Assembly (NCBI GenBank): GCA_965658655.1
Contig: CBFHTA010000001.1
Location: 8,722 to 72,721, forward strand
DNA: 64,000 nt
Reading direction: 5' to 3'
Source of the DNA: Candidatus Babelota bacterium
Lineage (GTDB): Bacteria > Babelota > Babeliae > Babelales > CAIQNR01
Below are positions 1 to 64,000 of the stretch, one piece after another (the stretch's first letter is position 1; each line of letters opens with the position of its first letter). The position numbers and the translations under genes are program-made. The notes beneath the pieces were generated by a model that saw only the letters and a program-made list of their open reading frames with translations, did no database searches and was not told the DNA's origin.

Positions 1-1157
1 GCTGCATTAATTTTCTCTTGATATTCTTTTTCAAGTTGAGCATTTGTCTGCTTCTCACGCAATGCACTTGCCTTGTTCGCAGCATCAAGAGCTTGCTGCG
101 CTAACTCTTCTCGTAACGATTCTTGTTCTGCTTGTAAACGGGTTGCTTCTTTTTGAGTTTTCCTTAGAAACCCCTCATAAACAAGCTGCTTTTCTTTTGC
201 TACTTGTTCAAGATCATCTGCCTTTTCTTTTGTTTGTGCCAATAAAGCTTGTTGTTTTGCCTCCTGCTCTTCTTTCCCCTCTGCACCAACCTTCTTTAAA
301 ATATTTTCGTAGGCAGACTTTGCTTTCTCTAAATTATTCTCAAGTTTTTTAACTTCTCGAGCACGAACTTTTAAGCGATCTCTCTGTGATTCTGCCGATC
401 TTACCTCACCCCTTAACCTTCCAATTGTTTCATTTATTTTATATTGCGCAGCTCTTTGAAAAGTATTATCCGTCTGTTTTTTATACATACTCTTTAATTG
501 ATCAACTCTAACGTTTGCAGCATCAATTTCTTCTTGTAGAACAGCACTTGTTTGATTCTTACCATCTACAACTCTTTGAGCTTCATTCAGCACAGACTGC
601 GCATTTGCAATCTTTTTTTTCATCTTTGGTTGTAATTCATCTATTTGTTCTGAGGTTAGCTGAAGTGGTGTATTACTTGAAGATTGGTTTCCATCTTCCG
701 TTTGCCCCATCATAGAACGGTATTGCTCCTGGTGTTCATCAGCAGTTTTACGTGCTTGATTAAAACTATTCTGTGCTTCATTTAAACCCTGCAAGTCAAG
801 CCCACGATTAATGTATGCAGCATTAGGACCCGATGCAAAACCACCTTGAACACTAGAATAAGTCCCTTGGTCGGGAGCAACAGGCACAAAACCTTCTGGT
901 TGAATTTGATCATATTGACCTCCAGATGTATGAAATGTTCCTTTAGAAGAAGAATCATTACCTTCTGGCTGAAAGTTTAAGATCGGCACTGAAGTGTCCG
1001 GAGAGTCTCCATATTCTTGCTCACGATAAAAATCTGATTCTTGGGGCTCTTCAACAAAAGTTGTAGGCTCTGTGGGCTCTGGAATAAAATCCATAACCAT
1101 AAGCTGCGAACTCATACCAAATAACAAAATAAGCGTAAATGTAGTGAGCCGCTTCAT
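1..1157 (-). CDS. Secreted coiled-coil hypothetical protein, 3' end outside window
   Basis: Translated by hand, not in ORF track because no stop lies in the window: GGAGG RBS then ATG at 1157, MKRLTTFTLILLFGMSSQLMVMDFIPEP..., open to base 1; later part is E/K/Q/A-rich heptad-like. Confidence 0.8.
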   Translation of the reverse strand, partial: MKRLTTFTLILLFGMSSQLMVMDFIPEPTEPTTFVEEPQESDFYREQEYGDSPDTSVPILNFQPEGNDSSSKGTFHTSGGQYDQIQPEGFVPVAPDQGTYSSVQGGFASGPNAAYINRGLDLQGLNEAQNSFNQARKTADEHQEQYRSMMGQTEDGNQSSSNTPLQLTSEQIDELQPKMKKKIANAQSVLNEAQRVVDGKNQTSAVLQEEIDAANVRVDQLKSMYKKQTDNTFQRAAQYKINETIGRLRGEVRSAESQRDRLKVRAREVKKLENNLEKAKSAYENILKKVGAEGKEEQEAKQQALLAQTKEKADDLEQVAKEKQLVYEGFLRKTQKEATRLQAEQESLREELAQQALDAANKASALREKQTNAQLEKEYQEKINA

Positions 1158-1264
1158 TGATACAACCTCCTAATAAACCTAATAATCTTTATTGAGATTA
1201 CCAATTCCCCATAGCTAAATGCAAGACAATTTAGCTATAATATATATAGGAGTCTTTATTAAGC

Positions 1265-1603
1265 TTAAAAAGAAAGTTCTTTACCTGCACAAAAATGTAG
1301 ATGTATATGAAAAACAGTCTGACCAACCCCTTTTCCATTATTACTGATAAGCCTAAAATTCTTAGCCTTAGGATCCGCATCAGAAATTTGTTTGGCCATT
1401 AAAAGCAAGTCACCACCTAAAGCTTTATCTTCAAGCTTTAGGTGCGCGATATCTTGAATATGTTTTTTTGGGATAATTAAATAATGAATGGGAGTCTTTG
1501 GAGCAATATCTTGAATCACAATAACATTGTCATTCTCAGCAATAATTTTTGCTGGAATCTCTTTATTAATAATTTTGCAAAAAATACAATCTTCATTATT
1601 CAC
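1265..1603 (-). CDS. Histidine triad (HIT) nucleotide-binding protein, HinT-like
   Basis: N-terminal DCIFCKI and C-terminal GQTVFHIHLH triad. Confidence 0.93.
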   Translation of the reverse strand: MNNEDCIFCKIINKEIPAKIIAENDNVIVIQDIAPKTPIHYLIIPKKHIQDIAHLKLEDKALGGDLLLMAKQISDADPKAKNFRLISNNGKGVGQTVFHIHLHFCAGKELSF

Positions 1604-1624
1604 TATTTATCTTTCTATCTAAAG

Positions 1625-2071
1625 TTATTTTCGCTTACTAATGCTCTTAGGAGTAAGAGTAATAAAGTCTTCATCAAGTGTAAGTTTGTTGTCAGATGCG
1701 TCCACATAACCATGCGCTTCTAAAAAACAACTGTTAGCAGTTGATGCAGCCGATATTGTAGCATGAACGAAAAATTTATTCCGTGGATCTTTTTGAATAT
1801 GATATTCTTTATAAAAATTTTCCATACCATGTTGCTTTGTCCCTAAAAAACCTACAAAGAATTGTTTTCCTATACCAACATCTTCAATTTTAAAAAGAAA
1901 AACTCTGCCCGGGTTTTCCTCACACCAACCCCTGATATGTTCAACATATTGCTTTTGTCTTATAGAACTAAAATCAGAACCTGACTTTACACACGCTACT
2001 TTTGCATCTGGTTGCATACACGAACTATTAAAAGAAAAAAGAAAGAGAAACAAAACAAACATTTTTTTCAT
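1625..2071 (-). CDS. Hypothetical exported protein
   Basis: AAGGAG RBS, MKKMFVLFLFLFSFNSSC signal-like N-terminus, no recognisable domain. Confidence 0.7.
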   Translation of the reverse strand: MKKMFVLFLFLFSFNSSCMQPDAKVACVKSGSDFSSIRQKQYVEHIRGWCEENPGRVFLFKIEDVGIGKQFFVGFLGTKQHGMENFYKEYHIQKDPRNKFFVHATISAASTANSCFLEAHGYVDASDNKLTLDEDFITLTPKSISKRK

Positions 2072-2087
2072 AGATACTCCTTAAACA

Positions 2088-3041
2088 TTATTCACTTGTA
2101 TTGGCACCAATTTTTACTAGAATATAATCAAGCATAGTTTCTGCAATAGTTTTACCTACAATTTTCTCTAAACCAATAAACCCTGGAGCAGAATTTGCTT
2201 CACATATTTTAAAACCATTTTCATCAAACAATAAATCGATACCTGCAATATCAAGGCCTAAAAGCTTGGCTGTTTCTGTTGCAAGCCATTCACCTTCTGG
2301 AGACAATTCAAATTCACTTACATCTCCACCACGAGAAACATTAGACTTAAAACTAGTTTTTGAAGAACGCTTCATACATGCAACCACTTTGCCACCAACA
2401 ACAAATACACGAACATCTTGCCCTCTACTAGTTGCAATAAATTCTTGTAAAATAATATTAGCATTGCTGTTATTTGTATAAATCAACTCCATGACATCAG
2501 TAAATTTATCTTCTGAATCACACAAATAAATACCTGTGCCCTGCATACCGGTAACATTTTTAATAACAAGAGGAAATCCAATTTCTCTTTTTACCAATGC
2601 AGTATCAATAGGAAACTTTGCAAGCATAGTATGCGGTGTAGCCAAACTACTATGAGCAAGTTTTTGATGCATATATAATTTATCTTTTACCGATTCAATA
2701 GCATCAGCTGTATTACAGACATAGACCCCTAAATATTCTAACTGACGAATAACCGATAGAGCAAAAAATCCCGTTTTAGAACCCAAGCGAGGCAAAACAA
2801 AATCTGGTAAAGGAATCTGTTTATCATCAATTAAAATACTTTTTCTATCATCTCTGGTTACAACAAGTTCAAATTGCTCAGGCAAAACAACTTGTAAGTC
2901 AATCTCTCGAGCACGAGCAACTTCTAGCAAGCGAATAATGTTGTAATCTTTTTCTACCAGTCTATCTTCTGGCGTATGATAAATAATGAGCCCTCGAATC
3001 ATCTGGTCCATCCTGTTTAAGAAGGTTTTTAGATTCACCAA
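2088..3041 (-). CDS. RimK family ATP-grasp alpha-L-glutamate ligase
   Basis: LPRLG, DKLY, QEFI, DVRVFVVG, SNVSRGG, GIDLL, EANSAPG motifs; true start may be a few codons downstream. Confidence 0.9.
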   Translation of the reverse strand: MVNLKTFLNRMDQMIRGLIIYHTPEDRLVEKDYNIIRLLEVARAREIDLQVVLPEQFELVVTRDDRKSILIDDKQIPLPDFVLPRLGSKTGFFALSVIRQLEYLGVYVCNTADAIESVKDKLYMHQKLAHSSLATPHTMLAKFPIDTALVKREIGFPLVIKNVTGMQGTGIYLCDSEDKFTDVMELIYTNNSNANIILQEFIATSRGQDVRVFVVGGKVVACMKRSSKTSFKSNVSRGGDVSEFELSPEGEWLATETAKLLGLDIAGIDLLFDENGFKICEANSAPGFIGLEKIVGKTIAETMLDYILVKIGANTSE

Positions 3042-3081
3042 GAATAACTCAAAAAAAAAGAAAGGGAAGATTTTTATTAGG

Positions 3082-3171
3082 TGGAGGAGAGAGTGGGATT
3101 CGAACCCACGGTCCGCGCAAACGGACTTCGGTTTTCAAGACCGACGCATTCGACCACTCTGCCATCTCTCC
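3082..3171 (-). tRNA. tRNA-Ser(TGA)
   Basis: Reverse complement folds as cloverleaf, anticodon loop CTTGAAA, long variable arm, GTTCGAATC T-loop, encoded CCA. Confidence 0.96.
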
Positions 3172-3180
3172 AAACCAATA

Positions 3181-3257
3181 TGGTGCGCCCAGGAGGAGTC
3201 GAACCTCCAACCTTCAGATTCGTAGTCTGACACTCTATCCAATTGAGCTATGGGCGC
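3181..3257 (-). tRNA. tRNA-Arg(ACG)
   Basis: GCGCCCATAGCTCAATTGGATAGAG..., anticodon loop CTACGAA, encoded CCA. Confidence 0.96.
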
Positions 3258-3287
3258 CTAATATTTCAATACCCAGTACTCTAAGAC

Positions 3288-3374
3288 TGGTACCGAGGGC
3301 CGGACTCGAACCGGCACAATGTTGCCATCGCGGGATTTTGAATCCCGTGCGTCTACCAATTCCGCCACCCCGGC
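3288..3374 (-). tRNA. tRNA-Leu(CAA)
   Basis: GCCGGGGTGGCGGAATTGGTAGAC..., anticodon loop TTCAAAA, long variable arm, encoded CCA. Confidence 0.96.
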
Positions 3375-3434
3375 AATAATTTCAAAGGTTGATAAAAGAG
3401 TAATGAAAAAGTGCTTACTCGTCAAACTATAAAG

Positions 3435-3734
3435 CTAAAAAATAAGGTTTTTTTGATACGATAACCCCAGTTTATCGCAAAATTGCTCTAACGCTAGGCT
3501 TTTATGAATCTTGATTTTCTTTTTTCTGACGGTTAATCCAGCAATAATCTCAATATCATTTTGAGGAATTTTAAGCTTTTTAGATAATAATTTAATAAAT
3601 TCTTTATTAGCAGCACCTTTTTCTGGAGCACTTTTAAGAAAACATTTTACATTACCCTGTTTATCAAGCTCAAACCCACTCCGTCCTGATAGTGGCACCA
3701 CGTTTATTTCTAACACAAGAGCCATATTTTTCAT
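3435..3734 (-). CDS. DUF167 / YggU family protein
   Basis: V.P.S...LKSAPEKGAANKEFIKLLSK.L.I....IEII.G.T.R.K pattern. Confidence 0.85.
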   Translation of the reverse strand: MKNMALVLEINVVPLSGRSGFELDKQGNVKCFLKSAPEKGAANKEFIKLLSKKLKIPQNDIEIIAGLTVRKKKIKIHKSLALEQFCDKLGLSYQKNLIF

Positions 3735-3771
3735 CTTTTATTGAAAGCCTTATCCACTAATAAACAACACC

Positions 3772-4281
3772 TTAAAGATTCAGACAATTTTTTAACCAAA
3801 GCCAATAAACAAGTTTATCACAACACGTTGGTTCTATCTCATCGTTTTTTTTATTTCTTACAAAGCTAACTGTACCATCCTCATCGTCAACTGCACCTAT
3901 TACAAGGAGACATGGACTTCGAGATACTGCCGTATATTGAGGACACGCAGACATTGCTCCATAACCAGGAAATTCTTCATCAAGCTTTTCCTCTTTTTGC
4001 ATATCCTCAAGCCATTCATCTCTAACGGGTCCATTAGCTTTCTTGATGCTCAACTTATCCTTGGGTTCATAAAGAATAATCCACTCGGCGTTTGATTTTT
4101 TTGGTCCAAGAAGTGGTTGCATTTCTATTACCTCAGAAACTGTAGGAATAAAACTTTGTGGGCCATTCTCTACTTTCTGTATAACAAGGTCCAATCTACT
4201 TGCTCCTTGACCCGCAAAACCTGAAGGTCCTCCACAAAACCCCCAACCAAGAATTATTATAAAGCAATACTGCTTACTCAT
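3772..4281 (-). CDS. Hypothetical protein with Cys-rich C-terminus
   Basis: ORF track 3772..4323; ATG 4281 gives a signal-like start (MSKQYCFIIILGWG); ends PTCCDKLVYWLWLKNCLNL. Confidence 0.6.
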   Translation of the reverse strand: MSKQYCFIIILGWGFCGGPSGFAGQGASRLDLVIQKVENGPQSFIPTVSEVIEMQPLLGPKKSNAEWIILYEPKDKLSIKKANGPVRDEWLEDMQKEEKLDEEFPGYGAMSACPQYTAVSRSPCLLVIGAVDDEDGTVSFVRNKKNDEIEPTCCDKLVYWLWLKNCLNL

Positions 4282-4319
4282 TCCACACCCCATCGATACA
4301 ACAACTACACGTCTTTCCT

Positions 4320-4646
4320 TCAAGACCTCTGACTACAATGGCACTTTTTACTACAATAAAAAATCACCCCTAGACAATGAAAAGCAGCGGGAAAAGCACA
4401 ATCACGAAAACAGTTCTTTTGGCAAGAAGAATGATCCGAGTCAGAAGATACAACTCGAACAGAGGGCATTCGGTTATCATCTACATCTCCCGTGGCAGAA
4501 CCAATAGCCTTAGAAGCTTGATCTCTGGGCTGACTCTTTAACGCGCCATACTGCCCTGCTATACTTTCTTCAGGGGGCACCTCATGTTTTGTTGGAAGAA
4601 GAAAAAAGAAAGACCCTAATAACAAAATTGAAAACAAACACTTCAT
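4320..4646 (-). CDS. Hypothetical exported protein with Cys-rich C-terminus
   Basis: AAGGTGGA RBS, MKCLFSILLLGSFFFLL signal, seven Cys in the last ~35 aa. Confidence 0.65.
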   Translation of the reverse strand: MKCLFSILLLGSFFFLLPTKHEVPPEESIAGQYGALKSQPRDQASKAIGSATGDVDDNRMPSVRVVSSDSDHSSCQKNCFRDCAFPAAFHCLGVIFYCSKKCHCSQRS

Positions 4647-4741
4647 ATTTCCACCTTAAAAACAACGGTCCGCAATATTAAACTTGCATAAACTGCCCAA
4701 TACCGTATCCTTTTTAACACTCAAAGATAAAGTATTTGTTT

Positions 4742-4832
4742 GGAGAGGTGGCTGAGTGGTCTAAAGCGCTCGCCTGCTAAGCGAGATCTGGGGTAACCCG
4801 GAACGAGGGTTCGAATCCCTTCCTCTCCTCCA
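4742..4832 (+). tRNA. tRNA-Ser(GCT)
   Basis: GGAGAGG/CCTCTCC acceptor stem, anticodon loop CTGCTAA, long variable arm, encoded CCA. Confidence 0.96.
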
Positions 4833-5002
4833 TTCTCTTTAAAACCTAACCCCAATCTAAATCAGACAAATTTTAAAAAGATCAATCTCTTTGCCAAGAC
4901 TGTAATCTTTCTTTCTGAAAATTATTAATGCGTAAAAAAAATGAGACTATCAAGCTAAAAAAGCCCATAGTCTCATTGAAAATTAGTTGCTAAATAAACT
5001 TA

Positions 5003-5329
5003 TTAATTTTTATTGTTTAACGATCCAAACCCCGCTGCTCCTTGAGCCCATTTCGCGCCGAAGTCATTACCATTTTTTTTCATCTGTTGCATACCAGTTA
5101 CATTGCTAGAATCTTCTTCTCTTTTCAGATTTTTCTGAATACTCTGATTTCCAAGTTCTTCATTTACTAATGCTATTCCACCTACTCCTACAAGCAAATT
5201 CAAAGTAGAAACTTCTCTTCGCTTTTGATCTTCTTCCTTTCCTCCAGCCCAAGCAGACGCAGCAACAACGAGCGACACTAACAACAATAAGTACTTCATA
5301 CCATTCCTTTTAAAAATAAGCTGATTCAA
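5003..5329 (-). CDS. Hypothetical exported protein
   Basis: Likely start at internal MKYLLLLVSLVVAASAWA (AWA cleavage site) after AAGGAA. Confidence 0.65.
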   Translation of the reverse strand: MNQLIFKRNGMKYLLLLVSLVVAASAWAGGKEEDQKRREVSTLNLLVGVGGIALVNEELGNQSIQKNLKREEDSSNVTGMQQMKKNGNDFGAKWAQGAAGFGSLNNKN

Positions 5330-5432
5330 CTTTATTTAACATAACTATTTGAGTCGAGGGTAATCAGAAAACAAACCTTCGTAAACCACATATTCTACTA
5401 CATTACAGGAATGTAATAGAATAAAAGCAAAA

Positions 5433-5461
5433 TTGACCCAAAATAAGAGTGTGTATATACT
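5433..5461 (+). promoter_or_regulatory. Sigma70-type promoter for the MutS-like gene
   Basis: TTGACC-17 bp-TATACT. Confidence 0.65.
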
Positions 5462-5496
5462 AATGTATAGGCTATTTTGAGGGATTTTCTAATTAA

Positions 5497-7569
5497 TTGG
5501 AGCGATATTCTATGCACCCAAACAAATTTACATTTCTAGGGGTTTTGTTTTTTTTGACCCCCTTTTTTACAGCAACAAATACTACAACTCTTTATGACAT
5601 AATGGCGCGAGACAATCTTCGAACTATTGCACATCAAAGTAATAAAAAAGAAAAAGAAACATTTTCTAGAAAAACATTTTCTCAGATCTTAAACAAAGCG
5701 CTTCACCAACAACAAAATTTATCTCCAGAAAAAAAACGGTATCTTGTCTATAAGCTTTTAGCTGATTATGAAAAACAATGCCCTTCAGAACTTTCTGATG
5801 TACTTGATACAACATCGTGGCAAGACTTAGAAATGCTTTCTGGTCCAAAATCAAATATCTCTCACTATCTTGGAATCAAGATTGATCAAACCGCTACAGA
5901 AACCGGTAGAATTACTCTTTTCAAAAAACTTATTCAACCTCGATGTGATCTTGATTATTTAAAAAAGAATCAAACTATTGTGCAAGAGCTCGTTTCTAAT
6001 GAAGATCTTTTCTTAGACATAGAACATCATTTACAGCGACTTAAAAAAACAGAGAACATTATTCTTTGCTTATGGGAAGAAGATATTTATGAAAGCATTT
6101 TAAAACAAGGCGGCTTAAGTATTCCCTATGCACCGGAAGCTTCTGAATGGATGGATAGAAGCACGCTACTTGTTGAGTTTATAAATACAGGTCGATTAGC
6201 TAGCCTCATATGTACAAATGCCGCTAAAGCTGCTGCTGCTATTGTGCTTCCTATTCAAGGCATTGCCTGCCTGCAAGGTTCTTCTTTTAACGAAACTATT
6301 AAATATTGGACTCCAGCTTTACAAGGCGTAAGTATTTTAAGTGTCACTGGTTTAGTTCTTTCTGCACTCAGGAATAAATTTCCTGACAATAAAAAATTAG
6401 AAGGTTTTTCTGATATAGCTGTAGGACCTGTAGGTGGAGTTGATGTTCTTTACTTAGAAGACCAATTACGCAACGAAGCCAGCTTTAAAAAAGGGTTGCA
6501 AACAAAATTAATAGCAGCTGCACAATATATCGATAGCTTGAAGCAACTCAGTAAAATCACACAAAATAATCGAATACTCAAAGAAGAGTTCCCTGCTATT
6601 ACCACCATTAGTGAAGACTTAGAAGAACTATCCAAAAAATCTGTTGAGATTCAACAACTTCTTGGTCTTTTAGAAACAAGCACCTTTAAAGGAAAGCCTC
6701 GTCTTCTTTCTTTATACGGACCAATGTATGTTTCTTATAAAATTCTAACGAACATGAAACATAAATTTGTTCCATTCATGGCCCGCTCTGGTGAACTTGA
6801 TGCATATTTATCATGTGCAAAATTAATCAAGAGCTCAAAGAATAATCGTGCTGGTTTCTGTTTTCCAAAGTATGTCACCAATGTAACGCAACCATTTGTT
6901 CAAGGGCAAGATTTCTGGAACCCTGCAATTGATCCTAAAAAAGTTGTTTCCAGTTCTTTAACTATTGGCCACCAAGCAAGACCAAATATTATTGTTACTG
7001 GACCAAATGCAGGTGGAAAATCAACGGTAATTAAAGGTCTCATCCTGAATGTTATTATGTCTCAAAGTTTGGGAATTGCTGCAGCACGTTCATTTACCCT
7101 CACTCCTTTTCATAATATTATTACGTATCTTAATATTACTGACGATATTGCGGCTGGAAATTCTCACTTTAAAGCTGGAGTATTGCGAGCAAAAGATCTT
7201 ATTGAAACAGCAGAAAAACAAAAAGGTAATAACTTTAGCTTTACTGCAGTAGATGAAGTCTTCAATGGAACTTCTCATGAAGAAGGCCAAGCTGCCGCGT
7301 ATTCTTTAATTGAACAATTAGGAAGTTGCCGAAACAATATGTGTGTAACGATTACTCATTTTCCAAAAGTAACGTGCTTAGAAAAAGATACTAATAATTT
7401 CACGAACTACCGTGTTACCGTTCAAAAAGACAGTCAAGGTCGCATTTCTTATCCTTACAGGCTCGAAAAAGGCATAGCTAATCAATCTATTGCCATTGAT
7501 ATTTTGAAACAAGAAGGATTTAGTGCTACGTTTCTTAATAAGGCTCAACAAATTTTAAACGAATCATAA
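5497..7569 (+). CDS. MutS-related ATPase (domain V) with hydrophobic N-terminus
   Basis: Walker A TGPNAGGKST, NITDDIAAGNSHF, Walker B AVDEVFNGT, ITHF, YRLEKG; no recognisable mismatch-binding domain I. Confidence 0.85.
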   Translation: MERYSMHPNKFTFLGVLFFLTPFFTATNTTTLYDIMARDNLRTIAHQSNKKEKETFSRKTFSQILNKALHQQQNLSPEKKRYLVYKLLADYEKQCPSELSDVLDTTSWQDLEMLSGPKSNISHYLGIKIDQTATETGRITLFKKLIQPRCDLDYLKKNQTIVQELVSNEDLFLDIEHHLQRLKKTENIILCLWEEDIYESILKQGGLSIPYAPEASEWMDRSTLLVEFINTGRLASLICTNAAKAAAAIVLPIQGIACLQGSSFNETIKYWTPALQGVSILSVTGLVLSALRNKFPDNKKLEGFSDIAVGPVGGVDVLYLEDQLRNEASFKKGLQTKLIAAAQYIDSLKQLSKITQNNRILKEEFPAITTISEDLEELSKKSVEIQQLLGLLETSTFKGKPRLLSLYGPMYVSYKILTNMKHKFVPFMARSGELDAYLSCAKLIKSSKNNRAGFCFPKYVTNVTQPFVQGQDFWNPAIDPKKVVSSSLTIGHQARPNIIVTGPNAGGKSTVIKGLILNVIMSQSLGIAAARSFTLTPFHNIITYLNITDDIAAGNSHFKAGVLRAKDLIETAEKQKGNNFSFTAVDEVFNGTSHEEGQAAAYSLIEQLGSCRNNMCVTITHFPKVTCLEKDTNNFTNYRVTVQKDSQGRISYPYRLEKGIANQSIAIDILKQEGFSATFLNKAQQILNES

Positions 7570-7579
7570 AGGGGTACTC

Positions 7580-8023
7580 ATGAAAACACGCCGTTTTCTA
7601 TTTAACAAACTTGCTCGTGATAAATCGGTAGAAAGATTAGAAGCTCAAGGAGCAAAAGTTAAACATAAAATTCTTGAAGATAACGCTGAGTACCTAGAAG
7701 GACTTACTCAGAAAATTGTAGAGGAACTAGAAGAAGTATTTGATTCTCAATCTCAAGAAGAATTAATTGTTGAGTTAGCAGATTTAGAAGAAGTTTTAGA
7801 CGCTTTCAAAAAACTTGTAGATATTGATCAAAAAGATATTACAGCAGTTCGTAAGGCAAAAGCCGCTGAACGTGGTCTCTTTGAAAAACGAGTCTTTGCT
7901 GAGTACGCAGATGTGCCAGAATCAGCCACAGAAATAATTGAATATGTAGAAGCTCAACCAGATAAATATCCAGAAATGGATCCGAAAACTGGAAACTTTT
8001 TAGAAATCGAAGAAGACGAATAA
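7580..8023 (+). CDS. All-alpha nucleoside triphosphate pyrophosphohydrolase (MazG-like superfamily)
   Basis: FNKLARDK, K.VEELEE, ELADLEEV, K..ERG.F motifs. Confidence 0.8.
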   Translation: MKTRRFLFNKLARDKSVERLEAQGAKVKHKILEDNAEYLEGLTQKIVEELEEVFDSQSQEELIVELADLEEVLDAFKKLVDIDQKDITAVRKAKAAERGLFEKRVFAEYADVPESATEIIEYVEAQPDKYPEMDPKTGNFLEIEEDE

Positions 8024-8047
8024 GCGTTTTCTACCTAAGGAAACTTA

Positions 8048-9388
8048 ATGTTAGAATCTTTTTTCTCCCACCTAGAACTTATTGATGATAGTTTTTGGGG
8101 ATACGTTGGCGTGCCCGTACTTTTAATTCTTGGTACTTATTTTTCTTATAAAGCCAATTTCATGCAGATTTGCCGCTTTGGCAAAATAGGAAAAATCTTT
8201 TTTAGTTTCTTAGAGAAAGAAGAAAAAACTACAAAGAAAAAAGATGAAGTTCGTGGTATTCCAGGCATTAAGGCATTCTTTGCTGCAGTCGGTGGATGCA
8301 TTGGTATAGCTAATTTAGTATCTGTATGTAGTGCAGTGCAAGTTGGTGGTCCCGGTGCAGTATTCTGGATGTGGATTGGTGCATTCTTAGGAATGATTGT
8401 TAAATACGTAGAAATTTATATTGGTATGAAGTTCCGTGTAAAAAACAAAACAGGTGGCTACGATGGTGGACCTATGTATTTTTTACAACACGCAACAACT
8501 AACCCATGGATTCCTAAATTCGTATGTGTATTGCTCTGTATTTACGGTGTAGACATGTACATCTTTAGAACTGTAACACATAGTTTTGTTTCTTCATGGA
8601 ACTGGAACCCCTACGTGGCCATCGTTGGTTTATTAAGTGCTGTTATCTTTGGTGGAGAAGATGGCATTAAACGAGTTGGTACTATCAGTAGTATTATTGT
8701 TCCATTTTTTTTACTCGCATTTATAGGATGTAGCAGTTGGATATTCTTAACACACTGGGACTTAATTCCTGGTATGATAGCAGATATCTTCTATTCTGCA
8801 TTCACTCCAAAAGCTGCAATTGGCGCTTTTACTGGGGTTAGTGTTTTAACCACTATGTCTTATGGAATGAAACGTGCTTGCTATACAGGTGACATTGGAA
8901 TTGGCTATGCATCTATTATTCATAGTGAATCTTCTGAAAAAAATGCTTCTCGCCAAGCTGCTCTTGGTATCTTTGGTATTTTCTTAGACACCTTTGTAGT
9001 TTGCACTATGAGTGTTTTCCTTATTCTACTTACTGGTGCGTGGCATCAAGGTATTCCCGAAGGACAAATTGTGCCGCATGTTATGAGCCAATACGTTCCT
9101 GGTATTGATATTATTTGGCCACTCTTTGTGTTTATGCTTGGGTACTCAACGTTGCTTGCTATTTTTGCTTCTGGTCACAAAGCAGCTAAATTTTTAAGCC
9201 CAAAATATGGTACGAGTGCTTATAACTTATATGCAATTATTATGTTCTTGGTATTTTCATTTATAGGTACAGATGAACAGATTATGACACCAATGTCTTT
9301 AGTTGGTGGTTTGTTACTGGTTATCAATGTATGGGGAATGCTGAAATTGCGTAAATCGATTTCCTATAAACTTTCTCATAACAAATAA
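8048..9388 (+). CDS. Alanine/glycine:cation symporter (AGCS family)
   Basis: GGPGAVFWMW, GGPMY, FLDTFVVCTMS motifs and many TM segments. Confidence 0.9.
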   Translation: MLESFFSHLELIDDSFWGYVGVPVLLILGTYFSYKANFMQICRFGKIGKIFFSFLEKEEKTTKKKDEVRGIPGIKAFFAAVGGCIGIANLVSVCSAVQVGGPGAVFWMWIGAFLGMIVKYVEIYIGMKFRVKNKTGGYDGGPMYFLQHATTNPWIPKFVCVLLCIYGVDMYIFRTVTHSFVSSWNWNPYVAIVGLLSAVIFGGEDGIKRVGTISSIIVPFFLLAFIGCSSWIFLTHWDLIPGMIADIFYSAFTPKAAIGAFTGVSVLTTMSYGMKRACYTGDIGIGYASIIHSESSEKNASRQAALGIFGIFLDTFVVCTMSVFLILLTGAWHQGIPEGQIVPHVMSQYVPGIDIIWPLFVFMLGYSTLLAIFASGHKAAKFLSPKYGTSAYNLYAIIMFLVFSFIGTDEQIMTPMSLVGGLLLVINVWGMLKLRKSISYKLSHNK

Positions 9389-9461
9389 TATTTAAAACTT
9401 GTTAAAAATGATCTCTTCTTCTACATTACTTCTAATTTAAAATTACTTTTTAGGAGAAGGG

Positions 9462-10184
9462 ATGAAGAAATTATTACTTGTAGGCTTCCTGCTTACGCTA
9501 TTCAAAACACACTCAGCAGATAACAGTACTTTCATAAAAATATTGAAAAAACATGTTTCTCGCAAAGAATTGAATAAAGCTGCTGTCAAAGCTGTTACAT
9601 CACATGACGAACGATCAACAACAGAACTTTTACAAGCGGGAGCAAATCTTCCGGTTTTTACTGCCGCAAAAAGTGGCCATCGAGGTATTGCTAAAAAAAT
9701 TGCCACCAAAGCTCATGAACAAGGACTCTCAATTCCTTCAAAAAAAAGAATGGAGATTTTAAATCGACTTATTCTTTCTGGTGTGAAAGAGAATTTTCAT
9801 ATTTATTTTAAAAATAATTTATTAAAACCATCTGATGTCACAGAAGAAAAAATTGCATACGCAAAAAAAAGAGCCGGCATTAGTCCTAGCAACAAAGCTA
9901 TTCTTAAATACCTAAAGAAACGCCATAAAAAAAGAAAACAACAAGAAAAACTAAGAAAAGAAATAGAATTCAATCAAGAAACCTGCTTAATATGCTTAAA
10001 AAGTTTTGAAGAAGATGAAATAACAGTATTGCCCTGCAAACATGTATTTCATTCTGATTGTTGTGAGCCCTGGTTTAAATCTCTTAAATTTAAACAATGT
10101 CCTACTTGCAAGCAACCAGAACGTCCTCAATCAGAAAATGTCCCTCAAAGCTGGGTGCAATGGGTATACGGAGATCAAACCTAA
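9462..10184 (+). CDS. Exported protein with ankyrin-like helices and C-terminal RING-H2 finger
   Basis: Signal MKKLLLVGFLLTLF; LLQAGAN / AAKSGH ankyrin-like fragments; C-x2-C-x13-C-x-H-x2-H-x2-C-x12-C-x2-C. Confidence 0.88.
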   Translation: MKKLLLVGFLLTLFKTHSADNSTFIKILKKHVSRKELNKAAVKAVTSHDERSTTELLQAGANLPVFTAAKSGHRGIAKKIATKAHEQGLSIPSKKRMEILNRLILSGVKENFHIYFKNNLLKPSDVTEEKIAYAKKRAGISPSNKAILKYLKKRHKKRKQQEKLRKEIEFNQETCLICLKSFEEDEITVLPCKHVFHSDCCEPWFKSLKFKQCPTCKQPERPQSENVPQSWVQWVYGDQT

Positions 10185-10302
10185 ACACCTATAGAATAAG
10201 CTTATCAACATAAAACCCTTGCTTTGAAAGCTCCCAGTTTAGTATCCTAACTATTAAATGCTAAAAAACAGCATAAAATTACATAAAAAGGAGGTTATTA
10301 TA

Positions 10303-10599
10303 ATGAAAAAACAATTACTTGTAGGGATTTTATTAGTAACAAGCATCACAGCTCTAGAAGCGAAACAGGTTTCAATAGTAGCAGGTTTAACGAAAGCACA
10401 AAATAAACTCATCAATACAGTCGTGCCAGCAGCCGATAATTATGCTAAAAAAAAGATTCCAAAAACCAAGTTTATAAATACACTAGTATCTGCAGCGTAT
10501 GCATTTACAGCAGATTACATAGCAGTAATGCATTCTCAACCCTCTGTTAAAGTTGAAGCCCATAATACCATAAATCACGGGAAACAAGCTGCTCATTAA
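10303..10599 (+). CDS. Hypothetical exported protein
   Basis: AAGGAGG RBS before ATG 10303; MKKQLLVGILLVTSITALEA signal. Confidence 0.7.
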   Translation: MKKQLLVGILLVTSITALEAKQVSIVAGLTKAQNKLINTVVPAADNYAKKKIPKTKFINTLVSAAYAFTADYIAVMHSQPSVKVEAHNTINHGKQAAH

Positions 10600-10610
10600 C
10601 TATCAGTATT

Positions 10611-10644
10611 AAAATAAGGGAGTCTTCGGACTCTCCCTTATTTT
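10611..10644. terminator. Bidirectional intrinsic terminator
   Basis: AATAAGGGAGTC-TTCG-GACTCTCCCTTATT hairpin between convergent genes. Confidence 0.8.
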
Positions 10645-12511
10645 ACACCAAGAGTTCTTCCCACTCTTTTTGAGCAGATTTCAACTCTTTTTCTTTTTCT
10701 AAAGATTTTCTTTGAGTGTCAGAAAATTCATCTGTACCATATTCTAGATCTGCAAATCGCATGTTAATACGCTCGATATCTTTTTCGAGCTTTTCTATTT
10801 TACGCTCAAGCTTTTGAATCTCTTTCTTTTTATCAAACTCAGATTTGCGATGCTCTTTAGACGCCGGTCCTTGTTTCTTTTTAGCCCCTGATTGTGTTTG
10901 TGGCGATTCTTGCAGCCCACCTGCCATCTCTTTTTGAGCTAAGAACGATTCGTAATTACCAAAGTAACTATGAATACCGCTTGGTGTCAGTTCAATAATA
11001 CGCGTTGCCAAATTATTAACAAAATCATGATCATGAGATACAAAAAGCATAGTTCCATCAAACTGAGTTAAAGCACTTAATAAAAGCTCTTTAGACGTAA
11101 TATCTAAGTGGTTAGTTGGCTCATCGAGCAGTAAAAAGTTAGCATCTTGTAAAAGAACTTTAACCATACTTACACGGTTTTTTTCTCCACCGCTTAATAC
11201 TTTAGTCTTTTTACCAATCTCTTCTTTACCAAATAAGAATGATCCCAAAAATCTACGGACATCTTGTTCTGTTTTTTTACCCGTGTTATCCATTACTTCT
11301 TCATAAACAGTTTTATTTGGGTCTAATACTTTAGTTTGATCTTGCTCAAAAATGGTTTGGTCAACACTTAAACCTAAATGAACATTACCATGTGTTTGCT
11401 TATACTTACCACAAATAACATTAAAGAGTGTTGTTTTACCCATGCCATTAGGAGCAACCAAAGCAACTTTCTCGCCCCGTTCAATATTAAAAGTAACATG
11501 CTCAAAGATTTTTTTACTGTCATCAAAACTAAACCCAAGATCTTGAACTTCAAGAACAAGACGACCTGCACGTTTCGTTTCTGCAAATCTAAATTGCGCT
11601 TTACGTGGATCTCGAGGTATTTCTATACGCTCAATCTTATCAAGCTGTTTTTGAATACTTTTAGCTTGTTTTGCTTTTGAAGATTTTGCACCCAAACGTT
11701 CTATAAACTTTTTCTTTTGAGCTATCTCTTTGTCTTGTTGAGCTTTTGCCGCCTTTAAAGACTCTAATCTACGCTCTTTCTCATCTTCATAGTCGGTATA
11801 GTTACCGTAATACACAGTTCCTTGACCACGATCAAGTTCTAAAATAGTAGTACACAGTTGATCTAAAAAGTATTTATCATGACAAACTAAAATAAATCCG
11901 AAATCTGCTTCTTTTAAAAACTCTAAAAACCAATCCTTAGCGACAATGTCTAAATGGTTAGTTGGTTCATCGAATAAATAAAAATCTGCTTTCTGCAGCA
12001 AAAGCTTTGCCAGAATAACACGCATCTTCCAACCAACACTTAAAGAATCTACGGGCTCATCAAATCTTTCTTTTTTAAAGCCAAGACCCATCAGCATTTT
12101 TTTAGTTTCTGCAATGGCAAATTCAACATTTAACTCAGAAAGACGTTCAGTAATATTTGCATACTCTTCAATTACATCGCTATCACCTTTTGGTAACAAA
12201 AGCTCTAATGCCTGGGCTCTTTGGCGCAACTCACCAATATCTTTATAAGAAGATAGGGCTTCTTCTAAAATAGAAAGTTTACTTTGCGTAACTACATCTT
12301 GTGGCATATACGCAATACGTGCTTTACCAGATACAACAATCGAGCCTCCATCTAACTCTTGTTGACGATCGATCGCCTTAATTAAAGTAGATTTACCTGA
12401 ACCATTACGCCCTACTAATCCCAGTTTTTGATCTGAACCAATAGTTTCTGAAATGTGATCGAATACTTTTTGTGTTCCAAACGATAAACAAATATCTTTT
12501 AACTGAATCAT
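10643..12511 (-). CDS. ABC-F family ATP-binding protein
   Basis: Two ABC cassettes (GRNGSGKS, APNGMGKT; two DEPTNHLD), no TM segments, C-terminal coiled coil. Confidence 0.95.
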   Translation of the reverse strand: MIQLKDICLSFGTQKVFDHISETIGSDQKLGLVGRNGSGKSTLIKAIDRQQELDGGSIVVSGKARIAYMPQDVVTQSKLSILEEALSSYKDIGELRQRAQALELLLPKGDSDVIEEYANITERLSELNVEFAIAETKKMLMGLGFKKERFDEPVDSLSVGWKMRVILAKLLLQKADFYLFDEPTNHLDIVAKDWFLEFLKEADFGFILVCHDKYFLDQLCTTILELDRGQGTVYYGNYTDYEDEKERRLESLKAAKAQQDKEIAQKKKFIERLGAKSSKAKQAKSIQKQLDKIERIEIPRDPRKAQFRFAETKRAGRLVLEVQDLGFSFDDSKKIFEHVTFNIERGEKVALVAPNGMGKTTLFNVICGKYKQTHGNVHLGLSVDQTIFEQDQTKVLDPNKTVYEEVMDNTGKKTEQDVRRFLGSFLFGKEEIGKKTKVLSGGEKNRVSMVKVLLQDANFLLLDEPTNHLDITSKELLLSALTQFDGTMLFVSHDHDFVNNLATRIIELTPSGIHSYFGNYESFLAQKEMAGGLQESPQTQSGAKKKQGPASKEHRKSEFDKKKEIQKLERKIEKLEKDIERINMRFADLEYGTDEFSDTQRKSLEKEKELKSAQKEWEELLV

Positions 12512-12525
12512 AATCTGTCCCTAAA

Positions 12526-12552
12526 CAAAAAGGGCTACCGAAGCAGCCCTTT
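12526..12552 (-). terminator. Intrinsic terminator after the Bax inhibitor-1 gene
   Basis: AAAGGGCT...AGCCCTTT hairpin with T-tract on the minus strand. Confidence 0.65.
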
Positions 12553-12572
12553 GAATTTTAACTTCTGTAAAA

Positions 12573-13265
12573 TTATTTTCTTCTTCCAAAGAGCCGTACT
12601 AAATGTAAAAAAAGATTAATAAAATCTAAATACAAAGTAAGTGCACCCATAATGGCAATTTTATTTCTAGTTTCTTGATCAACCATCATAGATTCACCAA
12701 GACGCTTAATTTTTTGACTGTCATATGCGGTCAATAAAGTAAAAATACCCACAGCACCAATTGAAATCCAATATTGAATAGCAGGACTCTTAAAGAACAT
12801 ATTTAAAAACATCGCAAGAATAAGTCCCCATAAACCCATCAATAAAGTATTGCCCATGCTGGTTAAATCAGCATCGGTAAAATAACCGTATAAAGCCATA
12901 GAGCCAAACATTCCTGCTGTAATACCAAAAGCCAAGAATACAGAACTAAAGGTATAAAGAATAAGAACAGAGGAAGTAGTAATCCCTACTAACGATGCAT
13001 ACATTATAAATGCTGCTACTGCACCAGAATAACTTAACTCATTAATCTTCCAGCTTAAAAACATAACTGTTGCAAGCTGAAGAAGAACAATTCCGTAAAA
13101 TAATACGGGAGATCTAAAAATTGTCATATAAACTGCAGGAGTGGAAGCTATATAATACGCTACGCCCGCTGTTACTGCCAAAGCCATGGACATCCATCCG
13201 TACACTTTGTACATAAAATCACGAGCTGATGCTTGCATTGAATAATCTTCTTGCCACATAATCAA
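12573..13265 (-). CDS. Bax inhibitor-1 / YccA family membrane protein
   Basis: FMYKVYGWM, TAYDSQKIK, GALTLYLDFINLF motifs, 7 TM-like segments. Confidence 0.93.
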   Translation of the reverse strand: MIMWQEDYSMQASARDFMYKVYGWMSMALAVTAGVAYYIASTPAVYMTIFRSPVLFYGIVLLQLATVMFLSWKINELSYSGAVAAFIMYASLVGITTSSVLILYTFSSVFLAFGITAGMFGSMALYGYFTDADLTSMGNTLLMGLWGLILAMFLNMFFKSPAIQYWISIGAVGIFTLLTAYDSQKIKRLGESMMVDQETRNKIAIMGALTLYLDFINLFLHLVRLFGRRK

Positions 13266-13431
13266 CCCTTTCTATAAAATGATTACATCTTTCGTTCAGT
13301 TTACTCATTTTCCCCTCTCAATGCAACTCCACCCCCAATCCAAGCTCAAATACTACTCTTCAGACTATTGCATAAAACGACGCTTCTAAGGTAAAAAGAA
13401 AGAATACCGTTTTTTAAAAGGAGACTTTCAA

Positions 13432-14022
13432 ATGTCAAAAATTCAAAAACAAGCTCTTGCCATTTGCGCGCTTTTTCTCTGCGCTCAGTTTAGCATGGAT
13501 CAAGATGAAACAAGCATCAACGGAGGGAGTAAAAAGCCTGCGGTTAACTTTAAAGGAATAATTGTAGATAATACGGGAAAACCATTTAAGGCATCGCACA
13601 TTAATATTTCTGGCCTTTATAAACAAATTCCTGTCTATTCAAAACCAAACAACATGCAACAGACCAACTATAACCCTATAATCAATATGATTAGACTCGA
13701 TCTTTCAGAAATATCTAGAATTGAAGTTCCTGAACCAGAACGTGTACATATGTTTAAAGAACGTAAATATATTTGCCTTAACGTTTACTTAAATAATAAT
13801 CCTCAGAAAAAATATGAGTATATCATAGAAGACAGCAAAAGATTGTTCTGCAATCAAGCTAATGGTGCCGATCCAATAGAAAGAGAACTCGCCTTCCCTG
13901 CAGTTCAAACAATCAATATTCATGGATATGAAAAAAAAGAAACAAATAAACCTGCACCAAAAGCTCCTCGTGCACCTCGATATCAACCAGCACAACAAAG
14001 ACATGTTACTGCCACTGCATAG
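13432..14022 (+). CDS. Hypothetical exported protein
   Basis: AAGGAG RBS, hydrophobic N-terminus, Pro-rich tail. Confidence 0.7.
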   Translation: MSKIQKQALAICALFLCAQFSMDQDETSINGGSKKPAVNFKGIIVDNTGKPFKASHINISGLYKQIPVYSKPNNMQQTNYNPIINMIRLDLSEISRIEVPEPERVHMFKERKYICLNVYLNNNPQKKYEYIIEDSKRLFCNQANGADPIERELAFPAVQTINIHGYEKKETNKPAPKAPRAPRYQPAQQRHVTATA

Positions 14023-14092
14023 CTTTTTTTTAATTTTGCATATAAGATATCAACATTAATTAGCTTATTATTATTGTTATAAAGGAACTGTT

Positions 14093-14416
14093 ATGCCAGT
14101 AACTATTACTAAAGAAAATGTAGAACAAGAAATAGGATCAGCAAATTTACCTGTAGTTTTAGATGTATACGCAACCTGGTGTGGCCCTTGCCAACAAATG
14201 GCTCCAATTTTTGATGAACTCGAAAAAGAAATGGGCGATAAAGTAAAATTTGCAAAACTTAACGTTGACGAAGCTCGAGAACTTTCTATTCAATACGGTG
14301 TTACTTCTGTTCCAACCTTTGTATTCATTAAAAACAATGAAATCAAACATAAAGAAACTGGCTACATGAACAAAGATGACCTTAAAAAGAAAATAGAAGA
14401 GTTCATAGGCTCTTAA
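14093..14416 (+). CDS. trxA: Thioredoxin
   Basis: WCGPC active site, SVPTF cis-Pro loop, 107 aa. Confidence 0.93.
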   Translation: MPVTITKENVEQEIGSANLPVVLDVYATWCGPCQQMAPIFDELEKEMGDKVKFAKLNVDEARELSIQYGVTSVPTFVFIKNNEIKHKETGYMNKDDLKKKIEEFIGS

Positions 14417-14496
14417 AGGAGTAATCAACCAAAACTACTACAACAATAGTTAGATACTAAAATTGCCTTGATCAAACCCTTTAAGGAACATTTGAG

Positions 14497-14943
14497 ATGC
14501 AAACATTACTCTTAACACTCTCTCTTTTATTTTCGGCAAATCTTTTTTGTGAAGACGCCTGGACCCTTAGCGGACTAACCTATGAAGATATACTATGGTC
14601 TAAAAGCATTCCCTACTTAAAAAAAGAGAAGGCAAGGTTAAAAAAAGAATTGACTCAATGCAGTAACCCTACTCAACACGATGAACTTCAAAGTAAGTTA
14701 AACCTTGTAGAGAAAACGATACAATCTATGGTGAAACAAGAAGAAAAAGAGCTAGAAAGTTATCGCAAAAAAGTAGAATTGTACTCTCTAAGAGACTTAG
14801 AGTCCGAAAGAGATATGTACAAAAGAAGCTTGAATACTGATCCAAAATACATAGACGATATACGAGAAAAAACAAATAAAATAGTGAAAAAAAGAGTAGA
14901 ATTGTTAGAGTCTGAGATTGAAAAAAGAAAACAAGTTCAATAA
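14497..14943 (+). CDS. Hypothetical exported coiled-coil protein
   Basis: MQTLLLTLSLLFSANLFC signal; K/E-rich helices. Confidence 0.7.
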   Translation: MQTLLLTLSLLFSANLFCEDAWTLSGLTYEDILWSKSIPYLKKEKARLKKELTQCSNPTQHDELQSKLNLVEKTIQSMVKQEEKELESYRKKVELYSLRDLESERDMYKRSLNTDPKYIDDIREKTNKIVKKRVELLESEIEKRKQVQ

Positions 14944-14965
14944 AAACTTCCAATACTGGACAATT

Positions 14966-15217
14966 ATGAAACACTCTATTTTATTCACACTTATTTTTTG
15001 CTACGGATCTCTTAATGGAGCTGCTTCAAAACAGACACCACAAGAGAAAAAGGCTGAAGATCATTGCGTACAAGCACTCTGCACCCAATATTCTCCGCCA
15101 AAATGGATGAATGACGGGGAATTTAAAAGTGAATATCGCTTCACATGGCGCAAGCAAAAAGAAGAAGAGGAAAAGCTGGCTCAACTTACAGCAGCACTAA
15201 ACATACAAAAACAATAA
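14966..15217 (+). CDS. Small hypothetical exported protein
   Basis: ATG 14966 gives MKHSILFTLIFCYGSLNG signal. Confidence 0.6.
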   Translation: MKHSILFTLIFCYGSLNGAASKQTPQEKKAEDHCVQALCTQYSPPKWMNDGEFKSEYRFTWRKQKEEEEKLAQLTAALNIQKQ

Positions 15218-15294
15218 CATTTCTTTAATTTGATCATTAAACCCCATTTGGTAAACTTGAGAAATTATTATTTTTACCATTGGGGTTTTTTATT

Positions 15295-15819
15295 ATGAAA
15301 CATCTACTATCAATTATTCTTTTGCTTTCTTTTGCACCAACGTTAATCATTACCAAACCAGCTCAATCTCAAACTAAAAAGAAAACTACAATTGCAAAGG
15401 CAAAACAAAAAAAAGTACCTTCTAAAAAAGAAGATATTACGGTTATCACCATAGACAGTAAGAACTTTGACAAACTAGTACTCAATGCAAAAAACCCTAT
15501 TTTTCTAGATGTATATGCACCGTGGTGTGGTCCTTGCCGCAGAATGTCACCCATTTTTGAAGAAGTATCAAAAAAATACAAGGGTAAAAAAATCACGTTT
15601 GCCAAAATACAAATGGACGGATTTGAGAAATCAGACAAACACGTGAAACTACTCAAAGATAAATTGGGCGTAGATATTTCTATGATTCCAACCTTCTTGT
15701 ACGTAGAAAAAGGCAAGGTAGTAGAACAAATTATAGGATCTCAAAATGCCTCTAATCTTAACACCAAAATTGCTTCTTTAATGAAAAAAGAAACCAAACC
15801 TAAGCGTAATTTAGCATAA
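15295..15819 (+). CDS. Exported thioredoxin-family protein
   Basis: Signal MKHLLSIILLLSFAP, Lys-rich linker, WCGPC, MIPTF. Confidence 0.88.
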   Translation: MKHLLSIILLLSFAPTLIITKPAQSQTKKKTTIAKAKQKKVPSKKEDITVITIDSKNFDKLVLNAKNPIFLDVYAPWCGPCRRMSPIFEEVSKKYKGKKITFAKIQMDGFEKSDKHVKLLKDKLGVDISMIPTFLYVEKGKVVEQIIGSQNASNLNTKIASLMKKETKPKRNLA

Positions 15820-15823
15820 AATC

Positions 15824-15848
15824 AAAAGGGCCTCAGGGCCCTTTTTTT
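15824..15848. terminator. Bidirectional intrinsic terminator
   Basis: AAAAGGGCC-TCAG-GGCCCTTTT between convergent genes. Confidence 0.8.
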
Positions 15849-17181
15849 AGAGCTTTCTGTCTTTAACTTCTACACCTAACTCAACGAGTTTGTCGCGTAG
15901 CTTATCTGCTCTAGACCAGTCTTTATTTGTACGAGCTTGATCTCGCTCATCTATTAAAACTTGAATCTCTGGCGTAATCTCAACAATTACCTCTGGTAGC
16001 GGTTTAAGAGTAAGACCAAGAATCTCTTTAATAAATAATTTTACCGCACAAAGTTCTTCTTGAAGATCAGTAAGATTCTCAAACACCACACCAATTGCAC
16101 CCGCTGTATTTAAATCGTCTTTTACAAAACGCATAAGCTGTTTGAAAATTGGAGAATCTTGAACATGTTCCGCATTTAAGTCTGCTGCACAGCTTTCACT
16201 AGCAAAAGCCTTACAAAGCTTGCGATACGCTTTTTCAGAAGCTTTAATATCATCAAAAGAAAAATCGAGCGGTGAACGGTAATGGTGCTGTAAGATATAA
16301 AATCTAATAACCATAGGGTCAAACTTCTCAAATACGTCTCGAAGCGTAAAGAAGTTCCCCAAAGACTTAGACATTTTCTCTTTGTTCAACTGAACAAAAG
16401 CATTATGCAACCAAAAACGTGCAAACTCTTTACCATGTGCGGCTTCTGATTGAGCAATCTCGTTTTCATGATGTGGAAAAATCAAATCCATACCACCGGC
16501 ATGAATATCAATATGTTTACCCAAATGTTTACCGGCCATAGCAGAACACTCTATGTGCCAACCTGGACGACCATAGCCCCATGGGCTTTTCCAAAAAGTT
16601 CCTTCTTCTTCAGCTTTCCAAAGAGCAAAATCAAGAGGATCTTTTTTCTTATCATTAATATCTACACGTGCACCAGCTTGTAGATCATCAATCTTACGCT
16701 TAGATAGCTTTCCATAATCTTTAAAATCACGCACACTAAAATAAACGTCCCCGTCTACTTCGTATGCAATACCTTTGGTCACTAAGTCTTGTACCAATTC
16801 AATAATTGCATCAATAGTACGAGTAGCAAGCGGTTCAATATCAGGCGGTAAACAATTTAGATTTTTTACATCTTCTGTATATGCCTTCATAAATTTTTGA
16901 GCAACATCATGATACTTAAGTTTATCGCCAAGTTCTTTTTCTGCTCGTGCCATGAGCTTATCATCAACATCGGTGAAATTACGACAGTAGGTAACTTTTG
17001 GATACATATGCTTGAGCAAGCGATATAAAACGTCGAATGTTACATAACATCGACCATGACCAATATGAGCAAAATCATAAGGAGTAATTCCACAAACATA
17101 AAGTTTAATTTCTTCTTCCGAAAGAGGAATAAACTGTTCCTTTTTATTAGTGAGGGTATTACTCAACGTAATCATACACAA
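15847..17181 (-). CDS. cysS: Cysteine--tRNA ligase
   Basis: YVCGITPYD, HIGH, DFALWK, PGWHIECSAM, FPHHENE, KMSKS. Confidence 0.98.
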   Translation of the reverse strand: MCMITLSNTLTNKKEQFIPLSEEEIKLYVCGITPYDFAHIGHGRCYVTFDVLYRLLKHMYPKVTYCRNFTDVDDKLMARAEKELGDKLKYHDVAQKFMKAYTEDVKNLNCLPPDIEPLATRTIDAIIELVQDLVTKGIAYEVDGDVYFSVRDFKDYGKLSKRKIDDLQAGARVDINDKKKDPLDFALWKAEEEGTFWKSPWGYGRPGWHIECSAMAGKHLGKHIDIHAGGMDLIFPHHENEIAQSEAAHGKEFARFWLHNAFVQLNKEKMSKSLGNFFTLRDVFEKFDPMVIRFYILQHHYRSPLDFSFDDIKASEKAYRKLCKAFASESCAADLNAEHVQDSPIFKQLMRFVKDDLNTAGAIGVVFENLTDLQEELCAVKLFIKEILGLTLKPLPEVIVEITPEIQVLIDERDQARTNKDWSRADKLRDKLVELGVEVKDRKL

Positions 17182-17325
17182 TCCCTATTGTATGGACGTT
17201 TTGAAGAAGTTCTCACTATGAGACCGCCCATACGCCCATCTTTTTAACTGGTCAATTTTTTAAAAACTAGTATCATAAGTGCTTATTTATCTTGAGAATA
17301 TATATTGTACTAAAAAGATTGGAAA

Positions 17326-19815
17326 GTGCATAGGAGCCCATGCATGCTATCTCGTAAAAAAATTTATTTCACAGCCTTTTTATTCACACTTGCCGCGATA
17401 TTTCCCCTTCAAGGTTTAAGTACCGAAGGTACAAAAGAAGCGTCAACAAAGGAAGTGATCAAAACAAAAAAACCTCAAATTATTAATCGTATTATTGTAA
17501 CAGGATTAAAATCACTCCCTAAAGACACTATAATGAGTACGATCCCTTATCAAATTGGACACAAATACAATCCACGATTATCTCGTACACTGATCAAAAA
17601 TATCTACAAGTTAGGATACTTCAAACAAGTCAAAGTTAAACGAGAAGACTTGCCAGACAACAAAGTAAATATTCATGTAATACTTACAGAAAAAACACGC
17701 CTTAAAGATGTTGTCTTTAAAGGTAATAAACATTTAAAAACAGAAGCCATTTTCAAAAAAACTGATCTCGAAAATAAACCTGCTGCTGACTCTCAAGAAT
17801 TAATCAAATATGCACGAGCAATAGAAAAATTATATGCAGACAAAAATTATCATTTTGCCAAAGTAAAGGCAGAACTTAAGCAAGAAAAAGATAAAGCTAT
17901 CGCTATTTTCCATGTTGATGAAGGTGCTGTAGCAAGAATTAAAAGAGTACGATTTACAGGTAACAAAAAATTCACCGGCAAAAAGCTACGTTCTATTCTA
18001 TTTACCCGAGAAGATTGGGTCTTAGGTATTATGGATGGTGGAGGAACGTATAATCCAATGGCTGTTGAGCAAGATCGCTACACCCTTGAAAACTTCTATC
18101 AAAGCCGTGGGTATATGAATGCCAAAGTATCTAACGGTACAGTAAAATTTGATAACAAAAAACGAGACATCAATATTAGCTTCCACATTCAAGAAGGTGA
18201 TCGCTACACTATTCATTCGGTAAAAGCTCCTGGAACCGATAAGCTTTCTGAAAAACAGATGCTTTCTATTATTCCTATTAAACCAGGACAACCCTATTCA
18301 AAAGAAGCAATTCGCTATTCTATTGAACAACTAAAGTTACTATGGGGAAAACAAGGATATATTTATGCCAACATTGAACCTTCTATTCAACCGGATGATG
18401 AAAACAAAACAGTTGACCTTATCTTCTATAGCGATCCTGGAGACGTTGTTCACTTAAACAAGATTAATATCTTTGGAAACGAGAAAGCACGAGACAAAGT
18501 TATTCGTCGTCAATTCTTACTCGAAGAAGGCGACTTGCTCACTACAGCAGAAATGGAAGCCTCTAAAGCTCGTGTTGGATCACTTGGTTATTTTGACATG
18601 AAAGAAGGCGTTAACTGGAGAATTGATCGTATCGACAATAACACAGCGAACCTTGATCTTATAGTAAAAGAAATAAAAACCGGCCGCTTTGAGTTTCAAG
18701 CTAACTATGGTGGTGCACCAGGGCAAATGACAGTTGCCGGTGCTGGTTGGGGTCTACAAGCAAGCCTAATCGAAAGAAATATGTTTGGATTAGGAATTCA
18801 AAATAGTTTGATTGGAAGATGGGGAAGCGACCAACAATCGTTCACCGTTAAGTTTCTTGACCCTTACTTTATGGATAAACCAATTCAAGTTGGTTGCAAC
18901 GCTTACCTCAACCACTCAGAATACGATGAATTTAAACAAGTTCGAGGTTCTGGGGTAAAGCAAAAAAGTTTAGGGGGTGCTTTTAATGTTGGATTCTTAG
19001 CAAAACAACTTGGTTTCACTTATCTCTTTAGTGAAATAGGATTCGAGAAAATAGACAATCGTGGCGATTCTTTGCCTATGGCTTCTGTAAATGCAGATGA
19101 CCCGGCTGCACAACCTGAATATCAAGCTATCATCAATGAACGATTCAAAAAAGGTAAATTTATCTATCTTCAATGGCATGCAACAAAGGATATCCGTAAC
19201 CATACTATGCACGTTTCAGATGGATATACCTTTAAAATTATGTCTCGTGTAGGTATACCAAGCTTTGGAGATAACATTGGATTCTTTAAACTTCAAGCTG
19301 ATGGACACTGGTTCACACCACTTATTGGAGAACGAACATTAGTCCTTCACGTTCATGGTTTTGCTGGGTATATCCATCCACTTGGCGATAACCGTATTCC
19401 CTTCAAAGAACTCTATAATATTGGTGGTCAAGCAAGTGTGCGTGGTTGGAACTTTGGGCAAGTTGGCCCAATATGGACAACACCAGAACTCGTAGGAAAA
19501 AACTGGTTAGGTGACGCTATTGGTGGTAAAAAAGCCTTCTACCTAAACACCGAACTTATCTTCCCACTCGTAAAAGATCAATCTATGAAAGGTGTAGTAT
19601 TTTATGATGGTGGTTCTGGATGGGATACTCCTAATGCGAATTTCATTGCGCCATCTCGTTTAAAAAATAATAATTTTGACTACAGACACTCAATTGGAAT
19701 TGGATTACGAGTACTTAATCCACAACCTATTAATGTTTATTGGGGCTTTAAACTTGATAAACGTAAAGGTGAAAGTCTTAACGAAGTCCATTTCTCATCA
19801 GCAGTTGATTTCTAA
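17326..19815 (+). CDS. bamA: Outer membrane protein assembly factor BamA
   Basis: Five POTRA-like repeats (GN....D.VIRR), SVRGW loop-6 motif, C-terminal Phe. Confidence 0.93.
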   Translation: MHRSPCMLSRKKIYFTAFLFTLAAIFPLQGLSTEGTKEASTKEVIKTKKPQIINRIIVTGLKSLPKDTIMSTIPYQIGHKYNPRLSRTLIKNIYKLGYFKQVKVKREDLPDNKVNIHVILTEKTRLKDVVFKGNKHLKTEAIFKKTDLENKPAADSQELIKYARAIEKLYADKNYHFAKVKAELKQEKDKAIAIFHVDEGAVARIKRVRFTGNKKFTGKKLRSILFTREDWVLGIMDGGGTYNPMAVEQDRYTLENFYQSRGYMNAKVSNGTVKFDNKKRDINISFHIQEGDRYTIHSVKAPGTDKLSEKQMLSIIPIKPGQPYSKEAIRYSIEQLKLLWGKQGYIYANIEPSIQPDDENKTVDLIFYSDPGDVVHLNKINIFGNEKARDKVIRRQFLLEEGDLLTTAEMEASKARVGSLGYFDMKEGVNWRIDRIDNNTANLDLIVKEIKTGRFEFQANYGGAPGQMTVAGAGWGLQASLIERNMFGLGIQNSLIGRWGSDQQSFTVKFLDPYFMDKPIQVGCNAYLNHSEYDEFKQVRGSGVKQKSLGGAFNVGFLAKQLGFTYLFSEIGFEKIDNRGDSLPMASVNADDPAAQPEYQAIINERFKKGKFIYLQWHATKDIRNHTMHVSDGYTFKIMSRVGIPSFGDNIGFFKLQADGHWFTPLIGERTLVLHVHGFAGYIHPLGDNRIPFKELYNIGGQASVRGWNFGQVGPIWTTPELVGKNWLGDAIGGKKAFYLNTELIFPLVKDQSMKGVVFYDGGSGWDTPNANFIAPSRLKNNNFDYRHSIGIGLRVLNPQPINVYWGFKLDKRKGESLNEVHFSSAVDF

Positions 19816-19817
19816 AA

Positions 19818-19848
19818 TAAAAAGGCTTCGAGAGTTCGAAGCCTTTTC
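19818..19848. terminator. Bidirectional intrinsic terminator
   Basis: AAAAGGCTTCGA-GAGT-TCGAAGCCTTTT. Confidence 0.8.
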
Positions 19849-19863
19849 TTATTTACCTATATA

Positions 19864-20670
19864 TCAATTAGAATTTTGAACCTTAACTACATTTTTATCT
19901 TGGCGGGCTAATCTCTTTCTAATCCCAACCCTGGTTCGTTTTTTACCACTACGAGATTTTCTCTCATACCGATTCCCCCCATCTCTTTCTTTTCCCTTAG
20001 CCTTTTGTTGTTTTTTATTAAGGTGTGCTTTTTTGGCTTTTACTTTTGAAGTCTTTTGAGCTTTCTGTTTCTTCACCTCTTCTCTTTTATCCTTTTTCAT
20101 AAACGGCTTAAAGAAAAAACGTTTCCCTTTTTTAGCCTTTTTAATTTTTGAAGTCTTTTGAGCTTTCTTTTTATCTGTATAATTAACTTTTAAATCTTTT
20201 TTCCACAGATTAAGATTTTGATTTATTTTTCTATGTCTTCTTGCTGTAGTTTTCTCAGTGCTAACAAAAACCTTTTCGACTTTCGTTTTCCCTTTAGGAC
20301 CTTCTAAGGATATTGAAATTTCCTCGCCTGACTGCTTTTTATTTACCTTTTTTTTAGAATGAATCTTTTTTTTCTTTTTAGCTTTGCGCTTTTCTTTCTT
20401 CAATCGCTTTAAATCTTTATTCTGCTTAGATTCTACTTGCTTAACTTTCTTAGACTCTTTCTTCTCCGCTAATTTAACCTTTTTCTTCTCAAGTCTTTCT
20501 GCTTTAAGCTCTTTTTCTTCACTAACCGATTTCTGGTTTTTATGTTGAGCGCGTATTCTTGAAGCATGATCTGTAGCTGGATGTACCTTTATTGCTTCGG
20601 TGACACCTTGTATAGACATCATAAAGATACTTAATACTATAAAAACAAATGGGAACGAACGGCTTCTCAT
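19864..20670 (-). CDS. Extremely Lys/Arg-rich exported protein
   Basis: AGGAGAG RBS, hydrophobic N-terminus, low-complexity basic body. Confidence 0.75.
   Translation of the reverse strand: MRSRSFPFVFIVLSIFMMSIQGVTEAIKVHPATDHASRIRAQHKNQKSVSEEKELKAERLEKKKVKLAEKKESKKVKQVESKQNKDLKRLKKEKRKAKKKKKIHSKKKVNKKQSGEEISISLEGPKGKTKVEKVFVSTEKTTARRHRKINQNLNLWKKDLKVNYTDKKKAQKTSKIKKAKKGKRFFFKPFMKKDKREEVKKQKAQKTSKVKAKKAHLNKKQQKAKGKERDGGNRYERKSRSGKKRTRVGIRKRLARQDKNVVKVQNSN
20044..20168. repeat. 23-bp direct repeat inside the Lys-rich gene
   Basis: TTTTGAAGTCTTTTGAGCTTTCT at 20044-20066 and 20146-20168, encoding KAQKTSK twice. Confidence 0.85.
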
Positions 20671-20893
20671 GATCTCTCCTTTTTTGCGATCTCAAGCACA
20701 ATCAATTAGCAGATTATAATAGTAAATTCTTATAATAACTGAACCATTTATGCAATGATTAAGACACTTTGAACTCTTTTTTGTTTTTGTACGTAATTTT
20801 GCTCTTCTTTGTCTGAACATTTGATTTTGAATGGCTCAAAAAGCTATAGTGTATAACCTGTGTTATAGTACAAGAAAGAAGGTAGACCAAACC

Positions 20894-21175
20894 ATGAAGA
20901 AAAAAACCTTTATTGTTTTATTCTTAGCAGTACACGTCCTTTTTATTGCACTTCAAATCGATAAGCAAAGCCGAATGGTAAAATTATCGTATACAAAACA
21001 AAAAGAAGAACAAACACTCAAAACTCTTCTCAATAAAAAACAAGCTCTTATTAATAAGATTTATATGCTTAAAAATAAGAATGAAATTAAAACATATGCC
21101 CAAAGCCATTTAAAAATGAAACCCTTAAAAATAAAACAAGTGCAAAGGATTCCTGGTCATGGACAGCACACATAA
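20894..21175 (+). CDS. FtsL-like cell division protein
   Basis: Short basic N-terminus, one TM, coiled coil, A...L.M motif; overlaps the PBP gene start. Confidence 0.65.
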   Translation: MKKKTFIVLFLAVHVLFIALQIDKQSRMVKLSYTKQKEEQTLKTLLNKKQALINKIYMLKNKNEIKTYAQSHLKMKPLKIKQVQRIPGHGQHT

Positions 21176-22796
21176 AACCCGTACCACATTCGTTTTTTTT
21201 ATTTTTTGCTCTCTTTTCTGCATCGGCTTAGTTAATCTCTATACCCTACAAATAAAACAGCACACTTTTTTTACTGATCTTGGACAACAACAATATTATG
21301 TTACACAAACCTCTTATCCACCACGAGCTCAAATTTTAGATCGAAACAATATACCGCTAGCAGTCAATAAAGAAACTCTCTCAGCCTTCATGCTCCCACG
21401 CATGGTCAAAGAGAAAACCACTTTAAAACGCTTCTTAAAGAAACATTTTCCTGAAGCTCACGAACGACTCATCAAAAAACCAAACGCTCAATTTGCCTAT
21501 ATAAAAAGAAAAATATCTGAAAAAGAGAAGAAGCTTATTAAGCAAAATGGCATTACAGACATTCATTTCTTAACCGAACCAAGCAGGTTTTACCCTATTG
21601 AAGCTGCAGGAATATTAACAGGCCTAACTAATATCGACAACAAAGGGCTATTTGGGATAGAACTTCAACAAAATACTCAACTCACAGGCAGCCCAACAAC
21701 AACAATACTAGAAAAAGATGCACGTTCAGGTCATTTTTACTTCTCTAAACAAAAAGAAACTAAAGGAAGCGACGGCATACCAGTAGCGTTAACAATTGAT
21801 GGCAACTTACAATTCTTAGTGCAAGAAGAATTAGCTGAAACTGCACAAAAATTTCAGTCTACCCAAGGAGCCGCATTGGTAATGGATCCAGAAACAGGCG
21901 ATATTTTAGCCATGGCTTCATACCCATCTTTTAATCCAAATGACGCTACCATTGAAAGGCAAGAAGCAACAAAAAGTACTGCTATAACAGAAAGCTACGA
22001 ATTTGGTTCTGTCATTAAAACATTCTGTGCGCTGGCTGCCTTAGAAGAAGGTTTGGTTACTCCAGATGAAGAAATCGATTGTATGAACGCAAAAACAGCC
22101 TATGTAGATGGCAGAAAAGTTAATACTGTACTCTCACTAGGCAAAGCAACATTTACGGAAATCATGAAGAAATCTAACAATATTGGAATTGCCAAAATTG
22201 CAAAACGGCTTGATACCAAACTGTATGATCATTACCTTAGATTAGGATTTGGTACAAAAACAGGCATTCCATTCCCTGGTGAACAGTCTGGATTCGTTAT
22301 GCCTCCTGAGCGTTGGTCTAAACAATCTATTATCTCTCTTTCTTACGGATACGAAATAACGAACACCCTTCTTCAGCTTGCTCGCGCTTTTTCTGTCTTT
22401 GCCAACGATGGCTATTTGATTACCCCACGTCTTTTAATGAATCAAGAAGTTCCTACTCCAAAGAAAATCTACTCTACAGAGACAATTAACACTATGCGTC
22501 AAATTTTAGAGGAAGCAACATCAAACCAAGGAACAGGAAAATACGCAGCTGTACACGGTTATACAACCATGGGCAAAACAAGCACCACCAATCTATTAGA
22601 TGAACAAGGCCAGTATGACGAGAATAAAAATACTTATGGATTCGCTGGTATTATAGAAAAAAATGGATATAAACGTGTCATTGCTTGTTTCTTGAAAGAA
22701 TCTAAACGGCACAATTTATACGCTTCAACTGTTTCAGCACCATTATTTGAAAAAATAGCAGAAAAAACATTGATGCATGACAAAATTCTTAGTTAA
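21159..22796 (+). CDS. Class B penicillin-binding protein (FtsI/PBP3-like)
   Basis: RAQILDRN, RFYP, GLFGIE, LTIDGNLQ; SVIK (SxxK), SNN (SxN), KTS in place of KTG. Confidence 0.9.
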   Translation: MDSTHKTRTTFVFFIFCSLFCIGLVNLYTLQIKQHTFFTDLGQQQYYVTQTSYPPRAQILDRNNIPLAVNKETLSAFMLPRMVKEKTTLKRFLKKHFPEAHERLIKKPNAQFAYIKRKISEKEKKLIKQNGITDIHFLTEPSRFYPIEAAGILTGLTNIDNKGLFGIELQQNTQLTGSPTTTILEKDARSGHFYFSKQKETKGSDGIPVALTIDGNLQFLVQEELAETAQKFQSTQGAALVMDPETGDILAMASYPSFNPNDATIERQEATKSTAITESYEFGSVIKTFCALAALEEGLVTPDEEIDCMNAKTAYVDGRKVNTVLSLGKATFTEIMKKSNNIGIAKIAKRLDTKLYDHYLRLGFGTKTGIPFPGEQSGFVMPPERWSKQSIISLSYGYEITNTLLQLARAFSVFANDGYLITPRLLMNQEVPTPKKIYSTETINTMRQILEEATSNQGTGKYAAVHGYTTMGKTSTTNLLDEQGQYDENKNTYGFAGIIEKNGYKRVIACFLKESKRHNLYASTVSAPLFEKIAEKTLMHDKILS

Positions 22797-22807
22797 GGTA
22801 AAAAATT

Positions 22808-23671
22808 ATGATTATGCCAGCAGACATTCCACAAGAACACCAATCCGATTTTGAAAAACGCTATAAAATAATTACCAAAGATACTGATCGGTTATTTATT
22901 TTTGCTGCCGACCAAAAGATGGAACACTTAAATAAAGATTTTTTTGGTCCCGGACTGCCTAAAGAAATTAACAATCCTGATCATATTTTTTCTATTGCAC
23001 AAAAAAGCCCTATTGGTTGCTTTGCAACTCATGTTGGACTCATTACTCGTTACGGATCTGAATATTCTAAAATTCCCTATATTGCAAAGCTCGACGGTAA
23101 AACTAATCTAAACAAAGGCGAACCTTACAGCCAACAAATGTGGTCCGTAAACGATGCCCTTGCATTAAATGTTTCAAATCTATGCGGAGTAGGGTATACG
23201 ATTTATTTAGGAAGTGATTATGAACGAGAAATGCTTACCGAAGCTGCAACTATTGTAACCAACGCACACAAGAATGGGCTCGTTGCTATTCTCTGGATTT
23301 ATCCACGGGGCAAAGATGTTCTGAATGAACATCACCCTGATGTTATCGCTGGATCAGCAGGCATGGCTGCCAGCCTTGGTGCAGACTTTGTGAAAGTACA
23401 AAAACCACTTGAAGATGCAAGCTCGCTACAACAAGCAGTACAAGCAGCTGGCAATACAAAAGTAGTGGTCTCTGGAGGTGCAGCACAAGATCCTAAAATG
23501 TTTTTAAAGGAAGTACATGATCAAATTCACGAAGGACACGTTGCGGGAGCAGCAGTAGGTCGCAATATTTTTCAACATACTCAAGAAGTAGCAGTCAAAA
23601 TGGCAACGGCACTTTCAGAAATAATTTATAGAAACACAAGTTTAAGAGATGCGTTAAAATTTCTAGACTAA
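22808..23671 (+). CDS. Class I fructose-bisphosphate aldolase (DhnA type)
   Basis: AADQKMEH, WIYPRG, LGADFVK (Schiff-base Lys), SGG, GRNIFQ. Confidence 0.88.
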   Translation: MIMPADIPQEHQSDFEKRYKIITKDTDRLFIFAADQKMEHLNKDFFGPGLPKEINNPDHIFSIAQKSPIGCFATHVGLITRYGSEYSKIPYIAKLDGKTNLNKGEPYSQQMWSVNDALALNVSNLCGVGYTIYLGSDYEREMLTEAATIVTNAHKNGLVAILWIYPRGKDVLNEHHPDVIAGSAGMAASLGADFVKVQKPLEDASSLQQAVQAAGNTKVVVSGGAAQDPKMFLKEVHDQIHEGHVAGAAVGRNIFQHTQEVAVKMATALSEIIYRNTSLRDALKFLD

Positions 23672-23705
23672 TCTTTCGATACAGTTCATAGAGAAGATTT
23701 ATTTA

Positions 23706-23737
23706 CAAAAAAGAGACGCTCAATCGAACGTCTCTTA
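23706..23737. terminator. Intrinsic terminator between convergent genes
   Basis: AAGAGACG...CGTCTCTT hairpin flanked by an A-tract. Confidence 0.65.
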
Positions 23738-23757
23738 TAATTTTAATCGAAAAAGCT

Positions 23758-24276
23758 TTATGCAATAATTGCATTTACTTCTTCCAATTGCTCTTTTAAA
23801 GTAGCTGCTTTGTACGCTAGTGCTCTCCATTTAACCACAGAGTACACTGTAGCTACTGTAGCAACTACTGCAACACCCGCAACTGACTTTGGATGACCAA
23901 CTACAAAAGATTCAACTCCTGCTACACCATTATGAGCTAATGCTTTAATTGCTGTAGGAATAGCTTTCACAGAAGTGACTACTCCATCATTAGAGTCTGT
24001 ACCTTTATCTTCAGTAACATCTAAATCTTCATCTTTTAAATCACAATCACAATCAGAAGAACACATAGGTAAAATTACTTCTATAGTTTCACTAGCATCT
24101 TCATCTGCTGAATCAAAAAATGTTTTACTATAGTCTATTAAACTACCTGCAAGGCTTGAAAATCCAGTGTAAACTGCTGACCCTGTATCTTCTTGAACTT
24201 GAATCTTAACAGGAGTTGAGTTTAATCCTGTTGTAATAAGCAAAGCAAGAGCTAAGTAACGTAGTTTGCTATTCAT
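23758..24276 (-). CDS. Hypothetical exported/membrane protein
   Basis: Signal-like N-terminus, acidic middle, C-terminal hydrophobic helix. Confidence 0.7.
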   Translation of the reverse strand: MNSKLRYLALALLITTGLNSTPVKIQVQEDTGSAVYTGFSSLAGSLIDYSKTFFDSADEDASETIEVILPMCSSDCDCDLKDEDLDVTEDKGTDSNDGVVTSVKAIPTAIKALAHNGVAGVESFVVGHPKSVAGVAVVATVATVYSVVKWRALAYKAATLKEQLEEVNAIIA

Positions 24277-24301
24277 GTAATAACACCCTTATGTATAATA
24301 A

Positions 24302-24844
24302 TTAAACAATCGTTTTCTTCTTACTCACTTCGCCAACTACTCTTTTTTTTATTTTTAGTTTTTCTTTAATATCATACTTAAGAATTACGCATTGACGTAA
24401 AAGCTCTTTCTTACTTTCTACATTTTTTACCGTTGATAACTGTTTTTTAATAGTATAAAAATCATGCAAGTCTTGTTTTAAAGATGCATTACTTGAAAAC
24501 ATAGCAACAATTGAAGCAATTCTACTTCCTGCAAAGTCTTTCCAGTTATACGCTGTTGGTAATTTTTCACCCATACATTGAGTAATAATAAATTCAGACT
24601 CATTCTTAGCAAAAGACATTACACTTTTAGTAACACTCTTTGCAGTAATTTTGCCTTTAATAGTTCCAACTACTACAGGAAATTCATATTTAAAGCCAAA
24701 ATCATTTGACTTAATTAGAACCTTAACACCTGTAATTGGTGTCATAATTTCCCAATCAGCATCGACAAATGCGTGCACAGAAACACTGACACATAATGTA
24801 AATGCTAGTATAAAAGAACGAATAGTTTTCATAAAATCCCTCAA
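24302..24844 (-). CDS. Hypothetical exported protein
   Basis: MKTIRSFILAFTLCVSVSVHA signal. Confidence 0.7.
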   Translation of the reverse strand: MRDFMKTIRSFILAFTLCVSVSVHAFVDADWEIMTPITGVKVLIKSNDFGFKYEFPVVVGTIKGKITAKSVTKSVMSFAKNESEFIITQCMGEKLPTAYNWKDFAGSRIASIVAMFSSNASLKQDLHDFYTIKKQLSTVKNVESKKELLRQCVILKYDIKEKLKIKKRVVGEVSKKKTIV

Positions 24845-24987
24845 ATAAAAAAGCCCTCAATACATGATTGAAGGCCAAATAACCCTAACCCTTCTGAATT
24901 TCAACTTAAATCCAAGGAGACTTTAGTTTATCTACTAAAGTATTTTTGTCAAAAACAACAACTCGCAAACCTCCTCCGAGAGGCGAT

Positions 24988-25003
24988 ATAGCAACGTTGC
25001 TAT
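24988..25003. promoter_or_regulatory. Perfect 16-bp palindrome, possible operator
   Basis: ATAGCAACGTTGCTAT in a divergent intergenic region. Confidence 0.45.
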
Positions 25004-25111
25004 CTATTTGTTTTTCCTTTAATTAATTAAGATAAGAATTTAGATCTTGTCTTTGTTGCAAGGCTCTTTTAAGATCATTAACATTGCATAGTTTGAAAAA
25101 AGGATATTGTA

Positions 25112-26560
25112 ATGACAAAAAAAGTTTTATATAGCGCTCTTCTTTTAGTTTGTTTTTCGCTTGCCGCTAAAATAGATAAAAGCGGTCAAACATTTCTCTT
25201 CACACGCCCCTGTGGGCAAAATTTAGGATTCAGCGAAGTATTTTGGTATGGTGTTCCACTCAATGATACAGAAAAAACTGGTGCTCGCATAAGCACGTAC
25301 TATCAAAAATCTCGTAAAGCAGACAGGATTAAACAATATTTTTTACCGAAAAACAAAGGAAGCGTCCGCTTTGGTACGGCAGGAACTGCAACAACCGATG
25401 CATTACCTGTATGGTTTGGCCTTCATCACGCTTTTAAAGGAACCGTTACTTTTGCCCCAGAACAAAAACAGGTTGGCGGAAGTATTGATATTCGTCATAA
25501 AATTGGTCCGATTTTTGGTTCGAGCTTCTTTAAAGACTGGTGGGTGCAACTCACCGTTGGCTTAGCCGATGTAAAAAACAATATGCACTTAACACAAAAT
25601 GTAGAAACTGAACCTGCCACTACCAATACAGTGCACGACCTAACAACCGCTTTTAAAAACGCAGACTGGAACTATTTAAAGATTGACGGAGAACAATCAC
25701 GCTCAGGTCTCTCTGAGATTCGCTTGGGTATTGGAACTACATTTATTTCAAACGGTCGTATGTATGCTTCAAGTTATTCCGCCCTTTCTTTTCCAGGCAA
25801 AGGAGTTACCCCTAATACTTATATGTTTGATAGCCAAGTTGGTTTTAATAAACATGTTGGTCTGGTATGGGGACTTAATTTACAAGCACCTCTCACGCAT
25901 GAAACCAAAGACTACTTAATAACATTTAATATTAACTTAGAGAACAATTTTTTAATTCGTAATCACCAGTTTAGAACATTCGACCTCAACGATCATTCTG
26001 GCATACCCATAACAACAGAACCTGTTGCAAACTCTAGAGAATGGAGCCGTTATTTACTTATGCGTCACAAAGATGAAACCGGAGCAGTAACCGTTCCTGG
26101 TGTAAATGTTTTAACTCACAAAGTACGTGTGTCTCCACACGCTCTTGTAGACTTTACCGCAAGCTTACGTGGAACTTCTGGACGCCTTCAAGGGGAAATT
26201 GGTTATGGATTATGGGCACATGGTGGAGATACAGTTAAAATTACAGACTCAAATCCATGGATAGAAGAATACCAAATTGCAGGAGAGACAGCAGCGCAAT
26301 GGGCAAAAGATGCTACCTTAAAAAGTCGAGGAACAGAAAGCGCAACTTTCACGCCCATTAGAGCAACCGATCTTAATTTAAAATCTGCAGGTATGCTCCC
26401 CGCAGTTATTTATAGATTTCATGCCTACGTGAATATGAAAACAGAATCATCAAAGAATCCAATGCATGTAGGATTTGGTACTTTTGTAGAGTTTCCACGC
26501 AATACCACCAAAGCCCTCTCAACATACGGAATTTGGTTCAACGCTGGTGGATCATTATAA
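25112..26560 (+). CDS. Hypothetical exported protein, probable outer-membrane beta-barrel
   Basis: Signal peptide, many alternating aromatic/Gly strand-like segments, ends YGIWFNAGGSL. Confidence 0.6.
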   Translation: MTKKVLYSALLLVCFSLAAKIDKSGQTFLFTRPCGQNLGFSEVFWYGVPLNDTEKTGARISTYYQKSRKADRIKQYFLPKNKGSVRFGTAGTATTDALPVWFGLHHAFKGTVTFAPEQKQVGGSIDIRHKIGPIFGSSFFKDWWVQLTVGLADVKNNMHLTQNVETEPATTNTVHDLTTAFKNADWNYLKIDGEQSRSGLSEIRLGIGTTFISNGRMYASSYSALSFPGKGVTPNTYMFDSQVGFNKHVGLVWGLNLQAPLTHETKDYLITFNINLENNFLIRNHQFRTFDLNDHSGIPITTEPVANSREWSRYLLMRHKDETGAVTVPGVNVLTHKVRVSPHALVDFTASLRGTSGRLQGEIGYGLWAHGGDTVKITDSNPWIEEYQIAGETAAQWAKDATLKSRGTESATFTPIRATDLNLKSAGMLPAVIYRFHAYVNMKTESSKNPMHVGFGTFVEFPRNTTKALSTYGIWFNAGGSL

Positions 26561-26579
26561 GTTCTAAAAGCCCAACAGA

Positions 26580-26607
26580 TTGACCAATCAATAGAAATTG
26601 ATATACT
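26580..26607 (+). promoter_or_regulatory. Sigma70-type promoter
   Basis: TTGACC-16 bp-TATACT with TG extended -10. Confidence 0.55.
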
Positions 26608-26639
26608 TCCCGTACAATAAAAACCTTCTTTGATAGGGA

Positions 26640-27011
26640 ATGTTACTTATGAAAAATAAATTATTATTGGTTGCACTTTTAGTAAACGCAACCGTGGCAC
26701 AAGCAGAATATACAATTGTAAGAGAAAATAATTTTGCACCAGACAACGCTTATTCATACGAAAATGTAGGAAGACTTGCAGCTAGTAAAGATGCAAATAT
26801 ACGTATGGTGGACGCATATGTACGCCAAGTAGACAATGAAATTTTCATAAGTAGAGTTGCTACAGGTATTATTGCAGCAATATTTACAAATTTTATTTGC
26901 ACCACAACTGCTAGCTGGTGGCAAAACTATAAAGCTCTCTGCGCTAAAAAAAACGCAGAAGTTCAAGAAATCAAAACTAAATCGAACAAAGTTATTTCTA
27001 CTCTAGGATAA
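26640..27011 (+). CDS. Hypothetical exported protein
   Basis: MKNKLLLVALLVNATVAQA signal, internal hydrophobic helix. Confidence 0.7.
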   Translation: MLLMKNKLLLVALLVNATVAQAEYTIVRENNFAPDNAYSYENVGRLAASKDANIRMVDAYVRQVDNEIFISRVATGIIAAIFTNFICTTTASWWQNYKALCAKKNAEVQEIKTKSNKVISTLG

Positions 27012-27014
27012 CTC

Positions 27015-27254
27015 ATGAGTAATTCTAGATTTCTGAGTGTTGCACTTGTAACGCTCTTGGGAACTTTTTCAATACATTCTGCAACAAAATCTGATCCTCT
27101 TAATCGACTTAAAGCACACATTATGAAACAGGTTACAAAAGAATTAGATAAGAAAATCATAAAAAGATCTACTCAGGCAAGTATAGCAACAGCAACTCTT
27201 CTTATAGTAGCACAGCTTTTTAAACCAAAAGAAAAAAAGAAAATACCTTTATAA
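27015..27254 (+). CDS. Small hypothetical exported/membrane protein
   Basis: Signal-like N-terminus, hydrophobic helix then basic tail; starts 3 bp after the previous stop. Confidence 0.6.
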   Translation: MSNSRFLSVALVTLLGTFSIHSATKSDPLNRLKAHIMKQVTKELDKKIIKRSTQASIATATLLIVAQLFKPKEKKKIPL

Positions 27255-27289
27255 AAAATTAAGCCCGGATTTCTCCGGGCTTTTTCTTT
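27255..27289. terminator. Bidirectional intrinsic terminator
   Basis: AAGCCCGGA-TTTC-TCCGGGCTTTTT. Confidence 0.8.
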
Positions 27290-27302
27290 GCTTACTAATT
27301 TC

Positions 27303-28946
27303 TTAGTACATTCCTGGCATACCACCCATTCCTGGAGCTCCAGGTGCTGGAGGCATTGCATCTTTCTTCTCTTCTGGAAGATCTGCAATTACCGTTTCTG
27401 TAGTAATCATAAGACCAGCAATAGATGCTGCATTTTGAAGTGCAGTACGTGTGACCTTAGCAGGATCAACAATACCCGCTTTAACCATATCAACATACTT
27501 ACCATTTTTTGCATCAAAACCAATTTCTGTTTTTTCGTTGCGAACTTTTTCTACAACAACAGAAGCTTCGAATCCTGCATTTTGTGCAATAATACGAGCC
27601 GGTTCTTCTAAAGCACGGCGAATAATAGAAACACCGAGCTTCTCGTCACCTTCTGCTTCTACTTTATCTACCGCAGCTTGTGCACGTAGCAATGCAGTAC
27701 CACCACCCGCTACAATACCTTCTTCTACAGCAGCACGAGTTGCATGAAATGCATCTTCAATACGATCTTTCTTTTCTTTCATTTCTGTTTCTGTAGCAGC
27801 ACCAACTTTAATAACTGCAACACCGCCAGCCAATTTAGCCAAACGCTCTTTCAGTTTTTCTTTATCGTACTCAGAATCACTGTTTTCAATTTGCATTCTG
27901 ATTTGTGCTACACGACCATCAATAGCCGCTTTTTCACCAGCACCATCAACAACAATAGTATGATCTTTTGTGATAACTACTTTTTTAGCAGTACCAAGAT
28001 CAGCCAACGTCATGTTCTCTAATTTAATGCCAAGTTCTTCTGAAACAACTTTACCACCGGTCAATGCAGCAATATCTTCTAGCATTGCTTTACGACGATC
28101 ACCAAATCCAGGCGCTTTAACCGCAACCGCATTCAATGTTCCACGAATTTTGTTTACAACTAAAGTTGCAAGCGCTTCGCCTTCAATGTCTTCTGCAATA
28201 ATTAAAAGCTGTTTACCTGTTTTTGCAACTTGCTCTAATACAGGAAGCAGAGACTTCATAGAAGTTATTTTTTTCTCGTGAATCAAAATTGCAGGACTTG
28301 CAAGATCAGCTTCCATCTTCTCTGTGTTAGTCACAAAGTATGGAGACAAGTAACCACGATCAAACTGCATACCTTCAACAATTTCAAGTTCGTTTTCCAT
28401 GCCTTTAGCTTCTTCAACAGTAATTACACCGTCACGGCCTACACGGTCCATAGCTTCAGCAATTTGTTGCCCAATAACTGTGTCTGAATTTGCAGAAATA
28501 GTTGCAACTTGCTCAATTTCTTTTTTGCTATCAACTTTTTTAGCAGACGCTTTAACACTTTCTACTGCAGCTGCAACAGCTTTATCAATACCACGTTTAA
28601 GTTCCATTGGATTAGCACCAGCAGTAACATATTTGTTACCTTCACGGAAAACTGATTGTGCCAAAACAGTTGCTGTTGTTGTTCCATCACCTGCTACGTC
28701 TGCAGTTTTAGAAGCAACTTCTTTAACCAACTGAGCACCCATGTTTTCTAGGTTATCAGTTAGATCAATTTCTTTAGCAACAGTTACGCCATCTTTAGTA
28801 ATCCCTGGAGAACCAAACGACTTACCGTAAGCAACGTTACGACCACGGGGCCCAAGAGTTACCTTAATTGCATCTGCTAGAGTATCTACACCACGACGAA
28901 TTTTATCGCGAGCATCGATACCGAATAAAATCTTTTTTCCAGCCAT
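27303..28946 (-). CDS. groL: Chaperonin GroEL
   Basis: [30 protein letters not shown]-type tail. Confidence 0.99.
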
Positions 28947-28966
28947 AACATATTTCCTTAGATTAA

Positions 28967-29257
28967 TTACTTAGACTCAACAACACCAAGAATGTCGTCT
29001 TCTTTAAGAATCAAATGTTTGTCATCAAGATCGGTTCCTGAATATTTACCAAAGTAAATCGTATCACCAATTTTTACCGACATTGGCACATTTTTACCAT
29101 TGGTATCAAGACGCCCTGCGCCTACAGCCAACACTTTTCCTGTTTGACCTTTTTCTTTTGCCCCTTCAGGAATATACAATCCACCTTCTGTCTTGTCTTC
29201 AGCTTCAATGCGCTCGACAAACAGACGATCGTAAAGGGGACGGATTTTGTCTACCAC
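28967..29257 (-). CDS. groS: Co-chaperonin GroES
   Basis: [20 protein letters not shown]; directly upstream of groL. Confidence 0.98.
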
Positions 29258-29347
29258 AAATCCTCCTTATAATAATTAGAAATAGTTGAATAATTACCCA
29301 TTTAAAGACCCTTTGAGAAAGAGTCTGGCCCTAGTATAACCCAGATT

Positions 29348-29380
29348 AAAAAGAGTGCAATTCTTTATAGAACTGCACTC
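29348..29380 (-). terminator. Intrinsic terminator after the VOC gene
   Basis: Minus strand GAGTGCAGTTCT-ATAA-AGAATTGCACTC followed by TTTTT. Confidence 0.7.
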
Positions 29381-29424
29381 AGATTTTTTGATATATTTTT
29401 GTGTATATCTTGCTTTATTTAAGC

Positions 29425-29874
29425 TTATTTTTTACAGCACCCGCCTTCTTTAGCTTTATCACTGCATCCACCATCGGCACCAGAAATCTTGCCTTCTTTT
29501 TCGAGCACTTCGCGAACTTTTTCATGGGTTGGCTGATAGAGATCAAGCCGATTTCCACTTGGGTCTAAGAAAGAAGCCATAATTCCATGAGTCGCAACCT
29601 CGGGACCAGCAATAAACTCTATTCCGTCTGCTTTAAGCTCTTCGGCCAATGTATTAAGATCAGGAGTATGCAAAATAACCCCTGTATAGGTTCCTTTTTG
29701 CACCTCAGGAGCTGGGCTCAAACCAATCTTAACTTGCCCCAAAGCAAATTCTGCCCATTTGCCTTCTAGCTGAAACAAAAGCTCCAAGCCTAATTTTTTA
29801 TAAAATTCTATTGCTTTTGCCATATCACTTTGCATTAGAACAACCATATAAACTTGAGAAACTTTCTGTGTCAT
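29425..29874 (-). CDS. VOC (glyoxalase/bleomycin resistance) family protein
   Basis: D...AIEFY..LG, G.EF...P, FLDPSGN.L pattern. Confidence 0.85.
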   Translation of the reverse strand: MTQKVSQVYMVVLMQSDMAKAIEFYKKLGLELLFQLEGKWAEFALGQVKIGLSPAPEVQKGTYTGVILHTPDLNTLAEELKADGIEFIAGPEVATHGIMASFLDPSGNRLDLYQPTHEKVREVLEKEGKISGADGGCSDKAKEGGCCKK

Positions 29875-29953
29875 AAAATCCTTTCTAAATAGGTGTGTAT
29901 TACAGTAAGTATAAAAGAATTGAATGTTTTTGTCAGACCCTTAGGAGAATAAA

Positions 29954-30607
29954 ATGCAAATATTTCCCTCTTTAACCAGTCAAAATCAAGATGAACTTCA
30001 TGATCAAATTCGATTACTTGGCACTTCTTGTGCAGGATTTCATGTCGATATTATGGACGGACAATTTGTACATCAAAAAATGGGGAGTCCCCAGCTCGCA
30101 AATGACATTGTACGTATGACTCGCAAACAATTATGGTTCCACATCATGGCTCAAGATCCTTTAAAAATCATTAAAGAATTAAAACCCCACAAAGGTGATA
30201 TTGTTTCATTCCATGCCTCTTCAAATTATGATTACCACGAGATTATAGAAGAGCTCGAACATAAAAATGTCTTACCTTGTATTGCATTGAATCCATCCAC
30301 TCCAATTACAGTTTTAAATAACGCTATTCATGCTATTGATCATGTCACGATTATGAGTGTAGAACCAGGCAAATCTGGCCAAAAATTTCTACCCGGCACA
30401 CTTGCAAAACTCCAACGGTTAAATGCATTTCGAGCCGCCAATGAATGTAAGCTGACCATTGCTGTTGACGGCGGAGTAAATAAAAAGAACATAGAAAAAT
30501 TAATCGCTTTAGGCGTAAATCAAGTAGCTATAAGTTCGGGTATCTTTGCTCAAGATGATCCACTTGAAGCCTTACAAGAATTAATAAAAATAAGCTCAGC
30601 AATTTAA
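29954..30607 (+). CDS. rpe: Ribulose-phosphate 3-epimerase
   Basis: HVDIMDGQFV, LNPSTP, MSVEPG.SGQKF, VDGGV. Confidence 0.9.
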   Translation: MQIFPSLTSQNQDELHDQIRLLGTSCAGFHVDIMDGQFVHQKMGSPQLANDIVRMTRKQLWFHIMAQDPLKIIKELKPHKGDIVSFHASSNYDYHEIIEELEHKNVLPCIALNPSTPITVLNNAIHAIDHVTIMSVEPGKSGQKFLPGTLAKLQRLNAFRAANECKLTIAVDGGVNKKNIEKLIALGVNQVAISSGIFAQDDPLEALQELIKISSAI

Positions 30608-30682
30608 TTAAAAACTAAACCCTTGTTTTTGAATGACTGAATAAGCTATCATAAAAGTTCTATATAAAAATGAAAGGTTAAA

Positions 30683-32560
30683 ATGAAGAGGTTATTTTTA
30701 TTACTCAGTTTATTAATGGTTACTACAACACAAACAATCCCATTACAAAACAAACCTGTTCCCAAGCCCAAACCATCTGGTCTCTACAAGCTTATTGGTG
30801 CTGCATTAAACAAGTTAATTTTAAAAAAGCAAAATAATGCTGCCACTATGGATGCGCTTGTTCAAAAAAGACAGCGTCCTCCTGTTAAACCCAAACCTTT
30901 CACACCATTAGAAAGAAATTCACGAAACTTAGCTATTTATTTAGACCATGAAGTAAGAACACATTTTGAATATGATTCTGTTTTTAGCAGCTTTATTGAA
31001 GCGTTAAGCTCTCCAGATAACTATGCCATTCTTGTTTCCCCAACTCTCATAACAACGCTTATATCAAAATATAAAGGGCACTATGATCTTAAACAGGCAT
31101 CTATTGATGGCACAGAAGAAGAAGTTCTTCAACAAAAATTAACTGCTGCAGGTAAGGATTTTAAACCAATACAACAATGGTATACAGGAGAAAAAGCATT
31201 GATTGATAAATATCTTCTTGAAAATACTCTAAGATCATGGAAAATAGCGAAAACAGAACATGGCTTTTACGTTCTACTTCCTCAAAGAATTATTAAAATG
31301 CAACATTTCTCTACAGAAAAATTATCAATTTCTCAAAATCTATATGACTTTCTTAATCTTTCTCTACCTTCTACACAAACATCAGACACTAGCACTTTTT
31401 CTGAAGAACATTTTTTAACGGACCTGCAAACATTTCTCTACAGCAAAATAATTTATCGATCGCTTAATGTATTTATCAAAGGACATGGATCTAATGAAGA
31501 AGAATACAAAATTGCCGCAGGCTTATGGCTATCAAGCTTCAAAGCATTGCTACATCTATTGAGTAAAGTAAACACCCATTCTTTTGTATATGAAACATGT
31601 TTTGGAGGAGGAAAGAATACCCAATACACTTTTGACACAGAACTACCCTATATCGTTATAGCTGTAGGAATAACAGATACCGTTACTTGCAAAGAATTTA
31701 CCTCTAATTTAGATCTACCGTTTTATTTTAAAAATATTACTACTGACATTCAAAAAGCTCTTCCTTATTTAATAACTATTCCTCACGATTACACTCAGCA
31801 GGAATTAGCTCTTCATGAATTTAAAATTAGATTACCACACACTACCTGGTTTTCTCTTACGGAAATGAAAACACGATTGCAACCTATTGGAGAAATAAAA
31901 GCTCGTGCAGCCACTTTAAATAAAGAACCCATTGTTCTCCAAGGAAAACCATGCCCACTGTCAACAACAGCACTTCCAGTTCTCAAAGTACCTATAGGGG
32001 AAAAACTTCCTATTTTTATCGGTCTTGTTCCTTCTACAGATATAACATTGTATGCAATTAAAGAACTGATTTTAGAAGACACTGATACTCCTGCAATCTT
32101 TACCGCATTAGATAAGATTTTTCCAGATGACATAAAGTCTAGTTATCCGGACGTGTTTTATATCAAAAAACTTACTTGTAAAAATATAACATGTAAAAAC
32201 GTGGTAATCAGTAATGAAAATTTTAAGTTAAAAACTAGCCAAAAAATTATAAATTTTAATCGAAACATTAATAAAGTCGACGATATTATTGATTCTAAAC
32301 TCTATCAAGAAAACATAAAAAAAGGTGAAGAAAAGTTGAAAGAGCTAGATGAAAAAGCTAAAAAATTTAAAACTCATAAACCACATTCTGAATTTTTAGA
32401 CTTTGCGCAACTTCGGCAAGATTTAATAGAAATGAAACCCGAAGAGTTCACAGAAGACGTTATTCAAGATTTTAAAGAAGAGTTCGACAATAATAATAGT
32501 TTATCTGACGCAGAAAGAATAATTCTAAAAAGCACCCTAGAGGCTCAAAGTTATTTGTAA
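30683..32560 (+). CDS. Exported hypothetical protein, possible clan CD cysteine peptidase
   Basis: Signal peptide, PxxP-rich start, VFIKGHG and FVYETCFGG motifs. Confidence 0.6.
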   Translation: MKRLFLLLSLLMVTTTQTIPLQNKPVPKPKPSGLYKLIGAALNKLILKKQNNAATMDALVQKRQRPPVKPKPFTPLERNSRNLAIYLDHEVRTHFEYDSVFSSFIEALSSPDNYAILVSPTLITTLISKYKGHYDLKQASIDGTEEEVLQQKLTAAGKDFKPIQQWYTGEKALIDKYLLENTLRSWKIAKTEHGFYVLLPQRIIKMQHFSTEKLSISQNLYDFLNLSLPSTQTSDTSTFSEEHFLTDLQTFLYSKIIYRSLNVFIKGHGSNEEEYKIAAGLWLSSFKALLHLLSKVNTHSFVYETCFGGGKNTQYTFDTELPYIVIAVGITDTVTCKEFTSNLDLPFYFKNITTDIQKALPYLITIPHDYTQQELALHEFKIRLPHTTWFSLTEMKTRLQPIGEIKARAATLNKEPIVLQGKPCPLSTTALPVLKVPIGEKLPIFIGLVPSTDITLYAIKELILEDTDTPAIFTALDKIFPDDIKSSYPDVFYIKKLTCKNITCKNVVISNENFKLKTSQKIINFNRNINKVDDIIDSKLYQENIKKGEEKLKELDEKAKKFKTHKPHSEFLDFAQLRQDLIEMKPEEFTEDVIQDFKEEFDNNNSLSDAERIILKSTLEAQSYL

Positions 32561-32561
32561 A

Positions 32562-33008
32562 TTAACAATCGCATCCACATTTTGATGGGCCTTGAGCATC
32601 AAGATAAGCATTCATAAGAACAACATCATCTTTATCTTTTTGACGAAACTCACCATTTAATAACAAGCTCGTTTTAGCGTTGCACAAGAATTCAATCGTA
32701 ATATAACGAACGTCACCTATTACAATTGAATGCTCTAATAAAGATTCAAAAGTCCACTGTTGCTCAACAATAGTCCACACGGTACCAACATCTAATAAAC
32801 CAAAATCGAGCGAAGCTCTATCTTTTCTTTCTTTTTCTTTAAACGTAAACGACGTATTTTTTAAAAGCTGCTTGTATGTTTGCTCAGAAACAATAACTTC
32901 AATAGCATTACTTTTGCGGAGCTCAAGGGCATTTAGAATACCGGAGCCTATAACAATAGCATTATCTAAATTGAGATAGAATTCTGACAAAAGCGCTTTG
33001 ATATTCAT
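32562..33008 (-). CDS. Hypothetical protein, nucleotidyltransferase-like fold
   Basis: IVIGSG.L...R.S..I.V.V and R.KD..D patterns of small Pol-beta-like NTases. Confidence 0.5.
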   Translation of the reverse strand: MNIKALLSEFYLNLDNAIVIGSGILNALELRKSNAIEVIVSEQTYKQLLKNTSFTFKEKERKDRASLDFGLLDVGTVWTIVEQQWTFESLLEHSIVIGDVRYITIEFLCNAKTSLLLNGEFRQKDKDDVVLMNAYLDAQGPSKCGCDC

Positions 33009-33037
33009 AATTATGCTTTAAATGGAGAAGGTAAAGG

Positions 33038-33114
33038 TGGTGCGCCCGATAGGATTCGAACCTATGACCTACAGATTAGAAGTCTGTTGCTCTATCCAAC
33101 TGAGCTACGGGCGC
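33038..33114 (-). tRNA. tRNA-Arg(TCT)
   Basis: GCGCCCGTAGCTCAGTTGGATAGAGC..., anticodon loop CTTCTAA, encoded CCA. Confidence 0.96.
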
Positions 33115-33164
33115 GTCAAGAAGCTTTTAGTATAAGGCAACTCACAAAGCTTTTCAAATTTATA

Positions 33165-34667
33165 TTATTCTGATGGCATAAATAGAGAGCCAAACTCACG
33201 AGCAGCCGTATGAAGTTCTCGCTCCTGATCCTCTGAAATATCTTTAGTTTCCAAAATAGCTTTATAAAGTTTGGGATACACAGATTCCACATAACTAACA
33301 AACTGAGTTACAAACGTGTGAATCTGACTAATCTCAATATCATCAAGAAAATCCCCATCTAAAACAAAAAGCATGAGCGCTTCTTGAATGAAGCTATAGG
33401 TGAGATATTGAGGCTGCTTAAGCACTTCTATAGCTCGCCGACCTTGATTTAATCGACGCTGAGCAGAATCATCAAGCTCAGTACCAAACTGAGAGAAATC
33501 TAACAATTCTCGATACTGTGCCAATTCAAGACCAAGCGTTTTTGCCATCTTTTTAACAGCAGAAGTTTGAGCGGCACCACCAACACGAGAAACAGAAAGA
33601 CCAATATTTATAGCGGGACGTATTCCACTTTTAAACATTTGGTCATCCAAGAAGATCTGACCATCGGTAATAGAGATTAAATTTGTAGGAATATACGCGG
33701 TAATATCGTCTGCCTGAATTTGAATAATAGGCAAAGCAGTTAATGATCCACCATTTTTTATTTTCCCTGCACGTTCAAGTAAACGAGAATGTAAATAAAA
33801 TACATCACCAGGGTAAGCTTCACGACCCGGTGGACGACGAAGAAGCAACGACATTTCACGATACGCAATGGCATGATTACTTAGATCGTCATAAACAATT
33901 AAAGCATCCTTGCCTTGACTTCTATAGTATTCACCAATCGTACACCCAACATATGGTGCAAGATATTGGCACAATACAGAATCAGAAGAATCCGCACTAA
34001 CAATAACAGTATATTCCAGTGCTCCATTTTCTACTAAGAGACGCATGTTACGAGCCAGATTTGCTTGCCGTTGACCAATAGAAACAAAGATACAGATAAC
34101 GTTTTTATCTTTTTGATTCAAAATAGTATCAAGCGCAAGTGCTGTTTTCCCTGTTCCGCGGTTACCAATAATGAGTTCACGCTGACCTTTACCAATAGGC
34201 ACTAACGCATCTACCGCAAGAATTCCTGTTTCAAGCGGTTCATTAATAGGACTTCGTTCAATAACACCTGGAGCAAATGCTTCGATAGGCCAATGGTCTG
34301 TAACGTCAATATCACCTAAACCATCGATTGGTTTTCCTACAGCATTAATAGCACGGCCAAGCAATCCATCACCAACCGGTGCTTTAAATACTTTGCCTGT
34401 ACGCTTGGCAACTTCCATTTCTTTAACGGGAATCGTGTTATATAAAAGAAAGATAGAAACATAGCTTTCTGCAAGATCTAAAACAATCCCTCTATTACCA
34501 CCTTCGAAATCGATCATTTCGTTATATACAGCATTATCAAGACCGTGAACACGACAAATACCATCGCCCACCTGAATAACAATACCAATTTGATCTAGAT
34601 GCGTTTGAGGCGCATCACTCAATGACTGTTCAAAGAGAGATACGAGATCTGCACTTTTAATTTCCAT
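33165..34667 (-). CDS. atpA: F0F1 ATP synthase subunit alpha
   Basis: VGDGI, PIGKGQRELIIG, LLRRPPGREAYPGDVFYLHSRLLERA, SVSRVGG. Confidence 0.98.
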   Translation of the reverse strand: MEIKSADLVSLFEQSLSDAPQTHLDQIGIVIQVGDGICRVHGLDNAVYNEMIDFEGGNRGIVLDLAESYVSIFLLYNTIPVKEMEVAKRTGKVFKAPVGDGLLGRAINAVGKPIDGLGDIDVTDHWPIEAFAPGVIERSPINEPLETGILAVDALVPIGKGQRELIIGNRGTGKTALALDTILNQKDKNVICIFVSIGQRQANLARNMRLLVENGALEYTVIVSADSSDSVLCQYLAPYVGCTIGEYYRSQGKDALIVYDDLSNHAIAYREMSLLLRRPPGREAYPGDVFYLHSRLLERAGKIKNGGSLTALPIIQIQADDITAYIPTNLISITDGQIFLDDQMFKSGIRPAINIGLSVSRVGGAAQTSAVKKMAKTLGLELAQYRELLDFSQFGTELDDSAQRRLNQGRRAIEVLKQPQYLTYSFIQEALMLFVLDGDFLDDIEISQIHTFVTQFVSYVESVYPKLYKAILETKDISEDQERELHTAAREFGSLFMPSE

Positions 34668-34673
34668 AACACC

Positions 34674-35213
34674 TCATCCTAATGATTCTTGAAGAGCTCG
34701 CAAGCGTTTTTTAACTGATTTTTCCCATAATAAAGACGTGCTTTGTAAGCGTATACCGGCAATAAGGCTTGTGTCAACTCGATAAGCACAGTCAATAGCG
34801 CCTTGTACACGTTTATCTAAAAAATGCATAATCTGTTCTTTCTGCTGTACAGAAAGCTCCGATGAACTTGCAACTTTGAAATGTGTAATACGTAATTCTT
34901 TTTCTTTAAAGACAACAATACAGTTAAAAACATCTGACAATAAAGACACCCGCTGACTTTTCATTAATAGAAGAAAAAGTTTCTCACACTCTTTTGGCAA
35001 ATCAAAGCGCTTACATAAATCATTAAATAAACCGCATTTCACTTCTTCCTTAACTAAGGATAACTCCATAAGGAACATTCCGTGTGGACGCTTCTTAAGA
35101 AATACACTGGCCTGCCTGAAGGCATCAAGATCTTGCTCTTTAATTTGCCCCGAAAATACTTGCAGAAAAGCTTCTGCATAACGTCGTGCCAATATAGGCC
35201 TTGCGCGATTCAT
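34674..35213 (-). CDS. atpH: F0F1 ATP synthase subunit delta
   Basis: ARRYAEA, VDTSLIAGI, SVKKRL; lies directly upstream of atpA. Confidence 0.9.
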   Translation of the reverse strand: MNRARPILARRYAEAFLQVFSGQIKEQDLDAFRQASVFLKKRPHGMFLMELSLVKEEVKCGLFNDLCKRFDLPKECEKLFLLLMKSQRVSLLSDVFNCIVVFKEKELRITHFKVASSSELSVQQKEQIMHFLDKRVQGAIDCAYRVDTSLIAGIRLQSTSLLWEKSVKKRLRALQESLG

Positions 35214-35725
35214 GCTGCTTCCTGTTCTAAATTTTTAAGTGCTGACTCTAAAAAATCTTGCTGTTTATCTTTAACAGAAAAGTGTTTCTCTAATTGTTGA
35301 GTTGCATTTTCTATAACCGTTGGAGTGAGTTTTTTAACTAAATACAATTTAGTTAAAGTCTGCTCTTGTCTTTTTACTAGAGCACTAATCGCTCGTATCC
35401 CTTTTAACCGTTTTCTTGCTTCATCTTCTTGAGCTTGCTCAATTGACTCATTCCACATTTTAAGTTTCGATAAAAGTTCTTGAGCATATAATTTTTGTTC
35501 TTCAGTACTCTCTTGAACAGACTGACAGGCTTGTTGCGTTTTTTCTGCAAGCTCCTTAAGAGCTCTTTTTGCATCTTCTTTTTCTTTAATGCCTTGATCT
35601 ATAGTTGGAATCAATTGTGTTTTAATTAAATATACCAATACGGCTGCAACACAAATGAAGTTGGCAAACGAAATAGAAAAAATATAAGAAATAATAAGAT
35701 TAATCATGAGACAACCTTGAAACAA
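35210..35725 (-). CDS. atpF: F0 subunit b-like
   Basis: N-terminal TM (NF...V.L....P) plus long coiled coil, in atp gene order. Confidence 0.75.
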   Translation of the reverse strand: MFQGCLMINLIISYIFSISFANFICVAAVLVYLIKTQLIPTIDQGIKEKEDAKRALKELAEKTQQACQSVQESTEEQKLYAQELLSKLKMWNESIEQAQEDEARKRLKGIRAISALVKRQEQTLTKLYLVKKLTPTVIENATQQLEKHFSVKDKQQDFLESALKNLEQEAA

Positions 35726-36068
35726 TCAAGTCGGTCAAGAGCGCACAATCCTTCTTTTCCTCTGTTTTAGTAATATGAGGAGGCTCGATTCTCTTAAATG
35801 AACGAGCAGAAACAACACTATGCACTATTGACTCTGGAATACGTTTTTTAAATTGCTGCTGATACCAAGACCACTGACGCCCCTGTTCTTTCTGTGCTTT
35901 TTCAAACAACTCTTTTTCTGAAGCTACTCCATTACTAAGCCTTGTAGTAGCTGCTTTCTCGTGTTGAATAGCCGAAACAACTGTACGAAACAAAAACGTA
36001 CGGAGCAACCACCAAGCAAATAAAAAATTGAAAATCTGTACAAAAAACGTTGCATTAAAATAGATCAT
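35700..36068 (-). CDS. F0 subunit b'-like
   Basis: NATFFVQIFNFL...LRTFLF b-subunit N-terminus, between atpE and atpF. Confidence 0.75.
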   Translation of the reverse strand: MIYFNATFFVQIFNFLFAWWLLRTFLFRTVVSAIQHEKAATTRLSNGVASEKELFEKAQKEQGRQWSWYQQQFKKRIPESIVHSVVSARSFKRIEPPHITKTEEKKDCALLTDLIVSRLSHD

Positions 36069-36086
36069 GGTTAACCCACAAATCCA

Positions 36087-36335
36087 TTATACATTATACA
36101 AAATTAACATCAGTCCAATAATAAAAGCATAGATAGCAGAAGTTTCTACCATACCCATTGCAAGCATCATTACAAAACGAATTTTGTTTGCATTCTCAGG
36201 GTACTTTCCCACACTTTCACAAGCTTTTGTCCCTATAAAACCTTGTCCTAAAGCTGGGCCAATACTTCCGACACCCATTGCAATTGCTGCCCCAATAAAC
36301 GCTGCTGCTTTTGCATAATAAATACCTTCAATCAT
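36087..36335 (-). CDS. atpE: F0 subunit c
   Basis: Two TM helices, GPALGQG, KYPE loop, VETSAIY with the essential Glu. Confidence 0.96.
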   Translation of the reverse strand: MIEGIYYAKAAAFIGAAIAMGVGSIGPALGQGFIGTKACESVGKYPENANKIRFVMMLAMGMVETSAIYAFIIGLMLILYNV

Positions 36336-36417
36336 GCGGACCCCTTTCAGAAAATAAAGAGTTTACTATTGCATTTATAGTAACTAGAGCTTTAGTTTAC
36401 TCTATTTTTTTGTTTTT

Positions 36418-37137
36418 TTACAAGGAAAGAGATGAGGAAGTTCCTTGAACACCAACAGATTGAGGGCTTTGTATAAAAGAAACTATTGCTTTGCGATGCT
36501 TTTCCATTTGCTCTTTATCCCCTTCAAACTCCTGATTGCAATCAAGAATGAGTACTGGAACATCATGTAAATAAGCAGCAATTTCATGCTTATCTAACAA
36601 CCATGCCTCGTGTTTTTCATGTAGAGACTTTAAGTAATCTAAAGAAACACCTACTTCTTCTTCGCGTGCTCGTTTAGTTAAGCGTGCATAGCAAACTTCT
36701 GGTTCAGTCTTTAAATAAATAAAACCGGTTGGCTTTGGTGCATAATTCACAATCAACCATTCAAACCACTCTTGATACAACTTCCATTCAAGCGCACTCA
36801 TAGTTCCTAATTCAAAACAATTTTTTGCGAAACAATAACGATCGGAATAAACAGAACGCTCTAAAACCTGTATACCATGTTCGTTTCTTTTTGCTTTTTC
36901 CATCTGCTCAATAATACGTGTAATAAACGCATATGATTGAAAAGTGTACGCCCAACGTGGAGTGTCAGCATAAAATTTTTCTAGAAGATTATCTCCATCA
37001 CCCACATCTTGCCATTTTGTATGAGGTTCATACACAACCTGAACTGGTAACTCTTGCTCTATTAATGATAAAAAAGTTGATTTTCCTGCACCAATATTGC
37101 CTTCTAGAATAAAACTTTTTTGATCATACGAAACCAT
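36418..37137 (-). CDS. Deoxynucleoside kinase
   Basis: EGNIGAGKST, EP...W, RWAYTFQ, ERSVYSDRY, R.REEE lid. Confidence 0.93.
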   Translation of the reverse strand: MVSYDQKSFILEGNIGAGKSTFLSLIEQELPVQVVYEPHTKWQDVGDGDNLLEKFYADTPRWAYTFQSYAFITRIIEQMEKAKRNEHGIQVLERSVYSDRYCFAKNCFELGTMSALEWKLYQEWFEWLIVNYAPKPTGFIYLKTEPEVCYARLTKRAREEEVGVSLDYLKSLHEKHEAWLLDKHEIAAYLHDVPVLILDCNQEFEGDKEQMEKHRKAIVSFIQSPQSVGVQGTSSSLSL

Positions 37138-37246
37138 GGTTATCCCTTTGTGTTAGCATCGTTTTATCTTAGAGCTTAATTAACGTATACTTAAACATCT
37201 GTAAAATTTTTTGAATAAAAGTAGTGTACGTCAAAATGAGAAAATT

Positions 37247-38833
37247 ATGAAGTTTACAAAAAAGTTTTTTTATCTCGTTTGTTTTTTACTTATTCACACT
37301 TGTGTGAATGCACAATTAAGTCTAGAAGAGCAGATCGAAGCAGACCTCTTTGATTTTGATCCATCTATTACAGCAATGGATGTCACTGAACCCACCGTTA
37401 CTCGTGGAACGCCCACAGAAACCGTTGGTATTCTAACTGGTCTAGTAGAAGCTCAAACCATTTTGCAAGAGTCTTTATATTATAGAACAAATCCTATCGC
37501 TCGAAAAAGCGTTGTTGATTTACCTATCTTTCAACAATTCAACAGCTTTAATTACAATGAATCTACCACTTTCAACTGTATTCCTTTTTATAGTCAAACC
37601 TTTAATGAGATATACTACAAAGAGTTCAATGAGCTTAAAGACTATATCGATGTAGAACAAAAACATTTAATTCGAAGAATCGATGACTTCCATTTAACCA
37701 CCTTTAATATTCCACGAGTATTGCAATTGTTTGGTAAAATGAAACTTCAAGAACACCGCATTGGACTACTCTTTAATTGGGAAAAAATACGATCCAATTG
37801 GGCTCTTTCTATTCGTACACCTTTTTACTACGACGAGCATAACTTTTATCTTAATCGTACCCAACGGGATCAAATTACCGAGCTTCTAGGAGAAACAGAT
37901 CCACAATTTGCTTTTGACCATATGGTTGCTGATTTTCTTTCTTTAGGAGACACCAAGCTCTGCTTTGAATATTTAATGAAACAAGATCATCGCTACGACC
38001 TTGCAATTGGTTTACGAGCTACATTACCCACTAAGTTACGCATGAGCAAAGGCCTTGCAGGTGCTTACTTTGATGTTGACAAAGATCCAAAATCGTTAGA
38101 TCTCCACACTGATTTACTGGGAATCCCCGACAATCCTTTAAATGATGCTGGCTACACCACAGCAGAAAAAAATTTGATTGAAAAAAACGCTACAGACTTT
38201 GTGTTAGACGCACTCGATCATCTTTCTACTCTTTTACTAGAACAGGGAAGCCGCAATCATTTTCATGTCGGTGTAGGCCCTCAAATGCATTCTACTATGC
38301 ATTTTAATAGCAAATGTTATTTGACTAATCTTTTGTCTTGCGAGGTCTTTACTCCTGCAAACGAACGTCGTTTCTTCTTGATTAAAAACGATAAAGCTGC
38401 TTTTGATGCTTTTAATTGGGACGACACTGGTGCTGCCATCCCCGAAAAACTTATTTTTTTAAACAAGCAACTTAAAGAAAAGTTCTTTCCACCTGGTTAC
38501 AATGTTTCTGTATTCCCAGGAATATTACTACAAAGCACCTCTGGCTTAGTTTTTGAACGACGAAGAGTTATTTTAACTTTGGGCACCGATTTCTGGTTCC
38601 ATTCAAAAGAAAGTTTTGGGACCATTTACGCCCCAAGCAACATAAAATCACTTCTTGATCTTGAAAAAGCAAAAATGGGTAATCGCTACCAATCATCTCT
38701 ATGGGTAGGCCTTGAACGTAACCTAAAACCTCATTATACCTGGAACTACGGTGCTAAACTAAGTGTTGGAACATGGAGCAGCGGAATTGGTTCGAGTACC
38801 AGTTTTGCTTTCTATATAGAAAAACTATTTTAA
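37247..38833 (+). CDS. Hypothetical exported protein, probable outer-membrane beta-barrel
   Basis: ATG 37247 signal ending VNA; strand-like segments; terminal FAFYIEKLF resembles a beta-signal. Confidence 0.6.
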   Translation: MKFTKKFFYLVCFLLIHTCVNAQLSLEEQIEADLFDFDPSITAMDVTEPTVTRGTPTETVGILTGLVEAQTILQESLYYRTNPIARKSVVDLPIFQQFNSFNYNESTTFNCIPFYSQTFNEIYYKEFNELKDYIDVEQKHLIRRIDDFHLTTFNIPRVLQLFGKMKLQEHRIGLLFNWEKIRSNWALSIRTPFYYDEHNFYLNRTQRDQITELLGETDPQFAFDHMVADFLSLGDTKLCFEYLMKQDHRYDLAIGLRATLPTKLRMSKGLAGAYFDVDKDPKSLDLHTDLLGIPDNPLNDAGYTTAEKNLIEKNATDFVLDALDHLSTLLLEQGSRNHFHVGVGPQMHSTMHFNSKCYLTNLLSCEVFTPANERRFFLIKNDKAAFDAFNWDDTGAAIPEKLIFLNKQLKEKFFPPGYNVSVFPGILLQSTSGLVFERRRVILTLGTDFWFHSKESFGTIYAPSNIKSLLDLEKAKMGNRYQSSLWVGLERNLKPHYTWNYGAKLSVGTWSSGIGSSTSFAFYIEKLF

Positions 38834-38852
38834 TCTTTAAAAAGGGATTACT

Positions 38853-39497
38853 ATGAACAAGAAAATTTTTCTTTCAATTATACTTTTAACCTCATTTGCC
38901 CCTAAGCTATTTCCATCTACTATGGTTAAAATCGAAGACCCAATTTTACAATTGGTAGACGGCATTCCAGGAGCTATGGATGCCGTCGCTTTAAAAAAAT
39001 GTTTTGATACTTGGAAGGTCATCGACACTATTCAATATAAAAAAACCTATGATTTAGACGGCAAGCAAGTAACACTCCGAGACTTAGTTGTTCTAGAAAT
39101 GAAATATAAAAAAGAGAACGTTGCTGCAGATACGCCTGAGTACAAAGCACTAGAGAAAACATTAAAAGTAGTAAAAGTAGAATTCTCTAAAGCAACCCAA
39201 CCACTTTTAAAAGATGTAGAGAATGATCCTGTACAAAAAGAAAACAATCAAAAACTGGTTGCGCTCTACACAAAGATCACCAAACTTGTAAACTCACTTT
39301 TAAGTTCTTGGGGAAAAGCTGATGAAACCGAGCTATTAGCTGCTTCTGATACAAAAGAATTCTTTATTTTCCTTAACCATCTCAAGGGATTTTTAAGAAG
39401 TTTAATGTACAGCTGTGTTAAAGCTCGCACTCTGTTTAAAAAAGAATGTCTCAAAAAAGAAGATCACGCAGCATTTGATAAGTTTTTTACCAATTAA
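38853..39497 (+). CDS. Hypothetical exported helical protein
   Basis: MNKKIFLSIILLTSFAP signal; 19 bp after the previous gene. Confidence 0.7.
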   Translation: MNKKIFLSIILLTSFAPKLFPSTMVKIEDPILQLVDGIPGAMDAVALKKCFDTWKVIDTIQYKKTYDLDGKQVTLRDLVVLEMKYKKENVAADTPEYKALEKTLKVVKVEFSKATQPLLKDVENDPVQKENNQKLVALYTKITKLVNSLLSSWGKADETELLAASDTKEFFIFLNHLKGFLRSLMYSCVKARTLFKKECLKKEDHAAFDKFFTN

Positions 39498-39515
39498 AGA
39501 TTAATATTAAGCAAT

Positions 39516-39544
39516 AAAAAAGGCCTCGCAATTGAGGCCTTTTT
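39516..39544. terminator. Bidirectional intrinsic terminator
   Basis: AAAAAAGGCCTC-GCAATT-GAGGCCTTTTT. Confidence 0.85.
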
Positions 39545-39562
39545 ATTTATATAAGAATATTC

Positions 39563-41893
39563 TTACATCAAAGTAATTGGCTCTTTAAATGCCACCTTTC
39601 CTGTTGCTCTCATTAATCCCATAAAAGAAGAAAAACTTCTTGTTCTCGCCGCCCAAGCTAACGCGGAAGTTGAATCTGCACCATGTTCTACACAACATTT
39701 TATCGTGTCATAATACGGAAACGAATGATGACGATCTGTATGATTATTATTGTAAAACTCAATTATTTTATTCAAAGTTTTATCAACATCCGCTTTACCT
39801 TCAAGTAACGTCTGAATGATTTTTCGATGAACCTCGTTATCGATTGCGTATCTTTCCGTAGGAACATATCCTAAATAAGCCTCTAATAATATATTAGGAT
39901 CAATTTCTAAGTTCACTAAACGCTCTATTCTAGAAAGATTGCCGAAACCCTTGTCTAAACGAGCTTTAAATAGTCCATTTAAATTCTCTGCTCTATTAAC
40001 AAGCACCTTGACCACATTCGAAGACGCCTTTTCACGGCTTAAAAGATAAATTAACTCCGGCACAGGATTCATACCTAAATCACATTTATAATGATAAAAA
40101 TCTACTTCATTTCTAAAAAACTTTCCATCAAGGCCTTTTCGAGGATCAAACATATATTTCATCATAAAATCTCCTTGATACGTGCTTCTACGAAGTTGAC
40201 TCTTTAAGGTAGGCCTTGCATCTGCACCTTGTTGCATTAAAAAACGTGCTATCTCTTTATTCTTAACGAGTTCATATGTATCCTGTAAATCACCGTTATC
40301 AATCTTTGCTCCATGCTCAAAAAGATATGTAACCATTTCAAAATTATTAATTCCTGCTGCTCCACTTATTCCTTGTGTTGCATCTGCTCCATGCTCAACA
40401 AACAATTTTACTTTCTCAAAGTTATTGATTAAAGCCGCCCGTTGAAGCAAGTGCATTCCTTGAACAAATGCTTGATTAATATTAAATGAAGGAAGGTTTA
40501 GAATTGTTTTAAAGAAAATATCTTTATCTTCAAATTTGATTCCAAAAATATCCTCCAAGTATTTTTTTGAAACAAAAAAAACAGTCGCTAAATAATTCAA
40601 AGCTCCTTGCGCTAGAGGTATTGATTGATTAATGTCTTCATATTCAACTAATTTTTTCACAAATTTGTAAATCCAATTTCTATTGTTTTGAAGTAAAGAA
40701 AATGCTGCATGATCTGTTGAGAATTCCCACAATCCTTCAACATTATACCTTTGATGCTGATCATTAACTGAAATTCTAAGAGAAGGATATTCATCATTTC
40801 TTGCTCCTTCAATAGATACTGTTCTTGTTTGAGTAGAAAGAATATCTTCATACTCTTGTATAGACTGAGCATTACAACCAAAAAGATGATTCATAATTTT
40901 TACAGTAGTATGTATATCAGTTGAAATTTCGTAGTCTGCTTCTTCATATTTCACTCCAGGAATACCTGATACGAGGCTCATCCATTCATTGGCTGCATTG
41001 CTATAATACTGTGTTCCTTCAATGTTTTTATATTTTTCTATAAATACTTTAAATGCAGGTAATACATGAACAGTTGCCGGCAACAAAGACAAATCTAAAT
41101 AGTTTTTTTCTTTATTATATAAAACAAGATTCACAAAAGCCCATAAGGATTGCTCTCCACAAATAGCAACGCTTTGATGATGTTGATAACGTGCAGAAAG
41201 TTGTCCCGAAGGTACTAATTGATCATAATTATTTTTTTTTATATGACTTAGCATTGTAATCATTTCTTCAATGTCCATTTGCTTTGCTTTTGAAAGCGTA
41301 GATGGATCAAATTGCTCCGGACAAACATCAATACCCAACCCCATACTATAGGCTTTAAAATCATCCTCCTTTTGACTTTGTGCAACAGCCAACATAGAAA
41401 ATACATAGGCTCTATCCTCAAGCTTCATTTGCTCTAAAGGGTTGAGCCGTTTTTTAAGAGCTTTTTTAAAATCTTTAAATTTAGAAAAAAACGGTGACTG
41501 TGTACAATGTGTTTGATGCCATGCAACAGTAGCATCACCTGCTATAAATTCGTTTAACTTATTTTCAAAAGCTGCACGAGCAAGTTTTCCTAATGTTACA
41601 GCATCAATGGAATAAAAAGGATTACCTTGCAACGCCGTTTGCCGCAAGCGACCATCAAGACAATGGAAAACATTTCTCGCAAATTGCCCTCTAGGACTCT
41701 CTTCATCGTAAATCTTTTTACCCAAAGTCCCCTCAAGTAAAAGAAGCCCCACTGCAGGAGAAAATGCCCGTTTATCTTCTGGAAAACTATTCAAAGTATT
41801 TTTAATCCACGTATGACGAACACCACTCCACATACCAAAAGCTGGTGTTACACCAAGCATTATCGCTAGTGAAAGTAAAAGTTTCTTAACCAT
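39563..41893 (-). CDS. Exported ankyrin-repeat protein with uncharacterised N-terminal domain
   Basis: GGAGG RBS, signal peptide, repeated VEHGAD / FEHGAK / QQGAD / EGKAD ankyrin turns in the C-terminal half. Confidence 0.8.
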   Translation of the reverse strand: MVKKLLLSLAIMLGVTPAFGMWSGVRHTWIKNTLNSFPEDKRAFSPAVGLLLLEGTLGKKIYDEESPRGQFARNVFHCLDGRLRQTALQGNPFYSIDAVTLGKLARAAFENKLNEFIAGDATVAWHQTHCTQSPFFSKFKDFKKALKKRLNPLEQMKLEDRAYVFSMLAVAQSQKEDDFKAYSMGLGIDVCPEQFDPSTLSKAKQMDIEEMITMLSHIKKNNYDQLVPSGQLSARYQHHQSVAICGEQSLWAFVNLVLYNKEKNYLDLSLLPATVHVLPAFKVFIEKYKNIEGTQYYSNAANEWMSLVSGIPGVKYEEADYEISTDIHTTVKIMNHLFGCNAQSIQEYEDILSTQTRTVSIEGARNDEYPSLRISVNDQHQRYNVEGLWEFSTDHAAFSLLQNNRNWIYKFVKKLVEYEDINQSIPLAQGALNYLATVFFVSKKYLEDIFGIKFEDKDIFFKTILNLPSFNINQAFVQGMHLLQRAALINNFEKVKLFVEHGADATQGISGAAGINNFEMVTYLFEHGAKIDNGDLQDTYELVKNKEIARFLMQQGADARPTLKSQLRRSTYQGDFMMKYMFDPRKGLDGKFFRNEVDFYHYKCDLGMNPVPELIYLLSREKASSNVVKVLVNRAENLNGLFKARLDKGFGNLSRIERLVNLEIDPNILLEAYLGYVPTERYAIDNEVHRKIIQTLLEGKADVDKTLNKIIEFYNNNHTDRHHSFPYYDTIKCCVEHGADSTSALAWAARTRSFSSFMGLMRATGKVAFKEPITLM

Positions 41894-42188
41894 CCTAAAA
41901 CCTCCAATTTTACTCCATTACTTTTTAAAACTATAATATATTATAATTCTATTTGAATTATAGTCAGCTGGGGGTGCTAAGCTTATTTAAGGTTAAAATG
42001 GATTTTACTAACTAAAGATTTATTGAAATTGAACTATTAACATAAGCTCGTGAACAACAAAAAGACCATATAGAACAACATCAAGCTTAATATCCTTAGA
42101 CAAATTTATAAAATATCCTTTTTTAGGATAGCTCGCTGTTTTGAGCCATTTTTGCTATTATGCTTAAATAACTATTCAGAAAGGCATT

Positions 42189-44360
42189 ATGGAAGTACTT
42201 AACGGAACCGTCGATCGTTTTTTATTTCAGAACGAAGAGAGTGGATTTTCTATTTTTGTACTTCAAGTAACAAAACAAAACTCTGTTGTTGTTAAAGGAA
42301 CTGCCCCTGCGTTGCAAGCTGGTCAACAAGTAGAGCTCTCTGGAGCATGGGTTGTTCACCCAAAGTTTGGTAAACAATTCGATGCAAAATCATGCCAAGT
42401 TTGTTTGCCCAGCAGTGCACAAGGACTCAAAAAATATCTTGGGTCCGGTCTTATCAAAGGGATTGGCAAAGTCTATGCCGAAAAATTAGTAAACTATTTT
42501 GGAACCACAGTTCTTGATGTTATTGATCAAGATCCAGAACGACTCAGAGAAGTTCCTGGAGTTGGAGCAAAGCGTGTAGAGATAATTGCAGAAGCATGGA
42601 AAGATCAAAAAGAGATTGCCAACGTAATGGTTTTTCTGCAAGACAAAGGTGCTTCAACGACCTATGCCACAAAAATTTATAAAAAATACGGTGCAAATTC
42701 TATTGCCCTCATGACCGAAAACCCATATAGAATTGCAGAAGACATCTGGGGCGTAGGTTTTAAATTAGCTGACCAAATAGCACAAAATTTAGAATTCGAA
42801 AAAGAATCGGTCAAGCGCGTAAAAGCCGGAATCTTGTTTGCGATTAATAACGCAACAGGACTTGGCAATTTATATATTGAAGTAGACCCTTTAAAGAAAT
42901 CGGCTCTTAGTCTTTTAGAACTTAATGCCGAAACAACACAATCCACACTTAAACGTGCGCTACACGAACTCTATAACGAAGACAAAATCAAGCTGATAAC
43001 ACACCAAGATAAGCACTTTGTTACACTTCCAAAGTTTTACCACACCGAGAAAAACGTTTCTGAAAAACTTAAAAATTTAATGACCCACAAAGCATTAAAA
43101 AGCTTCAATCTTCAGCAAATCTACACACAAATTAGAACGCCAAAAACAGGGCAAGTCGAACTCAATGAATCTCAACAAAAAGGGATTTTAAACTGCTTAC
43201 AGCATAAAGTATCGGTGATTACCGGTGGCCCAGGAACTGGGAAAACAACGCTGGTTAAAAATTTATTGCATGTACTCGATAACGAAAAAATAAATTACAA
43301 ATTAGCAGCTCCCACCGGACGTGCAGCAAAAAGGATGACTGAAAGTACTGGACGTTACGCTCTTACCATTCATCGACTGCTCGAATTTAATATGCAAATT
43401 ATGGGGTTCACCTACAATGAGCAGAACGCCCTTAAAGTTGATTTTTTAATTATCGACGAAGCTTCGATGATAGATATTTTCTTAGCCTATGGTCTTTTAC
43501 GTGCGTTGCCTTTAACGGCCCATATCGTATTCATTGGAGACATTGATCAGCTTCCTTCTGTAGGAGCAGGAAATTTTTTACGCGACCTGATTGCAAGCAA
43601 AGAAGCAAGTGTAACCAAACTTAATTTTATATTTAGACAAGCACAAAACAGTTTAATTACCTACAACGCCCACCAAATAAACAAAGGCGAATTCCCAGCA
43701 TTTGAAGCTCCAAATACGTTTCAAGACTACCTGTTCATTAAAGAAGATAAGCCAGAAAATCTTCCTATGCATTTTAGACGCATTTATCAATCAAAACTAC
43801 CACGGTGCAGAATACAATCTAAAAACAGCATTGTTCTTTCTCCTATGAATCGCGGTACAGCAGGAACACAAAAAATTAATTATGATCTGCAGCTTCTGCT
43901 TAATCCAGAAAATAAGCCGTCTCTGTCTAAATTACAACACACATTTAAAGTTGATGATCGCGTAATGCAAATCCGAAACAACTATGACAAGCATGTGTTT
44001 AACGGAGATATTGGTACCATCGAATCAATTAACCACACCGACAAAGTTTTACGTATTGCGTATCCCGAAAAAACAGTAGAGTATGATTTTTTAGAACTTG
44101 ATGAACTTGTCTTAGCCTATGGGATTTCTATTCACAAAAGCCAAGGGTCTGAATTTGATGCGGTTATCATTCCCCTTTTCATGCAACACTTTACCCTTCT
44201 CCAAAGGAATCTTGTCTACACAGCATTAACGCGGGCGAAAAAGTTCTGTATTATCATTGGACAACCAAAAGCACTAGCTATGGCCATTAAAAATAACAAA
44301 GGCACCGTAAGAACAACGTTTTTAGCGGAATTTTTAACAACGGATCTGGCATGTCGATAA
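42189..44360 (+). CDS. recD2: ATP-dependent RecD-like DNA helicase RecD2
   Basis: HPKFGKQF, HhH motifs, GGPGTGKT, APTGRAAKR, DEASM, QLPSVG, HKSQGSE, YTALTRAK. Confidence 0.96.
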   Translation: MEVLNGTVDRFLFQNEESGFSIFVLQVTKQNSVVVKGTAPALQAGQQVELSGAWVVHPKFGKQFDAKSCQVCLPSSAQGLKKYLGSGLIKGIGKVYAEKLVNYFGTTVLDVIDQDPERLREVPGVGAKRVEIIAEAWKDQKEIANVMVFLQDKGASTTYATKIYKKYGANSIALMTENPYRIAEDIWGVGFKLADQIAQNLEFEKESVKRVKAGILFAINNATGLGNLYIEVDPLKKSALSLLELNAETTQSTLKRALHELYNEDKIKLITHQDKHFVTLPKFYHTEKNVSEKLKNLMTHKALKSFNLQQIYTQIRTPKTGQVELNESQQKGILNCLQHKVSVITGGPGTGKTTLVKNLLHVLDNEKINYKLAAPTGRAAKRMTESTGRYALTIHRLLEFNMQIMGFTYNEQNALKVDFLIIDEASMIDIFLAYGLLRALPLTAHIVFIGDIDQLPSVGAGNFLRDLIASKEASVTKLNFIFRQAQNSLITYNAHQINKGEFPAFEAPNTFQDYLFIKEDKPENLPMHFRRIYQSKLPRCRIQSKNSIVLSPMNRGTAGTQKINYDLQLLLNPENKPSLSKLQHTFKVDDRVMQIRNNYDKHVFNGDIGTIESINHTDKVLRIAYPEKTVEYDFLELDELVLAYGISIHKSQGSEFDAVIIPLFMQHFTLLQRNLVYTALTRAKKFCIIIGQPKALAMAIKNNKGTVRTTFLAEFLTTDLACR

Positions 44361-45046
44361 GATTTTTTTTACTCGTTTCTCTTTTTTCAGCTCCTCTTTA
44401 TGGTATTTCTTTAACTAAGAAGAAAACGTTTACTATTATGCTTGATCCTGCCGGCGATGCTCAACACGCAGGAAGAAAAATTGGCGACTATCTTGAACGT
44501 GGAGCCACTCTCCTGTTTAGTGATGCCTTAAAAAAGAGCATCGAAGAAGCACATAGCGGCATTCGAGTAGTACTTACTCGATTTCCTGGAGAAACAATTC
44601 AGCCTCGACAAAATGCCTCGTTCGCTAATCGACTTGATGTAGATTTATACCTTAGCCTGCATTTTTTCAAACAAACAACCCGTAAATCTTTACTCCATCT
44701 TTTCTTTTTTTGTTTAGACGCTACTACCGATTTTTGGTCTGACCAAGCTCCAAAATTAGCTTTTATAAAATCAAGTAAAATCCACAAACAATCTATTAGA
44801 ACAAGCAAATCCTGGGCACAAGTGCTCTTTGAAAATATGCAGCCATATAATAAAAGTTTTGACACTTCTAAACCTTTGGGAATTCCTTTTAAACCATTAC
44901 ATGGACTTAAAGCACCAAGCATAGGTATAGAGGCCAGTCTAACAAATCCAGAAGAATGGCAGCGCTATATTCAACCGATTACCGATGGTATCGGTACAAT
45001 TATTGCACAGAGAAGAAAGGAAAGTAGTCGTGGAATTTTCTCTTAA
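44351..45046 (+). CDS. N-acetylmuramoyl-L-alanine amidase (Amidase_3) family, atypical active site
   Basis: IMLDPAG, VVLTR, ANRLDVDLYLSLH, PSIGIE; overlaps the recD2 stop. Confidence 0.8.
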   Translation: MSIRFFLLVSLFSAPLYGISLTKKKTFTIMLDPAGDAQHAGRKIGDYLERGATLLFSDALKKSIEEAHSGIRVVLTRFPGETIQPRQNASFANRLDVDLYLSLHFFKQTTRKSLLHLFFFCLDATTDFWSDQAPKLAFIKSSKIHKQSIRTSKSWAQVLFENMQPYNKSFDTSKPLGIPFKPLHGLKAPSIGIEASLTNPEEWQRYIQPITDGIGTIIAQRRKESSRGIFS

Positions 45047-45578
45047 TTACAAAACGTTTATTGCTTCTGCTGCTTTCTGTATTGGAGTAACTGTTTTTAT
45101 GATTTCTAATAGATGGCTCATCATTCATTTAAACACCGGGCAATCTACTATTGATAAAAAAACTTTAGCAATAGAGAAAAAGCCACTCCGCCTTTATTTT
45201 TGGAAAGAAGACGCATGGCACTATGAAGATACCGAGCTCCTCTGGTCTGAAGATGTAGCAGATACATTAAAATATAGCGCTAACCGATGGCTTTCTTTAC
45301 TTGATGAAGAGAACCTTCATTCAAAAAAAGTAGTTACACAAAGCGTCTCTCTTTCTCCATCAGGCACAATTGCCTATCTCTCTTTAGATCGCTATCCATT
45401 TGAAAACGAATCATCTACCTATGAAAAATATATGTTTATAGAAGGATTACTAAAGACGCTACGAGCACAACAAATGGCTGTAACACATATTTGTTTCCTG
45501 GTTCACCACAAACCATTGAATGATTATCACTTAGACTTCTCTCATCCCTGGCCAATCAAAAGTTTTTTTCAAGAGTAA
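45030..45578 (+). CDS. Membrane-anchored GerMN-like protein
   Basis: GTG 45030 after AAGGAAAG; TM anchor, LYF, AYLSL, E.....LLKTL, FLV...HLD pattern; follows the amidase. Confidence 0.55.
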   Translation: MEFSLNYKTFIASAAFCIGVTVFMISNRWLIIHLNTGQSTIDKKTLAIEKKPLRLYFWKEDAWHYEDTELLWSEDVADTLKYSANRWLSLLDEENLHSKKVVTQSVSLSPSGTIAYLSLDRYPFENESSTYEKYMFIEGLLKTLRAQQMAVTHICFLVHHKPLNDYHLDFSHPWPIKSFFQE

Positions 45579-45688
45579 ATGCAAGCCTACCAATCTTTTC
45601 TCCTAATGCCAAAATTACCCTCTAGATTTTTAAAAAATACCATGCTAGTTTCTACTCAAGTTTAACCTTTTTCATAGAGGAGAATGTC

Positions 45689-46207
45689 ATGAAAAAGTAT
45701 ATTCTTCTGCTCGCCAGTCTTACAGGTACTGCCCAAGCAAAAGAACTCAATTCAACTTCGTTGTGGAATAAACAATATCGTATCAATCAATTGAGCTCAT
45801 CAGATAAGAATGCCTTAGCAACAGGATTGTATAATCTAATGAAAGAGAAAGGAAACGAAAAGACTACGCCCTCTAAAGTAAGTCAGTTCTACGAAATTAC
45901 GGCAGAAACCTGTCATTACACCTGCAGAAATGCTTTTCAAAAAGTGTTTGATAAAACAGTAACACGCTCTCATAACCATGACAAGAAAGCTTCTGTATGG
46001 GTAGAAAGCGTAAGACCCTACTATGCCGACATAGTAAAACAACTTACCGAAGATGAAATGATTATTTCATTCGGCGCAGATCGTGGTAAAAAATTTCCAA
46101 CTACAGAAATTGAACTGGATAGAGTATTAAATCCTCGTCCTCGTAGAAAAGTAACTACTGTGTTCCATATAAACACACCTGGTTTTTCTATGCATGTTCA
46201 AATGTAG
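45689..46207 (+). CDS. Hypothetical exported protein
   Basis: GAGGAG RBS, signal ending AQA. Confidence 0.72.
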   Translation: MKKYILLLASLTGTAQAKELNSTSLWNKQYRINQLSSSDKNALATGLYNLMKEKGNEKTTPSKVSQFYEITAETCHYTCRNAFQKVFDKTVTRSHNHDKKASVWVESVRPYYADIVKQLTEDEMIISFGADRGKKFPTTEIELDRVLNPRPRRKVTTVFHINTPGFSMHVQM

Positions 46208-46226
46208 TCCTCAACTATTAGACAAC

Positions 46227-46256
46227 AAAAAAAGGCCTCGTAACTGAGGCCTTTTT
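46227..46256. terminator. Bidirectional intrinsic terminator
   Basis: AAAAAAAGGCCTC-GTAACT-GAGGCCTTTTT. Confidence 0.85.
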
Positions 46257-46311
46257 ACTTTTTAAATAAACTTCTATATATCTTCATAGATGACTCGAAA
46301 CCACTCTTCAA

Positions 46312-46692
46312 CTAGCGCTTTTTTTCTCCTGTACTTACTGTACACCCTTCAAGAATAGCACGCATAGCTTCGTGAAAATTTATAACTTTTTGATACTGTT
46401 TTTTACAGGGTCCATTGTCTATATAGTTTTGACTCCTACCTTCTTTTTCAAAGGGAGCGCCACATTGTGCATATTCACCATAAGCATCCCAATGGTCAAC
46501 AACCAAGTTCGTATTAAGCCTGCTTTGAACACAAGAAACACTCGTACCGCGCATTTCAGCAGGATTGATTTCTTGCTCCCAACGAGCCCATAACAATATT
46601 GTACGAGCTATTACATTGGCATCTGCCGCATAAAATGTGCTTGAAAAAAGTGTTCCTGCCACAGCAAGAGTAAAAAGTAATTTTTTATTCAT
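46312..46692 (-). CDS. Hypothetical exported protein
   Basis: MNKKLLFTLAVAGTLFSSTFYA signal; four Cys. Confidence 0.7.
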   Translation of the reverse strand: MNKKLLFTLAVAGTLFSSTFYAADANVIARTILLWARWEQEINPAEMRGTSVSCVQSRLNTNLVVDHWDAYGEYAQCGAPFEKEGRSQNYIDNGPCKKQYQKVINFHEAMRAILEGCTVSTGEKKR

Positions 46693-46783
46693 AACAACCT
46701 TCGATAGTATTATTCAGAGAGATTAATAATCTAAAAAGAATTATATCAAAACAACTATTAAGAATAAAAAACACTTTGTAAAT

Positions 46784-49700
46784 TTATTTTTCTGGAAACT
46801 CGTCACCAGGAAGATCGGCATCTTCTGGTTTAACCCGAGAACCATCAAGATACTGTTGATCTCTAGATTCACCCATCATACGAATAACGCGCACAGGAAA
46901 AGCAATTTCTATATTATTGTCGTGCAGAAACTTAACAATTGCTAGGCGAACATCACTAGCGATAATCCATTGTTGAAGCGTCATTTCTGAACTAATATAA
47001 CCACGTATCATAAAGATATAACCAGAAGGTCCAAATTCTTCTAAACGAACAATGGGCGGTGGAGTTTTAAGTACATTATTAACACTTTTAACTGCTTGAA
47101 ATAAAACGTCTTTTGTTTTTTGAGGGTCTGCAGCATAACGAATGCCTACAACAATATCAGGAAAGGTAATAAACCCACTACTATAATCCCAGTTCATAAT
47201 AACATCTTGCATCAGCTTATTATTGGGGATTACTAAATAAAAACTTCTCTTCCTGCGAATAATAACTGCTCGTGGAGTAATTTTTCTTACAACTCCACTG
47301 ACATCATCACTAAGTTTAATATAATCACCAACTTTTAAAGGTCGCTGAATAAGCAAAATGAAATATGCAATAAAATCATTAAATACTTCTCGTAAAGCAA
47401 AACCCATACCTACAAGGAGCGGTAAGATATAGTACAGAACAAGGAATCCAAAACCTTCGTGAATTAAGCCAATGGTAATAACAATAATTACAACAAAATA
47501 ATAAAGAATGGTTGAAACGGCATTGTGTACTCCTGGATCTACCAATAGAACACTAAAAATACGATCGACAATAAAACGATCTATTAAATGGCCTACCATA
47601 AATGCAAGGGGGATAAAGAAAATAGTTCGGGCAAGATCAAAAATGCTTACATTATGATATTTACCCTCTGTAAACCCTACAAGAAAACGTTTTTCTACAA
47701 AGAAACCGCCAATTGAGTCTAGCGGAATTGCTTTGCCCCAGAACCAAGCGATACCCCATAAACCAATAAGTAAAAAGAGGATAAATAAGAAAACAACAGT
47801 GAGCCCATAAAATGTTTTTGAATTATCAAACCGTTGATTAAGTGTTTCTCCATCAGAAGCAAAAAAGATATAAGAAGAAATACGGCGACAAAAACCATAG
47901 GCAACAAACAAAGAACGACCAACCAGAAGAGTACCGAAAAGTCCCCAAAAGAAATACGCAACCAAGTTATCGTATCCACCAATATGTGGATCACTCAAAA
48001 CCATAACGGTAATGATAATAACCAAAATCGTATAATAATACTGGTCTACTAAGCGCCAACATAATCCACCTATTTCTGACTTAGACGGAATAACACTGAG
48101 CAAATCTTCTTTTCTAATAAGCGATAACAAAAGAATGCGAACAATAATCGAATAGAAAGCCAGCAAGACACTCGGCAATTCTGATTTAGTATAGGTAGCA
48201 AGAATGAAAGCTTCTCTGAAAAAAAGAATAACAACAGAAGTATATAAAAAAGTGCACCCTACAAAATGTAACCGTGGAACAAAATGATCAGGAAAAAGTT
48301 CATATTCATGCTCTTTATTAAAGGCAATAACAAAGTGAATAAACCGATTAGAAAGATACAGAAGATAGGGAATAGAAAAGAGGAAAAACAGGACAGCAGG
48401 GTACGTTTCTGTAACCGAATTCATCCCTACCGAAAAGAATAAAAAGAACCAAATATAAAGCAAAATAAGGTGCTTTGAAACAAATTCTATACATAGCGCA
48501 AGAATACGACTGAAAACAAATGCTCCGCGATATTCAGTTCCAGCGTTTATAAAAAAACGGCTCAAAGAAGGCAAGTAGCGCTGCAACAAGAAAAAAAACA
48601 AAAAGATAAGAAAAAGTTTCCATAAAATAATAATCAACTGTATAGGGTTATGAAGAACATTAAGTATCTTACGACTCTTAATATAAAGTTTAAATCCAGA
48701 AAGATATGAAGAACCAAGCGTGCGAACGTCAATAAGAAAGCCTGTCATATCAGGAACAATATTGGTTAATCCTTCTTTAGAAATTGCACCCCCAGAACGA
48801 TGCCACAAACTTACTCGCTGTAGCTCTGCAATCATACTTTTAATTTCTTTGATTTCTCCACTATAAGATACAAGGAGCTTTGAGTAAGCTTCAATAATGC
48901 GCCCTGTATATTCAATCTGCTTAGAAACCTGTGTTTGGGCTTTTGCAAGATACAGCTCACATTTATTGTATTTAGCTTCTTCACCTTTAAACCACTTACT
49001 ACGTTTTGCCTTTAACGTAATTTGATGATTTTTAATATTTGTAAGCGCTTTATTCTGTAAACTTAACCTATTAGTCGCCGAAGCCCGTTTATCTTCATAA
49101 ATAGATTGTTCACGTAATAACTCGGCCACTGAAGTTTGGTAATCAACGATTTCTTTATTAAGCTCTTCACTTGATTTAAATTGCTGATGTTTAATTTTAT
49201 ACCACGACTCTACAACACGTAAGGCGTATTCATGTTCTTTAAATAATACTTTTGCTAAAGCCGTTTGTGCCTTATTGAAATCAATTTTAATACTAATCAG
49301 CTGCACTTCATCATTTTTAAACCCTCGCTCTGCAAGCGCTAAGAAGCTACTTGCATTATTAGGAACGCTGATCCATTCATTAAGATTAGTAATTGAGTAG
49401 TCTTTATCAGGATATTTTATTTCTAACTCTTCAAGTTGTTTTTTAATCTTTTCTTCGATCGTAGAGAGCTTTTCTATCTGCTGTAAATAAGTATCAGTCT
49501 TATTGAGGTACTCTTGTTTTTCTTTTTTTATACGCTCTGTAACTGTTGCAATATCTTTTTGATCAACACGTAAAGACATCCGAACAATAAAGTCTTTTTG
49601 AACACGAAAAGCGTTAAGTGCTTTTTGCTGAAATCCTTCTTTTTCTTCAATAAGAGCTAGCTTTGCTGTTTTTTCTTTAACCTGAAGCTCTGAAAATTCT

Positions 49701-50407
49701 TTTTCGTATTGAGCCATCTTAACTTCATAGTCCAGCAACTCACTCTTCTCATGAGCAAAATGGTCAGAAGGAAGCACCTCTGTGCCAAATTCACTTTGCT
49801 CTTTAAGTTTCTCTTTGTAAGTTTTTTCACTTGTCTCTGTAAGACGTTGTGCATTTTCTAAATCAAGACGAGCTTCGCTTTTTTCTCCTATAACATGCGA
49901 AAGCTTATCCTCTTGATTAGCAATTTTTTTATTAAGAGATTGAAGCTCTTCAAAGGTATAAAGCGATTTCTTTTCTTCTTCTTGTGTCTTTTTTTCTTCT
50001 TCCATACCAGACAAAAGAGAAATGCGAGACTTCAAGTAACCAAACCAAGATTTTTTGCTTGAACGAATATTAGTTAAAATTTGAGCAGTTCTTTTAAGAG
50101 TAAAAAGCTGCTTATTTAAATATGTATCATCAACTGCTTGTTTTAATAGCCCTTCCACATGTTTTATTTTCTTACGAACTAGCTCTATTTTTTGCTGTAT
50201 ATCATCTTCAAAATTTTTTAACGTATGCTCAATAGTATCTGCTTGTTTTTTAAGATGTTGCAATTCTCTTTCTGCTTTATCTTCACCAACAGCAAGATCT
50301 AAAGATCCTTCTTTCCTTAAACCCAAAGAATTTAAAATATCGGCTTGTACGTTGAATCCGATTAGCAAGAAACAGGCAAGGGAGAGTATTTTTTTCATAG
50401 CTTTCAT
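46784..50407 (-). CDS. Large mechanosensitive channel, MscS family (MscK-like)
   Basis: Signal, long periplasmic coiled coil, ~11 TMs, GFALRE..NDF, RPLKVGDYI, IPN motif. Confidence 0.92.
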   Translation of the reverse strand: MKAMKKILSLACFLLIGFNVQADILNSLGLRKEGSLDLAVGEDKAERELQHLKKQADTIEHTLKNFEDDIQQKIELVRKKIKHVEGLLKQAVDDTYLNKQLFTLKRTAQILTNIRSSKKSWFGYLKSRISLLSGMEEEKKTQEEEKKSLYTFEELQSLNKKIANQEDKLSHVIGEKSEARLDLENAQRLTETSEKTYKEKLKEQSEFGTEVLPSDHFAHEKSELLDYEVKMAQYEKEFSELQVKEKTAKLALIEEKEGFQQKALNAFRVQKDFIVRMSLRVDQKDIATVTERIKKEKQEYLNKTDTYLQQIEKLSTIEEKIKKQLEELEIKYPDKDYSITNLNEWISVPNNASSFLALAERGFKNDEVQLISIKIDFNKAQTALAKVLFKEHEYALRVVESWYKIKHQQFKSSEELNKEIVDYQTSVAELLREQSIYEDKRASATNRLSLQNKALTNIKNHQITLKAKRSKWFKGEEAKYNKCELYLAKAQTQVSKQIEYTGRIIEAYSKLLVSYSGEIKEIKSMIAELQRVSLWHRSGGAISKEGLTNIVPDMTGFLIDVRTLGSSYLSGFKLYIKSRKILNVLHNPIQLIIILWKLFLIFLFFFLLQRYLPSLSRFFINAGTEYRGAFVFSRILALCIEFVSKHLILLYIWFFLFFSVGMNSVTETYPAVLFFLFSIPYLLYLSNRFIHFVIAFNKEHEYELFPDHFVPRLHFVGCTFLYTSVVILFFREAFILATYTKSELPSVLLAFYSIIVRILLLSLIRKEDLLSVIPSKSEIGGLCWRLVDQYYYTILVIIITVMVLSDPHIGGYDNLVAYFFWGLFGTLLVGRSLFVAYGFCRRISSYIFFASDGETLNQRFDNSKTFYGLTVVFLFILFLLIGLWGIAWFWGKAIPLDSIGGFFVEKRFLVGFTEGKYHNVSIFDLARTIFFIPLAFMVGHLIDRFIVDRIFSVLLVDPGVHNAVSTILYYFVVIIVITIGLIHEGFGFLVLYYILPLLVGMGFALREVFNDFIAYFILLIQRPLKVGDYIKLSDDVSGVVRKITPRAVIIRRKRSFYLVIPNNKLMQDVIMNWDYSSGFITFPDIVVGIRYAADPQKTKDVLFQAVKSVNNVLKTPPPIVRLEEFGPSGYIFMIRGYISSEMTLQQWIIASDVRLAIVKFLHDNNIEIAFPVRVIRMMGESRDQQYLDGSRVKPEDADLPGDEFPEK

Positions 50408-51006
50408 GATTCATCACTCTTTAATAAATTTGGTATCGCTTTAAACCACTGTCTTTGAGGATGCGTTTGCATGCACCATAAAATCCATCTATCTAGCAAA
50501 GCCTCATTGGCTAACTGTAAGTCTGCGCGGACAAGGTTGTCAATAGGCGTTTTTAGAAATTGCTCTACACTGTGCTGTATTGCGCTGTCGTGCGGATAAA
50601 CTCCTAACTGAGAAAAAAGCTTTGCTATAACTCTTTTTTTATCTAATTCAGTTTTGAATTGAGTAAAATGAGAGAATAATTCAAGAAAAAAATCGAAAGT
50701 AACTTTGCAACCTACTCCCTCAGGCACAAAGTAGTAACAGGTTTCTAAAAGATAATGTAGAAAATAAATATCACTACGCCCCCAACTTAAAGGCATATGT
50801 TCTATTTCTACATCTTTAATTAGAAGTTTTTGATATTTATCTCGAACCGCATAGTACGAGATGATAGAACCCCTTTGAATACGAGTTTTAGCAAAAAGAG
50901 AGGTGTAAAAAATTGCATCAATGCGTCCATACTGAGACTCAAGCAGAGAAAGATTTCTGCCTTTGTAGAGTAACACTATACCCGTGCGTCGTTGCGATTC
51001 TTTCAC
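50404..51006 (-). CDS. Probable DNA repair protein RecO (divergent)
   Basis: GIVL...L....GRI OB-fold-like start, YLLE....PEG, LG.YP pattern. Confidence 0.55.
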   Translation of the reverse strand: MKESQRRTGIVLLYKGRNLSLLESQYGRIDAIFYTSLFAKTRIQRGSIISYYAVRDKYQKLLIKDVEIEHMPLSWGRSDIYFLHYLLETCYYFVPEGVGCKVTFDFFLELFSHFTQFKTELDKKRVIAKLFSQLGVYPHDSAIQHSVEQFLKTPIDNLVRADLQLANEALLDRWILWCMQTHPQRQWFKAIPNLLKSDES

Positions 51007-51023
51007 CCCTCTCCTTTTATTTT

Positions 51024-53108
51024 CTATAAGCCAATCTTTTTAAAGAATGCGTCTTTGTTTGGTTCTCTGCCAAGATAGTCGCGCAACATATCATCTGGAT
51101 TTTTACTTGCGCCAGGAGCAAGAATTGCTTTCCTGTAACGGCTACCTGCTTCTGGATTCAACAAACCTTCTTTTTCTATTTGCGCAAACACATCATCGGC
51201 AAATACCTGGGCCCAAAGATATGAATAATACTTGGATCCGTACAATTCTGCACCCAGATGGCCAAAACTACACTCATCATGAATATCCTCATCATGCTCT
51301 ATATAAGGCACACACTCATTCATATATTTTTTATAGATTTGCGCGGCATCTTTATCTTGAGCATCGCCAAAGCACTCTAAAGCTATATAGCTCATTGCAA
51401 CCTGACGAGCATACAACATACCTTTTCCAAATTTTAATTGCTTAAGTTTTTTATCAATTAACTCATCTGGCATTGATTTACCTGTTTTATAATGATGAGT
51501 TAGACCCCGAAGAACCTCTTTGTTTTCTATCCAATTTTCAAGTAATAACGATGGTAATTCTAAAAAATCTACATTCGCAAATACTGGAGAAGATTGGTAC
51601 ACAAAAGGAGTTTCGGCTAACGCACAGTGAATAGCATGTCCAAACTCATGAAAAAATGTTTTTACCTCCTTAAAAGACAATAAGGACGGTTTACCGTTAG
51701 TTGGCTTTGTAAAATTACAAAGCATAGTAGAAACGGTAGGATATATTTTTTCTGAAGTACGAGCTGTCATAACCCCAGGGAAAGTCATGGCATGAGTAAA
51801 TTTATTTTTACGTGGATGCATATCCAAAAATACATAACTCAAAACTGCACCCGACTTTTCACTAATTTTAACTAACCGTACATCTGAGTGCCATACCTGA
51901 GGATTTTCAATAGTTTCAATCTTTAAATTAAAGAATTTTTCATAAATATCTAAAAGTCCACGAATCGTCTGATCCATGGGAAAATATTCAGCGATTTCTT
52001 GCTCATCAACATCATAATGTTTCTTCTTATAATACGTACTAACGTAAGCACTATCCCAATCTTTAAGTTTACCATCCCGAGTTAACGAAACATCTTCAGG
52101 TAGATCCTTGGTTATTTCTTTAAACTCCTGGCAAGCTTTTTTAACAATTGACTCTTTCATATCGCGGTGAAATGAACAAACACGCTCTGGTGTTTTAGCC
52201 ATATGTGGGCTTATATCAAAATGAGCATAACTTTTAAAACCAAGTGATTTTGCCAATTTATCTCGAACATCAATCAAATCTTTTAAAATTTTTTCGTTAG
52301 CTGGATATCCCCTATTACAAAAAACTTTTTCAAATTTTTTACGAGTACTCTCTACATAACAGTTATAAAAAATAGCGCTTGCCGTTGGATAATCCGTAAC
52401 TAAAATATACTTCCCATCATCATCTCTCTCTAATGCTTTAATAAAATCTTCAGAAACTCCTGCAAGCTCTTGCTCTTCAACCAAAATAAAACTGTTGTCA
52501 TTGGTGATATTCTGAACAAATTTTGGGCCAAGAGTAGCTTCTTGTTTCTTAAGCACCATCATTTTTTTTTGAACTTCTGGTGCAAGCTCTGCTCCATTGC
52601 GTTTAAATTCATTAAGCATATTGTTTAAGAAGTACCATTGTTCAAAAGTAAGGTTATCTTCTTGCGCATGCATATTAGCATAACTTTGCACTACTTTATA
52701 AAGAGATGCATTGCACGTAATATTTTCATTTGAAAAATCTCTTATTTGACGCTCTAACTGAAACGCTCTTTTAACAAAAGCTTTTTCACAATAAGCGTTT
52801 TTAATGATATTTAAAATCCAATACTCACACTCTAAATACCCTCGAGCAGTATCAATAGCATGCAAAACATTATCTTTATTTTGTTGCATTTTAGGAATAA
52901 CAATCACCTGATTAATAATTTCAAGAGCCTGCCCCTGCGCATACTCAACTCTTTCTTCCATCTCTTCAATAGTTTTAGGATATACCTTAGCTAAATCATC
53001 AAAAGTTTGAATATGTATTTGCCCATCAACATCTCGGGGTAATAAATGAGCCTGTAAATGCCCACACAACAACATCCCAACAAAAATACTGCTCTTACTA
53101 AATTTCAT
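51024..53108 (-). CDS. M3 family metallopeptidase (thimet oligopeptidase-like), copy 2
   Basis: FHEFGHAIH, DFLELPS, FGHL...YGSKYYSY, LGREPN; signal-like N-terminus. Confidence 0.93.
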   Translation of the reverse strand: MKFSKSSIFVGMLLCGHLQAHLLPRDVDGQIHIQTFDDLAKVYPKTIEEMEERVEYAQGQALEIINQVIVIPKMQQNKDNVLHAIDTARGYLECEYWILNIIKNAYCEKAFVKRAFQLERQIRDFSNENITCNASLYKVVQSYANMHAQEDNLTFEQWYFLNNMLNEFKRNGAELAPEVQKKMMVLKKQEATLGPKFVQNITNDNSFILVEEQELAGVSEDFIKALERDDDGKYILVTDYPTASAIFYNCYVESTRKKFEKVFCNRGYPANEKILKDLIDVRDKLAKSLGFKSYAHFDISPHMAKTPERVCSFHRDMKESIVKKACQEFKEITKDLPEDVSLTRDGKLKDWDSAYVSTYYKKKHYDVDEQEIAEYFPMDQTIRGLLDIYEKFFNLKIETIENPQVWHSDVRLVKISEKSGAVLSYVFLDMHPRKNKFTHAMTFPGVMTARTSEKIYPTVSTMLCNFTKPTNGKPSLLSFKEVKTFFHEFGHAIHCALAETPFVYQSSPVFANVDFLELPSLLLENWIENKEVLRGLTHHYKTGKSMPDELIDKKLKQLKFGKGMLYARQVAMSYIALECFGDAQDKDAAQIYKKYMNECVPYIEHDEDIHDECSFGHLGAELYGSKYYSYLWAQVFADDVFAQIEKEGLLNPEAGSRYRKAILAPGASKNPDDMLRDYLGREPNKDAFFKKIGL

Positions 53109-53121
53109 TTAAAGCCTTTCG

Positions 53122-55209
53122 TTACAAGCCAATCTTTTTAAAGAATGCATCTGTGTTTGGTTCTCTACCAAGATAGTCGCGCAACATATCATCTGGTTTA
53201 CGACTTCCACCTACACCAAGAATATGTTTTTTATAGCGTGCGCCTGCTGCGGGATTAAGCAGCCCTTCTTTTTCAATCTGCGCAAAGACATCATCTGAAA
53301 AAACACGTGACCACATATAACCATAATATTTTGCACCGTAACCAGACAGATGTCCAAAACTACACCAGCCATGAGTGGTATCGTCATACACACCATTAGG
53401 AGCAAAAGTTTTAGTATACTTTTTATAAATGTCTTCTGCTTTAGTAGATTGATCTATACCAAAACAATCAAGAGCAATTAAACCCAGCCCCATTTGGCGA
53501 GCGTTAAAAGAACCTTGACCAAATTTTAATTGCTTAAGTTTTTTATCAATTAACTCATCTGGCATTGATTCACCTGTTTTATAATGGTGAGTTAAACCTT
53601 GAAGAATTTCCTTATTCTCCATCCAGTTTTCAAGCAACTGAGAAGGCAACTCAACAAAATCTATTTTAACAGAGGTACCGGATTGAGAAGCCAATTTAGT
53701 TGTTCCCAAAACACCATGAATCGCATGGCCGAATTCGTGGAAGAAAGTTTCCACCTCTCCAAACTTAAGAAGTGAAGGTTTATCAGCAGTCGGTTTAGTA
53801 AAATTACAAACAACAGAAGTGACAGTTGGATAAACTACTCCATCTCGCTCAATAGTAGTAACCCCTGGGAACATTGCCGCATGACCATATTTGTTTGACC
53901 GAGGAAACATATCCAAGAAAACATAGCCACGAACAGTTCCGTCTTTATCGCTAATTTTTACCAAACGAACATCTTCATGCCACGCTTTTGCATCGGCAAT
54001 GGTCTCTATCTTTAAATCAAAAAACTTTTCATAAATATCTAATAATCCTCGAACTGTTTGTTCCATTGGAAAATATTCAGCAAGCTTTTGCTCATCAACA
54101 TCGTAATGTTTTTTCTTAAAGTGCGTACTTACATACCCACCATTCCAACCTTCAAGCTTGCCCTCTTTAGTTAAAGAAACACCTTCTGGAAGATCTTTCA
54201 CAAATTCTTTAAACTCTTCGTTTGATTTTTCAAGAATCTTATCTTTCATATCAAGCTGAAACTTATACGCACGCTCAGGACTTTTAACCATTTGATCATC
54301 CAAATCTAAATGGGCATAACTTGCAAAACCTAAAGCTTTAGCAAGTTTGTGGCGTGTAGCTCGTAGATTCTCGAATACTTCTACATTCACGGGATAAGCA
54401 CGATTCTTAAACACCTTGCTAAAGCGCTTTCGTGTATCTTCTACTTTGCAATACTGCAAAACCATATCTGCACTTGGGTAATCTGTCTTAATAACGTACT
54501 GTCCATCATTATCTTTCGTAAGACCTGCAATAAAATCGTCAGAAACTCCATCTAATTGTTCTTTAGTTGCAGTAATAAAGCTTGTATCGTTATTAATATT
54601 TTGTGAAAACACTTGTGAAATTTTCTGTAATTCTTTTTGAAGCTCTACAATATTCTTGCGTTCATCTCCAGGTAAATCAAGACCAGAACGCTTAAAGTCA
54701 TCCAACATTTCAGAAAGCGCTAATTGCTCTTCTGAATCAAGTTTCTCTTGTTTTGCATTGCCGTTAGCATAAGACTTAAATGCTTTATATAAAGCAACAT
54801 TATTACTTAGATGTTCAAGTACAAAAGACTTAATAGCTAAATCTTCTCTTGCAGCTTCTTCACGAATAGCTTTATCTGGATGGGTATACATAACTAATTC
54901 AAGAATGCCCAATTCAGGACCAAAGTATGCCCAAGAACTATCAAGTGCATGAATCATATTCTGTTTGTTTTGATCTGCATGCGGAACTGCAATAATACCA
55001 TCGATAATCTTTTTTGCTTGATCCTGCGCAAACTGTGATCGATTTTGTATCTCAGAAACTGTACTTGGGTATACTCCATACACTTGTTCTAAATCTGTAA
55101 TATGTACATGACCCTGGGTATCTCTTGGCAACATAGCGTTTCTTTCGCTTTTAATAAAAAAAGTAGCTGCACACAGCAGTACAATGCTTAATAAGGTAAT
55201 TTTCTTCAT
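53122..55209 (-). CDS. M3 family metallopeptidase (thimet oligopeptidase-like), copy 1
   Basis: GAGGGAG RBS before ATG 55209; FHEFGHAIH, DFVELPSQLLENW, FGHLSGYGAKYYGY. Confidence 0.95.
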   Translation of the reverse strand: MKKITLLSIVLLCAATFFIKSERNAMLPRDTQGHVHITDLEQVYGVYPSTVSEIQNRSQFAQDQAKKIIDGIIAVPHADQNKQNMIHALDSSWAYFGPELGILELVMYTHPDKAIREEAAREDLAIKSFVLEHLSNNVALYKAFKSYANGNAKQEKLDSEEQLALSEMLDDFKRSGLDLPGDERKNIVELQKELQKISQVFSQNINNDTSFITATKEQLDGVSDDFIAGLTKDNDGQYVIKTDYPSADMVLQYCKVEDTRKRFSKVFKNRAYPVNVEVFENLRATRHKLAKALGFASYAHLDLDDQMVKSPERAYKFQLDMKDKILEKSNEEFKEFVKDLPEGVSLTKEGKLEGWNGGYVSTHFKKKHYDVDEQKLAEYFPMEQTVRGLLDIYEKFFDLKIETIADAKAWHEDVRLVKISDKDGTVRGYVFLDMFPRSNKYGHAAMFPGVTTIERDGVVYPTVTSVVCNFTKPTADKPSLLKFGEVETFFHEFGHAIHGVLGTTKLASQSGTSVKIDFVELPSQLLENWMENKEILQGLTHHYKTGESMPDELIDKKLKQLKFGQGSFNARQMGLGLIALDCFGIDQSTKAEDIYKKYTKTFAPNGVYDDTTHGWCSFGHLSGYGAKYYGYMWSRVFSDDVFAQIEKEGLLNPAAGARYKKHILGVGGSRKPDDMLRDYLGREPNTDAFFKKIGL

Positions 55210-55217
55210 AACTCCCT

Positions 55218-57170
55218 CTAATCTTTTTGTAATCTTAACCATTGCTCTCTCAATTCAATAGCTTTCTCAAAATCCATTTCTTCTGCAGCTTTATGCATCT
55301 CATACTCAAGTTGCGCCAACTGCTTTTGTGATTCTTCTTTAGAAGCTTTTCGCTTATCTTTTTTATACGCATGAGAAGCCTTTTTAATAGCTTCTTGCAA
55401 CTTAGAAATACTCTTAGTTACTTCGCGCTGCACGCTCTCTGGTGTAATACCATGTTCCTTATTGTAGTCTTGTTGCAACTTTCGTCTACGATCAGTCTCA
55501 TCAATCGCATTTTTCATTGATCCAGTTATTTTATCTGCGTACATAATCACTTTGGCATCAACGTTACGTGCCGCACGCCCAATGGTTTGAATTAATGAAC
55601 GTTTATCTCGCAAGAAACTTTCTATGTCTGCATCCATAATAGCAACTAAACCTACCTCAGGAAGATCAAGACCTTCTCGCAATAGGTTGACTCCTACTAA
55701 ACAATCAAATACACCCATGCGCAATTTTTGTAACAATTCAGTTCTGTCTGGCGTTTTAATATCACTATGCAAATAACAAACTTTTAATTTTCTTTCTTCT
55801 AAGTAACGCGCTAAATCTTCTGCAAGCTTTTTAGTAAGCACAGTAACAAGCGTTCGCTGATTGTTGTCTCGCTTTTCTTTAATCTGTTTAACCAAATGAT
55901 CCATCTGCCCCACACGCCCAATCACTTCTATTTCAGGATCTACTAGACCTGTTGGTCGAATAACTTGTTCAACAAGCGCATTAGAGTTTTCTAACTCATA
56001 GGGGCCTGGTGTTGCAGAAACAAATACCACATCATTAAAATATTTTTCTATTTCTTCAAACTGTAATGGACGGTTATCAAGCGCAGATGGAAGCCTAAAA
56101 CCAAAATCTATGAGAGATTTTTTACGCGACCTATCTCCGGCATACATGCCACGTAGTTGGGGCAATGCAATGTGAGATTCATCAATAATACACAAAAAAT
56201 CTTTAGGAAAGAAATCAAACAAACAAAATGGTTGCTCTCCATCTTTGCGTCCGTCAAAATGCACCGAATAATTTTCAATACCACTACAATAACCCAGATG
56301 ATCTATCATCTCTAAATCTCTGGCTGTTCTTTGAGCAATCCTGTGACGATATAACTCGTTTTCCACCGTAGGCAAATATTCTTTCATCTCATTTTGAATA
56401 CTTGCAATAGCAGATCGCTTTTTTGCTTCAGTGGTAACAAAATGCTTTGCCGGGAAAACAATGGTGTTGTCCAAGTCTTTAACAACACGATTATTATCTC
56501 TCGTTACCCACTGCAATCCTTCAATTGTGTCTCCAAATAGTTCAATGCGCAGTTTGTCTTTTTGATACGGCAAATTAACTTCTACCGTGTTTCCACGCAC
56601 CTGAAAAGTACCTGAACCTTTTTCGTAATCATCTCGTTTGTATTGAATAAAAATAAGCTTGCGCAATAAATCTTGGCGTTTAAAGGTGTCGCCAACCTTT
56701 AATCCCAGCGCCAAGTTTTTGTAATCTGAGGGGTCTCCTAATGCATAAATAGTAGAAACCGACGCAATCACAATAGTGTCTTTACGGTTTACTAAAGAAG
56801 CTGTGGCCTCGACGCGTAAACGTTCTATCTCGGTATTTATTTTAGTTTCTTTGGCAATATACATGTCTTGAGCAGGTAAATACGATTCTGGTTGGTAGTA
56901 GTCATAGTAACTCACAAAATAGCACACTTTGTTTTCGGGAAAGAAAAGCGAGAATTCTTCATAAAGCTGTGCGGCCAGCGTTTTATTAGGAGAAAGTATA
57001 AGCACTGGTTTGTCTTGTTGTGCAATAATATTTGCCATAGTAAAAGTTTTACCAGAACCGGTTACCCCCATAAGCGTAGACTTACCTGGACGGCTTTCGA
57101 GCAACTCTTTTATCGCCTTTGGTTGACTCCCTTTTGCTTTAAAAGGTGCTTTTAATTTAAATAGTGCCAT
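55218..57170 (-). CDS. uvrB: Excinuclease ABC subunit B
   Basis: GVTGSGKTFT, YFVSYYDYYQPE, DESH, GFRLPSALDNRPL, QTIGRAARN, C-terminal UVR; likely start ATG 57170. Confidence 0.98.
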   Translation of the reverse strand: MALFKLKAPFKAKGSQPKAIKELLESRPGKSTLMGVTGSGKTFTMANIIAQQDKPVLILSPNKTLAAQLYEEFSLFFPENKVCYFVSYYDYYQPESYLPAQDMYIAKETKINTEIERLRVEATASLVNRKDTIVIASVSTIYALGDPSDYKNLALGLKVGDTFKRQDLLRKLIFIQYKRDDYEKGSGTFQVRGNTVEVNLPYQKDKLRIELFGDTIEGLQWVTRDNNRVVKDLDNTIVFPAKHFVTTEAKKRSAIASIQNEMKEYLPTVENELYRHRIAQRTARDLEMIDHLGYCSGIENYSVHFDGRKDGEQPFCLFDFFPKDFLCIIDESHIALPQLRGMYAGDRSRKKSLIDFGFRLPSALDNRPLQFEEIEKYFNDVVFVSATPGPYELENSNALVEQVIRPTGLVDPEIEVIGRVGQMDHLVKQIKEKRDNNQRTLVTVLTKKLAEDLARYLEERKLKVCYLHSDIKTPDRTELLQKLRMGVFDCLVGVNLLREGLDLPEVGLVAIMDADIESFLRDKRSLIQTIGRAARNVDAKVIMYADKITGSMKNAIDETDRRRKLQQDYNKEHGITPESVQREVTKSISKLQEAIKKASHAYKKDKRKASKEESQKQLAQLEYEMHKAAEEMDFEKAIELREQWLRLQKD

Positions 57171-57349
57171 GGATATCCCTAAACTTAAGTGTGCGTATAT
57201 TCTGCCTAGTCTAACACGATCATATATACCCAACAATCTCAGATTAAAATTTAACCTCAAAACTGCTCTGAAAAGTCAAAACCCTTGCTTTTAACCACTT
57301 AGATTTGCTATGATTTTTATTTATAATGATAGAAATTTAAGGAGATTAG

Positions 57350-58063
57350 AATAAAGAGAAGAATATTTTTTTAATCCTATTCATAAATGCTTTTTCACTT
57401 AATGCTGCAGATAGTTCTAATGTTGACGCTGAAGAACCTTTTGTATTGATTCAAGAGGCAAACAGCATAGAAGAAGCAATTAAACCTCCTTCTAATTTAT
57501 TAGAAGATACCGTAAGAACATACCAACTAAAAATTCTAGAACTACTTTACAAAAAAGACTATCAAGCCGTTTTAGACATTGTTAAAAAAGATCTTAGTGC
57601 GTTACCTGAAGAAACATGGCATCTTTTTTTAGAAAATAACTCATTAAAAGGAAAACAATGGACAAATCTTACCTTTGAACAAGCTGCTGAAATAGCTGAA
57701 CCATTTAATGGTGCCCTCAATCAAGAAACAATAATAAAAGGGTTTAAAGTGGGTCACAAAAAATATTTTGACAAGCCTGGCGGAGCAATGCTTTTAGAAC
57801 TTGTCCTACAAGACCTCAACAGTAAAACAAAAGAAAAGATTAATAACTTTGTAACAACATTAGCCTGTTATACTTCTGATGTACTCCTTTTTAATCTTAT
57901 GAAAACATATTTTTCTGAGAAAGTAGATTCTAGTAAATACAAACCTCTTTCTGTAAGAGATATTGAAGATCTTTCAAAGCTCTTAGAAAAAACAGAATTA
58001 TCTGGTCAAAAAGTTAAAGAAGCGCAAGAGAAACAACAATGGGCAGAAGAAGAGATAGACTAA
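57350..58063 (+). CDS. Hypothetical exported protein with damaged or non-canonical start
   Basis: ORF track 57446..58063; the frame is open back to 57350 and encodes a signal peptide (IFLILFINAFSLNA) with no ATG. Confidence 0.6.
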   Translation, partial: NKEKNIFLILFINAFSLNAADSSNVDAEEPFVLIQEANSIEEAIKPPSNLLEDTVRTYQLKILELLYKKDYQAVLDIVKKDLSALPEETWHLFLENNSLKGKQWTNLTFEQAAEIAEPFNGALNQETIIKGFKVGHKKYFDKPGGAMLLELVLQDLNSKTKEKINNFVTTLACYTSDVLLFNLMKTYFSEKVDSSKYKPLSVRDIEDLSKLLEKTELSGQKVKEAQEKQQWAEEEID

Positions 58064-58233
58064 TAACAATAAAAAGAGAGAACTATTGTCTTAAACAGTT
58101 ATGGAACACAGTTGAAAATGAACGAGAAACAACAATAAACGAATAAATAATATTATCTTTTACTATTCAATAAAAGAAAGTATAATCCTATCTGGGCAAA
58201 CTATTTAGGGAATTTTACCAGCAAGGAACTTGC

Positions 58234-59181
58234 ATGTTGTTTCTACTCTTTTTAATCATATTTTTTCAAACCAATACAGCACAAAAGAAGATTGAATCTA
58301 CATTTAAGGTTTATAGTCAGATCAATCGACAAAAAATGACTTCTCCTGCCCGCAAAAAAACTATAACTCCTTTATGGCTAAAAAAAATTGCAAAAAAAAG
58401 TCCCGAGAAAATCACACTTGAAGAACTTGGAAAACAAGAAGAACAAAAATGGAAAAGAGAGAAAAAAATATCTGATGCAGCATGGGAAGAAGCAACAAGA
58501 CTCTGGCAAGAGAACCTAAACAATCCTTATCGCTGTCTAGAAGATCCAAAAAAGTGCAATGCCGTTTTTTATCTAAGAGTCAATCTTAGAGGTCATTTCA
58601 TGTCACACCACAAAGACAAGAAGAAAAAAAAGAGTTTATCCACAGAACAACCCGTCAAACCACTTTGCAAAAGAATTGCCCAGCAACACTGGAAAGAAAC
58701 CTCTAAAGAGGAAGCCTGTCATATTCATCAAATTAAACAAATAGTTTGTCGCTGGAGCAAAAATACCTCAAATAAACTCGCACAAGAAGCAATCTCTGCT
58801 CTTGCTACTCAAGCAGACCAATCTTCCCCCGATACTACAGTTTCTACTAAAAGAAAAAGAGATGAAGAAAGCACGACAACATTACGTTCCCCAAAGATGC
58901 TACATAGTGACGAAGACCGTATTTTTAAGTGTCAAGAAGGAAACTGCAAAGCATCTTTTTCTAAATATTTAACCCTAGGCACTCACTGTAGCAACAAACA
59001 TCGATCCACTAAATTCTCAACTCCTAAACCCTGTTCAGAGTGTGCTCATGAACAAAATCGACCTCGAACATTTTCCTATAAATCAACTGCTCATCTTGGC
59101 AGATGCAAGCAGATAAATGATGAACTCAAGAGAAAAGTGGAACTAAAGACTTTAAGACGAAAAAAAGCTTGCAAAAACTAA
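58234..59181 (+). CDS. Exported C2H2 zinc-finger protein
   Basis: Signal peptide; C-x6-C-x12-H-x3-H and C-x4-C-x12-H-x4-H; basic clusters. Confidence 0.8.
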   Translation: MLFLLFLIIFFQTNTAQKKIESTFKVYSQINRQKMTSPARKKTITPLWLKKIAKKSPEKITLEELGKQEEQKWKREKKISDAAWEEATRLWQENLNNPYRCLEDPKKCNAVFYLRVNLRGHFMSHHKDKKKKKSLSTEQPVKPLCKRIAQQHWKETSKEEACHIHQIKQIVCRWSKNTSNKLAQEAISALATQADQSSPDTTVSTKRKRDEESTTTLRSPKMLHSDEDRIFKCQEGNCKASFSKYLTLGTHCSNKHRSTKFSTPKPCSECAHEQNRPRTFSYKSTAHLGRCKQINDELKRKVELKTLRRKKACKN

Positions 59182-59235
59182 AAGAGAAAGACTAAAGGTT
59201 AGTAATACACTGTAGCTATAAAAAAAAGGAGGAGA

Positions 59236-59934
59236 ATGAAAAAACAAATCTTTTTAGCACTACTTTGTACAACAAGAACTAATAACTGCGATAATTGGTT
59301 GGGTGAGAATGCTCCAAAAACAAGACATCGAAAAAACTTACAAGAGCCTGCAAAAACAACTTCTCTATGTAGACCCTCTTGTCAGCAAGAACTTTCTCCA
59401 TCATCTTTTATAAAGCACTGCCCCCTTTCTAGCGACAATTCAAAAATTACTCTTTATGAATGTTTAGAAGATAGAAAACCAAGTCCCTCTGATCATGAAT
59501 ATGGAACCCAATTATTATCTAACTCAATAATAAGATACCAACAAGAAATAAAAGAGCTCCAAACACAAAAGGAAAAAATTTCCTGCTGGAAGTTATGGAT
59601 CCAATGGAAGTTGATGCGCTCTCAAGATATTAATCGAAAGTGGTTACAGGCAGCACAACAAGACCTTCTGCATCATCAAAGTCTTAAAAAAGAACATACA
59701 GGATGTAATTTTAAAACTACCGATATTGACAAATTTAAAGCGCACCTTAGAGAAATTCACGAATGCCCAGATCTTAAAAAACCAACCTTCAACTGTAAAA
59801 TCTGCGGTGCAAAAGACACACACTATTCTTTCCATCCTGGAGTATGTAATTTTAAACACCAACAAATACCCAAAGAACAATACAAAAAAACAAATAATCT
59901 TGATTTTGTAAGGACACTTCTAGCACAAAACTAA
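59236..59934 (+). CDS. Exported zinc-finger protein
   Basis: AGGAGGAG RBS; MKKQIFLALL start; C-x12-H-x4-H then CKIC...H-x3-C. Confidence 0.72.
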   Translation: MKKQIFLALLCTTRTNNCDNWLGENAPKTRHRKNLQEPAKTTSLCRPSCQQELSPSSFIKHCPLSSDNSKITLYECLEDRKPSPSDHEYGTQLLSNSIIRYQQEIKELQTQKEKISCWKLWIQWKLMRSQDINRKWLQAAQQDLLHHQSLKKEHTGCNFKTTDIDKFKAHLREIHECPDLKKPTFNCKICGAKDTHYSFHPGVCNFKHQQIPKEQYKKTNNLDFVRTLLAQN

Positions 59935-60182
59935 CAGAGTTAAACAGTGAATTGTTGTATAATAAACAAAGCTCTCTACCCCTGAGAGCACTTATGAAGA
60001 AAACAATAACTTTAGCAACTCTCTTTGTTAGCCGCTCTCAATTACACTCGTACGCGAAATCAAAAAAGAAGATAATATTGCTTTAAAATGTTCCTATAAC
60101 AGGAAAAAGGTTGCACGTTGCTTTCGTGTAGCACCGTACATTTTAGTGATAGAATACCATAAAACAATTTACCCTAAGACAC

Positions 60183-62621
60183 CTACCGAACAACAAATGA
60201 AATTAAACGACCAGGAACCCAAATAGTTTTAACTATCTCTTTGCCCTCAAGCCACTTAGCCACCAGCTCTTTGGCTTGCGGTTCAACGTGATCTTGTTTT
60301 GCAGCGCGATCGATCGTTAACTGACCGCGAACTTTACCGTTAACTTGAACGCCAATAGTTACTTCTGTTTGCTTTGCTAGTTCAGGATCAAATGTTGGCC
60401 ACAAACCATCGCTCAATTGTTTACCACAAACTGTTTCTAACAACTCCGCACCCATATGAGGCGCAAGGATAGATAACGCGATAATCACTTGTTCAGCAGA
60501 TATTTTACCAAGTTTAAGTTCTTTAAGATCGTTAAAGAGTTCCATAGCAGCAGAAATTGCCGTGTTCGGTTTAAACAACGCAAGCCGCTCTTGATAATCT
60601 TTTAAGAATCGTTGCACACGCTTTTTTGCTTTAATGTCTTCTTGATCGTCTGCAACCACATTATCTGCGCCAAAATAGGTAACTACTTTTTGTGAAAAAC
60701 GCTTAATGCCTTCAAGGCCAGCATCTTGCCACTCACAATCAAGTTCTGGTGGCCCCATGAATAACATGTACATACGCAATACATCTGATCCGTATTTCTC
60801 CACAATTTCATCTGGATTAACCACATTACCCTTTGATTTAGACATTTTTTCAACGGCACCACTTTTCTCTGAAAGCTTGCAGACCATACCCTGATTAAAG
60901 AGTTGTTTGAATGGTTCATTAAACGGTATAAAACCTTTTTCGTGCAAAAACTTTATATAAAATCGAGCGTATAACAAATGCAAAATTGCATGCTCAATTC
61001 CACCTACATAAAGATCAACGGGAAGCCAATACTTCATATCTTCTGCATCAAAGGGTTTATCTGTAAGATTTGGATTTGGATAGCGCAAGAAATACCAACA
61101 CGATCCTGCCCACTGAGGCATAGTGTTGGTTTCTCGTTTTGCAGGACCAAAGCATTCTGGACACTCTGTGTTTACCCATTCTTCAATACCTGCAAGTGGA
61201 GACTCTCCAGTTCCTGTTGGTTCGTACTTTTCTACCTCAGGAAGCTTTACCGGAAGCTGATCCTCTGGCACCGGAACAATGCCACACTTTTCACAACGAA
61301 TTAACGGAATTGGCTCTCCCCAATAACGTTGTCGCGAGAAGACCCAATCTCGTAAACGATACGAGGTTTGAGGAACCGCTATGTCTTTTTCTTGAACATA
61401 CTTAATAATTTCTTGGCGAGATGTGCCTGCCACCTTACCTTCGAATGCTTTGGGCGCAGCCAAGATGCCTTTTTGCATATCGGTATAACACACTTCTAAG
61501 TTACGCACCTTTTCTGCAAGTTCTTCATTATTTGACGGAAAGAGAACAGCCTTTAAAGGAATGTTGTATTTCTTAGCAAAAGCAAAATCTCGTTCATCAT
61601 GAGCAGAACATTTTACAACACCTGTTCCATAATCTGCCAACGCAAAACTTGCTACCCAAATAGGTAAGTCTCCGTTACCTACAGGATCAACTATATATCG
61701 ACCCGTAAAAACACCTTCTACTTCTTTTTCTTCTTCTCTACCTAGTTTTGCACGTTTTTCGAGCATTTTTTGACAGACACCAAGAACTTCTTGCTTATTA
61801 CCTACACCTTCGAGAAGGGTTGGCAATAATGGATGATCGGGCGCAATCGCTACAAACGTATCCGCAGCAAAAGACTCAAAGTGAGTAGAGAATGTTTGAA
61901 TTTCAAGATCCATATCTTTAACTGGAGCAGTAAATAAAAGGCCTTCACTTTTACCAATCCAGTTACGCTGCATTAATTTAACTTTTTCTGGCCAATCAAG
62001 CGTATCTAAATCATTAAGTAAAGGTTCAGCATATTCGGTAATTTTCAAGACCCACTGAGGAATCTGCTTCTTCTCAACCTCAGTTCCACAACGCTCACAA
62101 CCCCTATCTACCACCTCTTCATTGGCAAGGCCAGTTTTACAAGATGGACACCAATTAATAGGCATATTTGATTCATACGCAAGGCCAGCTTTGAACATTT
62201 GCACAAAAATCCACTGAGTCCACTTGTAATAATCAGGGTCAGTAGTATTTAATTCTTTAGACCAGTCATACAAAGCACCAACTTCTTTAAGCTGCTCTTT
62301 GAACGTTGCAATATTTTTTTCGGTAGAGGTTTTGGGATGAATACCTTTTTTAATAGCATCGTTTTCTGCTGGAAGCCCAAATGCGTCCCACCCCATTGGA
62401 TGAAGCACATTGTAACCTTCAAGCCACTTCATACGTGCATAAACATCAGACAGTACATACCCACGCCAATGACCAACATGCAGACCAGAACCAGAAGGGT
62501 AAGGGAACATATCAAGACAATAATATTTCTTGCTTTGATTGTCTTTTTTCACCTGTGCATCGGGATTCTCTTCCCAACGCTTTTGCCACTTCTTTTCTAC
62601 TTCGGCTACATTGTATTGCAT
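60183..62621 (-). CDS. leuS: Leucine--tRNA ligase
   Basis: MFPYPSG.GLHVGH, GWDAFGLPAEN, CP1 editing domain, SRQRYWG, KMSKSKGN; likely start ATG 62621. Confidence 0.98.
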   Translation of the reverse strand: MQYNVAEVEKKWQKRWEENPDAQVKKDNQSKKYYCLDMFPYPSGSGLHVGHWRGYVLSDVYARMKWLEGYNVLHPMGWDAFGLPAENDAIKKGIHPKTSTEKNIATFKEQLKEVGALYDWSKELNTTDPDYYKWTQWIFVQMFKAGLAYESNMPINWCPSCKTGLANEEVVDRGCERCGTEVEKKQIPQWVLKITEYAEPLLNDLDTLDWPEKVKLMQRNWIGKSEGLLFTAPVKDMDLEIQTFSTHFESFAADTFVAIAPDHPLLPTLLEGVGNKQEVLGVCQKMLEKRAKLGREEEKEVEGVFTGRYIVDPVGNGDLPIWVASFALADYGTGVVKCSAHDERDFAFAKKYNIPLKAVLFPSNNEELAEKVRNLEVCYTDMQKGILAAPKAFEGKVAGTSRQEIIKYVQEKDIAVPQTSYRLRDWVFSRQRYWGEPIPLIRCEKCGIVPVPEDQLPVKLPEVEKYEPTGTGESPLAGIEEWVNTECPECFGPAKRETNTMPQWAGSCWYFLRYPNPNLTDKPFDAEDMKYWLPVDLYVGGIEHAILHLLYARFYIKFLHEKGFIPFNEPFKQLFNQGMVCKLSEKSGAVEKMSKSKGNVVNPDEIVEKYGSDVLRMYMLFMGPPELDCEWQDAGLEGIKRFSQKVVTYFGADNVVADDQEDIKAKKRVQRFLKDYQERLALFKPNTAISAAMELFNDLKELKLGKISAEQVIIALSILAPHMGAELLETVCGKQLSDGLWPTFDPELAKQTEVTIGVQVNGKVRGQLTIDRAAKQDHVEPQAKELVAKWLEGKEIVKTIWVPGRLISFVVR

Positions 62622-62637
62622 GTTTTCCTCTATCAAA

Positions 62638-62663
62638 CAAAAAGGCCCTTCTAATCAGGGCCT
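62638..62663 (-). terminator. Hairpin with T-tract just upstream of leuS
   Basis: Minus strand AGGCCCT-GATTAGA-AGGGCCTTTTT. Confidence 0.6.
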
Positions 62664-62695
62664 AAGTTTACTTTGTATTAATCCAGAGGTCAAAA

Positions 62696-63043
62696 TTAGC
62701 GCTTTATTCGTTCAATAGCTAAAAGCCCTCTGGAAATATAACTTTGATACTTTAGAGCAAAGTCTCCCTTTGTATTTACAAGTTGCTCTGCAAGATTCGT
62801 ATCTGCCTCTCAAAGGGCAAAACCATCAATATTTCCACTAATGCCATCTTAAAGTCTAGGGGCTCTAACATTATGGCCTTTTACATGAATCTTTATACCT
62901 TTTAGTCCGTCCTTTAAACCTAACAAATAACCCTTAGAAAGCTCTTTTCCCCCTGCAACAACTTCCTTAGGGTCGTGCTCATTCCAGTAACCTGAATGCG
63001 AATAGAACACAATTACCAAAAAACTAAATAATAATTTTTTCAT
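62696..63043 (-). pseudogene. Probable pseudogene of a small exported protein
   Basis: TAGGAG RBS and signal peptide; frame continues past TAA 62849 and TGA 62810 to TAA 62696, just before a terminator. Confidence 0.45.
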
Positions 63044-63066
63044 ATGATACTCCTAAAAAGAAAAAA

Positions 63067-63672
63067 TTAACGATTTCCTTTAAGAGACTTACCCGCCATC
63101 ATAAAAAGATTTGCCTGAGTAGCCATAGTTTCTAAATCATCTTTTTTTCTTTCTTCTGAACGCCTATTCTTACAGTATTCTAAAATCCTTTCCTTTTTTT
63201 CTTTCTCTTCAAGACGAGGATGGTTAAAAACTTGAGACAACCAATATACCTCCATAGAAGTAAGTTGCTTTTTCAGCTCTTCTGCAAATTTATGCGCTTC
63301 CCTCTCTCTTTCTTTATAACCATAACCTAAAAGACTATGCATATAGAAAGTACGAATATCAAAGCCCACTTCATAAAAGAAATCATTAAAATAAAAAGGA
63401 CTGCTAGGGTTTATTATTCCAGAAAGAAAAGGAGCATTTCTTTTACCTGTTAACCCAATACAAAAGTAATGAAAAGCCTCTTCTGGACTTAAAATTCTTC
63501 TTGACGAAGTTGACCAAGGCGCTCTGTCACGTGGTTCTTCTGATTCTGCATCAATAGAACAATCTGCATTAGAAACACCACTATTTGTCCTTATAGCAAG
63601 GTCAAGATACTCAGGCGCACTTATATTTGCAAAACAAAAAATTATATAAATGAAAAATATTTTTTTAATCAT
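63067..63672 (-). CDS. Hypothetical exported protein
   Basis: MIKKIFFIYIIFCFANISA signal. Confidence 0.7.
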   Translation of the reverse strand: MIKKIFFIYIIFCFANISAPEYLDLAIRTNSGVSNADCSIDAESEEPRDRAPWSTSSRRILSPEEAFHYFCIGLTGKRNAPFLSGIINPSSPFYFNDFFYEVGFDIRTFYMHSLLGYGYKEREREAHKFAEELKKQLTSMEVYWLSQVFNHPRLEEKEKKERILEYCKNRRSEERKKDDLETMATQANLFMMAGKSLKGNR

Positions 63673-63722
63673 AATCTCTTTTATAGTAAACTAATTAAAA
63701 CTCTTTAAAGTATAGGATGCTT

Positions 63723-64000
63723 ATGGCACAAACACAATCACAAAATGCTGCCCCACCAATAAAAACTGAACGCATTTTAGTTATTAAACGCTCCGAACTC
63801 TTTCAAGAGTCGGCATGGACCGGAATTAAAGCTGTAAACTTTAACGACTACTTATCATTGATTCAGGAAAAACAAGAATTTATGCCTAGGAACCTTGCCG
63901 AAGAAAACTTTGCATATAAACAAATCATTCCATACTTAGTATTTCAACACAACGATGCCTACTTTTTAATGCAACGCAAATCTGGATCTTCTGAACAACG
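63723..64000 (+). CDS. NUDIX-family predicted phosphoesterase (YmaB-like), 3' end outside window
   Basis: Translated by hand: ERILVIKR...R..AEENFAYKQIIPY...FLMQRKSGSSEQR; TAGGA RBS; not in ORF track. Confidence 0.75.
   Translation, partial: MAQTQSQNAAPPIKTERILVIKRSELFQESAWTGIKAVNFNDYLSLIQEKQEFMPRNLAEENFAYKQIIPYLVFQHNDAYFLMQRKSGSSEQ

Follow-up and report, generated by a model that had tools for sequence, protein, structure and literature searches.

Signal-bearing zinc-finger proteins of a Dependentiae (TM6)/Babeliales bacterium as candidates for acting on host nucleic acids

Introduction

Dependentiae are widespread and almost uncultured parasites of protists, and what is known of their host-manipulation toolkit comes down mostly to ankyrin repeats and orphan genes. 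In Chromulinavorax destructans, which lives in the host cytoplasm, signal peptides are reported on 44% of coding sequences, with an excess of orphan genes and ankyrin proteins in the secreted set and the Sec system as the inferred export route (PMC6561590). Effectors of the phylum are described as eukaryote-like proteins that carry a Sec signal peptide (Deeg 2019, PMC6561590). The two neighbouring genes studied here, P0001 and P0002, share phylum and presumed route with this secretome, as do RING, ankyrin and M3 peptidase proteins encoded in the same window (the whole stretch of 64,000 nucleotides that was analysed). They differ from it by their zinc fingers: the accessible text of PMC6561590 mentions no zinc-finger effector, the word "zinc" occurring once, for a transporter, and the literature searched contained no relevant link of Dependentiae or Babeliales with C2H2 or zinc fingers.

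The closest functional analogues of P0001 and P0002 appear to be the fungal MoHTR effectors. MoHTR1, MoHTR2 and MoHTR3 of Magnaporthe oryzae are presented in the accessible parts of two reports as small secreted C2H2 nuclear effectors that reprogram host transcription (PMC12488382; PMC10189765). Common to both groups, as described there, are a C2H2 finger and a small, fast-evolving protein; the putative signal peptide at the N-terminus of the window proteins and the candidate nuclear-import motifs of P0001 would match the corresponding elements of MoHTR. Unlike the window proteins, MoHTR effectors are eukaryotic and are described as secreted via the ER and the biotrophic interfacial complex, whereas the window proteins carry an extra C2HC finger and a basic helix. 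MoHTR was compared by description, and no sequence relationship was detected in an exhaustive search, which returned five other relatives only.

Among bacterial proteins, nucleomodulins such as the Ehrlichia TRP proteins and the Xanthomonas TAL effectors embody the same idea, i.e., a bacterial protein that reaches the host nucleus and binds DNA or chromatin, although with DNA-binding folds unlike the C2H2 module. TAL effectors travel by type III secretion. Ehrlichia TRPs are described in the accessible text as nucleomodulins using type I secretion (PMC8112483), and TAL effectors are mentioned in PMC12488382. In the literature searched, no nucleomodulin with a C2H2 finger was found. Bacterial DNA-binding proteins with a Cys2His2 zinc site do exist in the Ros/MucR group; these are cytoplasmic, their zinc site is spaced differently and their globular fold is larger. 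The contrast that an earlier, sequence-only reading of this locus had drawn with them is fair, and identity with Ros/MucR was rejected, as neither the ROS_MUCR family of Pfam (at E up to 10) nor any NCBIfam model matched. Eukaryotic C2H2 proteins of the C-x4-C type, namely AEBP2, ZNF410, CTCF and ZHX1, share spacing and core with the main finger of P0001 (finger B) and were the only PDB sequence matches, with marginal E-values; the window proteins, with only one or two fingers and a putative signal peptide, differ from these eukaryotic proteins and lack their partner domains.

Here, we describe P0001 and P0002 as credible candidates for bacterial proteins acting on host nucleic acids. Tentatively, and with a little less than an even chance of being right, we propose that they belong to a zinc-finger family that bears Sec signals and acts on host nucleic acid or chromatin.

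A variable island between leuS and uvrB

Judged from its uvrB relatives, the organism is a Dependentiae (TM6)/Babeliales bacterium. The uvrB gene of the window (55218..57170, minus strand; Pfam UvrB domains) is 61-89% identical to Dependentiae/Babeliales loci; many of the 80 matches listed are titled Dependentiae, Babeliales or TM6, and the remainder are unclassified or carry other labels. This gene forms the left border of a variable island, the right border being leuS (60183..62636, minus strand; assigned by Pfam), which is 86% identical to leuS of the related Babeliales locus L006. Across 17 loci compared, the leuS-uvrB interval ranged from 69 bp to 7 kb, and gene content was unlike even where uvrB was 89% identical. 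The interval, inside which P0001 and P0002 lie, is a hotspot with fast turnover of its content, a pattern that fits host-driven effector turnover. Some relatives have nothing in this interval (69 bp in L009, 221 bp in L004), so that the cell can do without the island genes.

The finger module of P0001 and its relatives

Both reading frames and every motif quoted in the sequence-only reading are present at their positions in the DNA. P0001 (58234..59181, plus strand, 315 aa) has, by sequence reading, a ribosome-binding site AAGGA 6 nt ahead of its ATG, and is organised into a putative signal peptide, a degenerate first module, and a complete C2H2 plus C2HC module with a basic helix. Residues 21-163 (58294..58722, plus strand) are common to the relative P0004 (phmmer E 2.5e-23, 43% identity). 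Within them lies finger A (residues 101-126, 58534..58611, plus strand; C-x6-C-x12-H-x3-H), which keeps all four ligands in P0004 and aligns with the L006 module at E 0.005. Its C-x6-C is wider than the classical spacing of 2-4, so that of the two classically spaced fingers claimed earlier only finger B stands. Directly after finger A follows the basic tract KDKKKKK (residues 127-133, 58612..58632, plus strand), and upstream of the finger pair the nuclear-localisation-like KRKR (residues 206-209, 58849..58860, plus strand), with Lys/Arg-rich stretches at a similar place in several relatives, as read from the alignment.

Finger B (residues 231-256, 58924..59001, plus strand) reads F-x-C-x4-C-x12-H-x4-H, with C233, C238, H251 and H256 as putative ligands, which places it within the classical C-x2-4-C-x12-H-x3-5-H. 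It has the F...L core of C2H2 fingers (F231, F242, L248). All four ligands are invariant in five of five family members, at a spacing of C-x4-6-C; L248 and Y245 are likewise invariant in the five sequences, and P0008 has Ser in place of F242. Finger C (residues 267-291, 59032..59106, plus strand; C267/C270/H287/C291) had been taken for a knuckle, CSEC...HLGRC, and is better described as a C2HC finger, C-x2-C-x16-H-x3-C. Three of its four ligands are invariant in the five sequences, and C267, H287 and C291 also in a wider set of seven, the second Cys missing only in P0007. In this seven-sequence alignment of the module, all six invariant columns are Cys or His. The protein ends in a basic helix (residues 292-315, 59107..59178, plus strand), modelled by AlphaFold2 as a long helix (module residues 72-95), which contains the third basic tract, RRKK, at residues 308-311; an IN-x-EL motif and the basic tail after the fingers are kept in relatives. 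The conserved unit appears to combine a signal peptide and a low-complexity linker with one C2H2 finger, one C2HC finger and a basic amphipathic helix, and P0001 appears to carry a degenerate extra copy of it ahead of the complete one.

Relatives of P0001 are few. Searched exhaustively with HMMER, 1.84 billion representatives yielded only five (P0004-P0008), and so far the family comprises the window, the Babeliales locus L006 and these database relatives; that it is a very small, fast-evolving family is part of the same tentative reading as the proposed mechanism and shares its slightly less than even chance. Word-indexed protein searches gave P0001 only itself among 1075 candidates, and a seven-sequence profile only P0001 and P0002 among 3017, this search missing the query's own relatives; a scan of genome contigs with a three-sequence family alignment matched 16 stretches, none of which was confirmed. 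When a C2H2 regular expression was applied to the window together with 80 related loci, it matched 14 of 2096 ORFs, more than expected by chance (mean of 4.55 over 20 shuffles). Nine of the 14 have hydrophobic N-termini (in the window, L006, L002, L034 and L016). Outside the window and the database relatives, eight ORFs combine signal and finger; they come from the four related loci just named and mostly stand upstream of uvrB. The leuS-uvrB hotspots of L006, L002 and L034 encode signal-plus-C2H2 proteins as well.

Fold recognition

Neither P0001 nor P0002 reaches a Pfam or NCBIfam threshold, and recognition by zf-C2H2 models, proposed earlier as a check, thus fell short: the best Pfam models were zf-C2H2_6 for P0001 (6.9 bits vs a threshold of 25) and zf-C2H2_ZNF462 for P0002 (16.2 bits vs 27). 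A signal-bearing protein at the same position in L034 does pass, with 34 bits to PF00096 against a gathering threshold of 25.2, and hhalign sets finger B in register with this Pfam-validated finger (E 3e-4, probability 40%). The module aligned to an L006 three-finger protein gave an unconvincing hhalign probability of 1.8%.

AlphaFold2 predicted the module with a mean pLDDT of 77.7 and a pTM of 0.64, finger B forming a ββα fold (strands at module residues 12-13 and 22-23, helix 26-36, pLDDT 86-90). The full-length model of P0001 is poor (pLDDT 59.5), and in it finger A is helical, at low confidence, rather than ββα. In Foldseek searches against the PDB no match reached E <=0.001 (best 0.1), and those listed, none of them significant, were all tandem C2H2 DNA-binding proteins. 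Against BFVD the best E was 0.045, again none at E <=0.001, and a link to giant-virus C2H2 proteins found no support there. All seven matches of a profile search of PDB sequences were C2H2 proteins (ZNF410 0.0068, ZHX1 0.058, CTCF 0.082), and the CTCF entry 1x6h aligns over both fingers with a Cys opposite the last ligand of the module; a single-sequence search gave AEBP2 as best match (E 0.09). The ESM Atlas, with a recognition score below the informative level, leads to C2H2 clusters at 0.91.

Proposed action in the host

In the mechanism that we propose, the signal peptide would carry the unfolded protein through Sec, as suggested by its sequence and its conservation in relatives, and the protein would then leave the cell with the signal-peptide secretome into the host cytoplasm, as suggested by published work on a member of the phylum in culture. 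It could bind zinc and fold in the reducing host cytosol. Going by architecture, the finger pair and the basic helix might bind host nucleic acid or chromatin, and the KRKR and poly-K stretches of P0001 might act as nuclear import signals. Export of the proteins is probable, and nuclear targeting of P0001 and P0002 is a step that we infer. In its boldest form, the proposal would make them the first bacterial Sec-secreted C2H2 family to enter the protist nucleus, bind DNA or chromatin and reprogram transcription, convergent with MoHTR and diversifying by duplication, domain loss and turnover in the leuS-uvrB hotspot; taken as a whole, this is somewhat unlikely.

The earlier step from an exported finger to the host nucleus does not follow alone, as cytoplasmic protein or RNA targets in the host, or a periplasmic role, are possible as well. 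The proteins could e.g., be secreted effectors that stay in the host cytoplasm, where the finger pair would contact other proteins or bind RNA and the basic tracts would be incidental or engaged in membrane or RNA binding. This we consider unlikely, though several observations speak for it. Nuclear-localisation-like motifs of the form K[KR]x[KR] occur in P0001 (KRKR at 206 and the poly-K run from 129), but none is present in P0002, and several relatives have only one. By reading, with numbering after Zif268, the base-reading helix positions of finger B hold mostly small or polar residues. AEBP2, the best single-sequence match in the PDB, forms part of a chromatin protein complex. Protein contacts through C2H2 and C2HC fingers are established, according to the accessible text of PMC12774644. 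On the other hand, P0001 has three Lys/Arg runs; among 49 ORFs its net positive charge is the third highest, and runs of at least four Lys/Arg are most numerous in it. The basic helix after its fingers is kept in relatives, and the fold and profile matches are all DNA-binding finger arrays. All this speaks against a role confined to the host cytoplasm.

P0002 and P0003

P0002 (59236..59934, plus strand, 232 aa) has a short signal-like N-terminus and, further on, a diverged version of the finger module. By position it corresponds to the L006 protein at 3553-4359 (BLASTP E 3e-6), and it had been regarded as a diverged paralogue of P0001. Direct BLASTP of the two gave no similarity (best E 3.3); the syntenic L006 protein has the same module and bridges them, matching P0001 at E 3e-5 as well as P0002, and it is through this protein alone that P0001 and P0002 could be linked as homologues. 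The repeated C-terminal layout is also borne out, with one Cys missing: the pattern is C157-x12-H170-x4-H175, a KKP linker, and C187-x2-C-x9-H-x3-C204. Finger B' (residues 154-175, 59695..59760, plus strand) reads H-x2-C-x12-H-x4-H and lacks the first Cys; it matches Pfam zf-C2H2_ZNF462 at E 0.008, below threshold. Finger C' (residues 187-204, 59794..59847, plus strand; C-x2-C-x9-H-x3-C) has the same spacing as the L006 protein and matches zf-CCHC_2, also at E 0.008 and below threshold.

That P0002, and possibly P0003 too, is a copy in decay that retains little or no function is rather improbable. In P0002, the lost Cys and a hydrophobic core shorter than that of its L006 counterpart would fit decay. 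The upstream neighbour P0003 (57350..58063, plus strand) belongs to a family without assigned function and without a Pfam or NCBIfam match; it has a signal-like stretch in frame upstream, ahead of which the canonical start codon has been lost, no ATG, GTG or TTG preceding the TTG at 57446. Its homologue in L006 (5069-5830; 34% identity, E 6e-27) has a full signal peptide, and in the DNA alignment the window shows ATT opposite the L006 ATG at the start of P0003. Against decay, P0002 has kept an intact frame of 232 codons, a strong ribosome-binding site (GGAGGAG at 59228..59234, plus strand, by sequence reading) and seven of eight putative ligands, and His154, two residues ahead of C157, could replace the missing Cys.

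Putative export signals and the bacterial envelope

The pairing of an export-type N-terminus with a C2H2-type finger, pointed out in the sequence-only reading, holds up as a feature of real genes, recurring in four of the five relatives and in the eight further ORFs. Clear signal peptides stand at the start of P0005-P0008, with hydrophobic cores followed by small-residue motifs and Pro/Asp-rich stretches; P0004 has none as predicted, and the three finger proteins of L006 have clear signals of the classical MKK type. The putative signal of P0001 (residues 1-16, 58234..58281, plus strand) aligns with those of P0005-P0008, and its hydrophobicity of 3.54 is the highest of the 50 window ORFs scored. 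By reading, a 10-residue core is followed by QTNTA, with TNTA as c-region. P0002 is marginal, scoring 1.81 against a crude threshold of 2.3, with an MKK n-region and a 7-residue core. As a bacterial lipoprotein P0002 was rejected: A-L-L precedes C11, which departs from the lipobox consensus, L-[ASTVI]-[GAS]-C. Across the family proteins, cores measure 10-14 residues (7 in P0002), and because they are so short, a membrane anchor is unlikely.

By the same crude hydrophobicity score, 26 of the 50 window ORFs have hydrophobic N-termini, among them, by Pfam, a RING-finger protein, an ankyrin protein and two M3 peptidases. A signal peptide alone is weak evidence of host targeting, because half of the proteome has such N-termini. 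Many of these 26 must be envelope proteins; a Sec signal alone delivers only to the periplasm, and the window revealed no route across the outer membrane. P0001 and P0002 could thus reside in the envelope, periplasmic or membrane-tethered, their Cys and His binding or buffering metal or forming disulfides for a bacterial purpose. We regard this as quite improbable, since the module has a full C2H2 signature with hydrophobic core that goes beyond Cys/His richness, and since host-directed proteins typically show strong positive charge, linkers of low complexity and fast gene turnover; the empty intervals of L009 and L004 mark the genes as dispensable. Still less can be said for cytoplasmic DNA-binding regulators resembling Ros/MucR, with N-termini that are no export signals, which is very improbable: P0001 has no basic n-region before its core and Lys-Lys after it, P0004 lacks the N-terminal segment and that of P0002 is short, but the cores and small-residue motifs of P0005-P0008, the MKK-type signals of L006 and the absence of a Ros/MucR match in Pfam at E up to 10 all stand against it, and a soluble regulator has no use for a conserved hydrophobic segment at its N-terminus.

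Implications for the Dependentiae toolkit

If the proposed action on host nucleic acid or chromatin holds true, a secreted C2H2 family would add a class directly targeting nucleic acids or chromatin to the Dependentiae toolkit and, within the literature searched, would provide the first C2H2-type candidate among bacterial nucleomodulins. If the proteins are periplasmic, what is left would be an unusual family of zinc-binding envelope proteins, of limited interest. With a module of about 90 residues and a defined hotspot, the idea is directly testable, and the variable helix residues could show recognition evolving under host pressure.

Scans for promoters and terminators were not above chance overall (7 promoter sites vs 8.7 expected); the best site of the promoter scan, TTTACT-16-TATAAT (58159..58186, plus strand), matches at 10 of 12 positions and lies 48 nt upstream of P0001.

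Architecture and family of the finger proteins

The two neighbouring ORFs under study, P0001 and P0002, are present as the sequence-only reading had described them. P0001 (58234..59181, forward strand) encodes 315 aa and P0002 (59236..59934, forward strand) 232 aa, each with a purine-rich ribosome-binding site 5' of the start (AAGGA and GGAGGAG, respectively). In P0001, an N-terminal hydrophobic core of 10 residues, followed by QTNTA, precedes finger A (residues 101-126, C-x6-C-x12-H-x3-H), finger B (residues 233-256, C-x4-C-x12-H-x4-H, with the aromatic/Leu core present) and finger C (residues 267-291, C-x2-C-x16-H-x3-C), and basic tracts are located at residues 127-133, 206-209 and 308-311. 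P0002 starts with MKK and a hydrophobic core of just 7 residues and features the pattern C157-x12-H170-x4-H175, a KKP linker and C187-x2-C-x9-H-x3-C204. Among 49 window ORFs, P0002 (9.9%) and P0001 (7.3%) lead in Cys+His content; P0001 also comes third by net positive charge and carries more runs of at least four Lys/Arg than any other.

When 1.84 billion representatives were searched exhaustively with HMMER (cut-off E <= 0.001), six proteins came up, namely P0001 itself and five relatives. Here, P0004 (164 aa) matches residues 21-163 (E 2.5e-23) and conserves all four finger A ligands, while P0005, P0006, P0007 and P0008 match residues 210-314, i.e., the module of finger B, finger C and a basic C-terminal helix, which is present twice in P0005. 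The latter four start with obvious signal peptides: a hydrophobic stretch of 10-14 residues, a likely cleavage site with small residues and then a Pro/Asp-rich linker. Invariant in a 5-sequence alignment are C233, C238, H251, H256, C267, H287 and C291, together with Y245, L248, the HCS motif and the IN-x-EL motif opening the basic tail; the second Cys of finger C is missing in P0007 alone. In a 7-sequence module alignment, six Cys or His form the sole invariant columns. The most fitting reading of P0001 is a complete module preceded by a degenerate copy.

Direct BLASTP of P0001 against P0002 gave nothing (best E 3.3). A 268-aa protein of L006, the locus closest to the window, carries the module and matches P0001 (E 3e-5) and P0002 (E 3e-6) over the finger pair; it also aligns with the finger A region of P0001 (E 0.005). 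Because it matches both across the finger pair, P0001 and P0002 are diverged paralogues, as had been proposed earlier, and the claim is borne out via this bridge and not by direct similarity.

Recurrence in the leuS-uvrB interval

For comparison of loci, the window UvrB was scanned against one genome per species and the best 80 of 120 relatives were kept, with L006 being closest (89% uvrB identity), followed by L004 (78%) and L001 and L005 (both 77%). The gene order nudix-leuS-[interval]-uvrB-peptidase M3 is common to many of these 80 loci. In the 17 loci with both borders (L002, L004, L006, L009, L012, L016, L018, L019, L030, L032, L035, L051, L054, L055, L057, L059, L080), the two borders are as little as 69 bp (L009) or 221 bp (L004) and up to 7 kb apart, and the DNA between them holds mainly small orphan genes with signals, finger proteins occurring in L006 and L002 only. 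Some intervals contain a transaldolase-like and a glycosyltransferase-like ORF, as judged by N-terminal motifs only.

The L006 interval comprises four genes, each with a classical signal peptide: a P0003 homologue (253 aa), the 268-aa module protein and two further finger proteins, of which that of 196 aa has two classical C2H2 fingers and that of 199 aa two C2H2 fingers plus one C2HC finger. Its leuS is 86% identical to that of the window, P0003 only 34%, and the finger genes do not pair up one-to-one. The interval is a hotspot of gene content with fast turnover in Babeliales. The L006 contig, labelled as an Alteromonas MAG, looks mislabelled or mis-binned: in uvrB, leuS and peptidase M3 it shares 75-89% identity with the window, whose other uvrB relatives include many Dependentiae/Babeliales.

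P0003 (57350..58063, forward strand), located upstream of P0001, matches its L006 homologue with E 6e-27. The upstream in-frame stretch still codes for a signal-like hydrophobic segment with no ATG, GTG or TTG before it; ATT at 57365 aligns near the ATG of the homologue, and the ribosome-binding site is weakened in the window. A protein begun at TTG 57446, the earliest canonical start, would have no signal. Either the start codon was lost or a near-cognate start may be in use.

A C2H2 regex applied to 2096 ORFs of at least 80 aa (window plus 80 loci) matched 14, while 20 shuffles gave 4.55 on average. A strongly hydrophobic N-terminus is present in nine of these (P0001, three in L006, two each in L002 and L034, one in L016); the remaining five look like spurious ORFs. 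The L034 pair (347..1796, reverse strand) lies directly upstream of uvrB, and one of its signal-bearing proteins has five patterns resembling fingers and matches zf-C2H2 significantly in Pfam (E 3.3e-8); among the loci fetched, it offers the phylum's clearest case of a bona fide C2H2 protein.

Evidence for a probable C2H2 fold

In the HMM check suggested by the sequence-only reading, neither protein is a formal Pfam zf-C2H2 member: P0001 matches zf-C2H2_6 only (E 8.7), P0002 matches zf-CCHC_2 and zf-C2H2_ZNF462 (E 0.008, both under threshold), and NCBIfam gave no match for either. Single-sequence phmmer against PDB retrieved only AEBP2 zinc fingers for P0001 (best E 0.09) and nothing meaningful for P0002. 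The module profile retrieved seven PDB sequences, all C2H2 proteins, with ZNF410 (E 0.0068) followed by ZHX1, CTCF, ZAP1, Miz-1, a designed finger and TFIIIA; the CTCF alignment covers both fingers and has Cys opposite the last module ligand. The L034 protein with the significant match clears the Pfam zf-C2H2 threshold (34 bits vs. 25.2), and hhalign places finger B in register with that finger (E 3e-4, probability 40%).

AlphaFold2 modelled full-length P0001 poorly (pLDDT 59.5), with finger A coming out as a helix. The module alone (mean pLDDT 77.7, pTM 0.64) was predicted with a clear β-β-α unit for finger B (pLDDT 86-90) and, for finger C, a second β-hairpin and short helix followed by a 24-residue helix. 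Every listed Foldseek match in PDB is a tandem C2H2 DNA-binding protein, none being significant (best E 0.1), and BFVD gave no significant match. From profiles and models we conclude that the module probably works like a C2H2+C2HC finger pair.

Export and possible host targets

By its uvrB relatives, the window belongs to a Babeliales bacterium of the Dependentiae, a phylum of obligate intracellular protist parasites. Besides ordinary housekeeping genes, the window (G+C ~35%) also codes for a RING-finger protein with a signal, an ankyrin protein and two M3 peptidases. A crude measure of hydrophobicity (threshold 2.3) marks the N-termini of 26 of 50 window ORFs as signal-like or membrane-like; the highest score (3.54) is that of P0001.

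This share agrees with a cultured member of the phylum, Chromulinavorax destructans, whose published description gives signal peptides on 44% of coding sequences, a secreted set in which orphan genes and ankyrin proteins are over-represented, the Sec system as inferred export route, a cytoplasmic location in the host and possible outer-membrane vesicles (PMC6561590). Given this secretome, eukaryote-like domains behind a Sec signal are normal effector architecture here; taken by itself, a signal peptide is weak evidence that a protein targets the host. The earlier observation is confirmed, and its reading as exported nucleomodulins is supported in part, by a plausible export and by the recurrence of the family; a nuclear role is a candidate function.

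What we observe directly is the architecture and its conservation, and we infer every functional step. The most likely order, as far as sequences indicate, starts with Sec export and release into the host cytoplasm, where the protein would fold in a zinc-dependent manner; finger pair and basic helix would then bind host nucleic acid or chromatin, and the KRKR and poly-K tracts of P0001 could act as import signals. A classic sequence-specific DNA reader is disfavoured: good fingers number just one to two, the positions of finger B that we take to be base-contacting (Zif268 numbering, 7-sequence alignment) are mostly small/polar, and a motif check of P0002 found no nuclear-localisation-like motif. 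A host-cytoplasmic protein or RNA as target is the strongest rival, to be set beside the DNA-binding proteins among the structural matches. A periplasmic metal-binding role is less favoured than action in the host. A cytoplasmic regulator is the weakest rival: the N-terminus of P0002 scores 1.81, under the threshold, and P0004 as predicted starts with no signal peptide, and P0005-P0008 speak for export. Decay of P0002, whose first finger is without its first Cys, is a lesser rival than a host-cytoplasmic target, His154 occupying the H-x2-C position.

The nearest functional analogues of the family are the fungal effectors MoHTR1/2/3, small secreted C2H2 proteins described as entering rice nuclei and reprogramming defence genes (PMC12488382, PMC10189765). 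Within the literature searched, most subscription journals being outside its scope, we found no bacterial C2H2 nucleomodulin and no relevant description of zinc finger or C2H2 proteins for Dependentiae, Babela, Babeliales or Vermiphilus. By its predicted features, the family fits the known class of signal-peptide-bearing, eukaryote-like effectors of Dependentiae, of which the zinc-finger variant appears new.

Further candidate secreted proteins of the window

The ankyrin-repeat protein (39563..41893) and the tandem M3 peptidases (51024..53108 and 53122..55242; all reverse strand) fit the secreted classes reported for Chromulinavorax. A clearly signal-like N-terminus is present in the ankyrin-repeat protein and in the M3 peptidase at 53122..55242; at 2.19, the other peptidase stays just under the threshold of 2.3. 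P0009 (19864..20670, reverse strand; 268 aa), the most basic of 49 window ORFs, has a signal-like N-terminus, 35% Lys+Arg, 11 K[KR]x[KR] motifs and no Pfam family, and is a candidate secreted polycationic or nucleic-acid-binding protein. P0010 (9462..10184, forward strand; 240 aa) starts with a signal-like segment, contains the basic tract KKRHKKRK and ends in a RING-H2 finger (zf-RING_2, E 2e-10), and is a candidate secreted E3-ligase-like effector.
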